In this document: positions 1-57,952 of the stretch, piece after piece
Position numbering within the stretch: position 1 is the stretch's first letter
Layout of the letters: every line of letters begins with the position of its first letter
DNA from: an uncultured Pseudomonadales bacterium
GTDB taxonomy: Bacteria; Patescibacteriota; Microgenomatia; UBA1400; PJMF01
Length of the DNA stretch: 57,952 nt
Assembly (NCBI GenBank): GCA_964406075.1
Contig: CAYOQI010000007.1
Span: forward strand, 1 to 57,952
Reading direction: 5' to 3'
Program-made: the position numbers and the translations under genes
The notes under the pieces: generated by a model
Database searches by the model: none
Seen by the model: the letters and a program-made list of their open reading frames with translations, nothing else
What the model was told of the DNA's origin: nothing

Positions 1-731
1 AGATCAACATCCATTTCTCCCAAACACCATTGCAGTCCAATATATCGAGTATTACTTGGATCACTCAACGGTCCACCGGAGAGCGGTCCTCCCACAGTCG
101 TACTGTCAGCTAAGGTAATAATGTTATCGTCGAGAATTTCTTCAGCGGTTTGAATCACAGGGGTAAAAAGCGGCACTTCAGTCGGGGGTTCAAAAATATT
201 ATCTCCATCGTCATACCAACCAAACATGGTCAGTGCCTGAGCGAGTTCACCATTTCCATCACCTTCAGTGGTATCTACTTCACCTTCAGGTTCCGTTAAG
301 CTCGGGTCGTTATTTTGGAAATTATTAAATTCCATACATGCCCAAGCATCATTATCAACCACATGCAAACTAATCGTATTCTCACCATAATCACCTGGCT
401 TGAGGTCAGTAAAATCAAAGAATTTTTCTTGAGTAAGGTCAGTCAAAATCCATGATCCGAAACAAGGTGTACCACTGATTGGAAATTGAAGAGGGAGAGG
501 AGAAGCATTCGGATTTTCTGGTCCCCAAGTCTTGGTGACGGGATCACAGACCATGCCGTTGTAATGAGCTGTACTATCTATTTTGAGATCGACGCCTCCA
601 GCTTGGAATGTATTATTGGCTGACACCTCGGTGTCGGAAAGGAAAGCTCGTGTCCCTTGTAACAGGATGACACTAATTGCCGTGAGTGCGGTTGCACTTA
701 GAAGTAGACGTCTCATGGGGTTCACTTTCAT
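1..731 (-). CDS. SipW-type signal peptide protein, TasA/camelysin (M73)-like secreted protein. N-terminal part only; the ORF runs off the window start.
   Basis: The reverse frame is open from position 1 to in-frame ATGs at 729-731 and 714-716. N-terminus RRLLLSATALTAISVILLQGTRAFLSDTEVSANNTFQAG fits the hydrophobic core + G-T-x-A-x-F-S-D + N-x-F signature. A later FTDLKPGD motif is typical of the TasA/camelysin family. Confidence 0.7.
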   Translation of the reverse strand, partial: MKVNPMRRLLLSATALTAISVILLQGTRAFLSDTEVSANNTFQAGGVDLKIDSTAHYNGMVCDPVTKTWGPENPNASPLPLQFPISGTPCFGSWILTDLTQEKFFDFTDLKPGDYGENTISLHVVDNDAWACMEFNNFQNNDPSLTEPEGEVDTTEGDGNGELAQALTMFGWYDDGDNIFEPPTEVPLFTPVIQTAEEILDDNIITLADSTTVGGPLSGGPLSDPSNTRYIGLQWCLGEMDVD

Positions 732-789
732 GTAGTAAAGTATTGAGACATACCTCAGTCTTTAAGCTGAGCTGTTTTGTTAAGCTTAC

Positions 790-818
790 TTTATAATTTT
801 TTAAAACTGTCGTGTCAA
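790..818 (-). promoter_or_regulatory. Sigma70-like promoter for the SipW-type protein gene
   Basis: The minus strand reads TTGACA (813-818), a 17-nt spacer, then TATAAA (790-795), about 60 nt upstream of the ATG. Confidence 0.45.
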
Positions 819-1163
819 GCGGAAAAAATGTGTTCAATCGCACTTTATTTCTTGATCAAGATACAGCCTGGAAAAAATGAGATTTTTATCTTGAGTAGTC
901 CGCAAAAAAATGAAATCCATCCAAAAAATTCACTTATCACATATATGTTTAGTGTAAGGAACTCTTTCTAAATATTTAAAAAGGAAAATGTAAGCAAACA
1001 GTAAGAAGAATTTACTTTTAGAAAAATAGAGGAAATAAAAAAGGGAATTTTTCAAGGCCGAGGGCAGGTAAGCTCGTCCCACAAAGTGGGAACTGGTGAA
1101 CAAACCTAACCCTGGCTCAAAGAGTGTACAAAATATTTAACAGAAAAAAAAGAGTAATTTAAA

Positions 1164-1550
1164 TCAGCTTTTTTTTCTTCGAGACAAGATAGCCTTTGAA
1201 GCTTTTTCTAATGAATCACCTGTGGGTTTTGCTACAAACTCTATACCTTCACCAATAAAATCAATTCTTTCCCCTGCTGTATGAATGATTATTTGATTCT
1301 TTGAGTAGCCTTTTGCAACTAATTTCTCAACTGCTGTTTTCCACTTACCATTTAGTCCATCAACTGTAATAAGAGAAATATCATCAGGAATATTATCAAG
1401 TTGTTCGCCCTCTTTTTTTTCATTCCACTCATGTGTGTGCACTTCAATCTCTTCATCTAAATCCCATACATGTTGAAAATATATTGGAATGAGTCTCAAG
1501 GAATCGTTATCATCTTCAATTACTAAAACTTTTGTTTTTTCACTACTCAT
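1164..1550 (-). CDS. Stand-alone CheY-like response regulator receiver domain
   Basis: 128 aa. VLVIEDD acidic pair, LITVDG candidate phospho-Asp, IIIHTAG Thr and FVAKP Lys-Pro all lie at canonical spacing. There is an insertion between beta2 and beta3 and no output domain. Confidence 0.6.
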   Translation of the reverse strand: MSSEKTKVLVIEDDNDSLRLIPIYFQHVWDLDEEIEVHTHEWNEKKEGEQLDNIPDDISLITVDGLNGKWKTAVEKLVAKGYSKNQIIIHTAGERIDFIGEGIEFVAKPTGDSLEKASKAILSRRKKS

Positions 1551-1692
1551 ATATCCTCCGATATATCAATCTCCTTACATATTTTGTAAGAAAGGGAAAA
1601 GTATACGCTTTTTTTTAATTTGCACAATCTGTATCGCAAATTGAAAAAGTTGCCCTATACAACTAACTCTTAACAATTTCCGATCAAACAGA

Positions 1693-1698
1693 CATAAT
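1693..1698 (+). promoter_or_regulatory. -10 box (CATAAT) 6 nt upstream of the murL-like ATG; leaderless-type arrangement
   Basis: CATAAT-ccactc-ATG(1705). No Shine-Dalgarno sequence is present. Confidence 0.4.
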
Positions 1699-1704
1699 CC
1701 ACTC

Positions 1705-3081
1705 ATGGCATCACTTTCAATTGAAGAACTTCGTCAGAAACACCCAACATTTACTTATAAATCCTACGGTATTTCTCGAGAGAATAATGATCTTTTAATT
1801 ACTCATCACTTTGTGATCGAGCCCGACATAGAGTTTCATACAAAGTTGATTATTCCGAATGCCCCAGATAATTTAGAATCTAATTACTTATATAATTTCG
1901 CCTTTCAACTTGGTTTGGTGGAAATGATCAGTTACTGGAAAGCAACGTGTTCACCTCAAATTATTATTGAAGCCGGCGCACTTCGTTTATCGCAAATTGA
2001 GTGGTGGAAAAGTGTGTTACTTCACGGACTTGGAGAATTTTTTTACCGGAACAATATTGATTTTAGTCAGCCAGATTTTTTGACCATGACTTCCAATCGC
2101 AGTGATTTTTACTCAATTCCTGAAGTTCAATCTGAAAACACAGGTAATTTAATCCTTGTGAGTGGCGGTAAAGATTCTTCAGTCATGTTGGAAACGTTGA
2201 AACCATCTCCACAATCTGATCAGTTACTATTAGTAAATCCTACCCAAGCTGCTCTCGATCAAACTCAAATTGCTGGCTTCACTTCTCCGATTATTATAAA
2301 AAGAAACATCGATCCAAAATTAATTGAGCTTAATTCCCTCGGGTATTTAAATGGGCATACGCCATTTTCTGCATATTTAGCATTCGTGGGAGTATTAGTC
2401 GCTTCATTGTATAAAAAGAAATACGTTGTGGTGGCAAATGAAAAAAGTGCCTCAGAAAGCAATGTCAGTTTTCATGGGATGGAAATTAATCATCAGTACT
2501 CCAAAAGCTACGCATTCGAGTCACGTTTTCGTTCATATGCTAAAGAATACGTGAGTAAAGAATCCGAATACTTTAGCTTTATTCGTCCTATTTTTGATCT
2601 TCAAGTCGGTCAACTGTTTTCCAAATTCTCTCTATTTCATCAAACGTTTCGAAGTTGCAATGTTGGTCAAAAAGAAAATAAATGGTGTGGGACCTGCCCG
2701 AAATGTGCGTTCGTGTATCTCACACTGTTTCCATTTTTTAGTTATGAACAAGTTCTGGGTATTTTTGGATCCGACTTTTTTACCCATCAAGAAATTGCCC
2801 AGCATCTCCGAGGATTAGTCGGTTTGGAAAAAGAAAAACCTTTTGAGTGCGTGGGTACTGTCGATGAATCAAAATTAGCAGTACAAATGTGTATAGAAAA
2901 ATATGAACTTGAAGGACAACCACTTCCGCCTATTTTAGTTGAACTGCAAGAATCAATTGGAATAAAAAATCCTGCTGAATTCGAACAACTCAAAACGAAG
3001 ATTTTGAAAAACTGGGACACCGATCACTTTTTACCTGAACAATTTGAACAGTTACTTAAACTGCAATTAGAGATGCAATGA
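1705..3081 (+). CDS. murL: PP-loop ATPase-like protein, candidate UDP-MurNAc-L-Ala-L-Glu epimerase (MurL-like)
   Basis: 458 aa with a SGGKDS PP-loop motif mid-protein and a WCGTCPKC cysteine cluster. It lies immediately upstream of, and co-oriented with, a MurD-type ligase, which is the published murD2-murL arrangement. Confidence 0.5.
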   Translation: MASLSIEELRQKHPTFTYKSYGISRENNDLLITHHFVIEPDIEFHTKLIIPNAPDNLESNYLYNFAFQLGLVEMISYWKATCSPQIIIEAGALRLSQIEWWKSVLLHGLGEFFYRNNIDFSQPDFLTMTSNRSDFYSIPEVQSENTGNLILVSGGKDSSVMLETLKPSPQSDQLLLVNPTQAALDQTQIAGFTSPIIIKRNIDPKLIELNSLGYLNGHTPFSAYLAFVGVLVASLYKKKYVVVANEKSASESNVSFHGMEINHQYSKSYAFESRFRSYAKEYVSKESEYFSFIRPIFDLQVGQLFSKFSLFHQTFRSCNVGQKENKWCGTCPKCAFVYLTLFPFFSYEQVLGIFGSDFFTHQEIAQHLRGLVGLEKEKPFECVGTVDESKLAVQMCIEKYELEGQPLPPILVELQESIGIKNPAEFEQLKTKILKNWDTDHFLPEQFEQLLKLQLEMQ

Positions 3082-3082
3082 T

Positions 3083-3104
3083 CTTCTCTCCTTTGGGAGA
3101 GAAG
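3083..3104 (+). other. Perfect 9-bp stem-loop in the murL-murD spacer
   Basis: CTTCTCTCC-tttg-GGAGAGAAG starts 2 nt after the murL stop. No U-run follows, so it is not a canonical terminator. Confidence 0.6.
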
Positions 3105-3141
3105 CCAAGCGACGAAGGAGCATGGCAGTGAGGGAAAATTT

Positions 3142-4497
3142 ATGAATATACATGAACATCTAACTAGTCATCCCACCGCAAAGATTCTCATTCTCGGATA
3201 TGGAAAAGAAGGCAAGTCCACTCACGAGTATTTGAGCAAACACTTTCCTGAACTACAGATCTCAATTGCAGATCAAAATGAAGTGAAACCGATTTTCCCA
3301 ATTGATCAGATATATTCTGGAAAAGAATATTTACATCATCTTCCTGAATATGACGTTATTTTTCGAACACCAAGTATTTCTTTTTTCACAAAAGAAATAC
3401 AAACGGCACTTCAATTAGAAAAAGTGGTAACTTCTGAAATGAATTTCTTCTTTTCTATAGTCAAAGGAAAAACAATCGGAGTCACGGGAACCAAAGGAAA
3501 AAGCACCACATCATCTTTAATCGCTCACTTTCTCAAACAAAAGTATCCAGATGTAAGATTAATTGGAAATATTGGAAAACCAGCATTAGACGATATTGAT
3601 AATGCAAACGAATCAACATTGTTCGTAGTTGAACTGTCAAGTTTTCAGCTCGAAGATCTTCATTTCAGTCCAAATTACGCCGTCCTACTCGGAATTTCTG
3701 AAGAACACCTCAATCATCACGGAACGATGGAAAAGTATATTGATGCCAAGAAAAATATTTTTCTTCATCAAACAGAGAATGATGTACTGATATTTGATGG
3801 GACGAATAAAATTGCAAATCTCATCGCTCAGCAAGCTCGATCAAGAAAAATTGGTTTTAGCTCTGCCTCACAACTTTTACCTGAACAAGAATTAAATCAC
3901 CAAATTGCTTCAACAAAATATTCCGAACTTAATCCTCAATTAATTGGTCACGGCTATGCCACTAACATTCTTGCTGCTTCCACACTTGCCAAAGAATTTA
4001 GTATTTCTGACAACCAAATCACTGAAGCTATCAAAACTTTCCAACCCCTCCCTCACCGGCTGGAATATTTGGGCGTGACACAAGGCATTACTTTTTATGA
4101 CGATTCAATTTCCACAATTCCTGAGGCCACCATCAATGCTCTTGATGCTTTAGGTGAAAACGTTCAAACTTTAATTGCAGGTGGATTTGATCGAGGAGTG
4201 AAGTATCAAGAACTCGGAAAATATTTGGCACAAAGTTCCCTCAAAAATTTGATTCTCTTTTCACCTTCCGGAAAAAGGATTGATGAGGAAGTAAAAAAAC
4301 ATTCACCAAAAGGTTTGAAAATATTTTTTGTCGAAAGTATGGAGGAAGCAATCAACCTCGTCTTTGAACATACAGATCAAGGAAAAATTTGTCTCCTCTC
4401 GCCTGCTTCTGCCAGTTTTGGACAATTTAAAGATTATATCGATCGTGGAAATCAATTCCGGAAACTGCTGGGATTTCCTGAAAGTACTCTAAAGTAA
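3142..4497 (+). CDS. murD: UDP-N-acetylmuramoyl-L-alanine--glutamate ligase (MurD family)
   Basis: 451 aa. N-terminal Rossmann ILILGYGKEG, the Mur ligase P-loop GVTGTKGKSTT, and typical MurD length and C-terminal domain. GAGGG Shine-Dalgarno 8 nt upstream. Confidence 0.85.
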   Translation: MNIHEHLTSHPTAKILILGYGKEGKSTHEYLSKHFPELQISIADQNEVKPIFPIDQIYSGKEYLHHLPEYDVIFRTPSISFFTKEIQTALQLEKVVTSEMNFFFSIVKGKTIGVTGTKGKSTTSSLIAHFLKQKYPDVRLIGNIGKPALDDIDNANESTLFVVELSSFQLEDLHFSPNYAVLLGISEEHLNHHGTMEKYIDAKKNIFLHQTENDVLIFDGTNKIANLIAQQARSRKIGFSSASQLLPEQELNHQIASTKYSELNPQLIGHGYATNILAASTLAKEFSISDNQITEAIKTFQPLPHRLEYLGVTQGITFYDDSISTIPEATINALDALGENVQTLIAGGFDRGVKYQELGKYLAQSSLKNLILFSPSGKRIDEEVKKHSPKGLKIFFVESMEEAINLVFEHTDQGKICLLSPASASFGQFKDYIDRGNQFRKLLGFPESTLK

Positions 4498-4563
4498 CGT
4501 CATCCTGAAAGGTCGAGCCTAATTCGAATTTCGATAATAAATTAGGCACGAATATTCAGGACC
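4498..4563. repeat. Type-A 'GTCATCCTGAAAG...TTCAGGACC' hairpin repeat, copy 1
   Basis: Outer inverted repeat TCCTGAA/TTCAGGA and inner GCCTAAT/ATTAGGC. Near-identical termini occur at 22256-22323 and 57828-57900. Confidence 0.85.
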
Positions 4564-4678
4564 TTAAGTTATATAAAGCTTTTTTTTTAAAACATCAAAT
4601 AAAAAAGCCCTTCCCTCATGTTAAAATAATTTGTTACTTCGATCTTAATTCTTGTATCTTAGATCTTGAAACAAAATT

Positions 4679-4751
4679 GCTGCGGTACCAGAGCGGTAAA
4701 TGGCTAGGTCTGCAAAACCTCAGTTCAGGGGTTCGAATCCCCTCCGCAGCT
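4679..4751 (+). tRNA. tRNA-Cys (anticodon GCA)
   Basis: Hand-folded cloverleaf. Acceptor GCTGCGG/CCGCAGC, T-arm AGGGG-TTCGAAT-CCCCT, anticodon loop CT-GCA-AA and a U73 discriminator. CCA is not encoded. Confidence 0.9.
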
Positions 4752-4866
4752 CAATATAAAGCTGCCCGATAGGGCAGGTTTGTGTTGAATCTAGTGATGG
4801 GATGACTCGTGCCCGATCAAGCGAACATCCTAAAATAAATATATAATTGTGAGCATGACGAGGGTA

Positions 4867-4886
4867 AATCCCCTCCGTGGCTCAAT
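4867..4886 (+). repeat. Degenerate direct duplicate of the tRNA-Cys 3' end
   Basis: AATCCCCTCCGTGGCTCAAT versus AATCCCCTCCGCAGCTCAAT at 4736-4755, an 18/20 match. Confidence 0.7.
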
Positions 4887-4937
4887 TTTTTCTATTGTGT
4901 AATCTTATATTCTTAGATAAAAAAATAAGGAGACACT

Positions 4938-5414
4938 ATGAGTTTAGAGCAAAAAGAAGATTTGACTACTTTTGCTGAACGCTTTCTCATAGGCTTAAAT
5001 GAGCCCCAACGAGCTCGGTTATTTGTTAGTTTATGTGGTTTAAATCTTGAAAGTTTAAGACACGGTCGTCCAAAGGTAATTATTCCTGAAGATCCATGGC
5101 CACTGACATCAGAATTAATTGAAACAAAAACTCTCCAACAAATTCAAGGTCTTTTCTTAGCTTTACGAACTATTCCAGAATTTTCAGGAATTTCCGGTAT
5201 TCTAATGCAAGGGAAAAACGGATCATATATTTTACGATCTTCCGGAACTAAAGAATTATGTGGTCAGGACACAACTGAGCCTGGTCTTATACCTGCGTCA
5301 AAACTTAAAGAATTTATTGCTCAATCTAAATCAATTGATCAAAAATACTATAAAGAATTTTCAGATTTCTCCTATCCTCTTTGGTCACAAATGCTTTTAG
5401 CCTACTTTAAATAA
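4938..5414 (+). CDS. Hypothetical protein (158 aa), co-oriented 7 nt upstream of the PolX-like gene
   Basis: Strong AAGGAG Shine-Dalgarno 6 nt before the ATG. No recognisable motif. Confidence 0.6.
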   Translation: MSLEQKEDLTTFAERFLIGLNEPQRARLFVSLCGLNLESLRHGRPKVIIPEDPWPLTSELIETKTLQQIQGLFLALRTIPEFSGISGILMQGKNGSYILRSSGTKELCGQDTTEPGLIPASKLKEFIAQSKSIDQKYYKEFSDFSYPLWSQMLLAYFK

Positions 5415-5421
5415 CATCAAT

Positions 5422-6486
5422 ATGCACCTCCCTCTCTCCTCCACCATGACCAATGCAGAACTAGCAGAAGTCTTTGCCTTCGTGTCTCAAATTGTCAAAA
5501 TGAATAAAGAAAGTTTTTATGCAGCCCGAGCGTACGAAGAAGCTGGAGTGATTATTCGTCAGCTCGATTATGAACTGAGTGAAAGATTCAATGAGTTAAA
5601 GAAAAGTGAGCCCGCTGTCTATGAAACAGAATTTGCCAAAGAATTAGAAGCACTTCCTAGTATTGGTCCCACTATTGCGAAGAAACTTGTCCAGCTTTTT
5701 TCGACTGGGGATATTCCCGTTTTTCAACGTGATGTCGAAGTATTTCCGGCTGGAATGTATCCATTAGTAAAACTGTCGGGAATCGGTGCTAAAAAAGCTT
5801 TAAAACTTTCCATGCACTTTAAACTTGACGATATTGAGACTGCTACACAAAAATTACTTGAGCATGCGAAAAAAGGTGAAGTTCAAGTAATGGAGGGTTT
5901 TGGTCAAAAAAGTGAACAGGATTTAATAAAAATCCTTGAAGAAAAATATCAAAAAAGTCGCATTCCTTCCGACCAAGCAAACGCCATTGCCGAAAAAATG
6001 AAAGCTGAATTAGCCAAAACCGACTGTGTGTCACAGGTCATGACGTTAGGAAGTCTGCGTCGGAAGAAACAAACCGTCGGTGACATCGATATGGGTGCAG
6101 TTGTTCACGACATGCCAAAACTGAAAGAATTTATTAAAACGATTCCATTTGTCAAAGATGTCTTAGCTTCCGGTGAAAGTCTTATTCGTGTCATTATCGA
6201 TGATAACTATCAAATTGATTTAAAACTTTCACCTGCCGAAGCGTGGGGAAGTTTTCTTCAGCACTTTACTGGTAGCAAGGAACACAACATTCGACTTCGG
6301 GAAATTGCTTTGAAAAAAGGATTATCGCTTTCGGAACACGGTATAAAAATCAAAGAAACCGGAAAAACCAAGACATTTAAAAAAGAAGAAGACTTTTACA
6401 ACTTCTTAGGCTTCGATTGGATTCCACCAGCAGAGAGAAACGGCGGACCTGAGTTAGAAAAGTATAAACTAAACACTCCACAGTGA
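5422..6486 (+). CDS. Family X DNA polymerase (Pol beta-like core) without a PHP domain
   Basis: 354 aa. HhH GIGAKKA, the nucleotidyltransferase motif GSLRRKKQTVGDIDMG, a third Asp in QIDLKL, and the thumb FTGSKEHNIRLREIALKKGLSLSEHGI. Confidence 0.8.
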   Translation: MHLPLSSTMTNAELAEVFAFVSQIVKMNKESFYAARAYEEAGVIIRQLDYELSERFNELKKSEPAVYETEFAKELEALPSIGPTIAKKLVQLFSTGDIPVFQRDVEVFPAGMYPLVKLSGIGAKKALKLSMHFKLDDIETATQKLLEHAKKGEVQVMEGFGQKSEQDLIKILEEKYQKSRIPSDQANAIAEKMKAELAKTDCVSQVMTLGSLRRKKQTVGDIDMGAVVHDMPKLKEFIKTIPFVKDVLASGESLIRVIIDDNYQIDLKLSPAEAWGSFLQHFTGSKEHNIRLREIALKKGLSLSEHGIKIKETGKTKTFKKEEDFYNFLGFDWIPPAERNGGPELEKYKLNTPQ

Positions 6487-6777
6487 TTGTTCCAAATCAA
6501 CTTTTTCCCCTTTAAAAACAATTCCTTCATCTTCCAACATCATTTTTTTGGTAAAGATTCCTGCTCCTGCAGAGTAGCCAGTTAATGAACCATCAGATGC
6601 GACTACTCGATGACATGGAGTCGCTGGCACATCTGGATTTGTTCGCATGCACATTCCAACTGCTCTAGCAGCTTTTGGACTACCTGCTAAACGTGCCAAT
6701 TGACCATATGTTGCCACTTTTCCTTTTGGAATTTGACGACAAAATTCATATACTTTTTGTTTAAATTCTGATTTCAC
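6469..6777 (-). CDS. MGMT-family (O6-alkylguanine-DNA alkyltransferase-like) DNA-binding domain protein
   Basis: PCHRVV active-site motif. The IPKGKVATYGQLA helix is typical of the family. The GTG start with an AGGGG Shine-Dalgarno is preferred over the TTG at 6801, which lies in a heptamer repeat. Confidence 0.75.
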   Translation of the reverse strand: MKSEFKQKVYEFCRQIPKGKVATYGQLARLAGSPKAARAVGMCMRTNPDVPATPCHRVVASDGSLTGYSAGAGIFTKKMMLEDEGIVFKGEKVDLEQSLWSV

Positions 6778-6788
6778 AGTTTTTCCCC

Positions 6789-6812
6789 TAACAACTAACA
6801 ACTAACAACTAA
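6789..6812. repeat. Heptanucleotide tandem repeat (TAACAAC) x3.4
   Basis: Read directly in the divergent MGMT-like/miaB intergenic region. Confidence 0.8.
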
Positions 6813-6921
6813 GTCTTTATCTAGTATAATACCCTCGATGTCCCACCATCATATCAGATGTAGTGCTAACGGCTTATTCAGCCGTATCACAATCTGAGTA
6901 TTCCGGCGGGTAAACAAGTAT

Positions 6922-8097
6922 ATGAAACAACGAACCTACTATATCCATACCTTTGGTTGTCAGTCAAACAAAAGCGATTCGGAACGAGTTGCTGGCGACT
7001 ACGAAGCACGCGGTTACACTGAAGCAAAAAATTGGCGAACAGCTGATGAAATTGTGGTAAATACCTGTGCAATTCGTCTTCGGGCTGAACATCGTGCGAA
7101 AGGCTTTTTGTTGAATGTGGTGAGGTACTTTGATGAACAAAAGCAATCTAAACCGAAGTTAATTTTAACTGGATGCATGACTCACCATGGTGATCAAAAG
7201 TTATATAGCATCCTTCCAATGATCGATGAAATTTTACCGATTAATGAAGTTGGATTTAACCAAGCTGCAATTCGTAAAGATTCTCCAAGTAGAAACGGCA
7301 TTAAGCATGCTTGGGTTCCGATTTCATTTGGATGCAATTCTTTCTGTACATTTTGTATTGTTCCCTATTCCCGTGGTCGTGAAAAATCGAGAGGTTTCGA
7401 AGAAATCATCGCAGAAGTGCAGATGCTAGTCGATCAAGGGTATGAAGAAATAACCTTGCTTGGTCAAAATGTAAATTCATGGGGTTTGGAAAAAATGGGA
7501 ATTGGTCTTCGAAAAATGTTGTTATCTACCGAAAAATTTTCTCTCAAAGATATTCCTGCCAACATTTCTCAGTATGATAAACCCACCGGTACTCCTCCAT
7601 TTGTGAAATTGTTGAGAGCGGTCAGTGACTTTCCACAAATTAAAAAGGTTCGATTTATTTCTGCAAATCCATGGGATTTTCATGATGAATTGATTGAAGA
7701 AATTGGAAAAAATAAAAAGATCGATCGATTTGTACACCTTCCTGTTCAGTCGGGTAGTGATCGAATTTTAAAACTCATGAATCGTGGATATACACGACAA
7801 AATTACTTAGATTTAGTGACGAAATTAAAAGCAGTTGATCCTGAAATTACAGTTGGAACAGACATTATTGTTGGATTTCCGGGAGAGACTGATGAAGATT
7901 TTGCAGAAACTGTTGATCTCGCTGAAAAAATACAGTGGCATGCAGGTTTTGTTGCTCAATATTCTCCTCGACCCGGAACAGCAGCTTGGAAATTATTTCA
8001 AGATGATGTAAATCCACAAGTGAAAAAACAACGATGGGAAATTTTAGATAAAGTGATTAATAAAGATAACCTCTATCGTCGACCAAAAATTATTTAA
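6922..8097 (+). CDS. miaB: MiaB-like radical-SAM methylthiotransferase lacking a TRAM domain
   Basis: N-terminal FGCQSNKSDSE (UPF0004 Cys), the radical-SAM CNSFCTFCIVPYSRG motif, and 391 aa ending just after the radical-SAM core. Followed 2 nt later by miaA. Confidence 0.8.
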   Translation: MKQRTYYIHTFGCQSNKSDSERVAGDYEARGYTEAKNWRTADEIVVNTCAIRLRAEHRAKGFLLNVVRYFDEQKQSKPKLILTGCMTHHGDQKLYSILPMIDEILPINEVGFNQAAIRKDSPSRNGIKHAWVPISFGCNSFCTFCIVPYSRGREKSRGFEEIIAEVQMLVDQGYEEITLLGQNVNSWGLEKMGIGLRKMLLSTEKFSLKDIPANISQYDKPTGTPPFVKLLRAVSDFPQIKKVRFISANPWDFHDELIEEIGKNKKIDRFVHLPVQSGSDRILKLMNRGYTRQNYLDLVTKLKAVDPEITVGTDIIVGFPGETDEDFAETVDLAEKIQWHAGFVAQYSPRPGTAAWKLFQDDVNPQVKKQRWEILDKVINKDNLYRRPKII

Positions 8098-8099
8098 AG

Positions 8100-9059
8100 A
8101 TGACTAACCTGCTCCCCAATCAATTAACTAGTAAAATCACTTTTATTGTTGGTCCCACAGCTACCGGAAAATCCGATTTAGCTTTTTCTTTATCCAAAAA
8201 AAATGCTTGTAATATTTTAGTGGCTGACAGTCGTCAGGTGTACAAAGACCTGGTGATTTGTAGTGGGGCTGATGTTCCGGCAAGTTTTTCTGTTCAAAGT
8301 AACGATGAACTTCCATATTCTTTTTTTTTTGATGGTGAAACAGAACTCCATGGTGTCGCTTTTTTAGAAACCACTGATCAATGGTCACTCGGTGCTTTTC
8401 ATCACTATGCTCGCCAAGTTTTAAAACGGACACTTTCCCAAAAGAAATCATTGATTATCGTTGGTGGAACAGGACTATACACACATTCACTGTTATTACC
8501 GGCTGAACACATCATTTCTTCCCCTTCAACAAATTTGAGAACTGAATTACAAACACTTTCATTAACTGAATTACAATCGAGGGTTTTAACAATTGATCCT
8601 CAATCTGAATCAAAATTTAATAACTCAGACTGGAATAATCCTCGTCGATTAATTAGAGCCATCGAAATTTTGTCAGAATCTCCATCACCAAAAATAGATA
8701 TCAATATGCTGAAAAATGAAATCAACTTAGGTGATGAAACAATTATCCCTCAATGGTTTGGCTTAACCATAGAAAAGGAAGATCTTGAGCAAAAAATAAG
8801 AGCCCGAGTGGTAAAAAGAATCGAACAAGGAGCTATCGATGAAGTGGAACGATTAGCCAGTTCAGTCGATGACAAAAAACTCTCAATCTTTAGTACGACT
8901 GGTGTAAAAGAAATTTTAGGATATATAAATGGTATGTATGAAAAAGAAGAGTTAGTCGAATTGTGGTCAAGAAGAGAGTTTCAATATGCTAAACGTCAAA
9001 TAACCTGGTTTAAAAAACGCGAATATATACATTGGGTCTCAACTGAAAAATCCATATAA
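8100..9059 (+). CDS. miaA: tRNA dimethylallyltransferase
   Basis: P-loop GPTATGKSDLA, ADSRQVYK, and the C-terminal YAKRQITWFK motif. Confidence 0.85.
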   Translation: MTNLLPNQLTSKITFIVGPTATGKSDLAFSLSKKNACNILVADSRQVYKDLVICSGADVPASFSVQSNDELPYSFFFDGETELHGVAFLETTDQWSLGAFHHYARQVLKRTLSQKKSLIIVGGTGLYTHSLLLPAEHIISSPSTNLRTELQTLSLTELQSRVLTIDPQSESKFNNSDWNNPRRLIRAIEILSESPSPKIDINMLKNEINLGDETIIPQWFGLTIEKEDLEQKIRARVVKRIEQGAIDEVERLASSVDDKKLSIFSTTGVKEILGYINGMYEKEELVELWSRREFQYAKRQITWFKKREYIHWVSTEKSI

Positions 9060-9090
9060 CTCATATCTAGACCAAGGCAACTAGTCCCTA

Positions 9091-9096
9091 TATACT
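9091..9096 (+). promoter_or_regulatory. -10 box (TATACT) 7 nt upstream of the ATG at 9104, preceded by CTAGTCC
   Basis: ctagtccc-TATACT-attgttt-ATG. It shares the CTAGTC module with the promoters at 52259 and 55431. Confidence 0.4.
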
Positions 9097-9103
9097 ATTG
9101 TTT

Positions 9104-10117
9104 ATGCCTTCACACTCTCACCACAAAGTCACTATCTCCTTTCAAACCATAGTATTAACCGCACTTTTCATGATGGGGTTGATCCTTCTGTTTTTTATTC
9201 AAGACATTCTGATTGCTTTATTCTTTTCAGTTATTTTAATGTCAGCTTTCAATCCATTGGTAAACTCAATGCAAAAGCGTGGAGTACCTCGCCCTTTGGG
9301 AATTCTTATTTTGTATGTAATTACTATTTCAGTGATTGCTTTCTTACTTACGCTTATCGTTCCGCCACTTGCGAGGGAGTTTAGTAATTTAGTTCGCAAT
9401 TTTCCTATTGCCAATCTTCCTCAAGAATTGACTCGATTAAAACTAAACATTTCAGATTTTAGCGGAGTACTCTCACAAATTGGTGGTTCAGTCACCTCAG
9501 TTCTTGGGTTCATTTCATCCACTTTTTCTTCTGTCTTTTTTGTCGTTACCGTACTGGTCATGAGCTTTTATCTGTTAATGGATCGTAAAAATCTTCACAA
9601 AAAATTCCACTGGTTTAATGATAAAGAGCGTTGGGAAACTATTGCAAAAGAATATATCGATCGGGTAGAAATCCAACTTGGTAGTTGGGTTCGCGGACAA
9701 CTGATTCTTATGTTTGTCGTTGGGTTTGTAACGTACATCGCTTTACTGCTTTTAGGTATTCCCTATGCGTTGCCATTAGCTGTCATCGCCGGTTTGCTTG
9801 AAATTTTGCCGAACCTTGGACCGACACTTGCTGCTGTTCCTGCCGTAATTATCGCTTTTTTCATGGTCAATCCCACAATGGCCATTTTTGTACTCGTCTT
9901 TTATATCCTAGTTCAACAGTTTGAAAATAGTTTCCTGGTCCCAAAGATTATGAAGAGCGCAGTGGATGTGGAACCGCTGACTTCAATATTGCTGATTTTA
10001 ATGGGAATAAAGCTGGGAGGAGTCGCTGGTGCATTACTTTCAGTTCCATTTTACTTATGTCTCCGAACATTTATTGATATGTATGTCCGAGAGGTAAAGA
10101 ATGGTCGAAAATCATGA
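9104..10117 (+). CDS. AI-2E family (PerM/YhhT-like) transporter
   Basis: Polytopic. The GLLEILPNLGPTLAAVPAV and QQFENSFLVPKIM motifs are typical of the family. The ATG at 9104 is preferred over the TTG at 9098. Confidence 0.75.
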   Translation: MPSHSHHKVTISFQTIVLTALFMMGLILLFFIQDILIALFFSVILMSAFNPLVNSMQKRGVPRPLGILILYVITISVIAFLLTLIVPPLAREFSNLVRNFPIANLPQELTRLKLNISDFSGVLSQIGGSVTSVLGFISSTFSSVFFVVTVLVMSFYLLMDRKNLHKKFHWFNDKERWETIAKEYIDRVEIQLGSWVRGQLILMFVVGFVTYIALLLLGIPYALPLAVIAGLLEILPNLGPTLAAVPAVIIAFFMVNPTMAIFVLVFYILVQQFENSFLVPKIMKSAVDVEPLTSILLILMGIKLGGVAGALLSVPFYLCLRTFIDMYVREVKNGRKS

Positions 10118-10370
10118 GGATAACGAGAGCTTAGAATTTCTTCGAAACTTAATCGGTGATGTGGCTTATGATTTTCCAAGTTTTGAAGCTTTTATTGAGC
10201 TATATACAGGAGAAAGCGATGCCAGTTGGCAAATTTATCTTCAACAAATTTCTCTACCTTCAGCAGATAGATCTGCAGAAATGTTAAATGAAGTAATCAG
10301 TAAAATAGGTTTTTCTGAAACAAGTGAAGGTCAGCTACTACAAAGAAACTCTGATCGAAAAATCCATTAA
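10101..10370 (+). CDS. Hypothetical acidic protein (89 aa)
   Basis: The ORF overlaps the transporter end by 17 nt. No motif recognised. Confidence 0.35.
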   Translation: MVENHEDNESLEFLRNLIGDVAYDFPSFEAFIELYTGESDASWQIYLQQISLPSADRSAEMLNEVISKIGFSETSEGQLLQRNSDRKIH

Positions 10371-10460
10371 TTTGCTTTAAATTTCTTCTTCGAACTTTGT
10401 CAAGGTTTCTCTACAACTAACCAATTAACTAACAACTGTCCTCTGTTCACTATTTTTTTT

Positions 10461-10794
10461 GGATCTGGTCTATAAGCCGGATTCTGTATTTGTATAGTCA
10501 TTTCTCTAATGCCTGCAACATTATCACTATGATAGGGAACACATCCATTGAAGTGAAATTCGGCAGTTGCAGCAGGGAGGATTGCCTAGCGGTCTTCCTT
10601 GACAGGGAAGTGCCAACCCAAAAGCTTGGTCGTTTCACTCGGCGCTACCCGATTCGTCACTGTTGCTCTAACTGTCTTCCGATAAATCGGAACCCTCACC
10701 TTTCAGTGAGCACCCTGTGTTCTGCTGTCCGGACTTTCCTCCCCTCATAGTTCCGCTAAGCGGAACGACGTGGGGCGACTACCCGACCAGATCC
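10461..10794 (-). ncRNA. rnpB: RNase P RNA (bacterial type)
   Basis: The minus strand reads GGAUCUGGUC...GAGGGGAGGAAAGUCCGGAC...ACAGAAUCCGGCUUAUAGACCAGAUCC. These are the universally conserved CR-I and CR-V blocks and the P1 pairing GGATCTGGTC/GACCAGATCC. Ends are accurate to about 5 nt. Confidence 0.9.
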
Positions 10795-10910
10795 GCTACT
10801 ATTATATCTTGAATGCTGTGAATCTGGTATCTCTGCTTGTTTTTATAAATAAAGAAAGAGTAGAATAATCAGAACCTGTTTGAAACAGTAAATAATCACA
10901 AAGGAGGATC

Positions 10911-11618
10911 ATGGAGCCAGCTGTAACATCTTTTTCTTCAAGTTTTGATTCTGCATTGACGCTTACTGCTGCCCAGGTTTCGTTGTATTTCCCCAAGATT
11001 ATTGCTGCATTGCTCATTCTCATTTTTGGAACGCTTATTGCCCGGTGGTTACGTCAACTCGTAATGAAATCTTTGGAATATATTCAAGTTTCCAGAATGT
11101 TAAAAAATACTCCTATTGAAGGGTTTTTAGCAAATGCCGATGTCACTACAAAAATTGAAGGTATCGTTGGCACAATCGTGTACTGGGTATTTATGCTGGT
11201 TGTACTACAAACAGCTGTTGGATTACTTGGACTCGATTCACTGACCTTAATTTTGAATACAGTACTTGGATATATCCCTCGAATCTTCTCATCCATGATT
11301 ATCATTGTGTTAGGATTAATTGTTGCTGGAGTTTTAGAAAGTGTTGTAAAAGGGGCCATTCGAAGTATCGAAGGTCTTGAAGCCAAACAAGCTCGAGCGG
11401 TCGGCAAACTCACCAGTTACTTAACAATCATCATTTTCATCCTCGCAGCTGTATCTGAGCTGGGTATTGCAGAACAATTCATCATTATTTTATTCATCGG
11501 TGTTATTGCTACATTAACAATTGCCTTAGGTTTATCAATTGGACTTGGCAGCAAGGACGTTGTCCATAAAATAGTTGATGAGTGGTATGCCGGTTTACGA
11601 AAAGAAATGAAAAAATGA
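10911..11618 (+). CDS. Membrane protein with 'conserved TM helix' repeats (MscS N-terminal-like)
   Basis: Repeated segments of the type FPKIIAALLILIFGTLIARWL. AAAGGAGG Shine-Dalgarno upstream. Confidence 0.5.
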   Translation: MEPAVTSFSSSFDSALTLTAAQVSLYFPKIIAALLILIFGTLIARWLRQLVMKSLEYIQVSRMLKNTPIEGFLANADVTTKIEGIVGTIVYWVFMLVVLQTAVGLLGLDSLTLILNTVLGYIPRIFSSMIIIVLGLIVAGVLESVVKGAIRSIEGLEAKQARAVGKLTSYLTIIIFILAAVSELGIAEQFIIILFIGVIATLTIALGLSIGLGSKDVVHKIVDEWYAGLRKEMKK

Positions 11619-12397
11619 CTTCCCTTCAAGCGGCGATTCTAGGTACCGTTCAAGGATTAACAGAATTTCTTCCAATCTCCAGTTCTGGTCATCTCGTTTT
11701 GTTCGAACAATTTTTTGGGATTCAATCTACTTCACTTCACTTTGAAGTTGTTGTCCACGTTGCTACATTATTTGCTGTCCTGATTTTCTTCTTTAAAGAT
11801 TTAAATAAATTAAAATTTAGATACTTAGCCGTTCTGGGCATTGGAACTATTCCAGCAGTACTGGTTGGATTATTTCTCAAAGACCAAGTCGAAGCTGCTT
11901 TCTCTTCTATTACAGAAGTTGCCATTGAATTTTTCATTACTGGAATTATTTTGTTTATTGCCCAACGTGAGTTAAATAAACGAGAGATGAATCCAAAACA
12001 CAATTCACTTGAATCTACTTCACCTCTTCACGGATTGATCATTGGAATCGCCCAAGCCATTGCCATTTTCCCAGCCATCTCAAGATCTGGATCAACTGTT
12101 GCGGCAGCTCTGAAATTACATATCAGTCGTGAAGAAGCGTTCCGTTTTTCCTTTTTGCTTTCCATTCCAGCCATTTTAGGAGCAAGTGTATTAACACTCA
12201 TTGATATCACAAAAGAAGGAATTCCGACAACTGACTCTGTTATTAATTATTTAATTGGTGGAATCTTCGCCTTTATCTTTGGGGTTATGAGCTTGCTGTG
12301 GTTTAAGCGTGTGATGCAAAAAGCTCAATTACATTACTTTGGATATTACTGTTGTGCGTTATCTGTTTTACTTTTGATAAATCAATTTATTTTATAA
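11615..12397 (+). CDS. uppP: Undecaprenyl-diphosphate phosphatase
   Basis: The GLTEFLPISSSGHL motif and the PAISRSGST motif. ATGA overlap with the upstream stop. Confidence 0.85.
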   Translation: MTSLQAAILGTVQGLTEFLPISSSGHLVLFEQFFGIQSTSLHFEVVVHVATLFAVLIFFFKDLNKLKFRYLAVLGIGTIPAVLVGLFLKDQVEAAFSSITEVAIEFFITGIILFIAQRELNKREMNPKHNSLESTSPLHGLIIGIAQAIAIFPAISRSGSTVAAALKLHISREEAFRFSFLLSIPAILGASVLTLIDITKEGIPTTDSVINYLIGGIFAFIFGVMSLLWFKRVMQKAQLHYFGYYCCALSVLLLINQFIL

Positions 12398-12431
12398 TTT
12401 GGATACTATTCCAACTATTTAATAAGAACGC

Positions 12432-13937
12432 ATGCACGCAAAAGTATTGTCTGTTACAGCCGTTGGTTTGCAGACACTCACAATTGAAGTTGAGGTCAAT
12501 GCAGGGCGTGGTAAGCCTGGAATAGGGATTGTTGGTCTTCCAAGCAAAGCGGTACAGGAATCACAAGATCGTGTCAAAACAGCACTTCAAAATTGCGGCA
12601 TACACTTCCCCGCTAAAAAAATTACGATCAACTTAGCCCCTGCAGATATTTCAAAAGAGGGCCCCAGTTTTGATTTACCGATCGCACTTGGTATTTTAGA
12701 AAGTTTCGATATTTTTCAAATCCCAAATCCTGATTCAATTGCTTTTGTGGGTGAACTTTCTTTGCTCGGTGAACTAAGGAAAACCAAAGGCGTACTTCCA
12801 TATGTACTCCATGCTCGTGAGAAAGGTTTTAAATCAATTGTCATTCCCTATCAAAATGCAGAAGAAGTAAATATTATTTCTGGAATAACCATCATTCCCG
12901 TCAAACATATTGCTGAACTAATTGCTCATTTTCAAAATAGCGAACCACTGACTATTTTGTCACCTCAGCCATTTCAACAATCATTTTCTGATCAACCGAT
13001 CATTGATTTCGCCCATGTACACGGACAATATCAGGCCAAACGTGCGTTAGAAATTGCCGCAGCCGGTGGACATAACATTTTAATGAATGGCTCACCTGGA
13101 TCTGGGAAATCCATGTTGGCTCAGGCTTTGAACTCGATCCTTCCGGCTATGACTGAAACCGAGGTCGTCGAAGTCACAACAATTTACTCAGTCGCCGGTC
13201 TTGCTGATCAAGGCCTTATTCGTTCTCGACCTTTTCGTTCCCCACATCACACCATTTCACAAGTTGGATTAATCGGCGGTGGGTCTAAACTTCGACCTGG
13301 TGAGATTTCACTTGCACATCGGGGCATACTGTTTTTGGATGAATTTCCAGAATTTTCTCACTCAGCGATTGAAGCTCTTCGCCAACCATTAGAAGATCAC
13401 GTTGTGAATATTTCTCGAGCATCAGGCTCGGTGCGTTATCCATCGAATTTTACTCTTGTCGCTGCTGCGAATCCTTGCCCATGTGGTTATGCATTGTCAA
13501 AAAAAAGAACCTGTAACTGTTCCCAACTCCAATTAGAACGTTATGAAAAAAAATTGTCAGGACCGATTTTAGATCGAATTGATCTACATGTCAGAGTGCA
13601 AGAAGTTGAAGTCAAAGACTTAGCTCAGCAAGATGATACACAAAGAGAAAATTCCAAAAGTATTCAAGAACGAGTCAATTCAGCTCGTCAGATACAACTC
13701 AAACGGTATCAAGAATTAACGTATTTAACAAATAGCGAACTTTCTTCGCAGATAGTAAAGACGCATTGCGTGATGACAGAAGATGCGAAAAACACGTTGC
13801 AACAAGCGGTGGAGAAACTGCATTTATCAGCCAGAAGTTATTTTAAAATGGTAAAGGTCGCACAAACGATTGCAGATCTCGCCAACCACGATCGGATTGA
13901 ATTGGAGCATGTTGCTGAGGCACTGCAATACAGATGA
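12432..13937 (+). CDS. comM: YifB/ComM family Mg-chelatase-like AAA+ ATPase
   Basis: 501 aa. N-terminal Lon-protease-like domain, Walker A GSPGSGKSML, Walker B ILFLDEF, and a Cys cluster CPCGY...CNC. Confidence 0.8.
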   Translation: MHAKVLSVTAVGLQTLTIEVEVNAGRGKPGIGIVGLPSKAVQESQDRVKTALQNCGIHFPAKKITINLAPADISKEGPSFDLPIALGILESFDIFQIPNPDSIAFVGELSLLGELRKTKGVLPYVLHAREKGFKSIVIPYQNAEEVNIISGITIIPVKHIAELIAHFQNSEPLTILSPQPFQQSFSDQPIIDFAHVHGQYQAKRALEIAAAGGHNILMNGSPGSGKSMLAQALNSILPAMTETEVVEVTTIYSVAGLADQGLIRSRPFRSPHHTISQVGLIGGGSKLRPGEISLAHRGILFLDEFPEFSHSAIEALRQPLEDHVVNISRASGSVRYPSNFTLVAAANPCPCGYALSKKRTCNCSQLQLERYEKKLSGPILDRIDLHVRVQEVEVKDLAQQDDTQRENSKSIQERVNSARQIQLKRYQELTYLTNSELSSQIVKTHCVMTEDAKNTLQQAVEKLHLSARSYFKMVKVAQTIADLANHDRIELEHVAEALQYR

Positions 13938-14027
13938 AGCAGAATATATTTCTATTTATTATTTCAGTTGATTCCCAAAACAGATACAGATAGGTATACT
14001 AGCCACATCAGATCACGAAAGGATCGT

Positions 14028-14756
14028 ATGAAAGGTATTATTCTCGCCGGTGGAAGTGGAACTCGTCTTCGTCCTCTCACCAAAATCACCAGTAAACAAC
14101 TTCTCCCAATTTACAACAAACCAATGATTTTCTATCCGATCGAAACGTTGGTGACCGCCGGAATTAAAGATATTCTGATTATCATGGCGCCAGAACGTGC
14201 AGGAGATTTTTTAAACTTGCTTGGCAGTGGAAAAGATTTTGGTTGTAAATTTTCATACGAAGTTCAGGAAAAACCAGAAGGTCTCGCTCAAGCATTTTTG
14301 ATTGCTGAAAACTTTATTGGTGAGGATCCCGTTACTTTAATTCTTGGCGATAATGTATTTGAAGATGATTTTTCTCAGTCTATTCAAACGTTTGAAAAAG
14401 GTGCTCGAGTTTTTGCGAAACAAGTACCTGATCCAGAGCGATTTGGGGTTGTTGCATTCGATGAAAATAAAAAAGTCGTATCAATTATCGAAAAGCCCGC
14501 TCAACCTGCTTCAGATTATGCGGTCACTGGTCTCTATATTTATGACAATACGGTGGTTGAAAAAGCGAAATCACTGAAACCTTCCCCACGAGGTGAAATC
14601 GAAATTACTGATCTGAATAACTTGTATCTGCAAGAAGGAACACTTGATGTTGCTTTTGTAGAAGGCAAATGGCTCGATACCGGCACATTCGAAGCCATGT
14701 TTGAAGCTATTAAGTTCGCTCGTGAAAAAGCATTGGCGAGTTCACCCCAATCATAA
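14028..14756 (+). CDS. rfbA: Glucose-1-phosphate thymidylyltransferase-like sugar nucleotidyltransferase (short form)
   Basis: [23 protein letters not shown]...[17 protein letters not shown] and WLDTGT motifs. The ATG at 14028 with an AAAGGA Shine-Dalgarno is preferred over the TTG at 13968. Confidence 0.8.
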
Positions 14757-14825
14757 AGAAATACTTAATAATTTCAGATGAACTGATAACTGACAACCAA
14801 CTTACTTAAGTTGTACAATATCCTC

Positions 14826-15767
14826 ATGAGAAAAGTGATTATTTCCTCACTACTTTTGAGTTTTTTCTTTTCACTTTTTTTTGTGAACTCTGCTCTTGCT
14901 CAGAATGAAGAACCTTGGCTTCCATTTCCAGAAGAAACACCGTCTCCCTCACCCACTGTAACCCCTGATCCCAATATTGCTACTCCGGTAAGTCCTCAAC
15001 CTTCAGCATCCCTCAACCCTGAACCAGATCCAACAATTATTGGTGGAGTTCCAGCAAACGTCACACGCTTTGAAAATTTGCAAAAAAAATACTTTGAATT
15101 ACTTGAAAGTTATCGAACTCAGGAACAAATATTTACTGTTGCCAAAGCGCAGTATGTACAATTAAACACCCTTGCTTCTCAGGAGTTGGCGGTCAAAGAA
15201 ACCAGGACACTCATTGATATTCGGGCTGACATTTTCATTGTGTACCTGGATATGTTAGAGGAAATCCTCAGTCAAACGAAAGGTATCCCACTAGAAAATA
15301 AGACACCTCAACTCGTAAAAATTCAGTTGTTGAGAGAATCAGTATTACTTCATAAAAATATAAATACTAGTGCTCTTGATCGACTAACACTTGATGCAGA
15401 ATCGCTTAAATTTAAAGCAACCATAACCAACTTACAAAGAGAAGCATATTACAGTCTCAGTTTAATCCGATTAGGTCGAGTCCAACACGCATTCGATAAG
15501 TTGCTTTCCGTTCGTGCTGAAGTAGAAAAAGATGTGATGGGAAGAGATCTCTCTTCGTCTCAACGAGCACAAAAAGAGCGAGGATTCAATGAAATTCAAC
15601 GCACCACAGATTTAACAAATACCCGTCTCACCCCAATAGCCAGTGATGTTTTTAAAAAGCAGAATGTTCGATCACTGGGTGATTTTTCTTCTTTAACATC
15701 AGAATTAAATCCTGTGTTTTCCGGGATAAATCAAACCGTAGAATTTTTACAAGAAATCAGAAAATAA
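14826..15767 (+). CDS. Hypothetical secreted protein with a Pro-rich linker and a helical C-terminal domain
   Basis: Signal peptide MRKVIISSLLLSFFFSLFFVNSALA, then a PSPSPTVTPDP-rich tract. Confidence 0.55.
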   Translation: MRKVIISSLLLSFFFSLFFVNSALAQNEEPWLPFPEETPSPSPTVTPDPNIATPVSPQPSASLNPEPDPTIIGGVPANVTRFENLQKKYFELLESYRTQEQIFTVAKAQYVQLNTLASQELAVKETRTLIDIRADIFIVYLDMLEEILSQTKGIPLENKTPQLVKIQLLRESVLLHKNINTSALDRLTLDAESLKFKATITNLQREAYYSLSLIRLGRVQHAFDKLLSVRAEVEKDVMGRDLSSSQRAQKERGFNEIQRTTDLTNTRLTPIASDVFKKQNVRSLGDFSSLTSELNPVFSGINQTVEFLQEIRK

Positions 15768-15790
15768 ATTCATGAATTCGGAGTAAAAAA

Positions 15791-16162
15791 ATGAGTGACC
15801 AGATGAATGACAATCAAACTATTTTTTCAGAAGAACAACCTTTTTTTGATGTTGATTCTTTTGGGAAAAATTTTATTGATCCTTCAGTTCCAAAAAAGAA
15901 GCGTTCACCACTAATCTTCATTATCATCATCGTGATTCTGGTCATACTGGTCGGTATTCTGACTCTGATGAGATTGTTTCAAAATAGTGGGGGAATTATC
16001 TCACCGTTTGCATCACCAACTCCTACACCAGTGACTTCACTTTCACCCCTCGATCAATTATTTATTGAACTGGACAATGAAATAAAAAACGCTGACCCCT
16101 CTGAAAACATCTTGCCTTTTCCTCCGGTAAGGGATACCATCACCATCTCACCTGAAAAGTGA
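15791..16162 (+). CDS. Hypothetical single-pass membrane protein
   Basis: One TM segment (LIFIIIIVILVILVGILTLM) followed by a Pro/Thr-rich tail. GGAG Shine-Dalgarno. Confidence 0.5.
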   Translation: MSDQMNDNQTIFSEEQPFFDVDSFGKNFIDPSVPKKKRSPLIFIIIIVILVILVGILTLMRLFQNSGGIISPFASPTPTPVTSLSPLDQLFIELDNEIKNADPSENILPFPPVRDTITISPEK

Positions 16163-16222
16163 TTTCTCTTATAAACTTTTTTTGCTCAAATCAATCATAA
16201 ACCGTGAGCATTATCACTACAT

Positions 16223-16549
16223 ATGACACTCAAAGACCTTCAATCCAGTTATTCACTGATTGCCAAACAACTGCATCAACATTGGCCATTAGAAGACAAG
16301 GATCATCAAATTTTTGCTCGGACCATCAAGGTGCTCGAAGAACTTGGTGAACTGGCTGATGAAATTTTATCAAGTATGAAGCTCCAGCGAGCCTCGAAAG
16401 TTGAACTACACACGAGGGAAAAACTTGAGGATGAATTTGCCGATACGATGGGATCGCTGATGTTACTTGCTCATGAATTAGACATTGATTTAGAGAAAGT
16501 AATGTTGCGAAAAATAGAGTTTACGAAAAAGCGACTTTCCGATCTTTAA
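16223..16549 (+). CDS. MazG-like nucleoside triphosphate pyrophosphohydrolase domain protein
   Basis: 108 aa. The EELGELADE...EDEFADTMGSLMLLA pattern matches the E-x-x-E ... E-x-x-D pattern of the all-alpha NTP-PPase fold. Confidence 0.6.
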   Translation: MTLKDLQSSYSLIAKQLHQHWPLEDKDHQIFARTIKVLEELGELADEILSSMKLQRASKVELHTREKLEDEFADTMGSLMLLAHELDIDLEKVMLRKIEFTKKRLSDL

Positions 16550-16569
16550 ACGAATCAACAAACAGCTAA

Positions 16570-17313
16570 TTAGTCATTTGCGAACTCAGTTTTTTCCAAA
16601 TTGACGATTGTACCAATATCATCTCCGTGAACTGCTCTTTCCAAATTATTCTCTTCAAACAATTTGAAGACCATAATCGGCATATTATTTTCACTACACA
16701 TGGCGAGTGCTGCTGTATCCATGACTTGGATATCATCATTTTCAATTGCTTGCTTAAAGTTTAGCACTTTAAATCGCTTTGCTTCAGGATATTTCATCGG
16801 ATCTTTATCGTAAACACCGTTAACTTTGGTTGCTTTCATAACAACATCACAATGCAACTCTAACGCATGTAAGGCTGCACCAGTGTCTGTGGTGACATAT
16901 GGATTACCAGTTCCCGCTCCGATAATAACTACACGACCTTTTTCCATGTGTCGAATTGCTTTTCTTCGAACAAATGGTTCAGCTACTGATGGCATTTGAA
17001 GAGCTGATTGTACACGTGTGGGAACGCCCACTTTTTCTAAAGCATCTTGCAATGCTAAGGCATTCATCATCGTTGCTAACATCCCCATATAATCCGCAGT
17101 TGCTCGTTCTATTCCATTTTTTGATCCAGAGATTCCACGAAAAATATTTCCTGCACCAATCACGATCGCTATTTGAACACCCTTAGCAAAGATCGTACGA
17201 ATATGTTGTGCGACTTCTTCAGCCGAATCGGGATCAATTCCATATTCCCGTTTTCCTAACATCGATTCACCACCAACTTTAAGTAGGATGCGTTTAAAAC
17301 GATTCACAGCCAT
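16570..17313 (-). CDS. pyrH: UMP kinase
   Basis: 247 aa. KRILLKVGGE, the GAGNIFRG motif, and a GTGNPYVTTDT motif. Confidence 0.9.
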   Translation of the reverse strand: MAVNRFKRILLKVGGESMLGKREYGIDPDSAEEVAQHIRTIFAKGVQIAIVIGAGNIFRGISGSKNGIERATADYMGMLATMMNALALQDALEKVGVPTRVQSALQMPSVAEPFVRRKAIRHMEKGRVVIIGAGTGNPYVTTDTGAALHALELHCDVVMKATKVNGVYDKDPMKYPEAKRFKVLNFKQAIENDDIQVMDTAALAMCSENNMPIMVFKLFEENNLERAVHGDDIGTIVNLEKTEFAND

Positions 17314-17337
17314 ATAAACCTTTCAGTAGTGTTCCTG

Positions 17338-17366
17338 AACAAAAAAAGTGTGCCTTAGCACACTTC
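17338..17366 (-). terminator. Rho-independent terminator oriented on the minus strand, about 25 nt upstream of the pyrH start
   Basis: The minus strand reads AAGTGTGC-TAAG-GCACACTT followed by TTTTTGTT: an 8-bp stem and a U-run. Confidence 0.7.
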
Positions 17367-17432
17367 TTATTCGCGACGAAAACCAGAATACTTTTTTTGT
17401 GAAAGACAAATGAAGCCTGGTAATTCAGTCAT
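17367..17432 (-). CDS. Candidate 21-aa leader ORF (MTELPGFICLSQKKYSGFRRE) upstream of pyrH
   Basis: TCGACA-18 nt-TATAAT (17441-17446) lies 8 nt before the ATG. The stop codon abuts the terminator stem. Confidence 0.3.
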   Translation of the reverse strand: MTELPGFICLSQKKYSGFRRE

Positions 17433-17562
17433 AATTCGTTATTATAGTAATAATATAGGCACATTGTCGAGTGTTAAAGCCTATATCATAAATGTACTGC
17501 ATCCTCCATGGGAATAACAAGCTCAGTTTTGTATTGTTTTCTTTACTGATATGATGATATAT

Positions 17563-19449
17563 ATGAAAAAAAAATTCCTACTTTTATTGTTTTTAATCGT
17601 AGGGCTGCTCTTCTCAAATTCTCATTCCGCATACGCTGCAACAGGATTCCCTTCCGGTTTTACTGAAGCTCAATTCGTTTCCGGTCTCAACCAACCAACG
17701 ACACTTACTTTTGCTCCGGATGGAAGACTATTTATTTTAGAAAAAACTGGAAAGGTTCGTATTGTTAAAAACGGCCAACTTTTATCTACACCCTTTTTAG
17801 AATTAACTGTCGATGATTATTCTGAAGGCGGCATGATCGGATTTGCCTTTGATCCAAATTTTGCTACAAACCGTTACGTTTATCTTCATTACTCAGTCGG
17901 TGGAAGAGTGAATAGAGTGAGTCGTTTTCGAGCGAGCGCAAGTAATCCCGATGTAGTGGAGGCGAATAGTGAAACGCACATCTTAACTCCCATTCCCAAT
18001 GCCGGTGGAAATCACAATGGTGGCGATCTTCATTTCGGACCAGATGGAAAACTGTATATTGCTGTGGGTGATGGTGGCCAAACTGCCCAAAACGCTCAAA
18101 ACTTAACAAATTTAAATGGGAAAATTCTTCGCATAAACTCAGATGGTACTATTCCCAACGATAATCCCTTTAGTAGTAGCTCTACCGCTCGCAAAGAAAT
18201 CTGGGCATATGGTTTGAGAAATCCGTATCGTTTTGCATTTCGGCCCGGCACCTCAACTATGTATATCAACGATGTCGGACAAAGTAGTTTTGAAGAAATT
18301 AATCAAGGTCAAGCCGGTGGCAACTTTGGTTGGCCTACGTGTGAGGGAACATGTAGCAATTCCAACTTTATTAACCCGCTTCACGCGTACAGTAGAAGTG
18401 TTGGTGCCTCAATTACTGGCGGAACGTTTTATACCGCCACTCAATTTCCACAACAATATCAAGGACAATACTTCTTTGGAGATTATGTGAGTGACTGGAT
18501 CAAAATATTCAATCCGTCCAATCAACAAGTCACCAATTTTGCCAATAATGCCAATACAGTTGTTGATATCAAAGTTGGACCAGATGGTGCACTATATTAT
18601 GCTTCCATCCAAGAAGGTCGCGTGTATAAAGTCTCATACGGAAGTGGTGCAACCGCTACACCAAGCCCTTCTCCATCTCCAACACCTTCAAATAATCAAC
18701 TTCCAAATATTACCTTCACTTCCCCACAAAATGAATCAAGATTCAATGCAGGCAATGTGATAAATTACGCTGCAACTGCAACTGACCCAGAGGATGGGAC
18801 ACTTCCTGCTTCAGCTTTTTCCTGGACAGTTATCTTTCATCATGACACGCATACACATCCGTTTCTCGGTCCATTAAATGGTCAAAGGAGTGGTGCTTTT
18901 ACAATTCCCAAAATTGGGGAAACTTCTGCCAATATCTGGTACAGCATTCAGTTAACTGTTAAAGATTCCAAAGGTGCAGAACGAACAATGTCTCGAGAGA
19001 TTTATCCCAACACGGTAAACCTCAGGATTGAGACCGATCCACCAGGCGTAAGCATCACGCTTGATGGCCAACCTCAAGCAGATGGGTATATGTTTGAAAG
19101 CGTAGTTGGATTTACCCATTCGCTTTCTGCACCCGGAAACTTCATTCAAAATGGGCAGAAATATATATTCCAAGCGTGGTCAGACGGAGGAAGTATGCTT
19201 CATTCATTTGATACACCCGCTCAAGATCAAAATTACATAGCAACTTTTATTGAATCAGCTATTACTGCTTGCGACGCCGACATCAACTCCGACAGCTTTG
19301 TTGATATTACTGACTACTCTTTACTCGTGGGTGATTTTTTGGAAACACCACCGTCAGATCCCAAAACAGACATTAATCAAGATAACATTACAGATATTAC
19401 CGATTACTCACTACTCGTTTCGTTCTTCCTCGAAACATGTTCAGAGTAG
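17563..19449 (+). CDS. Secreted PQQ-dependent sugar (glucose/sorbosone) dehydrogenase with Ig-like middle region and C-terminal dockerin
   Basis: Signal peptide MKKKFLLLLFLIVGLLFSNSHSAYA. Beta-propeller motifs NHNGGDLHFGPDGKLYIAVGDGG, GKILRINSDGTIPNDNPF and YGLRNPYRFAF. A PSPSPTPS linker. Two dockerin Ca-loops, DINSDSFVDITDYSLL and DINQDNITDITDYSLL. Confidence 0.8.
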   Translation: MKKKFLLLLFLIVGLLFSNSHSAYAATGFPSGFTEAQFVSGLNQPTTLTFAPDGRLFILEKTGKVRIVKNGQLLSTPFLELTVDDYSEGGMIGFAFDPNFATNRYVYLHYSVGGRVNRVSRFRASASNPDVVEANSETHILTPIPNAGGNHNGGDLHFGPDGKLYIAVGDGGQTAQNAQNLTNLNGKILRINSDGTIPNDNPFSSSSTARKEIWAYGLRNPYRFAFRPGTSTMYINDVGQSSFEEINQGQAGGNFGWPTCEGTCSNSNFINPLHAYSRSVGASITGGTFYTATQFPQQYQGQYFFGDYVSDWIKIFNPSNQQVTNFANNANTVVDIKVGPDGALYYASIQEGRVYKVSYGSGATATPSPSPSPTPSNNQLPNITFTSPQNESRFNAGNVINYAATATDPEDGTLPASAFSWTVIFHHDTHTHPFLGPLNGQRSGAFTIPKIGETSANIWYSIQLTVKDSKGAERTMSREIYPNTVNLRIETDPPGVSITLDGQPQADGYMFESVVGFTHSLSAPGNFIQNGQKYIFQAWSDGGSMLHSFDTPAQDQNYIATFIESAITACDADINSDSFVDITDYSLLVGDFLETPPSDPKTDINQDNITDITDYSLLVSFFLETCSE

Positions 19450-19531
19450 CTTGATCTTTTCTGCTTCTTTGTCTTTCTGAAGTTAAATGACAACAATCCA
19501 AAGCCTGTTACTTATGGCCTGCAACCGTCAC

Positions 19532-19587
19532 TGTCATTCTGAGGCATCTGGTAATCCAGATAATCGAAGAATCCCTGTTAGCGGGAT
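19532..19587 (+). repeat. Type-B 'TGTCATYCTGA...GAAGRATCCCTGTTAGC' hairpin repeat, copy 4
   Basis: Inner hairpin ATCTGG-taat-CCAGAT. The head and tail are shared with 23789, 25925, 28169 and 19672 (reverse). Confidence 0.8.
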
Positions 19588-19671
19588 AATTTACAAGTCG
19601 TATATATAATCCGTATTGAAGCTTTCTTTTCTCTTACTGCAAGCAATATCAATTCTCAAACAATCTCCAAA

Positions 19672-19728
19672 GACAGGGATCTTTCAACTTCATCTCGACC
19701 TAAAGTCGGGATTTCGTTCAGGATGACA
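19672..19728 (-). repeat. Type-B hairpin repeat, copy 5, inverted orientation
   Basis: The reverse complement reads TGTCATCCTGAACGAAATCCCGACTTTAGGTCGAGATGAAGTTGAAAGATCCCTGTCT. Confidence 0.75.
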
Positions 19729-19781
19729 AACATAAGAGCAGGAGCACCTGGTACTGATAACAACCAAGCAGCAAACTAAGC

Positions 19782-21281
19782 TCATACTTTTTCAGTAACT
19801 CTATACTCAATATATTTTCCAAGCATTAGTCGAGTATGAGCATCAAGGCCAGGCAACGCCGAAAAGAAAAACCCGAGCACAGGCAAAAGAAGGAATTCTA
19901 ATGGTTGGAGGATGATTGAAAAAAGTTTGCCAAAAAATGTTTGGTGCGGACGAGGAGGTCTGTTTCGAGCATCAATCACGAAGATGATAAACATCGAGAT
20001 TAATGATAATGTGAGAAGTCCTGAAGTTACCTGTGGTAAAGTTTTTCCCAACACGGTTCGATTAAATTCTTCATTTAAAAGTGGTGGTAAAAAGGCCGAA
20101 ACCGTAATCGCAAACCAGTTCACTGGCCATAAGAAATGATCTTCAATTGTCTTCAAAACTCGAACTGTCTTATCCCAAAACGGTACGTCCTCAGTCAGGA
20201 TATACTGCTTTATGATATAGGCGTCATCACTTACTCCCCACGCCCATCGTTGCAACTGTTGATACTGATTCTTGAGTGTCGCAAAGTAACCATTTGATTC
20301 AGCGGCATCGGCCAAAACTGGTAAAAAGATCGGTTCGACTTCCACTTTTCCTTTTTTGGCAAAATACGCTTTGAAAAACAAACGGTAGTCTTCGGGAATC
20401 ACATCCGTATCCCAATATCCAATTTCATCCACCAGTTTAAGTGAAGTAGAGTAAGTGGAAAAATTAATCAATCGATCCTGACGCATTAGCGCAAACATTT
20501 GGTTCACAGAAAAAACTGAGGAGAGCACACGAACAGGAGCTGGTACTTTCCAAATATTGTTATAAAAAACAATACTCGCTTGCCATATACGTAGGTATTT
20601 TTGTGGATGTGTCAAAAAGTTATAGGTGAGACAGGCAAAATAACTTTTGTGAAATATGGCATCGGCATCTTCACTGGTAATAGTTGTATTATTAATATCG
20701 AAATTTTCCTGATCAATCAAAAATTTCTTTGCTTGCTTCGCTCCCCAACTGGTATTTGAAGACTTCCCTTTTACTTCTCCAGCAATATCTGGATGATACG
20801 TCGTCCATAAATGTCCAAAAACTTTTCCATATTTTGCCAACAATTCTTTCGCTTTTTCATGTGCTTCTTCACCTTCTCTTTCTTCAAAGGACAACATAAT
20901 GTGCAAGTGATCAAGTGGATAGGTTTGAGCCGATAAAACAGTCAATGTTCTTTCGAGAGTGTGCAATGGCTCTTTATAGGTTGGAACAATAATGATGTGA
21001 TGAATTTTCTCCCAACTCTTTAACTCTCTGACATCTTTCATCCAATCATTCTTAGATGACGCTTTGATTTTTAAATCGGCTAAGACAGACAAAATCGCCA
21101 AAGTTAAAGATCGATACAACCAATACACAGAAAAAGCGATCACGTAATACGCAACAAACTCTGGGATGATAAAAGATCCCCAAAATGGAAACAGTATTAA
21201 TGACCAAGAAATGAACCCAGGTAATATTTCAAGGAATCGTTGTGATTTGACTGGATGTCTTCGAACCCATTTTTTAAACAT
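19782..21281 (-). CDS. Membrane-embedded processive family-2 glycosyltransferase (cellulose/chitin/hyaluronan synthase-like)
   Basis: 499 aa with N- and C-terminal TM segments. IIIVPTYKEP start of the GT2 domain, SEDADA, and the Q-x-x-RW motif as QLQRWAWG. Confidence 0.7.
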   Translation of the reverse strand: MFKKWVRRHPVKSQRFLEILPGFISWSLILFPFWGSFIIPEFVAYYVIAFSVYWLYRSLTLAILSVLADLKIKASSKNDWMKDVRELKSWEKIHHIIIVPTYKEPLHTLERTLTVLSAQTYPLDHLHIMLSFEEREGEEAHEKAKELLAKYGKVFGHLWTTYHPDIAGEVKGKSSNTSWGAKQAKKFLIDQENFDINNTTITSEDADAIFHKSYFACLTYNFLTHPQKYLRIWQASIVFYNNIWKVPAPVRVLSSVFSVNQMFALMRQDRLINFSTYSTSLKLVDEIGYWDTDVIPEDYRLFFKAYFAKKGKVEVEPIFLPVLADAAESNGYFATLKNQYQQLQRWAWGVSDDAYIIKQYILTEDVPFWDKTVRVLKTIEDHFLWPVNWFAITVSAFLPPLLNEEFNRTVLGKTLPQVTSGLLTLSLISMFIIFVIDARNRPPRPHQTFFGKLFSIILQPLEFLLLPVLGFFFSALPGLDAHTRLMLGKYIEYRVTEKV

Positions 21282-21338
21282 ATATAAATAATTTTCCCTT
21301 CTTTAGAGGGGAAAGGGGAGAATTCTCACTGAACTTAA

Positions 21339-22247
21339 TTAGTTCAAATGAAACAATCTCAAACTATTTTCATAAAAACTACTTTTATCAACTTTAAAAG
21401 TTTGCTCAATATATTCTACCGTTTCTGCGATCATCCATGGTTCGCAAGTTTTTCCTCGGTAACTTTGAGGTGGTAGATAAGGGGCATCGGTTTCTACCAC
21501 TCTTCGATCTGTTGGCACAATACTAAAAATATCACGAATATGCTCAGCATTTGGGTAAGAAATATTCCCATCAAATCCAAAGTATCCACCCATCTCGACT
21601 GCTTGTTTGATATAGGAAAGTGGACCAGAAGCACAATGGAGTACAAATTTCTTCACATCAAGTTTTTGTAAAATGTCTAAAGCATCCCAATACGCATTTC
21701 CCTCCTTTTTCTCTTCAATTACTTCTTGATCACGAACATGACAAATGAGTGGTAAATTGTGGTGCTTCGCTAACTCAATTTGTTCTTCAAATGATTTTTT
21801 TTGCAATTTTTTAATAATTTCAGCTTCAGCATCTGATTCAGGTAATCTAAAATAATCCAATCCTGTCTCACCAACAGCAACTACTTTTTTATTAACTATG
21901 AAACTTAATTCCTCCATATCTGTAAGAATGTCACTTTCATGTTCATCATATGAATGGGTAAAATCAATATCTTGATATTCATGAGGATGGTAGCCAACTG
22001 ATGCAAATAGATGTGGCGATTTCTCAGAAAGATCTAAAGCTGCACTTGAAGTAATAAAATTTGTGCCTACGACAATCGTTTTTTTTACCCCTGCCTCAAC
22101 CGCTTTTTTCAGATGTGGTTCCCAAGTTTCTACATACTCAAAAACATCATATCCATCTTTCTCTTTCCATCCGACTTGAATCTTCTCTTTTTCATTTGAG
22201 GTCAATAAGGGTTCCAAATTATAGTGGCAATGGGTATCAATAATCAT
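21339..22247 (-). CDS. tatD: TatD-family metal-dependent hydrolase
   Basis: MIIDTHCHYN start, internal GETGLDY, LPLICHVRD, and VVETDAPYL near the C-terminus. The first 9 codons of the maximal ORF are repeat-derived and were trimmed. Confidence 0.8.
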   Translation of the reverse strand: MIIDTHCHYNLEPLLTSNEKEKIQVGWKEKDGYDVFEYVETWEPHLKKAVEAGVKKTIVVGTNFITSSAALDLSEKSPHLFASVGYHPHEYQDIDFTHSYDEHESDILTDMEELSFIVNKKVVAVGETGLDYFRLPESDAEAEIIKKLQKKSFEEQIELAKHHNLPLICHVRDQEVIEEKKEGNAYWDALDILQKLDVKKFVLHCASGPLSYIKQAVEMGGYFGFDGNISYPNAEHIRDIFSIVPTDRRVVETDAPYLPPQSYRGKTCEPWMIAETVEYIEQTFKVDKSSFYENSLRLFHLN

Positions 22248-22255
22248 AACTGTAA

Positions 22256-22323
22256 CGTCATCCTGAAAGGTCAAGCTGAATTCAATAACTCATATAATGA
22301 ATGAAGCATGAATATTCAGGACC
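22256..22323. repeat. Type-A hairpin repeat, copy 2
   Basis: CGTCATCCTGAAAGGTCAAG...CATGAATATTCAGGACC, between the metG stop and the tatD start. Confidence 0.85.
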
Positions 22324-22328
22324 AACTA

Positions 22329-23756
22329 CTAAATACTAGCTACTCTCGGAAATATTGGTGACAACGCAGTAATTGATTGAGCAGTGAAGTGTGAATGAAT
22401 CATCTCAGCAGTTTCCGGCATAAAAGGTTTTAACAGTTCCGCAATGTGAATGATTTGACCAATGACGTCTTCCAAAATCATCTTTTGCTCATCGCCAGTT
22501 TTTTTCCAAGGTTGGGTTTTTGCAAGATGCTGATCAAGCTGGTTTACTTCAAGCATAAGTACTGTTAATGCTTCCGAGATATGAAAAGTATTCATTAATT
22601 CTTTAAATTGCTCCTCTTTCTCCCACTGATAACTGATAGCTGATAACTGGCTACCTGCCTTCTCAGCCATCTTAGCTACCCTCGAACACAAATTTCCAAA
22701 TCCATTTACCAAATCGGCTGTATATTTTTCATCAAATTTTTTCCAACTCACATCCATATCGTCACCAAACGCTCCGAGCGAAAGCAAAATGTATCGAGTG
22801 GAATCTTTGCCGTACTTCTCCACCATTTCTACAGGGCTAATAACATTCCCCAAACTCTTGCTCATCTTCTGTCCATCCACACTAATAAATCCATTAATCA
22901 AAATTTTATGCGAAGTCGCAACTCCAGCCGACATCAACATCGACTGCCACATCGCAGATTGCTGACGTAAATTATCCTTTCCAGCCAATTGAACGACCGG
23001 CCAATACTTTTCAAACTGCTCCATGTCATTTGGCCATCCAATCGTCGAGATGTAATTAATCAACGCATCGAACCACACGTACATCACATGATCTGGATCA
23101 TCAGGAACTTCGACTCCCCACGGCATTTTTTCTTTCAGACGAGAAATACTAAAATCTTGTAAACCTTGCTGCACAAATGACACAATCTCCTTCATTTTGC
23201 CTTCTGGTTGGACAAAATCAGGTGATTTTTTATACAAATCTAATAACTGTTGTTGAAAATTTGAAAATTTGAAAAAATAATTCTCTTCCTCTCGAATTTC
23301 TAACTCTCGATTTGGATGAAGTGGACAACGTCCTTCTACTAATTCTGAATCTGTTTTCTCTAACTCACAGCCGACACAGTACTTCACTGCATACAATTTT
23401 TTGTAAATATCTCCATTTGCTTTACAACGTTTCCAAAACTCTTGGGCAGCTTTTTTATGCTCGGGATTCGTTGTTCGAATAAATTTGTTGTAACTTAAAT
23501 TGAGCAGCTGTTTGAGTTCATCAAACTTAGCAGCATATTCATCCACATAGACTTGGGGATCCATTTTTTTATCAATCGCATTTTGGTAAATTTTTTGGCC
23601 ATGCTCATCAGTTCCGGTATTAAACACTACATCTTTCCCAAGACTTCTTTGCCAACGACAAATCACATCACCAGCAATGATTTCTAAGGCGAAACCAATA
23701 TGCGGTTCAGCATTCACATACGGAAGGGTAGTTGTAAGGTAAAAACTTTTAGACAT
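22329..23756 (-). CDS. metG: Methionine--tRNA ligase (short form, no C-terminal tRNA-binding domain)
   Basis: LPYVNAEPHIGF (HIGH-type), KMSKSLGN (KMSKS), and the zinc knuckle CVGC...CPLH. Confidence 0.9.
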   Translation of the reverse strand: MSKSFYLTTTLPYVNAEPHIGFALEIIAGDVICRWQRSLGKDVVFNTGTDEHGQKIYQNAIDKKMDPQVYVDEYAAKFDELKQLLNLSYNKFIRTTNPEHKKAAQEFWKRCKANGDIYKKLYAVKYCVGCELEKTDSELVEGRCPLHPNRELEIREEENYFFKFSNFQQQLLDLYKKSPDFVQPEGKMKEIVSFVQQGLQDFSISRLKEKMPWGVEVPDDPDHVMYVWFDALINYISTIGWPNDMEQFEKYWPVVQLAGKDNLRQQSAMWQSMLMSAGVATSHKILINGFISVDGQKMSKSLGNVISPVEMVEKYGKDSTRYILLSLGAFGDDMDVSWKKFDEKYTADLVNGFGNLCSRVAKMAEKAGSQLSAISYQWEKEEQFKELMNTFHISEALTVLMLEVNQLDQHLAKTQPWKKTGDEQKMILEDVIGQIIHIAELLKPFMPETAEMIHSHFTAQSITALSPIFPRVASI

Positions 23757-23763
23757 ACTTGAG

Positions 23764-23772
23764 ATTATAGCA
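23764..23772 (-). promoter_or_regulatory. Extended -10 (TGcTATAAT) 7 nt upstream of the metG ATG; leaderless-type
   Basis: The minus strand reads TGCTATAAT-ctcaagt-ATG. Confidence 0.5.
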
Positions 23773-23788
23773 AGCTTACTAAAAACTT

Positions 23789-23834
23789 TGTCATCCTGAA
23801 TAATCTGGTGTAATCACCAGAAATGAAGGATCCC
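23789..23834 (+). repeat. Type-B hairpin repeat, copy 1
   Basis: TGTCATCCTGAATAAT-CTGGTG-taat-CACCAG-AAATGAAGGATCCC. Confidence 0.85.
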
Positions 23835-23901
23835 GTCGTGTAAGGAGTCTATAGAAGATATTGATAACTAAAAATTTTATGACAATTACAAATGTAATTT
23901 T

Positions 23902-24135
23902 TTATACGCGATATCTTATTGTGTAGTCTGTAAATTCTTGTCCTTTTAGAGTTTTTCCTGAAAGTCCACTTTCTGATGTTCTTGTGTACAACGTTCCACT
24001 TTCTGCTACTCCTTCAACAATACGAAAAAGTAAGAAAGTATCTCCAATTTCTATTCCGTTTTTTTGAAAAATATCCGCATAAGCGGGACTATCTTCTGGA
24101 TAAAGTCTTACTATTTGTTTAATATTTTCAGGCAT
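23902..24135 (-). CDS. Hypothetical protein (77 aa)
   Basis: AAAGGA Shine-Dalgarno upstream. No motif recognised. Confidence 0.45.
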   Translation of the reverse strand: MPENIKQIVRLYPEDSPAYADIFQKNGIEIGDTFLLFRIVEGVAESGTLYTRTSESGLSGKTLKGQEFTDYTIRYRV

Positions 24136-24250
24136 ATTTTCCTTTCATGCATTTATTTATAGTGATGAATGAAATCTTAATTCTTCGCTTAGCATTCTTG
24201 GTTATACCTGCTAACTAATGAACTTATCAACTAATTAACAAACCAACTCA

Positions 24251-24679
24251 CTAACTTTTCCATCCAAAAAACTTCATGATTTTGTTCGCTAAAGCGTCAG
24301 CCCATTTTTCAGTTTCCACTTTTTGAAGAATCAATTGCATACCTTTTGTACTCATATTTTCTGCGACAGAGGAAATTGTGGCACTCGAAACACCATAATA
24401 CTTGCGTATTTCTTCATATGACTTCCCTTCTTTGAGGGCAAGCAAAATAGCCAACCGTTTTGCAAACATGTGTTGCTCGGAAGCAGTAAAAAAATCGTGT
24501 ACAAAATATTTCACTTCAGATACGGAAGAAAAATCTGATAAAAGTTGAAGAAAAAGTTCAGAAGGGACTTTAATGTGAGCACTTAACCGTGCATCGGGTA
24601 CTTTTTTGCTCGTCATTTTTCTTGTAGGACCAATGAATTTTATTCTCACAATCATATATGACTCGGGTGGAAAACTCAA
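24251..24679 (-). CDS. TrpR/YerC/YecD-family helix-turn-helix protein
   Basis: The C-terminal half, FAKRLAILLALKEGKSYEEIRKYYGVSSATISSV, matches the YerC/TrpR-like HTH. The start is uncertain: TTG at 24679, ATG at 24655 or ATG at 24616. Confidence 0.6.
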   Translation of the reverse strand: MSFPPESYMIVRIKFIGPTRKMTSKKVPDARLSAHIKVPSELFLQLLSDFSSVSEVKYFVHDFFTASEQHMFAKRLAILLALKEGKSYEEIRKYYGVSSATISSVAENMSTKGMQLILQKVETEKWADALANKIMKFFGWKS

Positions 24680-24765
24680 TCACACTTTTATGAATGAAAC
24701 TGGTTTATAAGCTCGAACTTCATTTTTTTTAAGACAAAAATTTGAACTGAATTCATACTTGCACC

Positions 24766-24794
24766 TTGAAGCTTAGACCTCAAACCTCGATAAT
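24766..24794 (+). promoter_or_regulatory. Promoter TTGAAG-17 nt-GATAAT ending 6 nt before the rmuC ATG
   Basis: Spacing counted directly. There is no Shine-Dalgarno between the -10 box and the ATG. Confidence 0.5.
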
Positions 24795-24800
24795 AACCAC

Positions 24801-25898
24801 ATGGAAATTGTACTTCTTGTTGTCTTAATTATTGTCTGCGCCGGCGGGATTGCGTTAGTGTATTTTAAAATAAACTCAGCCATGTCTAAATCGAATCAAG
24901 ACAAAGATTTAGAAGCCGTTGTCCATAAAGTCTTTGGCATGTCTGCTCTACAAATTGCTGAACAAAGTAAGCAGATTTTGTCCGGTGATAAAGAAGTTAT
25001 TCAAACTGACTTGGCCAATAAACATCGAGCTATGGAAAATATTTATAAGCAAGTTCAGACTTCGTTGGAACAGAGTCAGCAGTATTTACAGCGAACTGAG
25101 AAAGAACGTCATCACATGTTTGGGGAAATGAGACAAGCAATTTTGGAACATCAACGTTCTACTCAAGCACTTCAGGTTTCCACGGATGCCCTCTCCAAAG
25201 TTCTGCAAAATAACCAGTTGCGTGGTCAATGGGGGGAAAGAATCATTGAAGATCTTCTCCAATCGGCTGGCCTGATTGAAGGTGTTCATTACCTTAAACA
25301 GACTCAACTTGCACACTCCACTGATCGACCTGATATTACCCTCTTACTTCCGAATAAACGAGTTGTCCCTGTCGATGCAAAATTTCCATTTGCAGATCTT
25401 CAAAGAATGGCTGTGGCCGAAAGTGCAACTGAGAAAAAAATTCATTTAGAGAAATTTGGTGAGGAAGTCAAAAAGAAAATTCGAAAAGTTGCGGAGTACG
25501 TTCAGCCTGAATCCGACACTTTGGATTATGCGTTGCTATTTGTACCTAATGAAATGGTTTTTTCTTTGATCAATCAGAAATATCCTGAGTTAATTGAAGA
25601 AGCAATGCGACTACGAGTCATGATGGTCTCACCATTTAGTTTTCTGGTTGTGGTAAGAACAGTCATGGAAAGTTATCGCAATTTCATGATGGAAAGTAAT
25701 CTTCGAGTGATTGTCAAACACATTGGAGAGTTTGGTAAAGAGTGGGATATGTTCGTCGAAGAGTTTGATAAGTTTGGGAGCGGAATAAATAAACTGGAAG
25801 AACAATACCGAAAAATTCGTGACACACGCCATCGTCAAATGCAAAGAAAAATTGAGAAAATTGATTCTGCTAAAGGAAAGGTGAAGTTGCTGGAGTAG
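24801..25898 (+). CDS. rmuC: DNA recombination protein RmuC
   Basis: 365 aa. N-terminal TM segment, long coiled-coil, and a C-terminal nuclease-like core with PDITLLLPNKRVVPVDAKFP and LFVPNEMVF. Confidence 0.75.
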   Translation: MEIVLLVVLIIVCAGGIALVYFKINSAMSKSNQDKDLEAVVHKVFGMSALQIAEQSKQILSGDKEVIQTDLANKHRAMENIYKQVQTSLEQSQQYLQRTEKERHHMFGEMRQAILEHQRSTQALQVSTDALSKVLQNNQLRGQWGERIIEDLLQSAGLIEGVHYLKQTQLAHSTDRPDITLLLPNKRVVPVDAKFPFADLQRMAVAESATEKKIHLEKFGEEVKKKIRKVAEYVQPESDTLDYALLFVPNEMVFSLINQKYPELIEEAMRLRVMMVSPFSFLVVVRTVMESYRNFMMESNLRVIVKHIGEFGKEWDMFVEEFDKFGSGINKLEEQYRKIRDTRHRQMQRKIEKIDSAKGKVKLLE

Positions 25899-25924
25899 TA
25901 TGGAAAGTCGCTCTCGCCTCTTTT

Positions 25925-25975
25925 TGTCATCCCGAGTCATCAGGTAATCCTGACAATCGAGGGATCTCTGTTAGC
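25925..25975 (+). repeat. Type-B hairpin repeat, copy 3
   Basis: TGTCATCCCGAGTCA-TCAGG-taat-CCTGA-CAATCGAGGGATCTCTGTTAGC. Confidence 0.8.
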
Positions 25976-26038
25976 TGAGAAATAGAAAGTCAAACGCACT
26001 TTTCTTGATTGAAGATAAATGCTGAAGGATAGGTCTCT

Positions 26039-27358
26039 CTAAAATGCTGTTGGTAAAACACTCCCACTAGGCGTCGACACCTGTTCTTGGACAATCGGCA
26101 ACGCAGATTCTGTTGCAACAGGACTTGCACTTACTGTTGCTTCAGGTGTTGGAGTAGCTAAAGATTTTTCAATTAATTCTTTCCTGAAAAACTCAAAATT
26201 ACGTTGAACCACTTGATCCCAACCAGGTTGTAAACTGTGGTCAGCATTCTGATAGACAAAATACTCGACTAAATCTTTCTTACCTACTCTATCCATATTT
26301 CTGACAAATTGGTCACTCCACGTAACCGGCACTGCATCATCTGCTGTTCCTTGATGAAGTTGGATTTTTGCAGTGATTTTATCCATGTACTTTCCTATAG
26401 TGAATTGCTCAACATCATAATCTTGTTCAAAATTGGACAAGACGGAACGCAGTGATCGACCAAAATCTTCAGATTCATCGGTGAAGTATAAGACTGAATA
26501 CGGGAACGGCTTGGTGACTGGCGCCCACAATGTGGTTGGGTAGGATTTTCCAGTTATTTCAAGAATCGATAATGCGATTTGCCCACCATTACTGTGTCCC
26601 CAAATTCCCAGCTTTTGAGAATCAAATCGTCCTGCAACTTCTTTATTAAAAATTAATGGCTGCATATGGAATGACTCAATCGAAGAAATTAAATCCAAGA
26701 TATTCATCGGTTTTATAAATCGTGATTCCAATGAATCACCTGGTTGCGGATCACTTTCACCAAAACCTAAGAAATCAGGGGCTAACGTAATGTACCCTTG
26801 CTTTGCAAATGCTTCACCGGCTCGGATAGTCCCCGCCCCAATAGCATACGTCTCTTCAGGAACAAATCCTCTCAACATCAAAATGACTGGGAAATTTTTA
26901 TTGGAGTCATCAGATTTTGGAATATTCATCAATCCTGAAATTGTTTTTCCTTCCGATTCATAATTAAACACATATGACGTGAATTCTGGATTGGTTTTGA
27001 TCACTCGTTTAATTTGGATGGGACTTGTTTGAGGTTGTCTTTGAGCAAGTTCAGGAAAAGAATACTTTAATAAAGGATATGTTTTCTCAGCCTTTTCACC
27101 CTGAATATCCGGATTATTTCCATCTTCACTTTTTTCAAGCATTGTCCAGTACCCTAAGCCAATTCCACTAGCAAAAACTAAACCTGTCCAAAGCAGTAAA
27201 AAAAACGGCAAAAGTAAGTGCGAAAAATGTCTGTTCGTCACATTTTTTTTCACAAAATTAGGTTCCTTCTGGGGAATATAAGGAATCACAGGATCTTTTT
27301 CCACGGTATTGGGAAAGATCACAATTTCTGGCTGATTAAAAAGTGAATTATTTGACAC
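26039..27358 (-). CDS. Membrane-anchored alpha/beta hydrolase (S9/dienelactone-hydrolase-like)
   Basis: N-terminal TM segment, nucleophile elbow GHSNGG, a late NADHSL His motif, and a Thr/Pro/Ser-rich tail. Confidence 0.65.
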   Translation of the reverse strand: MSNNSLFNQPEIVIFPNTVEKDPVIPYIPQKEPNFVKKNVTNRHFSHLLLPFFLLLWTGLVFASGIGLGYWTMLEKSEDGNNPDIQGEKAEKTYPLLKYSFPELAQRQPQTSPIQIKRVIKTNPEFTSYVFNYESEGKTISGLMNIPKSDDSNKNFPVILMLRGFVPEETYAIGAGTIRAGEAFAKQGYITLAPDFLGFGESDPQPGDSLESRFIKPMNILDLISSIESFHMQPLIFNKEVAGRFDSQKLGIWGHSNGGQIALSILEITGKSYPTTLWAPVTKPFPYSVLYFTDESEDFGRSLRSVLSNFEQDYDVEQFTIGKYMDKITAKIQLHQGTADDAVPVTWSDQFVRNMDRVGKKDLVEYFVYQNADHSLQPGWDQVVQRNFEFFRKELIEKSLATPTPEATVSASPVATESALPIVQEQVSTPSGSVLPTAF

Positions 27359-27397
27359 GTGCGCAGTATAGCAAGATATGAATAAAAGTTGAAGAAT

Positions 27398-28162
27398 TTA
27401 TACTAGTTTTTCTACCCAGGCTCCTAAGAAATAGGCCGCAGTGGCTGCAATTGCCCCAATTCCCAACATCTCAAGTCCGTTCAACCACCATCTTCCTTTA
27501 GTAATAAATGTTCGCAAACTACCAACGATAAACATTGCTACAGCGGTAGAAATTATTGAAAGGACAAATTGTTGACTCTGTTGAATAGGTGCACCTAAAA
27601 ACTCCAAAAAATATGGAAGCAAAGGTAAACTCCCAGCAATCACGAATGAAATAAATGTCACCAATCCGGTATTCCACAATGCTCCTTCAAATTCAGGGAC
27701 TACACCCATTTCATCAATAAAACCAAGTTCAGTCCAAAGCTTTGGATGTTTAGTAATGATCTTAACTAGAGACTGACTTTCTGTCTCTGAAGCTCCTCGC
27801 TTTTGAAAATAGTGAAGTAACTCTTTTTTTTCTTCCTCAGGGATATGATCAATTTCCCATTTTTCAATCTCAAACTGATGTTTCATATATCTGCGCTCAG
27901 ACCGTTCTCCAAGATAATCTCCAATTCCCATCGACAATCCGTCAGCAATCATGTTTGCAATTCCAAGGATAAGAATAATCGAAGGTGGTAATCCAGCTCC
28001 TGCTACACCGGCCACAACCGCAAAAGTCGTCACAATTCCATCGTTTGCACCATACACCGCCGCTTTCAGCAATCCTTGATCCAACCGACCATGAATGGTT
28101 TGTGCTCTGCCTTCTTCATGCAATTTTGTTACTTCAGCAATATCTAAATGAATTTTTGACAT
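27398..28162 (-). CDS. VIT1/CCC1-family iron/manganese transporter
   Basis: AAVYGANDGIVTTFAVVAGVAGAG at the N-terminus, a central acidic helical domain, and C-terminal TM helices. The start was trimmed to ATG 28162 because earlier codons lie in a repeat. Confidence 0.75.
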   Translation of the reverse strand: MSKIHLDIAEVTKLHEEGRAQTIHGRLDQGLLKAAVYGANDGIVTTFAVVAGVAGAGLPPSIILILGIANMIADGLSMGIGDYLGERSERRYMKHQFEIEKWEIDHIPEEEKKELLHYFQKRGASETESQSLVKIITKHPKLWTELGFIDEMGVVPEFEGALWNTGLVTFISFVIAGSLPLLPYFLEFLGAPIQQSQQFVLSIISTAVAMFIVGSLRTFITKGRWWLNGLEMLGIGAIAATAAYFLGAWVEKLV

Positions 28163-28168
28163 AAAGCG

Positions 28169-28234
28169 TGTCATCCAGAATAATCTGGTGTAATCACCAG
28201 ATATGAAGCCTGCCTGCAGGCAGGCAAGAATCCC
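28169..28234 (+). repeat. Type-B hairpin repeat, copy 2, carrying an extra 18-nt perfect palindrome
   Basis: TGTCATCCAGAATAAT-CTGGTG-taat-CACCAG as in copy 1, then GCCTGCCTGCAGGCAGGC (28208-28225) inserted before the GAATCCC tail. Confidence 0.8.
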
Positions 28235-28268
28235 TTCGTTCTAAGAAATATTAATTTAATCCAACATT

Positions 28269-29306
28269 CTAACCAACCAAACTCACCTGTTCAATCAATC
28301 GATTGCAGTACCCCCACTCGTTGTCATACCAACTCACTACTTTGACTAAGTCGCCAGCAATCACTTGAGTTAGTGCCAAATCAACAATAGAAGACTCTCG
28401 TCGTCCTACAATATCTGAAGAAACCAGTGGTTCATTGGTCACAGCCAAAATTCCTTTCCATTGATCTTGTTGTGATGCTTCAGTCAATGCCTTATTCACT
28501 TCTTCGACAGTAGTCGGGCGACCTGTTACAAATACCATGTCTGAAATTGACCCGACGGAAACTGGAACTCGCATAGAGATCCCATCAAATAATCCCTTTA
28601 GTTCAGGTAAAGTTTCAGTCACCGCCACTGCGGCACCTGTAGAAGTGGGAATAATATTTCGTCCTGCGGTACGTGCTCTTCTCAAATCTCGATGAGAATT
28701 ATCTTGCAAATTTTGATCGTCTGTATAGGCATGTACTGTAGTCATCGTAGCTTTTTGAATACCAAATGTTTTGAGAATGACTGCAGTTACTGGTGCCACA
28801 CAATTGGTAGTACAAGACGCATTTGAAATAACTTCACCGCTCACTTGATTGACACCGATCACCGCCGTATCTATCCCTTCACCTTTTGCTGGTGCGGAAA
28901 TGATGACATTTTTTGCCCCACCTTGGATGTGTAACGAAGCTTTATCTTTACTGGTAAATGCCCCGGTAGATTCAACAACAGTTTCAACACCAAACTGTTG
29001 CCAAGGGATTTTTGCTGGATCACGTTGTGCGGTCACAGCAATTTTTCGACCATCGATGACGAAATAGCCGAGCAATGAATCTTCGTCACTAACTTCTTTT
29101 GTACTTTTTATATGTTCGACTGTCATACCTTGATCCCAAACTCCATAGTTCGAGTCGTATTTGAGCAAGTGAGCCCAGTCTTCAATTTCCATCGATCCTG
29201 AGGTGTTCACTGCTTTAAGATCAATTTCATCTTTGTGAAAATTCCACCAAACTCGAAAAGCCGTTCGGCCAATTCGACCAAATCCATTAATACCAAAATT
29301 TTTCAT
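28269..29306 (-). CDS. gap: Type I glyceraldehyde-3-phosphate dehydrogenase
   Basis: INGFGRIGR, the active site SNASCTTNC, and WYDNEWGY. AAAGGAG Shine-Dalgarno. Confidence 0.9.
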   Translation of the reverse strand: MKNFGINGFGRIGRTAFRVWWNFHKDEIDLKAVNTSGSMEIEDWAHLLKYDSNYGVWDQGMTVEHIKSTKEVSDEDSLLGYFVIDGRKIAVTAQRDPAKIPWQQFGVETVVESTGAFTSKDKASLHIQGGAKNVIISAPAKGEGIDTAVIGVNQVSGEVISNASCTTNCVAPVTAVILKTFGIQKATMTTVHAYTDDQNLQDNSHRDLRRARTAGRNIIPTSTGAAVAVTETLPELKGLFDGISMRVPVSVGSISDMVFVTGRPTTVEEVNKALTEASQQDQWKGILAVTNEPLVSSDIVGRRESSIVDLALTQVIAGDLVKVVSWYDNEWGYCNRLIEQVSLVG

Positions 29307-29399
29307 ATAACTCCTTTAACTGATTCATTCAATGTACGACAAGACTACCACAAAAATACAAACGATTTAAAGTGAATAATTACTTACAATCAGAGAAAT

Positions 29400-30452
29400 T
29401 TAACTTTTTTTATCAGCTTTGGTTTTTCCACCAAATTCCATTTGACTGCGCTCTAAGGCCTCAATCAAAGGTAATGTACCTTTGGCGATGTATTCCATCA
29501 TTGCTCCGCCACCAGTGCTGACATGAGTAAAGGCTTTTTCTTGATCAATGCCAAGGAGTGAGACTGCTGCTTCTGTATCGCCACCACCGAGGATTTTGAA
29601 TCCACGAGTTCGAGCAACACAATCTGCAATGTACGCAGTTCCTTTTCGAGCATCTTCATCTTCGTATTTCCCCATCGGACCATTCCAAACGATGGTTTCA
29701 GCTTGGACGATGAATCGTTCAAATTGCTCCATCGCAGCTTGACTGAGATCTTTTCCATCTTCTCGTAGCTCACCAATAATGAGCTTTCGATTCGGAAATT
29801 GTTCATAAGTCATTTCTTTTGGAAGTTTTCCTCCAACCATAATGACACTGACTCTTTCACTGATTGGATCAATCAAAGGAATTTTAGTTTCTGGCTTTCC
29901 ACCACCAAGGATGAACACAAATGGCTGTTTTGGTGAGCGAAGTAATTTTTTCAAAGTGGTGAGTTCTTTGTAACATTGAATTCCAGTACAAGTTGGTAAA
30001 TACTCAGGAATACGAGTAACTGAGGTATGATCCCGATGAACTACTGCAAACGCTTCATACACATACAAGTCAAATCCTTTTGACAACTCTTTTGCAAATT
30101 TACTATTTGGCTTTTCTTCTCTCGGATCAAATCGTAGATTTTCTCCAACTTCAAGCCATTTTTCCAATTCTTCCTGTTTTACTTTTTTAAATGCTTTATC
30201 TTTCAATAAAGATTCATAAAGTACAGCAGTTATCTTCTTCATCGAGTATTTTTTTACCACTTTACCATCTGGTCGACCAAGATGACCGATTACTTTGACA
30301 TGTTTCGCATCATTTTTATAGAGAAAAATTAAAGACTGCAGACCATCCATTAAACGAGTTGTATCGTATTTCCCATCAACTTCTGGCAAATCGAGGTCCA
30401 TACGGACTAATACATTGAGGTCTTTAACTTGGAGTAATCGAAGAGTTTTCAT
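29400..30452 (-). CDS. pgk: Phosphoglycerate kinase (short, 350 aa)
   Basis: VRMDLDLP, GHLGRPDG, ENLRFDPREE, VWNGPMG and STGGGA motifs. Confidence 0.85.
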   Translation of the reverse strand: MKTLRLLQVKDLNVLVRMDLDLPEVDGKYDTTRLMDGLQSLIFLYKNDAKHVKVIGHLGRPDGKVVKKYSMKKITAVLYESLLKDKAFKKVKQEELEKWLEVGENLRFDPREEKPNSKFAKELSKGFDLYVYEAFAVVHRDHTSVTRIPEYLPTCTGIQCYKELTTLKKLLRSPKQPFVFILGGGKPETKIPLIDPISERVSVIMVGGKLPKEMTYEQFPNRKLIIGELREDGKDLSQAAMEQFERFIVQAETIVWNGPMGKYEDEDARKGTAYIADCVARTRGFKILGGGDTEAAVSLLGIDQEKAFTHVSTGGGAMMEYIAKGTLPLIEALERSQMEFGGKTKADKKS

Positions 30453-30459
30453 GGGTGGA

Positions 30460-30468
30460 AGTATAGCA
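30460..30468 (-). promoter_or_regulatory. Extended -10 (TGcTATACT) 7 nt upstream of the pgk ATG; leaderless-type
   Basis: The minus strand reads TGCTATACT-tccaccc-ATG. Confidence 0.45.
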
Positions 30469-30502
30469 TTGTAAAGGGAAAATGTCGCTACGAACCCGTA
30501 TG

Positions 30503-31204
30503 TTATTTTTGAAGGAGTGAAATGAAACTTTCAACTTCCAAACTTGCCCCACCGACTAAGAATCCTGAGATTTCGTCATGTTCAAGAAAAGGAGTGACTG
30601 AATCTGCATTCACGCTTCCTCCGTAAATAACTTGCTTTGGTGAATATCTTGATTGAAATTCTTTGACGACTTTTAAGACATCTTCTACAGGTTGTGTTTC
30701 TGTTCCACCAATATACTCAATCGGTTCATACGCAAGAATAATTTTTGAACGTATTTCATCTGAAATATGAACAAATTGCTCAGCAGCTTGATCAGCATCT
30801 ATACAGAGTATTGGTTGAATAGAATTTTCTAAACATTGTTCTATTTTTAAAGCAATATCTTGATGTGTTTCATGAAAATATTTTCGGCGTTCCGAATGAC
30901 CAACAATTGCATACTTCACACCACTGTCTTGAAGATTTATCGCACTAACAGCACCTGTATAAGCTCCAGCCGGATAAGCACTAATATCTTGAGAGCCTAA
31001 AAGTAAGTAATCACTCATTTTCTGAGAACCAATGAAATAGTTTACCCCTGCAATCGATGGAAACGACGGTGCTATTACAATTTCCTTATCGTAGTCTTTT
31101 TGTAAGACATGAGGTGCTATTTTTTTGCAAAATTCAGTAATCCAAGCTGTTGATTGTTGAAAATTTTTATTTGATTTCCAGTTAGCTATGTACAATTTTT
31201 TCAT
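30503..31204 (-). CDS. tpiA: Triosephosphate isomerase
   Basis: IANWKSNK, GHSERR, AYEPIEYIG and GGASL motifs. The start was set at MKKLYIANWK, which is M15 of the maximal ORF. Confidence 0.85.
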   Translation of the reverse strand: MKKLYIANWKSNKNFQQSTAWITEFCKKIAPHVLQKDYDKEIVIAPSFPSIAGVNYFIGSQKMSDYLLLGSQDISAYPAGAYTGAVSAINLQDSGVKYAIVGHSERRKYFHETHQDIALKIEQCLENSIQPILCIDADQAAEQFVHISDEIRSKIILAYEPIEYIGGTETQPVEDVLKVVKEFQSRYSPKQVIYGGSVNADSVTPFLEHDEISGFLVGGASLEVESFISLLQK

Positions 31205-31261
31205 ACCACGTCCTTCCACCGAATCGGCATAGAAATATGATACCATGACCTTTATCTTCCT

Positions 31262-33244
31262 ATGGATTTTCTAGATCAACTCAACCCAGCCCAACTCGAA
31301 GCAGTCAAACATCCTGCTGGACCTGCGTTAATTCTGGCTGGTGCAGGTAGTGGAAAAACTCGAGTATTAACATCAAGAGTAGCTTGGTTGATTACTGAAG
31401 GTTATGCTCAAGCGGAAGAAATTTTACTCGTCACCTTTACCAATAAAGCTGCTGGTGAAATGGTTGAACGAGTCAGTCAGCTCACACAACTTCGTTTGCC
31501 TTTTGCCGGAACATTTCACCGTATTTGTGCACGCATTTTACGTCGAGATGGACATTGGATTGGATTACCACCTAGCTTTGTGATTTTTGACAGCGAAGAT
31601 CAACTTCAGTTAATAAAAGCGTCGATGAAAAAACTGTATTTAGATCCAAAAGAATTTAAAGCTTCTGCACTCGCCGGCATGATCAGTGAAGCAAAAAATA
31701 ATTCCTTAACTCCCGAAATGTACGCAGAAGTAGCGGAAGGTAAATATCAAACAGCGGCTTCTAAAGTGTATAAGCTCTATCAAAAATCACTGCATGATAA
31801 CCACGCGGTCGATTTTGATGACATGCTTCTTCGAACTGCGGATCTTTTTGTTCAACATCCTTCCGTACTCGAAAGATATCAAAAACAATTCACGCATGTT
31901 TTAGTGGACGAGTATCAGGATACAAATGCAATTCAATATCAGTTAACCAAAATGTTAGCTGCTCCACAAAATAATCTCTTTGTCGTCGGTGACGCTGCCC
32001 AAGCTATTTATAGTTGGAGAGGCGCGGATTACCGAAACATGTTGCAACTTCGAAAAGATTTTCCAAATTTGAAAGAGTATCGGTTGGAGCAAAATTATCG
32101 GTCAACACAAGTGATCTTGGATGCTGCGTCCAAAGTCATCGGGAACAATACTTCTCATCCTGTTTTAGCGTTATGGACGGATAACAAACATCAATACGAT
32201 CCGATTGAATTATTTATTGCACATGATGGTATGGACGAAGCCAAACATGTGGCAGAAGTTATTGCTCGTGAATATTTGACTTCAGATCTCGATCAGGTTG
32301 CGATTTTATATCGAACCAATGCGCAAAGTCGGGCATTTGAAGAGGCTTTTTTAAAACAAAATTTGGCTTACAAAATTGTCGGCGGAGTTCGATTTTATTC
32401 CCGTAAAGAAATTAAAGATTTACTCAGTTACCTTCGCTTAGTATTAAATCCCAACGAATCTGTCAGCTTAGAGCGTGTCATAAAAATTGGAAAACGTCGC
32501 TATCAACAATTTGATGCATGGAGGACGAAACTCAAAGATTTGGCAGTTGAGTTAAGTCCACTGGAAATGTTGGATCAAATTATTATGTCGACAAATTTCA
32601 AAGATATGTTTGATACCCGTGATGAAGAGGATGTCAGTAGACTTGAAAATATTGAAGAACTTCGAGCAGTCGCACATGAATTTCAAACTATTGAAGATTT
32701 ATTAGAAAATGTGACATTAACTGATGGTTCCGCATCATCCAACCGCGACCTTGCCGATATTCAAGATCTATCAGAAAAATCAGCAACTATTACTATGATG
32801 AGTATTCACTCTGCCAAAGGGCTAGAATTTGAAACTATTTTTCTCGTCGGACTAGAAGAAGGACTTTTCCCCCATTCACGTTCTCTAATGGATAAAAATC
32901 AGCTGGAAGAAGAACGGCGACTGTGTTATGTGGGAATCACCAGGGCTAAACGGAAACTTTACTTGAGTCATGCTCAGCAACGGTTCTTTTATGGAAGTTT
33001 TTCTACTACGACACCTTCTCGATTCTTGAAAGAAATTCCCGAGGAATTAATTAATACACAACACTCCGAATCATCTTCTTCATACAATCAAGGATTTTCT
33101 CGTTATCAACCGTACTCATTCAGTTCTCAACTTGTTAAGGCCAGCACGAAGCCTACAAACAAACGCCGGATTGTCGTTGACGACGCTGAGCTTGATGATA
33201 TTCTCAGTGGAGCCATAGACGTCGACGCATGGTTGAGTTCATAA
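31262..33244 (+). CDS. uvrD: UvrD/PcrA/Rep-family ATP-dependent DNA helicase
   Basis: Motif I AGAGSGKTRVLT, motif II VDEYQDTN, QNYRST, SIHSAKGLEF and VGITRAK. Confidence 0.9.
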   Translation: MDFLDQLNPAQLEAVKHPAGPALILAGAGSGKTRVLTSRVAWLITEGYAQAEEILLVTFTNKAAGEMVERVSQLTQLRLPFAGTFHRICARILRRDGHWIGLPPSFVIFDSEDQLQLIKASMKKLYLDPKEFKASALAGMISEAKNNSLTPEMYAEVAEGKYQTAASKVYKLYQKSLHDNHAVDFDDMLLRTADLFVQHPSVLERYQKQFTHVLVDEYQDTNAIQYQLTKMLAAPQNNLFVVGDAAQAIYSWRGADYRNMLQLRKDFPNLKEYRLEQNYRSTQVILDAASKVIGNNTSHPVLALWTDNKHQYDPIELFIAHDGMDEAKHVAEVIAREYLTSDLDQVAILYRTNAQSRAFEEAFLKQNLAYKIVGGVRFYSRKEIKDLLSYLRLVLNPNESVSLERVIKIGKRRYQQFDAWRTKLKDLAVELSPLEMLDQIIMSTNFKDMFDTRDEEDVSRLENIEELRAVAHEFQTIEDLLENVTLTDGSASSNRDLADIQDLSEKSATITMMSIHSAKGLEFETIFLVGLEEGLFPHSRSLMDKNQLEEERRLCYVGITRAKRKLYLSHAQQRFFYGSFSTTTPSRFLKEIPEELINTQHSESSSSYNQGFSRYQPYSFSSQLVKASTKPTNKRRIVVDDAELDDILSGAIDVDAWLSS

Positions 33245-33251
33245 TATAGTC

Positions 33252-34493
33252 ATGAATTGGAAAACTCTTACCCTTCTTCTTCTTTTTATTTTCACACGTA
33301 TTTTTATTTGGCAAAATCCTCCTCCAGACTTTTCAGAAATTATTTATAGTTACATGCCATATGCACATTTGTGGGATAGTGGAACTCGTCCTTACCTCGA
33401 TCAATGGTATGAGTATCCACCTGCAACCATCCCACTTTTTTATATTCCTCATTTGATTGATAAAACTTCTCATGGTTCTTTTTTTTCGATTAATTATGGT
33501 CAAGCCTATCGCGGTCAATTATTGTTAATTGACACCCTTATTTTCTTTTTAATTTGGAAAACGCTCAGCACCCTTAAAGTAAATGCTAAAAATAAATTTT
33601 TAAGTTTACTTTTCTATATTGGATTAACAGCCAAAGCGAATCACTTCATTTATGATTCGATGGACTTAGTATTTGCGTCTGCACTAATGATAAGTATTTC
33701 TGGACCAATTATTTTTAAGAATGAAATTGCCCAAGGATTGTCTAAATGGATTGGTTACTGGCTTGCGGTAGCTTTGAAATATATTAATGGCCCAATGGGA
33801 TTAATTGGAGTGGCACTAAATAGGAAAGATTGGAAAAAAGAAATTGTAATTTGTGGAATTTCGCTTTTGTTAATTTGGGGAATTCCTCTTGCCTTATACC
33901 GTTCTTCACTCCAGGTCAGTTTGGTGTATCACCAAATTCGTGGGGTTCAAATTGACAGTGTGCCGGCCGTGATTATCAGAATGATTGACACTTTTACACA
34001 TAGCGAAAAAGTGATTGAAATTTATAAAAACTACGAAATTTCAGGGCCAATTACTTCTCAAGTTTCAAAAATAACAAGCCCACTTTTTATTGTCGGCTTA
34101 ATCGGGTTTATAGGAATGCTTTCTATTCAAGCGTTAAGAATTGATGAAAAGAAGAAAAGTATGTTTTGGTTATCTGCTACAGTTGGCTACATTTTTCTTT
34201 TTTTGTTAATTGGAAAAGTACTCTCTCGTCCATTTTTACTCTGGACTATTCCACTCCTGGCTGTCTTGCCGTTTGAATCTATTAAAAAACAACTTCATTT
34301 TTTAATTCCTGGAGCAGTAATGGTTCTGTTAACTTTTTCCCCTGTACCAAATACTGTCATCGGACCGTTTGCAATACCGTTATGGGTTGGCATTATTCGT
34401 AGCATCTGTTTGGTTTGGATATTTCTAGCATGGATAATCTGGCACCAATCCTTTTTCTTTTTAAAAAAGTCTGAGAAAAAATCTAAACGATGA
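33252..34493 (+). CDS. GT-C-like polytopic membrane protein, GT87/DUF2029-like (polyprenyl-P-mannose-dependent mannosyltransferase-like)
   Basis: 413 aa with about 10 TM segments. The first loop, DFSEIIYSYMPYAHLWDSGTRPYLDQWYEYPPATIPLF, resembles the D...Y-x-YPP signature of the family. Confidence 0.5.
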   Translation: MNWKTLTLLLLFIFTRIFIWQNPPPDFSEIIYSYMPYAHLWDSGTRPYLDQWYEYPPATIPLFYIPHLIDKTSHGSFFSINYGQAYRGQLLLIDTLIFFLIWKTLSTLKVNAKNKFLSLLFYIGLTAKANHFIYDSMDLVFASALMISISGPIIFKNEIAQGLSKWIGYWLAVALKYINGPMGLIGVALNRKDWKKEIVICGISLLLIWGIPLALYRSSLQVSLVYHQIRGVQIDSVPAVIIRMIDTFTHSEKVIEIYKNYEISGPITSQVSKITSPLFIVGLIGFIGMLSIQALRIDEKKKSMFWLSATVGYIFLFLLIGKVLSRPFLLWTIPLLAVLPFESIKKQLHFLIPGAVMVLLTFSPVPNTVIGPFAIPLWVGIIRSICLVWIFLAWIIWHQSFFFLKKSEKKSKR

Positions 34494-36136
34494 AAGCCAA
34501 TAGAATTCCTGTTAAAGAAAAATCTTTATTAATAAATAATTTGCCTGAATTTAGTAGATTTTTTTTAGATAAAATCCACTTCATTTTCATCCTCAGTTTA
34601 CTCATCTTTAGTTTTTTCTTTATTCGAGCTAGTCAGTTCGGATACTTCACTGACGAATATGAACAACTTACGGCTGGTTGGTTTATTTCTGAAGGGATGA
34701 TTCCGTATACTGATTTCTTTTCACATCATGCTCCATTGCCATTATTAATTGGAGCACTTCCATTCATATTTCCATTTGCAGAAACAAGTATTCTCACTCA
34801 AAGAATGATTGTATTGTCACTATTGTTAGTATTCTGGGTAACTATTTTTTACTTTAGTGAAAGAAAGTGGAGAATTATTACTTCAGTTTTTGCTATTCTG
34901 AGTGGTTCGATGATTCCTGTATTTAACCTTCAAATGCACCTCGCGAATACATATTCCACGTTTGCATTAATCGGTGTGTTGCTAATTATTTTTCAATACC
35001 TTGATTCCAATAAAACAATTCAGTTTTCAAAAATTTGCTTAATCCTGATTTTGGGTAATTTCGCATTCTGGTCAAATATTTCTTCAGTACTTGGTTTTCT
35101 GGGATTATTAATCCTTTTGGTTGTTGAACAAAAAAAACAATTTCTGGAGCTTATTAAAACGCACAGCATAAAAGTTCTATCAATAATTGGTCTTTCAGTT
35201 ATCTTTCCTATATTTTTCATAATTAAAAATTCATTCACAGAATTTTGGTGGTCAGTTTTTACATACAATACAAAATATTACTTTCCTTACCGACTAGCCG
35301 AGAATGACACCGAACGTACGTACGGACCTCTCTTCCGACAGATTAACCAATTCTTTTCAACATTCATTGAAACATATCTACTTTTTTTAGAACGCTCAAG
35401 AGTCTTCATTCAATCAATACTCGGATCAAGAACGCTACTTTTCGACGCTTCATTCCAACAAACGAGTAAGTATTTTCAAATAATCTTTGAACAATATTTT
35501 TCTTTCCTTTTTTCTTTTGAAACAATACTCGTCCTTCTTCCCACGATGACATTTTTACTACTTTTATTTAATAAACAGCTAAAACTGTCTATCACTTTAT
35601 TTTTCTTAACAGCCATGTTCTGGTTTCGAGACAATGAAGTATTTCACTTTGGAATTATTTTTTTTCTTTCCTATATTTTTCTACTTCAATTTATTTTTCA
35701 AAAATTTGATCAGAGAAAAAAAAGCCAACTGTTACTAGCAATCATAACCATATTGCTTTCAACTATCCCTCTTGTTGGAATGCGTCAACGTTTCTTTTAT
35801 GAAAAAAGACCGACAATCGATCCTGCGATCGTTCTGTCTGCAAATGAAATGAAAAAACTCAGCAATGTTGAAGATCACATCTTAATAATTGATGAAGATA
35901 TCATTGGATACTATATTGCACAGCGACTTCCTTCTTCGCCATACTATTTTTCTTATCCATGGACCGTACAAGTTGATGAGATTGAGAATGATATTCTCAT
36001 GAATATTTCAGCCCGGAAAGCTAAAATCGTGAAGCTAGATACCCAACTCTCACATCAATTTCCGAAGCTCGAAGAAGAACTCTTACTACACTATACGAAA
36101 TCAGAACACTCGCTCGAATTATTTATTCGCAACTAA
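34490..36136 (+). CDS. GT-C-like polytopic membrane protein, ArnT/PMT_2-like
   Basis: 548 aa. The first loop, YFTDEYEQLTAGWFISEGMIPYTDFFSHHAPLP, carries a DE motif. It is a paralogue of the 53791 protein (YGDEAIYLTIGQALRNGLTLYQDTIDHKTPL). ATGA overlap with the upstream gene. Confidence 0.5.
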   Translation: MKANRIPVKEKSLLINNLPEFSRFFLDKIHFIFILSLLIFSFFFIRASQFGYFTDEYEQLTAGWFISEGMIPYTDFFSHHAPLPLLIGALPFIFPFAETSILTQRMIVLSLLLVFWVTIFYFSERKWRIITSVFAILSGSMIPVFNLQMHLANTYSTFALIGVLLIIFQYLDSNKTIQFSKICLILILGNFAFWSNISSVLGFLGLLILLVVEQKKQFLELIKTHSIKVLSIIGLSVIFPIFFIIKNSFTEFWWSVFTYNTKYYFPYRLAENDTERTYGPLFRQINQFFSTFIETYLLFLERSRVFIQSILGSRTLLFDASFQQTSKYFQIIFEQYFSFLFSFETILVLLPTMTFLLLLFNKQLKLSITLFFLTAMFWFRDNEVFHFGIIFFLSYIFLLQFIFQKFDQRKKSQLLLAIITILLSTIPLVGMRQRFFYEKRPTIDPAIVLSANEMKKLSNVEDHILIIDEDIIGYYIAQRLPSSPYYFSYPWTVQVDEIENDILMNISARKAKIVKLDTQLSHQFPKLEEELLLHYTKSEHSLELFIRN

Positions 36137-36150
36137 TTTCATTGAGGTAA

Positions 36151-37263
36151 TTAGTACGAATTTGTATTTTCCAACTCAACACTTTTATTTATAAAACTAT
36201 TGAGAACATCTAATTTTTCTTTTCCATCTAACCAAACTGGTTGTCCATAATTATCTATACGAATTGGATGAATTTTGAAGTCCACCAATTTTTTCTCTTG
36301 AAAAAAATATTCTCCTACGATCCCAATTCTCGTCTCCATCGACCACATTTGATCAAACACAAAATTACCATGTGAATACACTATTAATTTATCTTTATAA
36401 AATTCGAGCGGTTGCCACCAATGTGGATGATTCCCAACAACCACATCAGCTCCTGCATTAACCGCATAGTGTGCCCATCTCACCTGATTCGCAGTAGGCG
36501 AATAGGTATACTCAGCACCCCAATGAAATTGGACAATTACAACATCCGCAACAGATCTTGCTTCACGTACTTTTGCACTGACTAAATCTTCGCTGAGATC
36601 AGGAACTCCTGATTGAGAATTTACTTCATTAAATCCTAAAAATGCGAACTTGATCCCATTCACACTTTTCACTGCAAATTGATTTATCCCAGTCACTTCA
36701 ATATTTGAATCTTGTAATAACTGAACTGTTTCAGCAATGCCTTCTTTCTCCCAATTTCCAGCATGGTTATTCGCAAAATTAACAACATCGACGCCAGCAT
36801 ATAATAATCCGTCAACACTACGAGGATCACCACAAAAAATCATCCCATCAGATTTTACTGGACAATTAGTAACAAGAGGGGTTTCTAAATTAACAAAAGT
36901 GATGTCGGCTTCTTGCAACTTCTCGTTGGTCAATAAAAATGGCCATCTAAAATCATTCATTTGTGTCATTTTTGCATTTACAGATCGAGCGAGTAACACA
37001 TCACCAGTCACAAGCACTGAAGTAAAATCTCCTTCGATTTTTTGTTGCAAATCCACTTGATCTAAAGAGGTTAAAGGGTGCAATTGGGCAGAAACTGTAG
37101 ATAGTTGGGTAGTAGGAGATTTATTTATTGAAAATGATTTGGTGATTTCAATTGCTGGACCCGGAAGCGTTTTGTCGCTCTTAAAAAAGTACTGAATCAA
37201 CAAAAATGTCCCGAATAAGCTTCCAACAAATACAAACACAAAAATGGCAACAGTTTCAATCAT
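36151..37263 (-). CDS. CapA-family (PGA_cap) metallophosphatase-like protein with an N-terminal membrane anchor
   Basis: GDVLLARSV, NLETPL, NFANNH, QFHWGAEY and VGNHPH motifs. The start is uncertain: 37263, 37302 or 37317. Confidence 0.7.
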   Translation of the reverse strand: MIETVAIFVFVFVGSLFGTFLLIQYFFKSDKTLPGPAIEITKSFSINKSPTTQLSTVSAQLHPLTSLDQVDLQQKIEGDFTSVLVTGDVLLARSVNAKMTQMNDFRWPFLLTNEKLQEADITFVNLETPLVTNCPVKSDGMIFCGDPRSVDGLLYAGVDVVNFANNHAGNWEKEGIAETVQLLQDSNIEVTGINQFAVKSVNGIKFAFLGFNEVNSQSGVPDLSEDLVSAKVREARSVADVVIVQFHWGAEYTYSPTANQVRWAHYAVNAGADVVVGNHPHWWQPLEFYKDKLIVYSHGNFVFDQMWSMETRIGIVGEYFFQEKKLVDFKIHPIRIDNYGQPVWLDGKEKLDVLNSFINKSVELENTNSY

Positions 37264-37372
37264 TATTTTCACTAATATATTATGGCATGTAACATGATAC
37301 ATTGCTTCTCCCGCCATCAGCGGGAAACCTGGTCAGCTAGAGGTTAATCAGCCTTAGACTGAAACCTTGATC

Positions 37373-37401
37373 TTGAACCTTGTGCATAGGTACAGCATAA
37401 T
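37373..37401 (+). promoter_or_regulatory. Promoter TTGAAC-17 nt-CATAAT ending 7 nt before the ATG at 37409
   Basis: Spacing counted directly; leaderless-type. Confidence 0.5.
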
Positions 37402-37408
37402 CCCAACT

Positions 37409-38692
37409 ATGAAAATCGCCATCATTGGAGCCGGCTATACCGGATTATCAGCTGCTCATCAGCTTTCTAAATCTGGACATACAGTTGATGTATTCGAGGC
37501 TGAAACTGTTCCTGGAGGATTAGCGGCTGGATTTCAAGAGAAGGAATGGGAATGGTCCGTAGAGAAACACTATCACCATCTTTTTCGTTCAGATAAAGAT
37601 TTTCAAGAACTCCTCGCCGAAACAAACTTGAGTGAAAAACTACAGTACTATTCGGTAAAAACGTCAACATTATACAAAGGTGACGTTTTTCAACTAGACT
37701 CACCCCTTTCACTACTTCAATGTTCAGCCCTTTCTTTTTCAAGTCGCTTAAGAACAGGTGCTACCTTAGCAGGATTGAAATTTATGCCTTGGCATAAAAA
37801 ATTGGATGAAATCACGGCGAAAGAGTTTATTTTAAAAACTATGGGCAAAGAAGTCTGGGAAGTGCTGTGGGAACCACTTTTCATTGGAAAATTTGGTGGA
37901 TACGCCGACAAAATTAATGCGAGTTGGTTCTGGGCTAGGATTCATGTTCGTTCTCAACAACTCGGATATTTATCTGGAGGATTTGGCATGATTGCCCAGG
38001 ATTTAGTGAAGTTTTTAAAAAGTCAAAAAGTTTCAGTACATTTTTCTTCTCCTGTAGAAAAAATAATGAAACAGGATGAGAAATGGAAAGTGAAAATTAA
38101 AAATAAAAAAGAATTAAGTTCATATGATCAGGTCCTGGTTACCGGTCCTCATACTTTACTGCACGCTTTAGTTCCTGAACTCGATCGATCTTATACCCAA
38201 TCACTTAACGGATTAAAAAGTTTAGGAGCCATGACACTTATTTTAGAGCTCGGTTCTCCATTTTTTTCTGATCAAACCTACTGGTTAAATATCAATGAAA
38301 AAGGTTGGCCATTTTTGGCTGTGGTTGAGCACACAAATATGGTTGCTTCATCACACTATGACGGCAAACATTTACTTTACATTGGAAAGTATTTAAAACC
38401 TGATGAGAAACAATTTTCATTAACAAAAGATGAATTACTAAAGTTGTATACACCTTATTTATCAAAAATTTCTCCTAATTTTTCATCGCATATTCGACGA
38501 TCGTGGTTATTTAAAGAACGGTACGCTCAACCGATTGCTGAGGTGAATCATCATAAAAATATTCCTTCAATTAAAACTCCGCTTGATGGGCTTTTTTGGG
38601 CCAGCATGCACCATGTGTATCCATGGGATCGTGGAACGAATTACGCTATTCGATTAGGAAAGGAAGCAACTAGATTAATGCAATCCAGTTAA
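37409..38692 (+). CDS. Rossmann-fold FAD/NAD(P)-dependent oxidoreductase (amine-oxidase/phytoene-desaturase/PPO-like)
   Basis: MKIAIIGAGYTGLSAA...VFEAETVPGGLA dinucleotide-binding motif. 427 aa. Confidence 0.65.
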   Translation: MKIAIIGAGYTGLSAAHQLSKSGHTVDVFEAETVPGGLAAGFQEKEWEWSVEKHYHHLFRSDKDFQELLAETNLSEKLQYYSVKTSTLYKGDVFQLDSPLSLLQCSALSFSSRLRTGATLAGLKFMPWHKKLDEITAKEFILKTMGKEVWEVLWEPLFIGKFGGYADKINASWFWARIHVRSQQLGYLSGGFGMIAQDLVKFLKSQKVSVHFSSPVEKIMKQDEKWKVKIKNKKELSSYDQVLVTGPHTLLHALVPELDRSYTQSLNGLKSLGAMTLILELGSPFFSDQTYWLNINEKGWPFLAVVEHTNMVASSHYDGKHLLYIGKYLKPDEKQFSLTKDELLKLYTPYLSKISPNFSSHIRRSWLFKERYAQPIAEVNHHKNIPSIKTPLDGLFWASMHHVYPWDRGTNYAIRLGKEATRLMQSS

Positions 38693-38976
38693 TCTTCATT
38701 CTTCATAAGAAGTTATTAACAACTGCAAAACTTAATGAAGTAACTTTTACCTTGTATCTTGCACCCTACCCCTTATTCCCCTCATAATGATCTAATTCGA
38801 AAGAGCCTGTTTGAAAAGTCCCTTTCTTTCGAAAGACAGTCAGGTTCGAGAAAAAAAGAGTGCAGAACGACGAAGGAGTAGCCGAGTCTACTTTAAGGAG
38901 TGATAAACACTTTTTTACCGAATCCTGCTGTATTGCAGATGAATGCGACTTTTCAATCAGGCTCTCAAATAAGACC

Positions 38977-40716
38977 ATGCCCAGGTATCAAAAATACTTT
39001 TCCCACTTCAAGACGTACTTTCATAGATCCAAACCATACTGGAATATTTTTTTTGTCATCCTTGTTTGTGTTGGTTTTTCAAGCTATTTAATGTTCTCAA
39101 CATTTTCATATACTGATAATTCCATCGTGATTGCTGGGAAAATTTGGTCTGATTTTTGGGCAAATATCCCACTGATTCGATCTTTTTCCTTTGGTGATAA
39201 TATCCCTCCCGAATATCCTCTTTTCCCGGGAGAACGTATCCGTTACCATTTCTTTTTCTTCTTTTTGGTTGGCATGTTGGAAAAAATGGGCCTTCGAATT
39301 GATTTTGCTCTCAATTTTTTAAGTATCATTGGGTTTTCCGGAATGATGATTGGGGTGTATTTTTTAACGAAACAAATCAGTAAATCAAAATTGGCTGGGT
39401 GGATTGCAATTTTTCTTTTTATTTTTAATTCATCTTTTTCTTGGTTGTATTACCTCGACAAAGGCATTGACTCACTTCCTGAAGTTGTGACGAACACCGA
39501 ATACGGTTCGCATGGTCCATATGACAATACAATTGTCAGCGGTTTTTGGAAGTTAAATGTCTATACCAATCAACGGCATCTGACCTTAGCATTCACCTTC
39601 TTTTTCGTAGCGATCTGGTCAATTGTCTATGCCAAAAATAAAAAATGGGCCTACCTTGGTGTGATTTTATTAATCTCACTTTCATGGATGCATAAAGCTA
39701 TATTGCTTATTTCTTTTTTACTTTTAGGTGCACTTTTTATTACTCAAACGGGAAAAAGGCGGAGGATCCTTGGAGCATTATTACTTGCCGGAAGTTTGTG
39801 TATTCCAGGAATCTTATATTTAAATGGTGATGGTGTGACTACCGAAAAAGCAATTACGTGGAGACCAGGATTTTTATTTAACGCAACAGATTGGCATGAA
39901 TTTTCATTCTATCTCAAGGGAATTCCAAAATGGTTGGTCTATTGGTTCTTAAATTTGGGCTTCCTCCCTATCGTAGCGTTGTTCGGCTGGATCACATTAT
40001 CTTTTCAAGCGTTAAAAGGTAAAAAAGTTTGGAAAAAAATCACCACATTTTTCACTTCAGATATGGTCGTATGGTTTGTGGTAAGTATTGTGATATTTGG
40101 TATCGCTAATTTATTTAGTTTTGCCAGTGATTTAGGGACAAATCATAAATTCATTAATTTTACTCAAATTGTTTTAACGGCCTTTAGTGCGAGTTTTTTG
40201 GCAATTCTTTGGAGAACTCGAGTGAAAGTGATGGTCCCAGTTTTGTTAATTCTATTGAGCTTAGGCGGAATTTTTGATTTTTTCCCAGTCTTTAATGACA
40301 ATAAAATTATTTGGGATGATGTCGAAAAAGATCCGGTCGCACGATGGATATACTATGAGACAAAACCCGATAGCATTTTTCTCAATACTTCATATGGATA
40401 TAACTCAATCGGAATTGCTGGCAGAAAAATATTTTGGGGGTGGGATTATTTTACCAATGGGATCGGATATAATTTGAGAGGTCGTCACGAAGAATTAAAA
40501 CCTCTTTTCCAAGGCGTACTGACACAACAACAAGCGTGTGAATATTTAATCTCAAAAAGTATTGATTATATTTATCTTGATTTGCATGATCAGGAATTGA
40601 AAAATACTTTTCTCGATGTGCGGGTGAATCAAGACTACTTCGATACGACTTTTGTGACTGTTGCCACCTTCCCTCTTGTTAAAATGTATGACGTCGAACT
40701 GACTTGTCAGAATTAA
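38977..40716 (+). CDS. Polytopic membrane protein, divergent DUF2298/'YYY'-family paralogue (GT-C-like)
   Basis: LIRSFSFGDNIPPEYPLFPGERIRYHFFFFF aligns with ILRSEYFPPQDLWFSGEHINYYYFGH of the 42444 protein. The ATG at 38977 is preferred over the GTG at 38860. Confidence 0.5.
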   Translation: MPRYQKYFSHFKTYFHRSKPYWNIFFVILVCVGFSSYLMFSTFSYTDNSIVIAGKIWSDFWANIPLIRSFSFGDNIPPEYPLFPGERIRYHFFFFFLVGMLEKMGLRIDFALNFLSIIGFSGMMIGVYFLTKQISKSKLAGWIAIFLFIFNSSFSWLYYLDKGIDSLPEVVTNTEYGSHGPYDNTIVSGFWKLNVYTNQRHLTLAFTFFFVAIWSIVYAKNKKWAYLGVILLISLSWMHKAILLISFLLLGALFITQTGKRRRILGALLLAGSLCIPGILYLNGDGVTTEKAITWRPGFLFNATDWHEFSFYLKGIPKWLVYWFLNLGFLPIVALFGWITLSFQALKGKKVWKKITTFFTSDMVVWFVVSIVIFGIANLFSFASDLGTNHKFINFTQIVLTAFSASFLAILWRTRVKVMVPVLLILLSLGGIFDFFPVFNDNKIIWDDVEKDPVARWIYYETKPDSIFLNTSYGYNSIGIAGRKIFWGWDYFTNGIGYNLRGRHEELKPLFQGVLTQQQACEYLISKSIDYIYLDLHDQELKNTFLDVRVNQDYFDTTFVTVATFPLVKMYDVELTCQN

Positions 40717-41474
40717 TGTGTTTTCTTAGCCGTGATAACAAGCACTGATCCCCACATTGAACCAGCTGAATATTCCAAATGATCAATTTTTTCGGCCAAC
40801 TTCCAACTGACGCCACTAATCCAAGGAGCAACTCCACACTTTGTCCCAATGTAGGTCACTTCAAATCCTGTTTTCATGAGTAAAGATCTAAGCAAATCGG
40901 GAGTATAGTGAGAAACATGTTGGTCTCCATCAAGATGAGGAACCAGATGAAAAGCATCAAGTCCTTTTTCAATCAAAGGCCACAAACTCCGATAATTTGG
41001 AGTTGTGATAAATATTTCCCCACCCTTCTTCAGTAATCTTTGAGATTCACGCAGCAATACTTCGCCTTGGTCAAAATAGATGTGTTCGATCAACTCTAAA
41101 CAATAAATTTTATCGACAGGTTTATGAATTGAAAATTTTTCATCAACTAACGCTTTTATAAAGGTTAAGTTCTTTTTTTTGAATTGTTTCTGAGCAAATT
41201 TCATCGCACGCGTGCTTCCATCAATCCCATACACTTCAGCACCTGAATTAGCCAAGAAATCACTGATGACACCAGATCCACAACCGATGTCTAATATCAC
41301 ATCTTTATTTTTCGGAGGGAGCACTCGCTGAATCGTTGTTTGTTTTGAGGTATGCCAAAAGCGTTGAACTGAGCTTGAAGAACTCAACGCCTTAAATTGA
41401 TAATCACCCGCAATTTCAATTGCATCACCTTTTCGCCGGCGAGTGTTCTGAACTACCTTACCTTTTTTTTTCAT
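40713..41474 (-). CDS. Class I SAM-dependent methyltransferase
   Basis: Motif I ILDIGCGSGVISDFLA and the post-I VYGIDG. The start is at 41474 or 41495. Confidence 0.75.
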   Translation of the reverse strand: MKKKGKVVQNTRRRKGDAIEIAGDYQFKALSSSSSVQRFWHTSKQTTIQRVLPPKNKDVILDIGCGSGVISDFLANSGAEVYGIDGSTRAMKFAQKQFKKKNLTFIKALVDEKFSIHKPVDKIYCLELIEHIYFDQGEVLLRESQRLLKKGGEIFITTPNYRSLWPLIEKGLDAFHLVPHLDGDQHVSHYTPDLLRSLLMKTGFEVTYIGTKCGVAPWISGVSWKLAEKIDHLEYSAGSMWGSVLVITAKKTH

Positions 41475-42405
41475 GAGTGAGAATCTCTCGTACAATAAAT
41501 AAAGGACGTTTCTTCACTTCTGAAACCAGTACTCCTATGTACTCAGCCAGAATGCCGAACAACACAAATTGTACGGAAAACAAGAAACTAATCAGGACAA
41601 CTGTGGTGGTGTAACCTGGAATCGTTAGTCCAAGGTACTTCATAATGATCGAAAATATACCAACTAATAAGCTACCAAAACCAACAATTAATCCAATCAC
41701 AACAGACAATCGAAGTGGAACATGAGAAAACGCAATCAATGCTTCAGAACTGAGATTAAAAAGTGAAAAGTGCGAATACTTGGTTTTTCCAAAACGTCTA
41801 TTTGGGGCAGTGAAAGAAATAAGTTTTTGTCTAAATCCTAAAGTTTGAATAAGTGCTCGTGTGAATCTTGAGACTTCTCCGTAATCTTTCACTAAATGAT
41901 CTGCAACTCTTCGTGAAATCAGGAAAAAATCACTCGAATTGTGGTGGATCGTATTTCGTCCCGAAAAATTTAATAATCGATAGAACAAAGCATTTTCAAA
42001 CTTGCGTAACAAGGAAGCCTCAGATGAATGAATTCGTTGCATGATGACGATCTGTGCCCCTTCTTTTGAGGCTTTAATCATTTCTGGAAGATATGACGGA
42101 GGATGTTGAAAGTCAGCATCCATGCAAATGATGCTCTCACCTTTTGCAAAAGAAATTCCTGCAGTCATAGCTGCTTCATGGCCATAATTTCGAGAAAACA
42201 TAATGCCTGAAACCAACGGATTTTTTCGAACTATTGACTCAATTTCATCTTCACTACCATCTGTACTGCCATCGTTCACAAAAATAATTTCGTATGAAAA
42301 TTTGTTTAAAATTTCTTTTAAAGAAGAATACAGTTCTTTGATATTTTGCTCTTCGTTAAAGACTGATATCACAATACTAATTTGTGGTAGGGTTTGAGGT
42401 TTCAC
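41458..42405 (-). CDS. Polyprenyl-phosphate glycosyltransferase, GT2 (ArnC/GtrB/DPM1-like) with a C-terminal TM pair
   Basis: ISIVISVFNEEQNI, IIFVNDGSTDGS, SRNYGHEAA and MDADFQHPP, plus two C-terminal TM helices. GTG start. Confidence 0.8.
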   Translation of the reverse strand: MKPQTLPQISIVISVFNEEQNIKELYSSLKEILNKFSYEIIFVNDGSTDGSEDEIESIVRKNPLVSGIMFSRNYGHEAAMTAGISFAKGESIICMDADFQHPPSYLPEMIKASKEGAQIVIMQRIHSSEASLLRKFENALFYRLLNFSGRNTIHHNSSDFFLISRRVADHLVKDYGEVSRFTRALIQTLGFRQKLISFTAPNRRFGKTKYSHFSLFNLSSEALIAFSHVPLRLSVVIGLIVGFGSLLVGIFSIIMKYLGLTIPGYTTTVVLISFLFSVQFVLFGILAEYIGVLVSEVKKRPLFIVREILTHEKKR

Positions 42406-42443
42406 GAATATGTATAATAGTTGTTTATACGAAATTCTAACAT

Positions 42444-44453
42444 ATGGACGTTATCATCTGGTCTTTGACTCTCATCGTCTTTCAGTTCATTTTTCTGCCT
42501 TTTTCGGTATATTTGTTTAAATCACTCAATTTTAGAGGCATTTTACTCAGCAAATTAATTGGAATACTCTTCATTTCGTTCTCAATTTGGTTTTTCGGAT
42601 CATTACACATTTTAGCTTTTTCTCGATTTTCTTTGCTGATCTTACTCGCAGTTGCTGCAATACTGAATGGGAGATTACTTCAAAAAAATCTGACAATTCG
42701 CAATTTTCTTTTTTCTCACAAGAGAAAAATTATTTTGACTGAACTTGTATTCTTCTTGCCTTTTCTCATCTGGGTCATTCTTCGAATGTTTAATCCTCAC
42801 ATCGATAATTTTGAAAAATTTATGGATTTCGGCTTTGTCACAACTATTTTACGCTCAGAGTATTTTCCACCCCAAGACTTATGGTTCTCTGGTGAACATA
42901 TCAATTACTACTACTTTGGACACCTTGTTTCTGCCGTGTTAATTAAACTAAGCGGAGTCTCCCCAACAATTGGATATAACCTCATGATGGCCACCATAGT
43001 TGGGTTAAGCTGTACGGCCACTTTTACACTGGGCTCTACATTCGCTAGCTATTTAAAAAAATCGTTTCGTGCTCAAGTTTTTGTTGGAATTATCTCAACT
43101 TTATTTGTTAACTTTGCCGGGACACTTTTTACTTTTGGGTTTTTATTTGAAGAAAGATTAGAACCATTTTGGTTTTGGCGATCCATCAGACTCATTCCTG
43201 GAGCTATTCATGAATTCCCACAATACAGTTTTGCTGTCTCAGATTTGCATGCACACATGCTCAATATCCCCTTTGTCTTACTCGTATTATGCTCACTAAT
43301 GAACATCTGGTACCTACCTTTCTTACCGAAATTGAATTCAATTAAAAAGCACATCCCACACTTGGTCATCCACGGATGGATTCTCGGAATTTGTTTTATG
43401 ACCAGCGCTTGGGACCTTCCAATCTATTTAGGCGTATCAGGTTTAGCTTTTTTCTTTAAAAGAATACTGAATGGGAAAACAGTCCTGCACGGAATGCTTG
43501 GTAGTTTGATTGAGTTTGTTATCGTCATTTTGGGAATTATTGTCAGCACGCTTTTATTTGTTGTGAAGTTTGATTTCAGCATTTCTCAAGGTGTGCACTT
43601 GGTTTACTCACATACAGAGCTTATTCATTACTTCACTCTTTGGGCGCCACCACTGATAACAATTGTATTTGGTTTTTGCTTTTGGTTTTTTTCATGGAAA
43701 AAAGAAAAATTGGAATCGACGTATGTATTTCTTTTTTTACTCGCCGGCTGGGGAGTATTGATGACACTTATTCCAGAAATTATTTATTTAAAAGATATTT
43801 ACGGTGGTGATTTTTACCGCGGAAATACCATTCTCAAGTTTTATTATCAAGCGTTTATTATTCTCGGTGTCGTCTCTTCTGTTTTGATTTGTAAAATATT
43901 TTTGAGTCGACCGAAAAAAATCATTCGTCTTCTTTTACTTCTTCCAGTAGCAATGTGGATTGCATGCTTGATCTATCCATTTCAAATAATTCCTGCCTAT
44001 TACAATCAATTTACTATGAACCAAGGTTTGGATGGCGCTCTTTTTATTCAGATGTATCATCCCGAAGATTATGAAACCATTAATTGGCTAAATGAAAATG
44101 TCAACGGTCAGCCTATTGTGCTCGAAGCTGCCGGCGATAGTTACAGTTACGATAATAGAATTTCAGTCTTTACTGGACTCCCTACTGTCCAAGGATGGTT
44201 TGTTCACGAATGGTTATGGAGAGGTGGTTCTGAGAAACCTGGAAAAAGAGCGAATGATGTCAGATCAATATATGAAAGTGGTAATCTTGAGGAAATTCAA
44301 AGACTCATTTCTGAGTACAACATTGAATATCTATATATCGGAAATATTGAACGCTCAAAGTATCCAACTCTCCAAGAATCAATTTTTGATAGACTTGGTT
44401 CAGTGGTATTTCAAAGTGGAAACAGCAAGCTCTATAAAATAATGAGGAACTAA
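42444..44453 (+). CDS. DUF2298 / chlor_Arch_YYY-family polytopic membrane protein (GT-C-like, function unknown)
   Basis: 669 aa with more than 12 TM segments, the eponymous GEHINYYYFGH motif, and a C-terminal soluble domain. Confidence 0.6.
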   Translation: MDVIIWSLTLIVFQFIFLPFSVYLFKSLNFRGILLSKLIGILFISFSIWFFGSLHILAFSRFSLLILLAVAAILNGRLLQKNLTIRNFLFSHKRKIILTELVFFLPFLIWVILRMFNPHIDNFEKFMDFGFVTTILRSEYFPPQDLWFSGEHINYYYFGHLVSAVLIKLSGVSPTIGYNLMMATIVGLSCTATFTLGSTFASYLKKSFRAQVFVGIISTLFVNFAGTLFTFGFLFEERLEPFWFWRSIRLIPGAIHEFPQYSFAVSDLHAHMLNIPFVLLVLCSLMNIWYLPFLPKLNSIKKHIPHLVIHGWILGICFMTSAWDLPIYLGVSGLAFFFKRILNGKTVLHGMLGSLIEFVIVILGIIVSTLLFVVKFDFSISQGVHLVYSHTELIHYFTLWAPPLITIVFGFCFWFFSWKKEKLESTYVFLFLLAGWGVLMTLIPEIIYLKDIYGGDFYRGNTILKFYYQAFIILGVVSSVLICKIFLSRPKKIIRLLLLLPVAMWIACLIYPFQIIPAYYNQFTMNQGLDGALFIQMYHPEDYETINWLNENVNGQPIVLEAAGDSYSYDNRISVFTGLPTVQGWFVHEWLWRGGSEKPGKRANDVRSIYESGNLEEIQRLISEYNIEYLYIGNIERSKYPTLQESIFDRLGSVVFQSGNSKLYKIMRN

Positions 44454-45889
44454 GACGTTTTGCTTTCTTTCTCTTCTAAATACATATCATCGTCGTTTAT
44501 ATCCCACACACTTTGAATTGTTTCTCCTGCCAAAATATTACGGGCAACATAAAAGCCTGACAAAATTGAGTGATCTTGATTGTTATATCGGAACAGCCCA
44601 CCTCTTCCACATGGAAAAATATTTTTAAAGTTCTGGATAAACACTTTCGCTTGTAAAAGTGGCGTCTGATAATCAAAATTGTAAACTGGATATGCGTTGT
44701 TCACTCGGTATACAAAACCATCAATAATATCTGTGGATTGGACTAAACCAAGTTGAACGATTTCTTGCTTTGCGAGAGCAAGCAGTTTCGCATCAGACAT
44801 CTTCCACAACTCATCATTTTTACTCGCAAAGTATTCCATACCAATTGGAGTATTATTTTCACCTTCCGGAATCATATAAGGACTCCAATTTCTGAAATTT
44901 TGAATTCTTCCGACTTTAACTTGTGGCTCATGAATATAAATCCATTGATCAGGAAATGGGTTGTTTTTGATGATTAAATTAACAGTAATAAAATTCCGAA
45001 ATTGTAATCTTTTTATCTGTCTCTTTAGGGAAGCTGATGGTTTTAGAAGAAGAATCAACTCATTAAATGGCATTGTGGAGACAAGAGAATCCACACCAAT
45101 TTTTTGCTGATTTCCATCAGCACCAACGTATCCAATACTTGTCACTTGAGATGAGTTTTTCTTGAGATTAATTTCATTGACAAAAGTATTAAAATAAAAA
45201 TGTACACCTTTTTTCTCGAGCATTTTCTGTAATTTTTTGTATAACATTCCTGGACCATATTTCGGATAGTGAAATGATTTAATAGCAGTTTTTGCTCCCA
45301 TCGGAGACTTCGTAATTGCCGAAATCATGGCTTTCCCTAAATTAAAATTTTGAATTCTTTGAGCGGCCCAATCTGCTGATAATTCTGATGTCGGTATACC
45401 CCAAACTTTTTCTGTATATGATTTAAAAAATATTTTGAATAATCGATCTCCAAACCTATTTGAAACCCATTGGTCAAAAGTTTTTTCTTCAGAATGTTTA
45501 TGAAGTTGACGAGATAACCAGCTGAAGACGATTTGAATTGATGCGATTATTCCTAAGTTATTTAGTGCATTTCCTGCACTCAGCGGATAATCAAAAAAAA
45601 GTTGGTTGTAATAAATTCGAGACAAGCGTTTTCGACGCAACATGTCTTTTTCTAAAAAGTTTTCGTAAAATTTTTTAATTTCCGGAAATTTTGTGTAGAA
45701 GCGATGACCTCCCAAATCAAATCGATATCCTTGAAAATCTAAGGTTTTAGAGATTCCTCCAACCTGATCAGAACACTCAAAAATATGAATATCATACTCA
45801 TCAAGTTTTCTTTTTTTGAGAAACTCGTACGCAGTAGCAAGCCCCGCCGGTCCCGCACCAATAATGATTACTTTTTTCTTTCTATTCAT
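44450..45889 (-). CDS. Rossmann-fold FAD/NAD(P)-dependent oxidoreductase (UDP-galactopyranose-mutase/PPO superfamily-like)
   Basis: KKVIIIGAGPAGLATA...IFECSDQVGGIS...GGHRFY. The ATG at 45889 is preferred over the GTG at 45919. Confidence 0.65.
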   Translation of the reverse strand: MNRKKKVIIIGAGPAGLATAYEFLKKRKLDEYDIHIFECSDQVGGISKTLDFQGYRFDLGGHRFYTKFPEIKKFYENFLEKDMLRRKRLSRIYYNQLFFDYPLSAGNALNNLGIIASIQIVFSWLSRQLHKHSEEKTFDQWVSNRFGDRLFKIFFKSYTEKVWGIPTSELSADWAAQRIQNFNLGKAMISAITKSPMGAKTAIKSFHYPKYGPGMLYKKLQKMLEKKGVHFYFNTFVNEINLKKNSSQVTSIGYVGADGNQQKIGVDSLVSTMPFNELILLLKPSASLKRQIKRLQFRNFITVNLIIKNNPFPDQWIYIHEPQVKVGRIQNFRNWSPYMIPEGENNTPIGMEYFASKNDELWKMSDAKLLALAKQEIVQLGLVQSTDIIDGFVYRVNNAYPVYNFDYQTPLLQAKVFIQNFKNIFPCGRGGLFRYNNQDHSILSGFYVARNILAGETIQSVWDINDDDMYLEEKESKTS

Positions 45890-46032
45890 AACCTTCGTTG
45901 ATTTTTTAAAATCGGACACAACAATAAGAATGATATACCAAAATAAAACTCATATGTAAGTCCGTATTTCGGATGTGTTTGTACAATGACTGTCTGCTTT
46001 TTTTTTATTGATAAATTCGTTAGAGTCATTAC

Positions 46033-47994
46033 ATGCACAAAAAAGTGTCAAATGAATTATTGTTGAAACTTCGGTCGCAGTCATTTTTCTTGATGGGTTT
46101 AGGCTTCACTTTTCTTTTTTTAATCCTGGGATATGTAGCTCACGCATTTCATTTCTTAAATATATGGACAGGAAATTCTTTAACTTGGATAAGCTGGATC
46201 CTCAGTATGTTGTTTGCTCTGATTACATGTACTGTGAATGGGGAAAATCTTCGATCTACACTACCTCGTTTCTCACGAACCACACTCATTTTATTTTTTT
46301 GCAGTTTGATATTCTTTGTTTCTTTTTATTTCTATAACTTTTCAATTGCACCTTGGAACCAAGATGGATTGTTTGATGATGCTGCATGGGATATCTACTT
46401 CATGAAAAGATATGTTTTAAGTGATGAACCTTTTCAAGCAGCCTTTTATGATCACGGCACTTCAAGAGAAACTTTCTTTCACTACTATTTAGCACTAATG
46501 CTGGGTATTTTTGGAATGAACGTCAGAGTTTTTAATATTGCAGTGGTAGTACTCTCATTTTTCACTTTATTTTTTACAACACTTCTTATTCAGCATCTAT
46601 TTAAGAAAAAATGGATCTCTATTTTAAGTCTACTCGTATTAGGAACACTTCCATTTCAGTTTTTGTATAGCTACGTCGGTCACCGATACGTCATCAATGC
46701 ACCTTTAACTATGATTTCACTGTACTTTGTCGTGACAAGTTTTTCATATCGTTCAACAAAACGAGGGGTGATTGGTGGAATTTTTGCTGGATTTAGTCTC
46801 GCAAGCGCCATCATGGGAAAACAATATATTTTAGCTTTACTCTCTTCCGGACTGTTTTTAGCTCTTCTTCAAATCAGAACTCTTGAATGGAAAAAAATAC
46901 TGCCTCCATTTTTTTCTATAGTACTTGGATTCTTGTGTGCCAGCGCGCCACTTTTATCCTATATTGCTTTTAATCCTATTTATTTTCTCCGAGAAAAAGG
47001 ACTAAGTAGCGAATTTCGGCAAAAAATTTCCGAAGAAGGCGTTGCAGGGATCACACCTTATTTTCAACAATTAAGCGAAACTTTTTTCAGTCTAGATACA
47101 GGATTGAGATGGTTTCTTCCAGATTATGTTCCAGTTCCCTATCCGTACATGTTTCTAATCATCCTGGGGTCAATAATTTTGTTGAAGCGAAAGCAGTTCT
47201 TGTTTTTAGCCATGGGCACAATTCCAATTCTAGGAGCACTCATAGCGGGTGCTCATGATTTTCGGTATTTGCATGCAGTTCCCATTTGGATAATTGCACT
47301 CGCCTCTTGCTTTGATATCGGTTCTCAGTGGTTGGAAAAATGGAAATTAAAAAAACAAAACTTGGTTCTTCCCATCATTTTTCTTGCATCACTAATCATC
47401 GTTGTGTGTGCTGGATTTATCCCAAACACCAAATATGTTTTAAAAATCTCAAAACAAACAGGTTCATTGTTTCACTTTAATCAACATGTCGTTGCCTCAT
47501 CTCGATATCTAAGAGATATCGTTGCGAATGTTCCCAACCCATCTACTCAAGTTCGGGCAAATGAATTTGACAAACTGAATGAATTTTCACCTTCGCCTTA
47601 TCAAACATATATTTGTCAGGAGTGGGGTTATGCCATTCCTCATCTCTTTTTATACGATTACTCAGACACAGAGATTTTAAAACTGTGTGATAACTTGCCA
47701 TTTAATCTTATGCCTATTGAAGATATTTTTCTCCATAATGCAAAAACGATCGCTGAACTTAATTCTCAAAAAGATGTGAAATTTATTTGGCAAGTAACTG
47801 AAAAAACAGAACCAGTCATCCGAGTATTCAAAACATTTGAAAGATTAGGTCATGCGGAAACGCTTCGCTCATCACATCTAGATGTAACTTTTGAGTATTA
47901 CGTGTTAACTATTCCAAAAGAAAACATAGAAATATTGAAAAACGAAATTCACACTGTTCCGGAGCTTACTTTTGAAGAAACTCTGCTGAATTAA
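46033..47994 (+). CDS. GT-C-like polytopic membrane protein, ArnT/GT39/GT83-like
   Basis: 653 aa. The first periplasmic loop is GLFDDAAWDIYFMKRY (acidic motif). About 12 TM segments and a C-terminal soluble domain. Confidence 0.5.
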   Translation: MHKKVSNELLLKLRSQSFFLMGLGFTFLFLILGYVAHAFHFLNIWTGNSLTWISWILSMLFALITCTVNGENLRSTLPRFSRTTLILFFCSLIFFVSFYFYNFSIAPWNQDGLFDDAAWDIYFMKRYVLSDEPFQAAFYDHGTSRETFFHYYLALMLGIFGMNVRVFNIAVVVLSFFTLFFTTLLIQHLFKKKWISILSLLVLGTLPFQFLYSYVGHRYVINAPLTMISLYFVVTSFSYRSTKRGVIGGIFAGFSLASAIMGKQYILALLSSGLFLALLQIRTLEWKKILPPFFSIVLGFLCASAPLLSYIAFNPIYFLREKGLSSEFRQKISEEGVAGITPYFQQLSETFFSLDTGLRWFLPDYVPVPYPYMFLIILGSIILLKRKQFLFLAMGTIPILGALIAGAHDFRYLHAVPIWIIALASCFDIGSQWLEKWKLKKQNLVLPIIFLASLIIVVCAGFIPNTKYVLKISKQTGSLFHFNQHVVASSRYLRDIVANVPNPSTQVRANEFDKLNEFSPSPYQTYICQEWGYAIPHLFLYDYSDTEILKLCDNLPFNLMPIEDIFLHNAKTIAELNSQKDVKFIWQVTEKTEPVIRVFKTFERLGHAETLRSSHLDVTFEYYVLTIPKENIEILKNEIHTVPELTFEETLLN

Positions 47995-48730
47995 AAAGGT
48001 GAAACTTCATGTGGAGATATAACCGAACCGCATCTACACAGGCCTTGAGAATCACTTTGAAATTCGCCCCGGTTGGCTTTCCAAACTTGCGAGGAAAATG
48101 ATCGACAGGAACTTGTTTAAAAACGATCTTCTTCTTTTTTAATTTATATAACATTTCTGCACTAATAAATGCTCCATTTGATTCGAGATTCAAAGAATCA
48201 ATATCTTCCTTCTTGAGAAGCTTGAAGGCACAATCTATATCTTTTACGTGCAATCGGAACAGTAAATCAATAAACTTTTTATATAGCCATGCGTTTCTTG
48301 AACGAACAAATCCATCCGCTCTTCGCTTTCGATATCCAATCACAACTTGATATTTAGGAGTGTGTTTTACGAGTAAAGCCAACTGTCCAAGGGCAAATTG
48401 AAGATCACCGTCAGTGAAGAACACCCACTCATACTGAGCCGCTTTAAACCCTGAAAGCAAGCTCGCTCCATATCCTTTATTCTTTTCATGATGAACAATT
48501 TTTAACTCGGGATGTTTTTTGGCTAAGCGTTGAGCAATTTTTTTGGTATGATCGTTGCTACCGTCATTTACAATAATAATTTCAAACTTTTTTGAAATGG
48601 TCGGTAACACGGTTAAAGCGTCAGCAACAAAAATCGGTATATTTTTTTCCTCGTTATAGCAAGGAAAAAAAACAGATAGTGAAGGAAGCTGTGTCTTTTT
48701 TTTCACAGCTGATGGTACACTCTTTCTCAT
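47966..48730 (-). CDS. Soluble GT2 polyprenyl-phosphate beta-glycosyltransferase-like enzyme (DPM1/dolichyl-P-glucose synthase-like)
   Basis: LSVFFPCYNEEKNI, IIVNDGSNDHT, KNKGYGASL and FTDGDLQ motifs. No TM segment. Confidence 0.75.
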   Translation of the reverse strand: MRKSVPSAVKKKTQLPSLSVFFPCYNEEKNIPIFVADALTVLPTISKKFEIIIVNDGSNDHTKKIAQRLAKKHPELKIVHHEKNKGYGASLLSGFKAAQYEWVFFTDGDLQFALGQLALLVKHTPKYQVVIGYRKRRADGFVRSRNAWLYKKFIDLLFRLHVKDIDCAFKLLKKEDIDSLNLESNGAFISAEMLYKLKKKKIVFKQVPVDHFPRKFGKPTGANFKVILKACVDAVRLYLHMKFHLFNSAEFLQK

Positions 48731-48822
48731 AGGGTGCTGAAAGAAGAAGGAGGGAGCAGGATTTTCCGTCTACTCAGAAAAAAATCTAGTGAAATAATAG
48801 TGATCATTCTACGCACAAAAAT

Positions 48823-50184
48823 ATGAAAATAAAACCTCTTGATCAATGGATTACTGAACATTCATCACTTCTACTTGGGATAATTCTCCTTTTTTCCTTT
48901 ATCGTTCGAATTTGGAGAGTTCAGATCCCACCAACATACTACTTCGACGAAGTGTATCACGCCGTGACTTCAAAGTTAGTAGCGAGAAATGATGAACGAG
49001 CATACGAATGGTGGCATGCACCGGTTGAACCAGATACAGCAATCGAATGGACACATCCACCTTTAGCCAAACTCTTCAAAGCAACTGGGATTCTTATTTT
49101 TGGTGAAAACTCTTTTGGTTGGAGAATTAGTTCCGTGATTTTTGGAGTTCTGTGTATATTCATGGTGTTCTCAGTTTCTGAAACGTTGTTCAAATCAAAA
49201 CCTATTTCACTCTTAGCCGCCTTTCTTTTCTCGATGGATGGTTTACCTCTGACGCAATCTCGCATCGCGATGAACGATATCCATTTACTTTTTTTCATGT
49301 TGCTCTCGGTAAAAATGTATTTGTTGTTTAAAGAATCACAACCTTGGACAATCGAATGGAAAAAATACTTAATTCTCAGCGGTGTCGCTTTTGGATTGAC
49401 GTTCGCTTCTAAATGGTCTGGAATTGTTATTCTGGGAATTTTTATTGCCGATCAATTTTTGACTTTTCTCAAAGAGAAGCATATTTCGATTAAAATGATC
49501 ATTGTCTATTTCTTCGCCTGGATTGCTCTTCCTATTTTCGTGTACTCGCTTTCATTTTCACAAATGTTTTTACAGGGAAAAAGTCTCGATCACTTTAGAG
49601 AATTGAATGGCCAAATGTATTGGTATCACTCTGGTTTAGTTGCTACCCATCCGTATCAATCGAAACCATTGCAGTGGGTGTTGAACCTGCGTCCAGTCTG
49701 GCTCTATGTCGATTATTCGAAGCCAGATCAAATTGCTAATATGTATGCTCAAGGCAATACTGCTTTATATTTATTCGGTTTTTTTGGCATTCTCGTGTAT
49801 CTGGTGAGATCATTGTTGCACTCCACTTCAATCATTACATCACATATCAAAGAAACTTTTATTTTCAAACTTGAACTCCATAAAATTACGCCTCAACTGC
49901 TTTTTGTAATCATGGCGTACTTTATTGTTTGGTTGCCGTATACATTAAGTCCCCGCATCATGTTCTTTTATCACTACTTGCCTGCCGTTCCGTATCTAAG
50001 TATAGCTTCAGCATTTTTTATATATAAATTACTTCAGTTCGATGACATACGAAAAACGATAGCATTAACTGTACTGAGTTTAATTATTGTGAACTTTGTT
50101 CTGTTCTATCCAAATTGGACTGGTATGTACGTTTCAACTGCTTTCAGAGATAATATTTATGGTTTTATGCCATCTTGGAAGTAA
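48823..50184 (+). CDS. GT39-family protein O-mannosyltransferase-like (PMT) phospholipid-carrier-dependent glycosyltransferase
   Basis: The loop-1 motif YYFDEVYHAVT (DE), HPPLAKL, and polytopic with a C-terminal 4-TM module. Confidence 0.7.
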   Translation: MKIKPLDQWITEHSSLLLGIILLFSFIVRIWRVQIPPTYYFDEVYHAVTSKLVARNDERAYEWWHAPVEPDTAIEWTHPPLAKLFKATGILIFGENSFGWRISSVIFGVLCIFMVFSVSETLFKSKPISLLAAFLFSMDGLPLTQSRIAMNDIHLLFFMLLSVKMYLLFKESQPWTIEWKKYLILSGVAFGLTFASKWSGIVILGIFIADQFLTFLKEKHISIKMIIVYFFAWIALPIFVYSLSFSQMFLQGKSLDHFRELNGQMYWYHSGLVATHPYQSKPLQWVLNLRPVWLYVDYSKPDQIANMYAQGNTALYLFGFFGILVYLVRSLLHSTSIITSHIKETFIFKLELHKITPQLLFVIMAYFIVWLPYTLSPRIMFFYHYLPAVPYLSIASAFFIYKLLQFDDIRKTIALTVLSLIIVNFVLFYPNWTGMYVSTAFRDNIYGFMPSWK

Positions 50185-50190
50185 TTTTTC

Positions 50191-51132
50191 ATGCCTTCAC
50201 TTAGACCTGATCAAGTTCTCTGTTTACTGATTGCCACCGCAATATGTTTGACACTCCCTGCTCCTGTTCGCGAAACATTCACCGTACAAACCTTAGCAGC
50301 TCCACCAATTTACGAAAGTCAGCAAGAAATTCCTTTTCCAAAGGAAAATTCTGCTCCCACACCTGACATATCTGCAAATGGTGTCATTATTTTTGAGCCA
50401 TATTCAGGAAGCATTCTGTATTCAAAAAACGCTGACCAATCAATTCCACTTGCTTCGTTGACAAAATTAATGACTGCGTTAGTCGCACTCGAAACGTTTC
50501 AACTCGATCAGGAATTGACTGTGCAAACTGAAAATACAATTGAGGGTAATCGCATGAAACTCGTGAGTGGAGAAAAAATATTAGTCAGAGATCTACTTGC
50601 CGGTTTGCTTATTTTCTCAGGAAATGATGCTGCCATGACACTTGCGAACAATGATCCAAATGGATATAGCAACTTTTTAGAAAAAATGAATTCTACTGCT
50701 CGCAAACTCGGAATGAATCAAACCTCTTTCGAAAATCCAACTGGTCTTGATTCGGAAAACCAATTTTCATCTGCACATGATATTGCGATTTTAACAAAAG
50801 AAATTCTTCTTCAACCTGAAATAGCACGAATTCTGGGTGAACAAATGAGAGAGGTGAAGAGTACCGATGGACAGTTCACTCACACACTCTACACAACCAA
50901 TGAGCTACTCGGGAAAATAGCTGGACTTACACTGGGCAAAACTGGGAGTACTTTATTAGCGGGAGAGTGTTTGATGACGGTTGTTGAGCGGAATGAAAAA
51001 AAACTTGTGACTGTAGTTATGGGGAGCCAAGCTCGTTTTGATGACACTCAAGTTTTGATTGATTGGGCCTATGAAAATTTTACCTGGACAACACCTGATC
51101 TTCTTGAGTACAATAAGGAAGACATCATCTAA
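50191..51132 (+). CDS. Serine-type D-Ala-D-Ala carboxypeptidase (peptidase S11)
   Basis: S-x-x-K as SLTKLMT, S-x-N as SGND, and KTG as GKTGST. Confidence 0.8.
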   Translation: MPSLRPDQVLCLLIATAICLTLPAPVRETFTVQTLAAPPIYESQQEIPFPKENSAPTPDISANGVIIFEPYSGSILYSKNADQSIPLASLTKLMTALVALETFQLDQELTVQTENTIEGNRMKLVSGEKILVRDLLAGLLIFSGNDAAMTLANNDPNGYSNFLEKMNSTARKLGMNQTSFENPTGLDSENQFSSAHDIAILTKEILLQPEIARILGEQMREVKSTDGQFTHTLYTTNELLGKIAGLTLGKTGSTLLAGECLMTVVERNEKKLVTVVMGSQARFDDTQVLIDWAYENFTWTTPDLLEYNKEDII

Positions 51133-52220
51133 TGCCAGAAACGTCCACCTCACAACCAATGAATCTTACCAGCGCAGCCTCAACCATGAGGAAAGTCATT
51201 AAATTTGGCGCCATTTTTCTCGTATTTCTCATGGTGGGTCGTGTCGCTCTGACCTCATTTATCGCATTTTGGAAAGCAGCCAACCCTCCTCCGCCTCCTC
51301 CACCAAGTGTTGGATTTGGACCCTTACCAAAAATTATCTTTCCAAATCAAACATCAAAACCAACATCATATCGATTGGAAACAGTAGGTGGGACAACTCC
51401 TTTTATTACTGATCGAGCAAATGTGTATTTCATGCCTTCCGTTCAAGCAAATATTAGAGCATTAGAAAGAGCGAATCAAAAAGCCGTACTACTCGGATAT
51501 CAATTTGAACCAGAAGCCATTGATTCAAGAAGATATCGATGGACAAATACCACGCCAATTGTCTCCACCTTAGAAATGGATATTTTGACCGGTACTTTTA
51601 GTATCACCACTAATTGGGCATCTTACCCAACATTATTAACAAATACTCGACTCGCTTCAAAAGAGGATTCCATCAATCAAGTGAAAAATTTAGTCATCCA
51701 AGCAGGGGCAGTTTCCACTGACTTTAAAACAGCCAGTGCTTCTGCAAAATATCTCAAAGCCATCGGAGGTCAATATCAAGAAGTGAGTGTCGCAATTGAT
51801 GCAGATTTTGTGCAAGTGGATTTATTCCGACCCGCAGTCAATCCTAAATACTCAAGTGTTACGTCCAAAGGAAAAGAAGGTCCAGTGCATGCAGTCATCA
51901 CACCCACAGGAACAATCTTAGAAATGAAAATGCATCTTTTCCCAATAGAGACCCAACCAGCAGAGGACTACCCGTTACGTTCTACAGCTGAAGCTTGGCA
52001 ACTGCTTTCAAATGGGGAAGGGTATGTCGCTCAAAAGGGTGAATTAGACACCGCAATCGTTCGTTCAATTTATATGTCCTATTACGAACCTGATACAGAA
52101 CAGCCCTATTATCAACCGGTGTATGTTTTCGAAGGCGACAAAGGATTTGTCGGAATTGTGGAAGCAGTTGATGCACGGTGTATTCAGCCAAATCTTTGTC
52201 AAATACCTGCAACCCAATAA
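51132..52220 (+). CDS. Hypothetical membrane-anchored extracytoplasmic protein with a poly-Pro hinge
   Basis: One TM segment (FGAIFLVFLMVGRVALTSFIAFW) then NPPPPPPPS. TAATG overlap with the carboxypeptidase stop. Confidence 0.55.
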   Translation: MPETSTSQPMNLTSAASTMRKVIKFGAIFLVFLMVGRVALTSFIAFWKAANPPPPPPPSVGFGPLPKIIFPNQTSKPTSYRLETVGGTTPFITDRANVYFMPSVQANIRALERANQKAVLLGYQFEPEAIDSRRYRWTNTTPIVSTLEMDILTGTFSITTNWASYPTLLTNTRLASKEDSINQVKNLVIQAGAVSTDFKTASASAKYLKAIGGQYQEVSVAIDADFVQVDLFRPAVNPKYSSVTSKGKEGPVHAVITPTGTILEMKMHLFPIETQPAEDYPLRSTAEAWQLLSNGEGYVAQKGELDTAIVRSIYMSYYEPDTEQPYYQPVYVFEGDKGFVGIVEAVDARCIQPNLCQIPATQ

Positions 52221-52258
52221 ATCTAAATTACTCCCTAGCTCCTAACCTCTAGTCACTA

Positions 52259-52264
52259 TATAAT
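52259..52264 (+). promoter_or_regulatory. -10 box TATAAT 7 nt upstream of the gltX ATG within a conserved CTAGTCACTATATAATTCC cassette
   Basis: ctagtcacta-TATAAT-tcctgcc-ATG. The cassette is repeated at 55421-55440. Confidence 0.5.
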
Positions 52265-52271
52265 TCCTGCC

Positions 52272-53702
52272 ATGACAGTACGTACTCGTATCGCTCCCAG
52301 CCCTACCGGTGAGATGCATGTTGGAGGTTTATCCATCGCACTCAAAAACTATGCACTTGCTAAAAAGCATGGTGGTCAGTTTATTATTCGAATTGAAGAT
52401 ACTGACCAAGCTCGAGAAGTTGAAGGCGCTACTCAACGAATTTTAGATGTCCTCCAAAAATATGGATTGGACTGGGATGAAGGACCAAACAAAGAAGGTG
52501 CGTACGGTCCATATATTCAATCTCAACGATTAGAGTTGTACAAAAAAGCCGCACAACAACTGATCGATAAGAAACTGGCATATTATTGTTTTTGTTCAAA
52601 AGAGAGATTAGAAAAAGTCCGAGCTGAGCAAATGGCCAAACATCTACCTCCAAAATATGACCGTCACTGCCGAAATTTAAGTGATGATCAAATTAGACAG
52701 AAACTCGAAAGCAACGAACCATCTGTTATTCGACTAACAGTTCCAGATGATAAACCGATTCTATTTACTGATTTAATCCGCGGACAAATTGAAATTTCTT
52801 CAAATGAAGTTGATGACCAAGTGCTTTTAAAATCAGATGGTTTTCCAACTTACCATTTAGCTGTCGTCGTCGACGATCACGCTATGAAAATTTCTCATAT
52901 CTTACGTGGTGAAGAGTGGATTAGTTCTACTCCTAAGCATGTACTTTTATATGAAGCATTCGGCTGGCCACAACCTGTCTATGCCCACATCCCTATTTTC
53001 CTAAATCCAGATGGAAAAGGGAAAATGAGTAAACGTCATGGCACAGTTTCAGCCCAGTCATTTTTAGATAAAGGCTACTTACCAGAAGCCATGCTCAATT
53101 TCTTTATGATTTTAGGGTGGTCTCCAGCTGATCAGAGTGAAGTCATCTCGCTGAAAGAATATGTTCAAGAATTTGATCCACAAGATATAAGTAAAAATTC
53201 TGTCGTTTTCGATCTGAAAAAACTTGATTGGATCAATGGTCTGTACATTCGGACACTTTCTCCAGAAAATCTCCGAGAAAAGATAACTCCTTTTATCCCA
53301 GCCGACTGCCCAAAAGAAATTGTTGAAAAAGTACTCCCTCTCATTTTTGAGCGACTAGTCAAACTTGCCGACTTTGAAGAATTAACATCATTCTTTTATC
53401 GTGATATTCAGGTTGATATGAATGTTGTAAAAAAGAAAGTTGAAGCTGAAGTACTGATGGAACAAGTAACTCAGACTCTTATGTCATTACAAGAATTAAG
53501 TACTTGGGACGTGCCTTCGATTGAAGCGTCACTCAGAGCACTTCAAGAAAAACAGAACTGGAAAAAATCGCAGTACTTCATGATGTTGAGAGTTTCTCTG
53601 ACTGGAAAAGAAGCCACTCCTCCACTGTTTGAAACCATGGAAGTGATTGGCAAACAAAAAACTGTGGAAAGACTTCAGAGCATATTGAGCCAATTAAGTT
53701 GA
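52272..53702 (+). CDS. gltX: Glutamate--tRNA ligase
   Basis: RIAPSPTGEMHVGG (HIGH-type), KMSKRHG (KMSKS). 476 aa. Confidence 0.9.
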   Translation: MTVRTRIAPSPTGEMHVGGLSIALKNYALAKKHGGQFIIRIEDTDQAREVEGATQRILDVLQKYGLDWDEGPNKEGAYGPYIQSQRLELYKKAAQQLIDKKLAYYCFCSKERLEKVRAEQMAKHLPPKYDRHCRNLSDDQIRQKLESNEPSVIRLTVPDDKPILFTDLIRGQIEISSNEVDDQVLLKSDGFPTYHLAVVVDDHAMKISHILRGEEWISSTPKHVLLYEAFGWPQPVYAHIPIFLNPDGKGKMSKRHGTVSAQSFLDKGYLPEAMLNFFMILGWSPADQSEVISLKEYVQEFDPQDISKNSVVFDLKKLDWINGLYIRTLSPENLREKITPFIPADCPKEIVEKVLPLIFERLVKLADFEELTSFFYRDIQVDMNVVKKKVEAEVLMEQVTQTLMSLQELSTWDVPSIEASLRALQEKQNWKKSQYFMMLRVSLTGKEATPPLFETMEVIGKQKTVERLQSILSQLS

Positions 53703-53777
53703 AGATAATAAGAATCAATGCTCAACGAATAAAAATTTCACACATCTTAATTCTTGCTTCTTGAATCTCGCATAGCG

Positions 53778-53783
53778 TATCAT
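53778..53783 (+). promoter_or_regulatory. -10 box TATCAT 7 nt upstream of the ATG at 53791
   Basis: TATCAT-aactaga-ATG, with a possible -35 TTGCTT 18 nt upstream. Confidence 0.4.
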
Positions 53784-53790
53784 AACTAGA

Positions 53791-55386
53791 ATGAATCGAT
53801 CATTTTCATTGAAACAGCTTTTTCTACGAATTTTAAAAAAATCGGATAAACACGAAGGTCTTTTAATTTTATTATGCCTTCATATTTTACTTCGTATACC
53901 CAACCTTTTTGAGCCGTATTGGTATGGCGACGAAGCTATATATCTGACCATTGGTCAGGCTCTTCGAAATGGTTTAACCTTGTATCAAGATACGATCGAC
54001 CATAAAACTCCGCTGATTTATTTCTTTGCCATGCTCGCGCCAACTCAAATCTGGTTCAGAATAATTCTTATGGTCTGGATGACCGGAGCAATTTGGTGCT
54101 TCTTCACAGCACTGAAAAACTTTTCTTTCTCAATTCTGCAAAGAAACCTATCAACACTGATTTTTATTCTTTTCACAACTTTACCTTGGCTTGAAGGTCA
54201 TATTCCAAATGGTGAACTTTTTGTCATGGGATTTATTTGTATTGCACTTTGGCTCTTTTCTAGAATACCTGAGATGCAGGAAACGTTCTCTTTCAATTAT
54301 CTGAAAAAAGAGACACCATCGACTGAAACAAGTATCACTAATGTGAAGTTACTGTTTTTAACAGGAGTATTTTGTAGTTTAGCAATATTGACGAAAGTAC
54401 CAGCACTCTTTGATGTGGCTGGTATCCTTGTGACTGGATGTATCTTGTTGTGGTCCCAAAAACGATTCACTAAAAAGCAAATTTTAATTTTCTTTCAACG
54501 GTATTTTATTTTGATATCAGGAGTGATGTTACCCATCATCTTGAGTTTTGTATATTTCTTTTTAAAAGGCGCTGGACAAGACTATATCGATTTTGCTCTG
54601 CTCTACAATTTTAAATATGCCGGCAGTTGGAATCTTCCTTTTTCACAACCGCAACTTGTCTGGTTGCTTTCATTACAAGGGAAAATCTTCACTCTTTTCT
54701 TAACCTTTATTGTCATGTTTTTCTTACGACGAAGAATAAAACCCTTGTATCAGTGGCTTGCAATCTGGTGCATGGCATCATTAGTTGGGGCGAATCTTTC
54801 ACTGCGTCCATATCCACATTACTTTCTGCAAGTTATTCCACCGTTAGCAATTCTGTTCGGTTCATACGCATATAAAAAAATCTTGAGACCTTCATTTGAA
54901 AATGGAATTGGCATCCTTTTTGTTGTGCTTTCACTTTCTGTATGGACCCTGATTGGATTTAGCCCGTACTCAACAAAAAAGTATTATCAAGATTTTTTCC
55001 AATTAATTACTCAAAAAATATCACGTGAAGAATACAATCAACGATTCAATGCGTTTATGGCGGACAACGAACTCGCAACAGCAATACTCCATCAAACCGA
55101 AGAAAAAGAAATTTTTATTTGGGGCACAAATCCTATGCTATACGCCCAATCCCGAAAAGTGCCAATTGGCAGATTTACAGTTGCATTTCATATTCAAGAT
55201 TTCCCTGGTGCATTTGAAGAGACTGAAAAAGCCTTGTATGAAAAAACACCTGAATTTATTGTGGTGATGAAAAATGAACAAATTAAATTTCCTGAATTTG
55301 ATGCGTTTCTTTTACTCAACTATATTCCGTACAAAGATCTCGAACACATGAAAATCTACCGCCGATCACGTCTTTCTCTGCTGTAA
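53791..55386 (+). CDS. GT-C-like polytopic membrane protein, ArnT/PMT_2-like
   Basis: 531 aa. YWYGDEAIYLTIGQALRNGLTLYQDTIDHKTPLIYF loop motif. Paralogue of the 34490 protein. Confidence 0.55.
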   Translation: MNRSFSLKQLFLRILKKSDKHEGLLILLCLHILLRIPNLFEPYWYGDEAIYLTIGQALRNGLTLYQDTIDHKTPLIYFFAMLAPTQIWFRIILMVWMTGAIWCFFTALKNFSFSILQRNLSTLIFILFTTLPWLEGHIPNGELFVMGFICIALWLFSRIPEMQETFSFNYLKKETPSTETSITNVKLLFLTGVFCSLAILTKVPALFDVAGILVTGCILLWSQKRFTKKQILIFFQRYFILISGVMLPIILSFVYFFLKGAGQDYIDFALLYNFKYAGSWNLPFSQPQLVWLLSLQGKIFTLFLTFIVMFFLRRRIKPLYQWLAIWCMASLVGANLSLRPYPHYFLQVIPPLAILFGSYAYKKILRPSFENGIGILFVVLSLSVWTLIGFSPYSTKKYYQDFFQLITQKISREEYNQRFNAFMADNELATAILHQTEEKEIFIWGTNPMLYAQSRKVPIGRFTVAFHIQDFPGAFEETEKALYEKTPEFIVVMKNEQIKFPEFDAFLLLNYIPYKDLEHMKIYRRSRLSLL

Positions 55387-55430
55387 ATCTAGAAGCAAAC
55401 TAACCCCTAGTCCCTAACACCTAGTCACTA

Positions 55431-55436
55431 TATAAT
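55431..55436 (+). promoter_or_regulatory. -10 box TATAAT 6 nt upstream of the ATG at 55443 within the conserved cassette
   Basis: ctagtcacta-TATAAT-tccctc-ATG. Confidence 0.5.
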
Positions 55437-55442
55437 TCCCTC

Positions 55443-55811
55443 ATGGCTCTCGTATCATTTCGTCAAGAAGTTCAACCTTTTCAAGCACCTCAGGAACTGA
55501 AAACTCCCCTTCTTCTTTGTCTACTTATTGTTGCTTTAAGTGGATTGATAACAGTTACCACGTATTCCCGGACACAACCTGAAATTCCTTTATTTTATTC
55601 CTTAGCACAGCCAGAACAACAACTTGTGAATAAACAATGGCTTTTCCTCTTTCCAATCGTATCTGCGGCTATTTTGGTCATTCACCGAATTTCGATTCAA
55701 TTTTTACGAAAACATGATGAAAAACTGACCAAGATTTTTACCTGGATGACTCTCTTTCTTTTAGCAGTACTAAACTTTGCTCTTGTTAGAATTTTATATG
55801 TAATTGGATAG
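55443..55811 (+). CDS. Hypothetical small membrane protein (3 TM)
   Basis: 122 aa and hydrophobic. First gene after the conserved promoter cassette, upstream of the WecA-like gene. Confidence 0.5.
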   Translation: MALVSFRQEVQPFQAPQELKTPLLLCLLIVALSGLITVTTYSRTQPEIPLFYSLAQPEQQLVNKQWLFLFPIVSAAILVIHRISIQFLRKHDEKLTKIFTWMTLFLLAVLNFALVRILYVIG

Positions 55812-55849
55812 CGCTGTTACTTTTTACTCTTTAATTATTACTTTCACTC

Positions 55850-56938
55850 ATGTTTTACTACATCCTCGCTCCTTTCATGAGTTTCTTGCTTGCAGCATAT
55901 ATTGCTCCCGCTGTCATTCGTTGGTACAAGAAGAATGACTGGATAGATCATCCTGATACCCATCGTCACGTCAAAGTTGTTCATACTTCCCCAATTCCAA
56001 GAGGTGGTGGAATCGTAATTGGTGTAGGAATACTTGCTAGTAGTCTTCTTTTTTTGCCAATGACAGCTCAAACGATTGCAATTTTATTGAGTGTCCTCGT
56101 ATTAACAATCATGGGAACATATGATGACATTTTTGATCTCAATCCCTACTTCAGATTTATTATTGGAGGTCTGGTTGCAGTGTTAGTGGTCGCTAGTGGA
56201 ATCACGGTTCAATATATTACAAACCCACTGGGCGAAGGAGTCATATTTCTCAATCAGCTGACAGTTTCACTTCCAATCGCTGGTCAAATAAAATCCTTTA
56301 GCATCTTCTCAAGCATCATTGGAATACTCTGGATTTTGTGGAATATGAATGTTGTGAACTGGTCAAAAGGGGTTGATGGTCAGCTTCCTGGAACAGTTGC
56401 CATCGCCGCATTTTTCATTGCCTTGCTAGCCAATCGATTCAATGGGGATCCCACTCAAACTCCAGTGATATTACTGTCATTAATCACTGCAGGCGCATAC
56501 CTGGGATTACTGGTTTGGAATATTTATCCTCAAAAAATGCTCCCTGGATATGGAGCTGGTTCTTTAGGTGGATTTTTACTGGCCGTCTTATCGATATTAT
56601 CTGGAGCCAAATTAGCTACTGCACTCTTAGTTTTAGCAATACCTACGGCCGATGCAGTATTCACCATTCTTCGTCGATTAGCTCGGAGAAAATCTCCATT
56701 TTGGGGAGACCGCGGTCATCTGCATCATAAACTGCTTGATGTTCTCGGATGGTCAAAACGTAAGATCGCCCTTTTTTATTGGTGTACCACTGCTTTTTTT
56801 GGTATCATTGCGCTTCAATTGAAGCCTGAACAAAAACTCTTTACAATAGTACTTATCATTAGTCTGGTGTTTGGATTTTTAATATGGGCCAAACTCTTTA
56901 TTTCCTTCTCAAAACGGCCCGCCCGAGACAATGGCTAA
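55850..56938 (+). CDS. Glycosyltransferase family 4 polyprenyl-phosphate sugar-1-phosphate transferase (WecA/MraY family)
   Basis: 362 aa with about 10 TM segments. Motifs: MGTYDDIFDL (DD motif), NMNVVNWSKGVDGQ (N-x-x-N-x-x-DG-x-DGL-like) and GDRGHLHHKLL (HHH-like). Confidence 0.75.
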   Translation: MFYYILAPFMSFLLAAYIAPAVIRWYKKNDWIDHPDTHRHVKVVHTSPIPRGGGIVIGVGILASSLLFLPMTAQTIAILLSVLVLTIMGTYDDIFDLNPYFRFIIGGLVAVLVVASGITVQYITNPLGEGVIFLNQLTVSLPIAGQIKSFSIFSSIIGILWILWNMNVVNWSKGVDGQLPGTVAIAAFFIALLANRFNGDPTQTPVILLSLITAGAYLGLLVWNIYPQKMLPGYGAGSLGGFLLAVLSILSGAKLATALLVLAIPTADAVFTILRRLARRKSPFWGDRGHLHHKLLDVLGWSKRKIALFYWCTTAFFGIIALQLKPEQKLFTIVLIISLVFGFLIWAKLFISFSKRPARDNG

Positions 56939-57819
56939 AAAATCTGGCGGTCTATGCAGCTCTGATTTTTTCAGGATTCTTTTTCTTTGAATTTCCTTTG
57001 TATCTTTTGACAGTAACTTCGTCATTCATTCTGTTTTGTATATTGTCCTCATGCATTTACATTATCAATGATATTGTCGATGCTGAAACAGACCGCAATC
57101 ATCCGTTCAAAAAGAAACGTCCGATTGCATCGGGTGAACTTCCGATTCCGACAGCACTATTCGCAGCTTGTGTCGGATTCGTGATTGTCTTCTTTCTCTC
57201 ATTATCGTTATCTCCATACTTTTTCATTTTGTGTTTTGCATACATCGTTTTACAAATTCTTTATTCTTTTCGGCTAAAACATATCCCTATTTTAGATGTC
57301 CTTTCAATTGCTGGTGGTTTCATTATCCGTATTTATGCGGGAGCGGTGGTGGTGAATCTGCACATGAGTGTCTGGTTTTTACTAACAGTTCTTTCTGCCT
57401 CACTCTTCTTAGCCGTAGGAAAAAGACAAAGCGAACGCACTCTTCTTGAAGGTCACTTAGGTCCAACCCGAAGAACCCTTCAACATTATTCCCAACGATT
57501 GCTTGATATTTATACTGGCATGTTTGCCAACACCACGTGGCTTACTTATGCACTCTATGCGTATCAAAGGGATGAGTTTGAACCAACAGGAAGTGTTCTG
57601 AAGGCATTCACGTTTCTTCCACGAACTTTTACTTCCGAAAAATGGTTAATGATCACAGTCCCATTAGTTATTTATGGAGTGATGAGATATTTACAACTCG
57701 TTTATGAAGCCAACCAGGGTGAATCACCAGAGCGTGTCTTATTACGTGATAAACCACTACTCGGTGCTGTCGTTATTTGGGGACTGATGGTGATGTTTAT
57801 TATTTACGGAATTGGATAA
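56884..57819 (+). CDS. UbiA-family prenyl-phosphate phosphoribosyltransferase-like protein (decaprenyl-phosphate 5-phosphoribosyltransferase-like)
   Basis: The N-terminal ARPRQWLKNL motif and the Asp-rich NDIVDAETDRNHP are characteristic of this UbiA subfamily. It overlaps the upstream gene by 55 nt. Confidence 0.7.
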   Translation: MGQTLYFLLKTARPRQWLKNLAVYAALIFSGFFFFEFPLYLLTVTSSFILFCILSSCIYIINDIVDAETDRNHPFKKKRPIASGELPIPTALFAACVGFVIVFFLSLSLSPYFFILCFAYIVLQILYSFRLKHIPILDVLSIAGGFIIRIYAGAVVVNLHMSVWFLLTVLSASLFLAVGKRQSERTLLEGHLGPTRRTLQHYSQRLLDIYTGMFANTTWLTYALYAYQRDEFEPTGSVLKAFTFLPRTFTSEKWLMITVPLVIYGVMRYLQLVYEANQGESPERVLLRDKPLLGAVVIWGLMVMFIIYGIG

Positions 57820-57827
57820 TCAATTAT

Positions 57828-57900
57828 CGTCATCCTGAAAGATCAAGTCGAATTCGTCGAATAATCAAAACAATAAGATGAGACATGAATGTTCAGGACC
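57828..57900. repeat. Type-A hairpin repeat, copy 3
   Basis: CGTCATCCTGAAAGATCAAG...CATGAATGTTCAGGACC immediately after the UbiA-like stop. Confidence 0.85.
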
Positions 57901-57901
57901 T

Positions 57902-57952
57902 CTTAACTCTTAACTCTTAACTCTTAACTCTTAACTCTTAACTCTTAACTCT
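57902..57952. repeat. Heptanucleotide tandem repeat (CTTAACT), at least 7 copies, running off the window end
   Basis: Perfect 7-nt periodicity read directly. Confidence 0.9.

Follow-up and report, generated by a model that had tools for sequence, protein, structure and literature searches.

Near the end of a 57,952-nucleotide stretch of patescibacterial (CPR) DNA, hereafter the window, three consecutive genes encode a small membrane protein with three transmembrane (TM) helices, a GT4 protein and a UbiA-type protein. Taken as a whole, the gene array to which they belong is best explained as a PRPP-derived, lipid-linked pentofuranose glycosylation system assembled from UbiA, GT-C and GT4 proteins, with ribofuranose as the simplest choice of sugar; on balance, we consider this explanation probable. 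By sequence, the UbiA protein is a member of the polyprenyl-phosphate 5-phosphoribosyltransferase (Rv3806c/DPPRS) subfamily, and its product is almost certainly a lipid-linked phosphoribose that serves as a sugar donor. Systems of this kind are known from mycobacteria and some O-antigens, and in CPR genomes they have so far been annotated automatically. The earlier note on this DNA had stressed that such a donor would lie outside Corynebacteriales. This is not new: PRPP-derived, lipid-linked pentofuranose systems have been described as widespread (Kelly et al., 2024; PMC11127046), and the names given by NCBI and JGI to CPR homologues already include decaprenyl-phosphate phosphoribosyltransferase. 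We regard the array as a compositional variant of a known system.

Table 1. Features of the window, with coordinates, strand and the basis of each assignment.
Feature	Coordinates	Strand	Basis or remark
Membrane GT2 (Glyco_trans_2_3), 499 aa	19782..21281	-	Pfam; neighbourhood census, locus L003, BLAST
DUF2298 GT-C	42444-44453		DUF2298 match
PMT-family (GT39-like) GT-C	48823..50184	+	PMT, PMT_4TMC and PMT_2 domains; orthologue directly downstream of UbiA in 37/84
GT-C-fold glycosyltransferase, 531 aa	53791..55386	+	AlphaFold2 + Foldseek; public label 'hypothetical protein'
Repeated promoter-like cassette (…CCTAACNNCTAGTCACTATATAATTCC)	55397..55439	+	Ends 3 nt before ATG of small ORF
Orphan membrane protein, 122 aa, three hydrophobic helices	55443..55811	+	Conserved position, alignments, AF2
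PNPT-superfamily (GT4, WecA/MraY-like) protein, 362 aa, divergent active site	55850..56938	+	PF00953, WecA alignment
GT4 3' end / UbiA 5' end overlap, 55 nt, UbiA in -1 frame relative to GT4	56884..56938	+	GT4 stop 56938, UbiA ATG 56884
UbiA-superfamily polyprenyl-phosphate 5-phosphoribosyltransferase (PPPRS/DPPRS type), 311 aa	56884..57819	+	NCBIfam, PDB match, ligand residues
Conserved hairpin-forming intergenic element	57824..57900	+	Just after UbiA stop

The 311-aa protein matches the UbiA family in Pfam (PF01040, 5.3e-21). It also contains both of the motifs noted earlier, ARPRQWLKNL (residues 12-21) and NDIVDAETDRNHP (residues 62-74). Against the NCBIfam models it scored 230 bits with NF008978 (cut-off 207), 227 bits with NF008977 (just under its cut-off of 234) and 161 bits with the actinobacterial type, NF008976 (cut-off 474), thus passing the cut-off of one of the three models named decaprenyl-phosphate phosphoribosyltransferase. 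Among models of other UbiA subfamilies, the fused HAD-UbiA type PRK08238 reached 151 bits (cut-off 351) and the rest at most 51, so that the NF008978 score exceeds every one of them by at least 79 bits and the quinone, haem and chlorophyll types by about 180. The best PDB match was M. tuberculosis Rv3806c (8j8j; E 4.5e-39, 138 bits, 33.8% identity over 225 aa); ApUbiA (4od4) gave E 0.003 and 20 bits.

The roles of the ligand residues in Rv3806c have been established by mutagenesis and cryo-EM: R22, K87, R90, Y138, K143 and K208 bind the pyrophosphate of PRPP, N73, D77 and Q135 are Mg/ribose ligands, K28, Y70 and Y157 hold the 5'-phosphate, and K28 and K191 the lipid phosphate (PMC10994848). 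The window protein retains all of the ligand positions compared, with Y157 in its Phe variant, and nearly all of them are invariant across 24 CPR homologues. The pyrophosphate set reads R13, K76, R79, Y127, K132 and R197, the first five being invariant in the 24 homologues and the last position (K208 in Rv3806c) occupied by K or R in 20 of them. The Mg/ribose and 5'-phosphate set reads N62, D66, Q124, K19, Y59 and F146; position 124 is Q in 18 homologues and H in the other 6, and F146 takes the place of Y157, where Phe also occurs in some mycobacteria. Both lipid-phosphate ligands, K19 and K180, are invariant, and the N-terminus of the protein is kept throughout the 24.

It is extremely improbable that the protein is instead an aromatic or quinone/haem prenyltransferase whose GT4 and GT-C neighbours are there by coincidence. 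Its Pfam match is to the generic UbiA family only, 11 of the 23 JGI-named homologues among the matches listed are called '4-hydroxybenzoate polyprenyltransferase', and in one paper the ubiA of Saccharimonas, not necessarily a homologue of the window protein, was read as ubiquinone synthesis (PMC11484240). However, the UbiA, MenA, CyoE, ChlG and GGGP-type models stayed at 15-51 bits where the DPPRS models reached 227-230, and the 4-HB octaprenyltransferase in the PDB reached E 0.003 against 4.5e-39 for Rv3806c. The phosphoribose- and 5'-phosphate-binding positions, which are stated not to be conserved in UbiA prenyltransferases (PMC10994848), are all kept, and linkage to GT4 in 84/84 genomes speaks against coincidental neighbours. 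We consider the prenyltransferase reading close to refuted; the NCBIfam scores, the closest solved relative and the retained ligand residues bear out the original proposal of a DPPR-synthase-type enzyme.

All three open reading frames of the proposed operon were confirmed on the + strand (Table 1), and the contig ends 133 nt past the UbiA stop. A look through RNA runs found none that contains the locus. A neighbourhood census of 84 species-level genomes gave the gene order in Microgenomates-type relatives as GT-C, orphan 3-TM protein, GT4 and UbiA, each gene being present in 72-84 of the 84. GT4 lies upstream of UbiA in 84/84 loci, the small 3-TM gene between the GT-C and GT4 genes in 76/84, and a GT-C gene directly upstream of the small gene in 72/84; BLAST combined with the census also placed a PMT-type GT-C directly downstream of UbiA in 37/84 genomes. 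The three-gene stretch is best explained as the distal part of a conserved envelope-glycosylation array of Microgenomates-type Patescibacteria. CPR genomes are generally well kept in synteny, so conserved adjacency is weaker evidence for a functional link here than in other bacteria.

In the pathway that we favour, the UbiA enzyme would transfer 5-phosphoribose from PRPP to polyprenyl phosphate at the cytoplasmic membrane face, yielding polyprenyl-P-beta-D-ribofuranose-5-P; this first assignment has strong homology behind it. An unlinked phosphatase would remove the 5-phosphate, the lipid-linked pentofuranose would be flipped, possibly with the help of the orphan 3-TM protein, and the adjacent GT-C enzyme or enzymes would attach the pentofuranose (in the simplest case ribofuranose) outside the membrane to a glycan or protein of the envelope. 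The GT4 protein, which we read as a WecA-like phosphoglycosyltransferase whose metal site is altered, would most likely prime the acceptor glycan on polyprenyl phosphate.

Among the 46 ORFs of 120 aa or more in the window, none carries a FAD_binding_4 (DprE1-type), DprE2-type SDR, PAP2 or HAD domain, in agreement with the initial impression that no DprE1-type epimerase was visible. No 5'-phosphatase (PAP2, HAD/PRP) or epimerase turned up in the window or in the annotated clusters of the conserved neighbourhood, and there was no family match to a MATE, GtrA or SMR flippase. The UbiA protein itself has no extra (phosphatase) domain. Systems without an epimerase add ribofuranose (Kelly et al., 2024; PMC11127046). 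Judged from the 58-kb contig alone, ribofuranose rather than arabinofuranose is a reasonable but tentative assignment.

We think it unlikely that the same starting chemistry leads to arabinofuranose, or to another epimerised or oxidised pentose, through DprE1/DprE2 encoded elsewhere or through flavoproteins of the PRK07233/PRK07208 families acting as a non-VAO analogue. The visible 58 kb of the genome leave room for unlinked converting enzymes. In addition, a PRK07233-family flavoprotein lies directly beside UbiA, together with GT-C genes, in three of five more distant DPPRS-like loci (L086, L088 and L089; 35-39% identity), L088 also having an SDR epimerase, and the window encodes a PRK07233 protein (37367-38692, 425 bits) and a PRK07208 protein (44450-45919, 569 bits), both of which adjoin GT-C-like membrane proteins. 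However, these two genes are 11-18 kb from UbiA, no such flavoprotein lies within 10 kb of UbiA in any of the 84 clade members, and a flavoprotein-first metagenome scan found a DPPRS-like gene near none of 35 full-length homologues, about 12 of which had long flanks. The lack of a DprE1- or DprE2-type domain in the window and the ribofuranose added by the epimerase-less systems of Kelly et al. (PMC11127046) also count against conversion, and we retain ribofuranose as the simplest donor sugar.

The presumed user of this donor is encoded just upstream. AlphaFold2 gave a model of the 531-aa protein with a mean pLDDT of 92.4, and all of the top 22 Foldseek matches to this model in the PDB were GT-C-fold proteins or GPI-transamidase relatives. 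The best was ArnT (5f15/5ezm; E 4e-6 to 1e-5, TM ~0.5), and further matches included AglB, STT3, Pmt4, ALG12, PglB, PimE and AftD. Sequence searches of Pfam and the PDB gave only a faint PMT match, with no sequence match in the PDB. The predicted fold is thus shared with ArnT (GT83), PMT (GT39) and the oligosaccharyltransferases, ArnT being closest, but at a sequence identity of 12-16%. Without exception, 42 homologues keep the D47-E48 pair of 'YWYGDE', which lies in the first external loop. ArnT uses undecaprenyl-P-pentose as its donor. The 531-aa GT-C is a likely user of the lipid-linked pentose.

Other glycosyltransferases are scattered through the window. The earlier note had described a swarm of GT-C proteins beside the UbiA gene. 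Adjacency to GT-C enzymes holds, both through the fold of the 531-aa protein and through its conservation in 72/84 loci, and three members of the swarm can be named, one by fold, one by its PMT/PMT_2 domains and one by DUF2298; four more large polytopic proteins fall in no family. The PMT-type GT-C is probably a member of the ancestral cluster. In 53-55 of the 84 relatives, an orthologue of the membrane GT2 immediately precedes the GT-C gene; in the window the GT2 gene has been displaced from the array along with TatD, MetRS and TrpR.

Alignments of the small 3-TM protein show a conserved QPxIPLFYSLAxPxxQLAxKxW loop and, in helix 3, an Arg; the AF2 model has a pLDDT of 88.4. This model matched no fold in the PDB (best E 0.55), and Pfam gave no family, apart from a faint DUF1648 match in 4 of 22 members. 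Each of the 73 homologues found is labelled 'hypothetical' or 'uncharacterized membrane protein', and the few with an organism name come from Patescibacteria. The protein is a candidate accessory protein or flippase.

The 362-aa protein matches Glycos_transf_4 in Pfam (PF00953, 2.5e-19), has about 11 TM helices and is 25% identical to E. coli WecA. Its profile matched MraY (2e-15) and DPAGT1 (3e-5) in the PDB, and it scored 77 bits with the WecA model TIGR02380 (cut-off 326) and 44 bits with the MraY model TIGR00445 (cut-off 192). Alignment with WecA showed that D90/D91, N-x-x-N, D159, R265, S271-P272, D276-R277 and H279/H281/H282 are kept. Two acidic residues are not: WecA D156, the first Asp of N-x-x-N-x-x-D-G-x-D-G, is K173 ('NWSKGVDGQ'), and the Mg-ligand Asp of G-D-x-G-S (WecA D217, AaMraY D265, DPAGT1 D252) is Y234 ('PGYGAGS'); aligned with WecA and three MraY structures, the protein has Tyr or a gap in this column. 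Each substitution is found in at least 90% of the 22-30 clade members aligned. The label 'WecA-like' therefore fits the PNPT fold and the loop-5 HIHH region, but not D156 and the Mg-ligand Asp, nor the score of 77 against 326 bits.

We infer that GT4 is an initiating polyprenyl-phosphate sugar-1-phosphate transferase. Its activity is uncertain because the two missing acidic residues are regarded as part of the active site in WecA and MraY: D156C inactivates a WecA homologue (PMC5843353), and B. subtilis MraY has D174 and D231 among the residues important for catalysis (PMC5039524). It is possible, though unlikely, that GT4 is not an ordinary initiator of the WecA type but a dead scaffold or partner of UbiA, or else an enzyme of modified, possibly metal-independent, phosphotransfer with a different acceptor, such as the phosphoribosyl lipid; in favour of such a role are, besides these published findings, the conservation of both substitutions across the clade, the translational coupling of GT4 to UbiA in most genomes and the absence of a linked phosphatase. 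However, the remaining PNPT catalytic set (DD pair, N170, D176, R-x-x-SP and DR-H-x-HH) is invariant, which argues for an active enzyme, and an alternative acceptor would be without precedent. To our knowledge, eukaryotic GPTs have no equivalent of D156, which also weighs against an unusual role. Finally, at the Mg-ligand Asp of human DPAGT1, D252N has 5-fold higher activity and D252A retains 7% (PMC6218659).

A bolder proposal is that GT4 and UbiA form a two-enzyme unit with new chemistry, GT4 either dispensing with the usual metal site or acting on its partner's phosphoribosyl lipid, and that together with the 3-TM protein and the flanking GT-Cs they build a lineage-wide, housekeeping wall polymer containing pentofuranose. 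Action of GT4 on the phosphoribosyl lipid would explain why no 5'-phosphatase is linked, and the polymer, if real, would be to CPR bacteria what arabinan is to mycobacteria, and not an optional side-chain system. We regard this proposal as quite improbable.

The GT4 and UbiA genes are closely joined, with some overlap in 63/84 genomes. Long overlaps occur in 32 (an identical 55 nt in 26, 64 nt in 5 and 82 nt in 1) and shorter ones of 1-34 nt in 31; the other 21 genomes have gaps, 16 of them under 30 nt and the largest 186 nt. This arrangement is best explained by translational coupling of the two genes. UbiA codons W-[L/I]-K supply the stop codon of GT4 (TAA, or TGA in one relative). Within the overlap, entropy at the three UbiA codon positions was 0.82, 0.59 and 1.09, a pattern that identifies the UbiA frame as the constrained one; the GT4 tail within the long overlap is not constrained in its own frame. 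Furthermore, UbiA R13 and K19, which correspond to the essential R22 and K28 of Rv3806c, are encoded within the overlap or immediately after it, and the upstream UbiA ATG must therefore be used. The long overlap is a lineage-specific by-product that marks a subclade, and would have arisen where a stop codon fell inside conserved UbiA codons. The unusually long, out-of-frame overlap reported earlier is real at 55 nt, but it is a subclade trait (32/84) with an unconstrained GT4 tail.

M. tuberculosis Rv3806c, of the same subfamily as the window UbiA, is likewise encoded beside GT-C glycosyltransferases. In contrast, the PAP2, DprE1/DprE2 and GtrA-like (Rv3789) components of the mycobacterial decaprenyl-phosphoarabinose pathway (Rv3806c, Rv3807c, DprE1/DprE2, Rv3789 and GT-C arabinofuranosyltransferases) have no linked counterpart in the window, and the carrier in the Patescibacterium is presumably of the undecaprenyl type (BacA at 11582-12397) instead of decaprenyl. 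Arabinogalactan is primed by WecA, and a WecA-type enzyme is part of the same overall logic in mycobacteria and in the CPR array, although only in the latter is it built into the operon and translationally coupled.

Extracytoplasmic addition of Ribf, Xylf or Araf by a trio of PPPRS, flippase and GT-C is known from Citrobacter and predicted for many other bacteria; in C. youngae O1/O2 the three are ORF15 (PRP-PPPRS), ORF14 (MATE) and ORF12 (GT-C, GT136) (PMC11127046). As in the CPR array, the Ribf-adding O1 system has a PPPRS beside a GT-C and no obligatory epimerase, and the C. youngae PPPRS motifs recur in the window UbiA, N-D-x-x-D-x-x-x-D in loop II (N62, D63, D66 and D70) and R-x-x-E in loop IV (R181 and E184). 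Unlike that of C. youngae, the CPR PPPRS comes without a fused HAD/PRP phosphatase domain and without a MATE flippase, the array having the orphan 3-TM protein and a PNPT in place of these parts, and the 531-aa GT-C has no detectable CBM. The CPR cluster is also a conserved core trait of its lineage (84 species), whereas the C. youngae type is a serotype-variable add-on. By description, the window protein resembles the PPPRS of Pseudomonas aeruginosa (PSPA7_6246-type), a stand-alone, non-actinobacterial enzyme of type IV pilin arabinofuranosylation with no fused phosphatase, but that system adds DprE1/E2 homologues and a separate phosphatase (PMC11127046).

Two repeated DNA elements flank the three genes. 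The cassette upstream of the small ORF, proposed earlier as a conserved promoter, is a true repeat: it is 84% identical to 52225-52267, upstream of gltX, and its 17-mer core occurs three times in the window against 0.13 expected, a count reached in 0/100 shuffles. It contains TATAAT 6 nt before the ATG, and a relative (L001) has analogous paired upstream sequences; a generic sigma-70 scan passed over it. From these sequence features, the cassette may act as a promoter. The hairpin element that follows UbiA has two further copies in the window (4494-4563 and 22252-22323), and all three form the same nested hairpin (z-scores -2.6 to -4.6). The operon probably ends at this element, which would be a terminator or repeat element.

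The window, a complete contig of 57,952 bp (G+C ~37%) from a wastewater metagenome, carries three consecutive ORFs near its 3' end. The earlier note had described them as an operon for a small 3-TM protein, a GT4 and a UbiA-family protein, and that observation held as a whole: the ORFs, the 55-nt overlap between the last two and both motifs quoted from the UbiA protein (one N-terminal, one Asp-rich) were found in the sequence. Pfam placed the 362-aa protein in PF00953 (Glycos_transf_4) and the 311-aa protein in PF01040 (UbiA). The closest named homologues of the operon proteins were all from Patescibacteria (Woesebacteria, Pacebacteria, Microgenomates group, Cerribacteria, Daviesbacteria). None of the RNA runs contained the locus, which was found solely in wastewater and groundwater DNA metagenomes. 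An RNase P RNA and a tRNA-Cys(GCA) were the sole Rfam or ARAGORN matches across the window (see table). A perfect 7-nt tandem repeat, (CTCTTAA)n, occupies positions 57900-57952 at the contig end and is the probable reason for the assembly break 133 nt past the UbiA stop.

Features of the window, with coordinates in nucleotides
Feature	Coordinates	Strand	Remark
tRNA-Cys(GCA)	4679-4752	+	Rfam/ARAGORN search
RNase P RNA class A	10457-10794	-	Rfam, 109.5 bits
TrpR-MetRS-TatD-GT2 piece	24679-19782	-	separated from 53791-57819
Block of large polytopic membrane proteins	33252-47994		413, 548, 618 and 653 aa, without family
PRK07233 member	37367-38692		adjoins GT-C-like membrane protein
DUF2298/Chlor_Arch_YYY	42444-44453		within membrane-protein block
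PRK07208 member	44450-45919		adjoins GT-C-like membrane protein
PMT gene	48823-50184		separated from UbiA
Small (3-TM) ORF	55443-55811	+	122 aa
GT4 ORF	55850-56938	+	362 aa
UbiA ORF	56884-57819	+	311 aa
Promoter-like element	55397-55439		43 nt before small ORF
Promoter-like element	52225-52267		43 nt before gltX
Promoter-like core, weaker	9080-9096		just upstream of ORF at 9098
Hairpin element copies	4494-4563, 22252-22323, 57824-57900		intergenic, at gene ends; third follows UbiA stop
40-nt repeat copies	23789-23828, 28169-28208		95% identical

For the UbiA protein, profile scores and structural relatives pointed the same way. It scored 230 bits on NCBIfam NF008978 (cut-off 207) and 227 bits, below the cut-off of 234, on NF008977, both titled decaprenyl-phosphate phosphoribosyltransferase, and at most 51 bits on each of the quinone, haem, chlorophyll and GGGP prenyltransferase models. 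Its top relative in the PDB was the Mycobacterium tuberculosis decaprenyl-phosphate 5-phosphoribosyltransferase (DPPRS) Rv3806c (8j8j; E 4.5e-39), followed by a 4-hydroxybenzoate octaprenyltransferase (E 0.003). Cryo-EM and mutagenesis have named the ligands of Rv3806c as R22, K87, R90, Y138, K143 and K208 for the PRPP pyrophosphate, N73, D77 and Q135 for Mg and ribose, K28, Y70 and Y157 for the 5'-phosphate, and K28, Y157 and K191 for decaprenyl phosphate; the same study stresses that ordinary UbiA enzymes do not conserve this phosphoribose site (PMC10994848). In a pairwise alignment with Rv3806c (33.8% identity over 225 residues), the UbiA protein has R13, K76, R79, Y127, K132 and R197 at the pyrophosphate positions, N62, D66 and Q124 at the Mg/ribose positions, and K19, Y59, F146 (Rv3806c Y157) and K180 (Rv3806c K191) at those for the 5'-phosphate and lipid phosphate. 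Among 24 CPR homologues the mapped residues were invariant, except at Q124, which is H in 6 and Q in the other 18, and at R197, where 20/24 have K or R. The loop-IV R-x-x-E mutated in ORF15, the Citrobacter youngae homologue, corresponds to R181 and E184. Thus the DPPRS model scores, the ranking of Rv3806c and the kept ligand residues separate the UbiA protein from the quinone and haem enzymes, the grouping that the earlier note had named as counter-evidence. By homology, it is very probably a PRPP-dependent phosphoribosyltransferase, with the activity itself predicted. An exhaustive HMMER search returned 1,772 clusters (50% identity) at E ≤ 1e-30. One DPPRS-like protein (locus L085, 4004-5365; 453 aa, 39% identity to the UbiA protein, ~150-aa N-terminal extension) fell below all three DPPRS cut-offs; its gene has a squalene/phytoene-synthase-family gene and a DUF362 gene as neighbours, a setting quite unlike that of the glycosylation clusters.

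The earlier interpretation was borne out in part. Its central enzyme assignment was right, and was already present in public annotation: CPR homologues of the UbiA protein carry the NCBI/JGI name decaprenyl-phosphate phosphoribosyltransferase. Nor is such a donor outside Corynebacteriales a novelty, as had been proposed, since the C. youngae DPPRS homologue has been shown biochemically to make polyprenyl-P-ribofuranose from PRPP, which a GT-C enzyme then uses outside the cytoplasm (Kelly et al., PNAS 2024, PMC11127046). The predicted lipid-linked ribofuranose donor for GT-C enzymes matches this published system. We found no paper on CPR DPPRS genes in the literature. Among the matches listed, 23 homologues have a JGI name, and for eleven of them it is 4-hydroxybenzoate polyprenyltransferase; members so named include P0019, P0041, P0050, P0057 and P0101. 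In one paper a Saccharimonas ubiA, which may not belong to this subfamily, is taken for a gene of ubiquinone synthesis. For this UbiA subfamily the 4-hydroxybenzoate polyprenyltransferase or ubiquinone reading is almost certainly wrong, and the JGI naming of the phosphoribosyltransferase clade is likely a systematic misannotation, one that could mislead into inferring quinone synthesis in CPR genomes.

What is new in the CPR version is the coupling to a protein of the polyprenyl-phosphate sugar-1-phosphate transferase (PNPT) superfamily with an altered active site, the orphan 3-TM protein, the lack of a linked phosphatase, flippase or epimerase, and the place of the operon in the conserved core of one CPR lineage. 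We compared 84 relatives' loci, 4 from assemblies and 80 from GTDB species representatives; the latter were the best 80 of 175 matches, nearly all labelled Patescibacteria or lineages within. In the ORF census, a GT4 homologue lay directly upstream of UbiA in 84/84 loci, the 3-TM protein upstream of GT4 in 76, a homologue of the 531-aa protein upstream of that in 72 and a 500-aa membrane GT2 (Glyco_trans_2_3) further upstream in 53, while a PMT-family GT-C directly followed UbiA in 37. TatD, MetRS and TrpR recurred farther upstream, and relatives such as L003 keep the ancestral order TrpR-MetRS-TatD-GT2(500 aa)-GT-C-small-GT4-UbiA-PMT intact. In the window this array is split into three separated pieces, which indicates local rearrangements in its lineage. 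Because in most relatives no gap separates the small ORF from the GT-C ORF, the two abutting or overlapping, gene layout suggests that GT-C, small ORF, GT4 and UbiA probably form a single operon in most of them. Several recurrent neighbours, among them TatD, a GDP-mannose-dehydratase-like SDR and Pribosyltran, were rejected as parts of the pathway; those other than TatD were infrequent, and TatD is usually linked to metG.

The overlap of the GT4 and UbiA ORFs, with UbiA in frame -1 relative to GT4, was compared over 84 genomes. It was exactly 55 nt in 26, 64 nt in 5, 82 nt in 1 and 1-34 nt in 31 (12 of them of ATGA type), and 21 had a gap, mostly <30 nt. Within the subclade that has the long overlap, UbiA starts at a codon overlapping the conserved Trp codon that closes the last GT4 helix ([A/G/T]TGG), and the GT4 stop is made by the UbiA codons W-[L/I]-K (TGG-NTA-AAR, read …TAA); where the middle codon gives no TAA or TGA, the GT4 frame is extended by 9 or 27 nt. 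Entropy at UbiA codon positions 1/2/3 within the overlap was 0.82/0.59/1.09 bits, a pattern indicating one constrained frame, that of UbiA. GT4 codon position 2 was the most variable, and GT4 tails diverge freely. The UbiA frame must be translated inside the overlap, because R13 is encoded there. Starting UbiA only after the GT4 stop would remove R13 and K19, the counterparts of the essential Rv3806c R22 and K28, and this alternative was rejected; conservation of the UbiA N-terminus across 24 homologues also counts against it. A programmed -1 frameshift yielding a GT4-UbiA fusion was rejected as well: no slippery heptamer was seen in the overlap, 52/84 relatives have a short overlap or a gap, and the GT4 tail is unconstrained. 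On these alignments the overlap is real and has been stable in evolution. Tight coupling of translation, with a GT4 C-terminal tail that rides along freely, is its best reading, in preference to a device for dual coding.

The GT4 is a member of the PNPT superfamily: the profile of its clade matched structures of MraY at E 2e-15 and of human DPAGT1 at E 3e-5. Its description as "WecA-like" stands for the fold and the nucleotide-sugar loop: aligned to E. coli WecA, it keeps D90/D91, N-x-x-N and D159, and the loop-5 signature is complete (WecA numbering R264-R265, S271-P272, D276-R277, H279, H281-H282). It is not a WecA equivalog, however, since WecA, the best NCBIfam model, gave 77 bits against a cut-off of 326, and two aspartates are replaced clade-wide: WecA D156 by Lys ("NWSKGVDGQ") and the Mg-ligand Asp of G-D-x-G-S by Tyr ("PGYGAGS"), equivalent to WecA D217, Aquifex aeolicus MraY D265 and DPAGT1 D252. 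D156 is described as part of the active site, and a Coxiella WecA homologue loses its function through D156C (PMC5843353); in B. subtilis MraY, the residues important for catalysis include D174 and D231 (PMC5039524). The GT4 substitutions need not inactivate, given that human DPAGT1 gains five-fold in activity with D252N and keeps 7% with D252A (PMC6218659). We rejected the GT4 as the cell's MraY (44 bits on the MraY model against a cut-off of 192; loop 5 of WecA type). Clade-wide loss of two PNPT aspartates offers a natural experiment on metal use by antibiotic-target enzymes. Should the GT4 prove to be a normal WecA and the sugar simply ribofuranose, the CPR operon would be one more instance of the Kelly-Whitfield scheme and of little importance.

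The 531-aa protein is "hypothetical" in public sources, and a sequence-profile search against the PDB gave no match at E up to 1. In Foldseek, its AlphaFold2 model (42 homologues; pLDDT 92.4) matched, throughout the top 22, proteins of GT-C fold or GPI-transamidases related to them, led by ArnT (5f15/5ezm; TM ~0.5), and its invariant D47-E48 lies in the first external loop. The 3-TM protein (three predicted helices; pLDDT 88.4) has no Pfam family, no Foldseek match in the PDB and a faint similarity to DUF1648; neither Pfam (E up to 5) nor Foldseek against the PDB supported its being a flippase or subunit of the GtrA, SMR or DPM3-like kind.

Homology thus supports a PRPP-dependent polyprenyl-phosphate phosphoribosyltransferase, a PNPT neighbour, a GT-C-fold neighbour and tight GT4-UbiA coupling. 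Neither the window nor the recurrent neighbourhood of UbiA held a PAP2/HAD phosphatase or a MATE, GtrA or SMR protein; the earlier remark that no DprE1-type epimerase was visible was borne out there, and extends to DprE2-type. The 5-phosphate would be removed by an enzyme encoded elsewhere; such unlinked dephosphorylation is plausible, because a phosphatase-dead mutant of the C. youngae ORF15 system still forms some product (PMC11127046). The lipid-linked sugar would then be flipped, with the 3-TM protein as the sole local candidate, and the GT-C(s) would transfer a pentofuranose to an acceptor primed by the GT4. In published systems the added sugar follows the epimerase: none gives Ribf, an ORF13-type Xylf and DprE1/E2 Araf (PMC11127046). 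As no epimerase is linked here, we take ribofuranose as the default sugar; arabinofuranose is a possible alternative, the window covering only part of the genome. To our knowledge, experiments have established almost nothing about the patescibacterial cell envelope; the surface of these cells presumably serves to attach them to host cells. The operon is predicted to give a lipid-linked pentofuranose donor and hence a testable envelope component, a ribo- or arabinofuranose glycan or glycoprotein, that would occur in 175 or more species-level genomes within a single large CPR group.

One lead on an epimerase came from flavoproteins of PRK07233 and PRK07208, NCBIfam families titled "hypothetical". 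A PRK07233-family flavoprotein (amine-oxidase fold) adjoins the UbiA gene in three distant DPPRS-like loci (L086, L088, L089; UbiA proteins 35-39% identity), with GT-C genes nearby and an SDR epimerase in one. However, the 84 clade loci had no such flavoprotein nearer than 10 kb to UbiA, and 0/35 full-length flavoprotein homologues from metagenomes had a DPPRS-like neighbour. A role of these families as a DprE1 substitute for the operon is therefore retained only at low probability. About 15/35 metagenome PRK07233 homologues had a GT-C-like or DUF2298 neighbour; the flavoprotein and GT-C pairing, noted in the window and in loci L086, L088, L089 and L090-L123, is a recurrent module. In the window, the block of large membrane proteins is interspersed with one member of each family, a methyltransferase and a pair of GtrB/PgfS-like GT2s.

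A 43-nt stretch ahead of the small ORF shares 84% identity with the 43 nt that precede gltX, and a third, weaker core copy (ACTAGTCCCTATATACT) precedes an AI-2E transporter ORF with a TTG start. The relative L001 has an analogous pair of upstream elements. The element before the small ORF has TATAAT at its end, 6 nt from the ATG, an arrangement that would fit a transcript with no leader or almost none. These copies suggest a lineage-specific promoter consensus very near start codons, possibly giving leaderless mRNAs. At gene ends, a 70-77-nt hairpin element (…CGTCATCCTGAAAGGTC…GAATTC…ATGAATATTCAGGACC) occurs in three copies with one nested fold (outer stem UCCUGAA/UUCAGGA; z-scores -2.6 to -4.6), whose inner stems vary between copies yet still pair. 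The element matches no Rfam family; it may be a terminator or a small RNA, or else a repeat element. A 40-nt repeat (TGTCATCCTGAATAATCTGGTGTAATCACCAGAAATGAAG) contains an inverted repeat and shares a GTCATCCTGAA core with the hairpin element.
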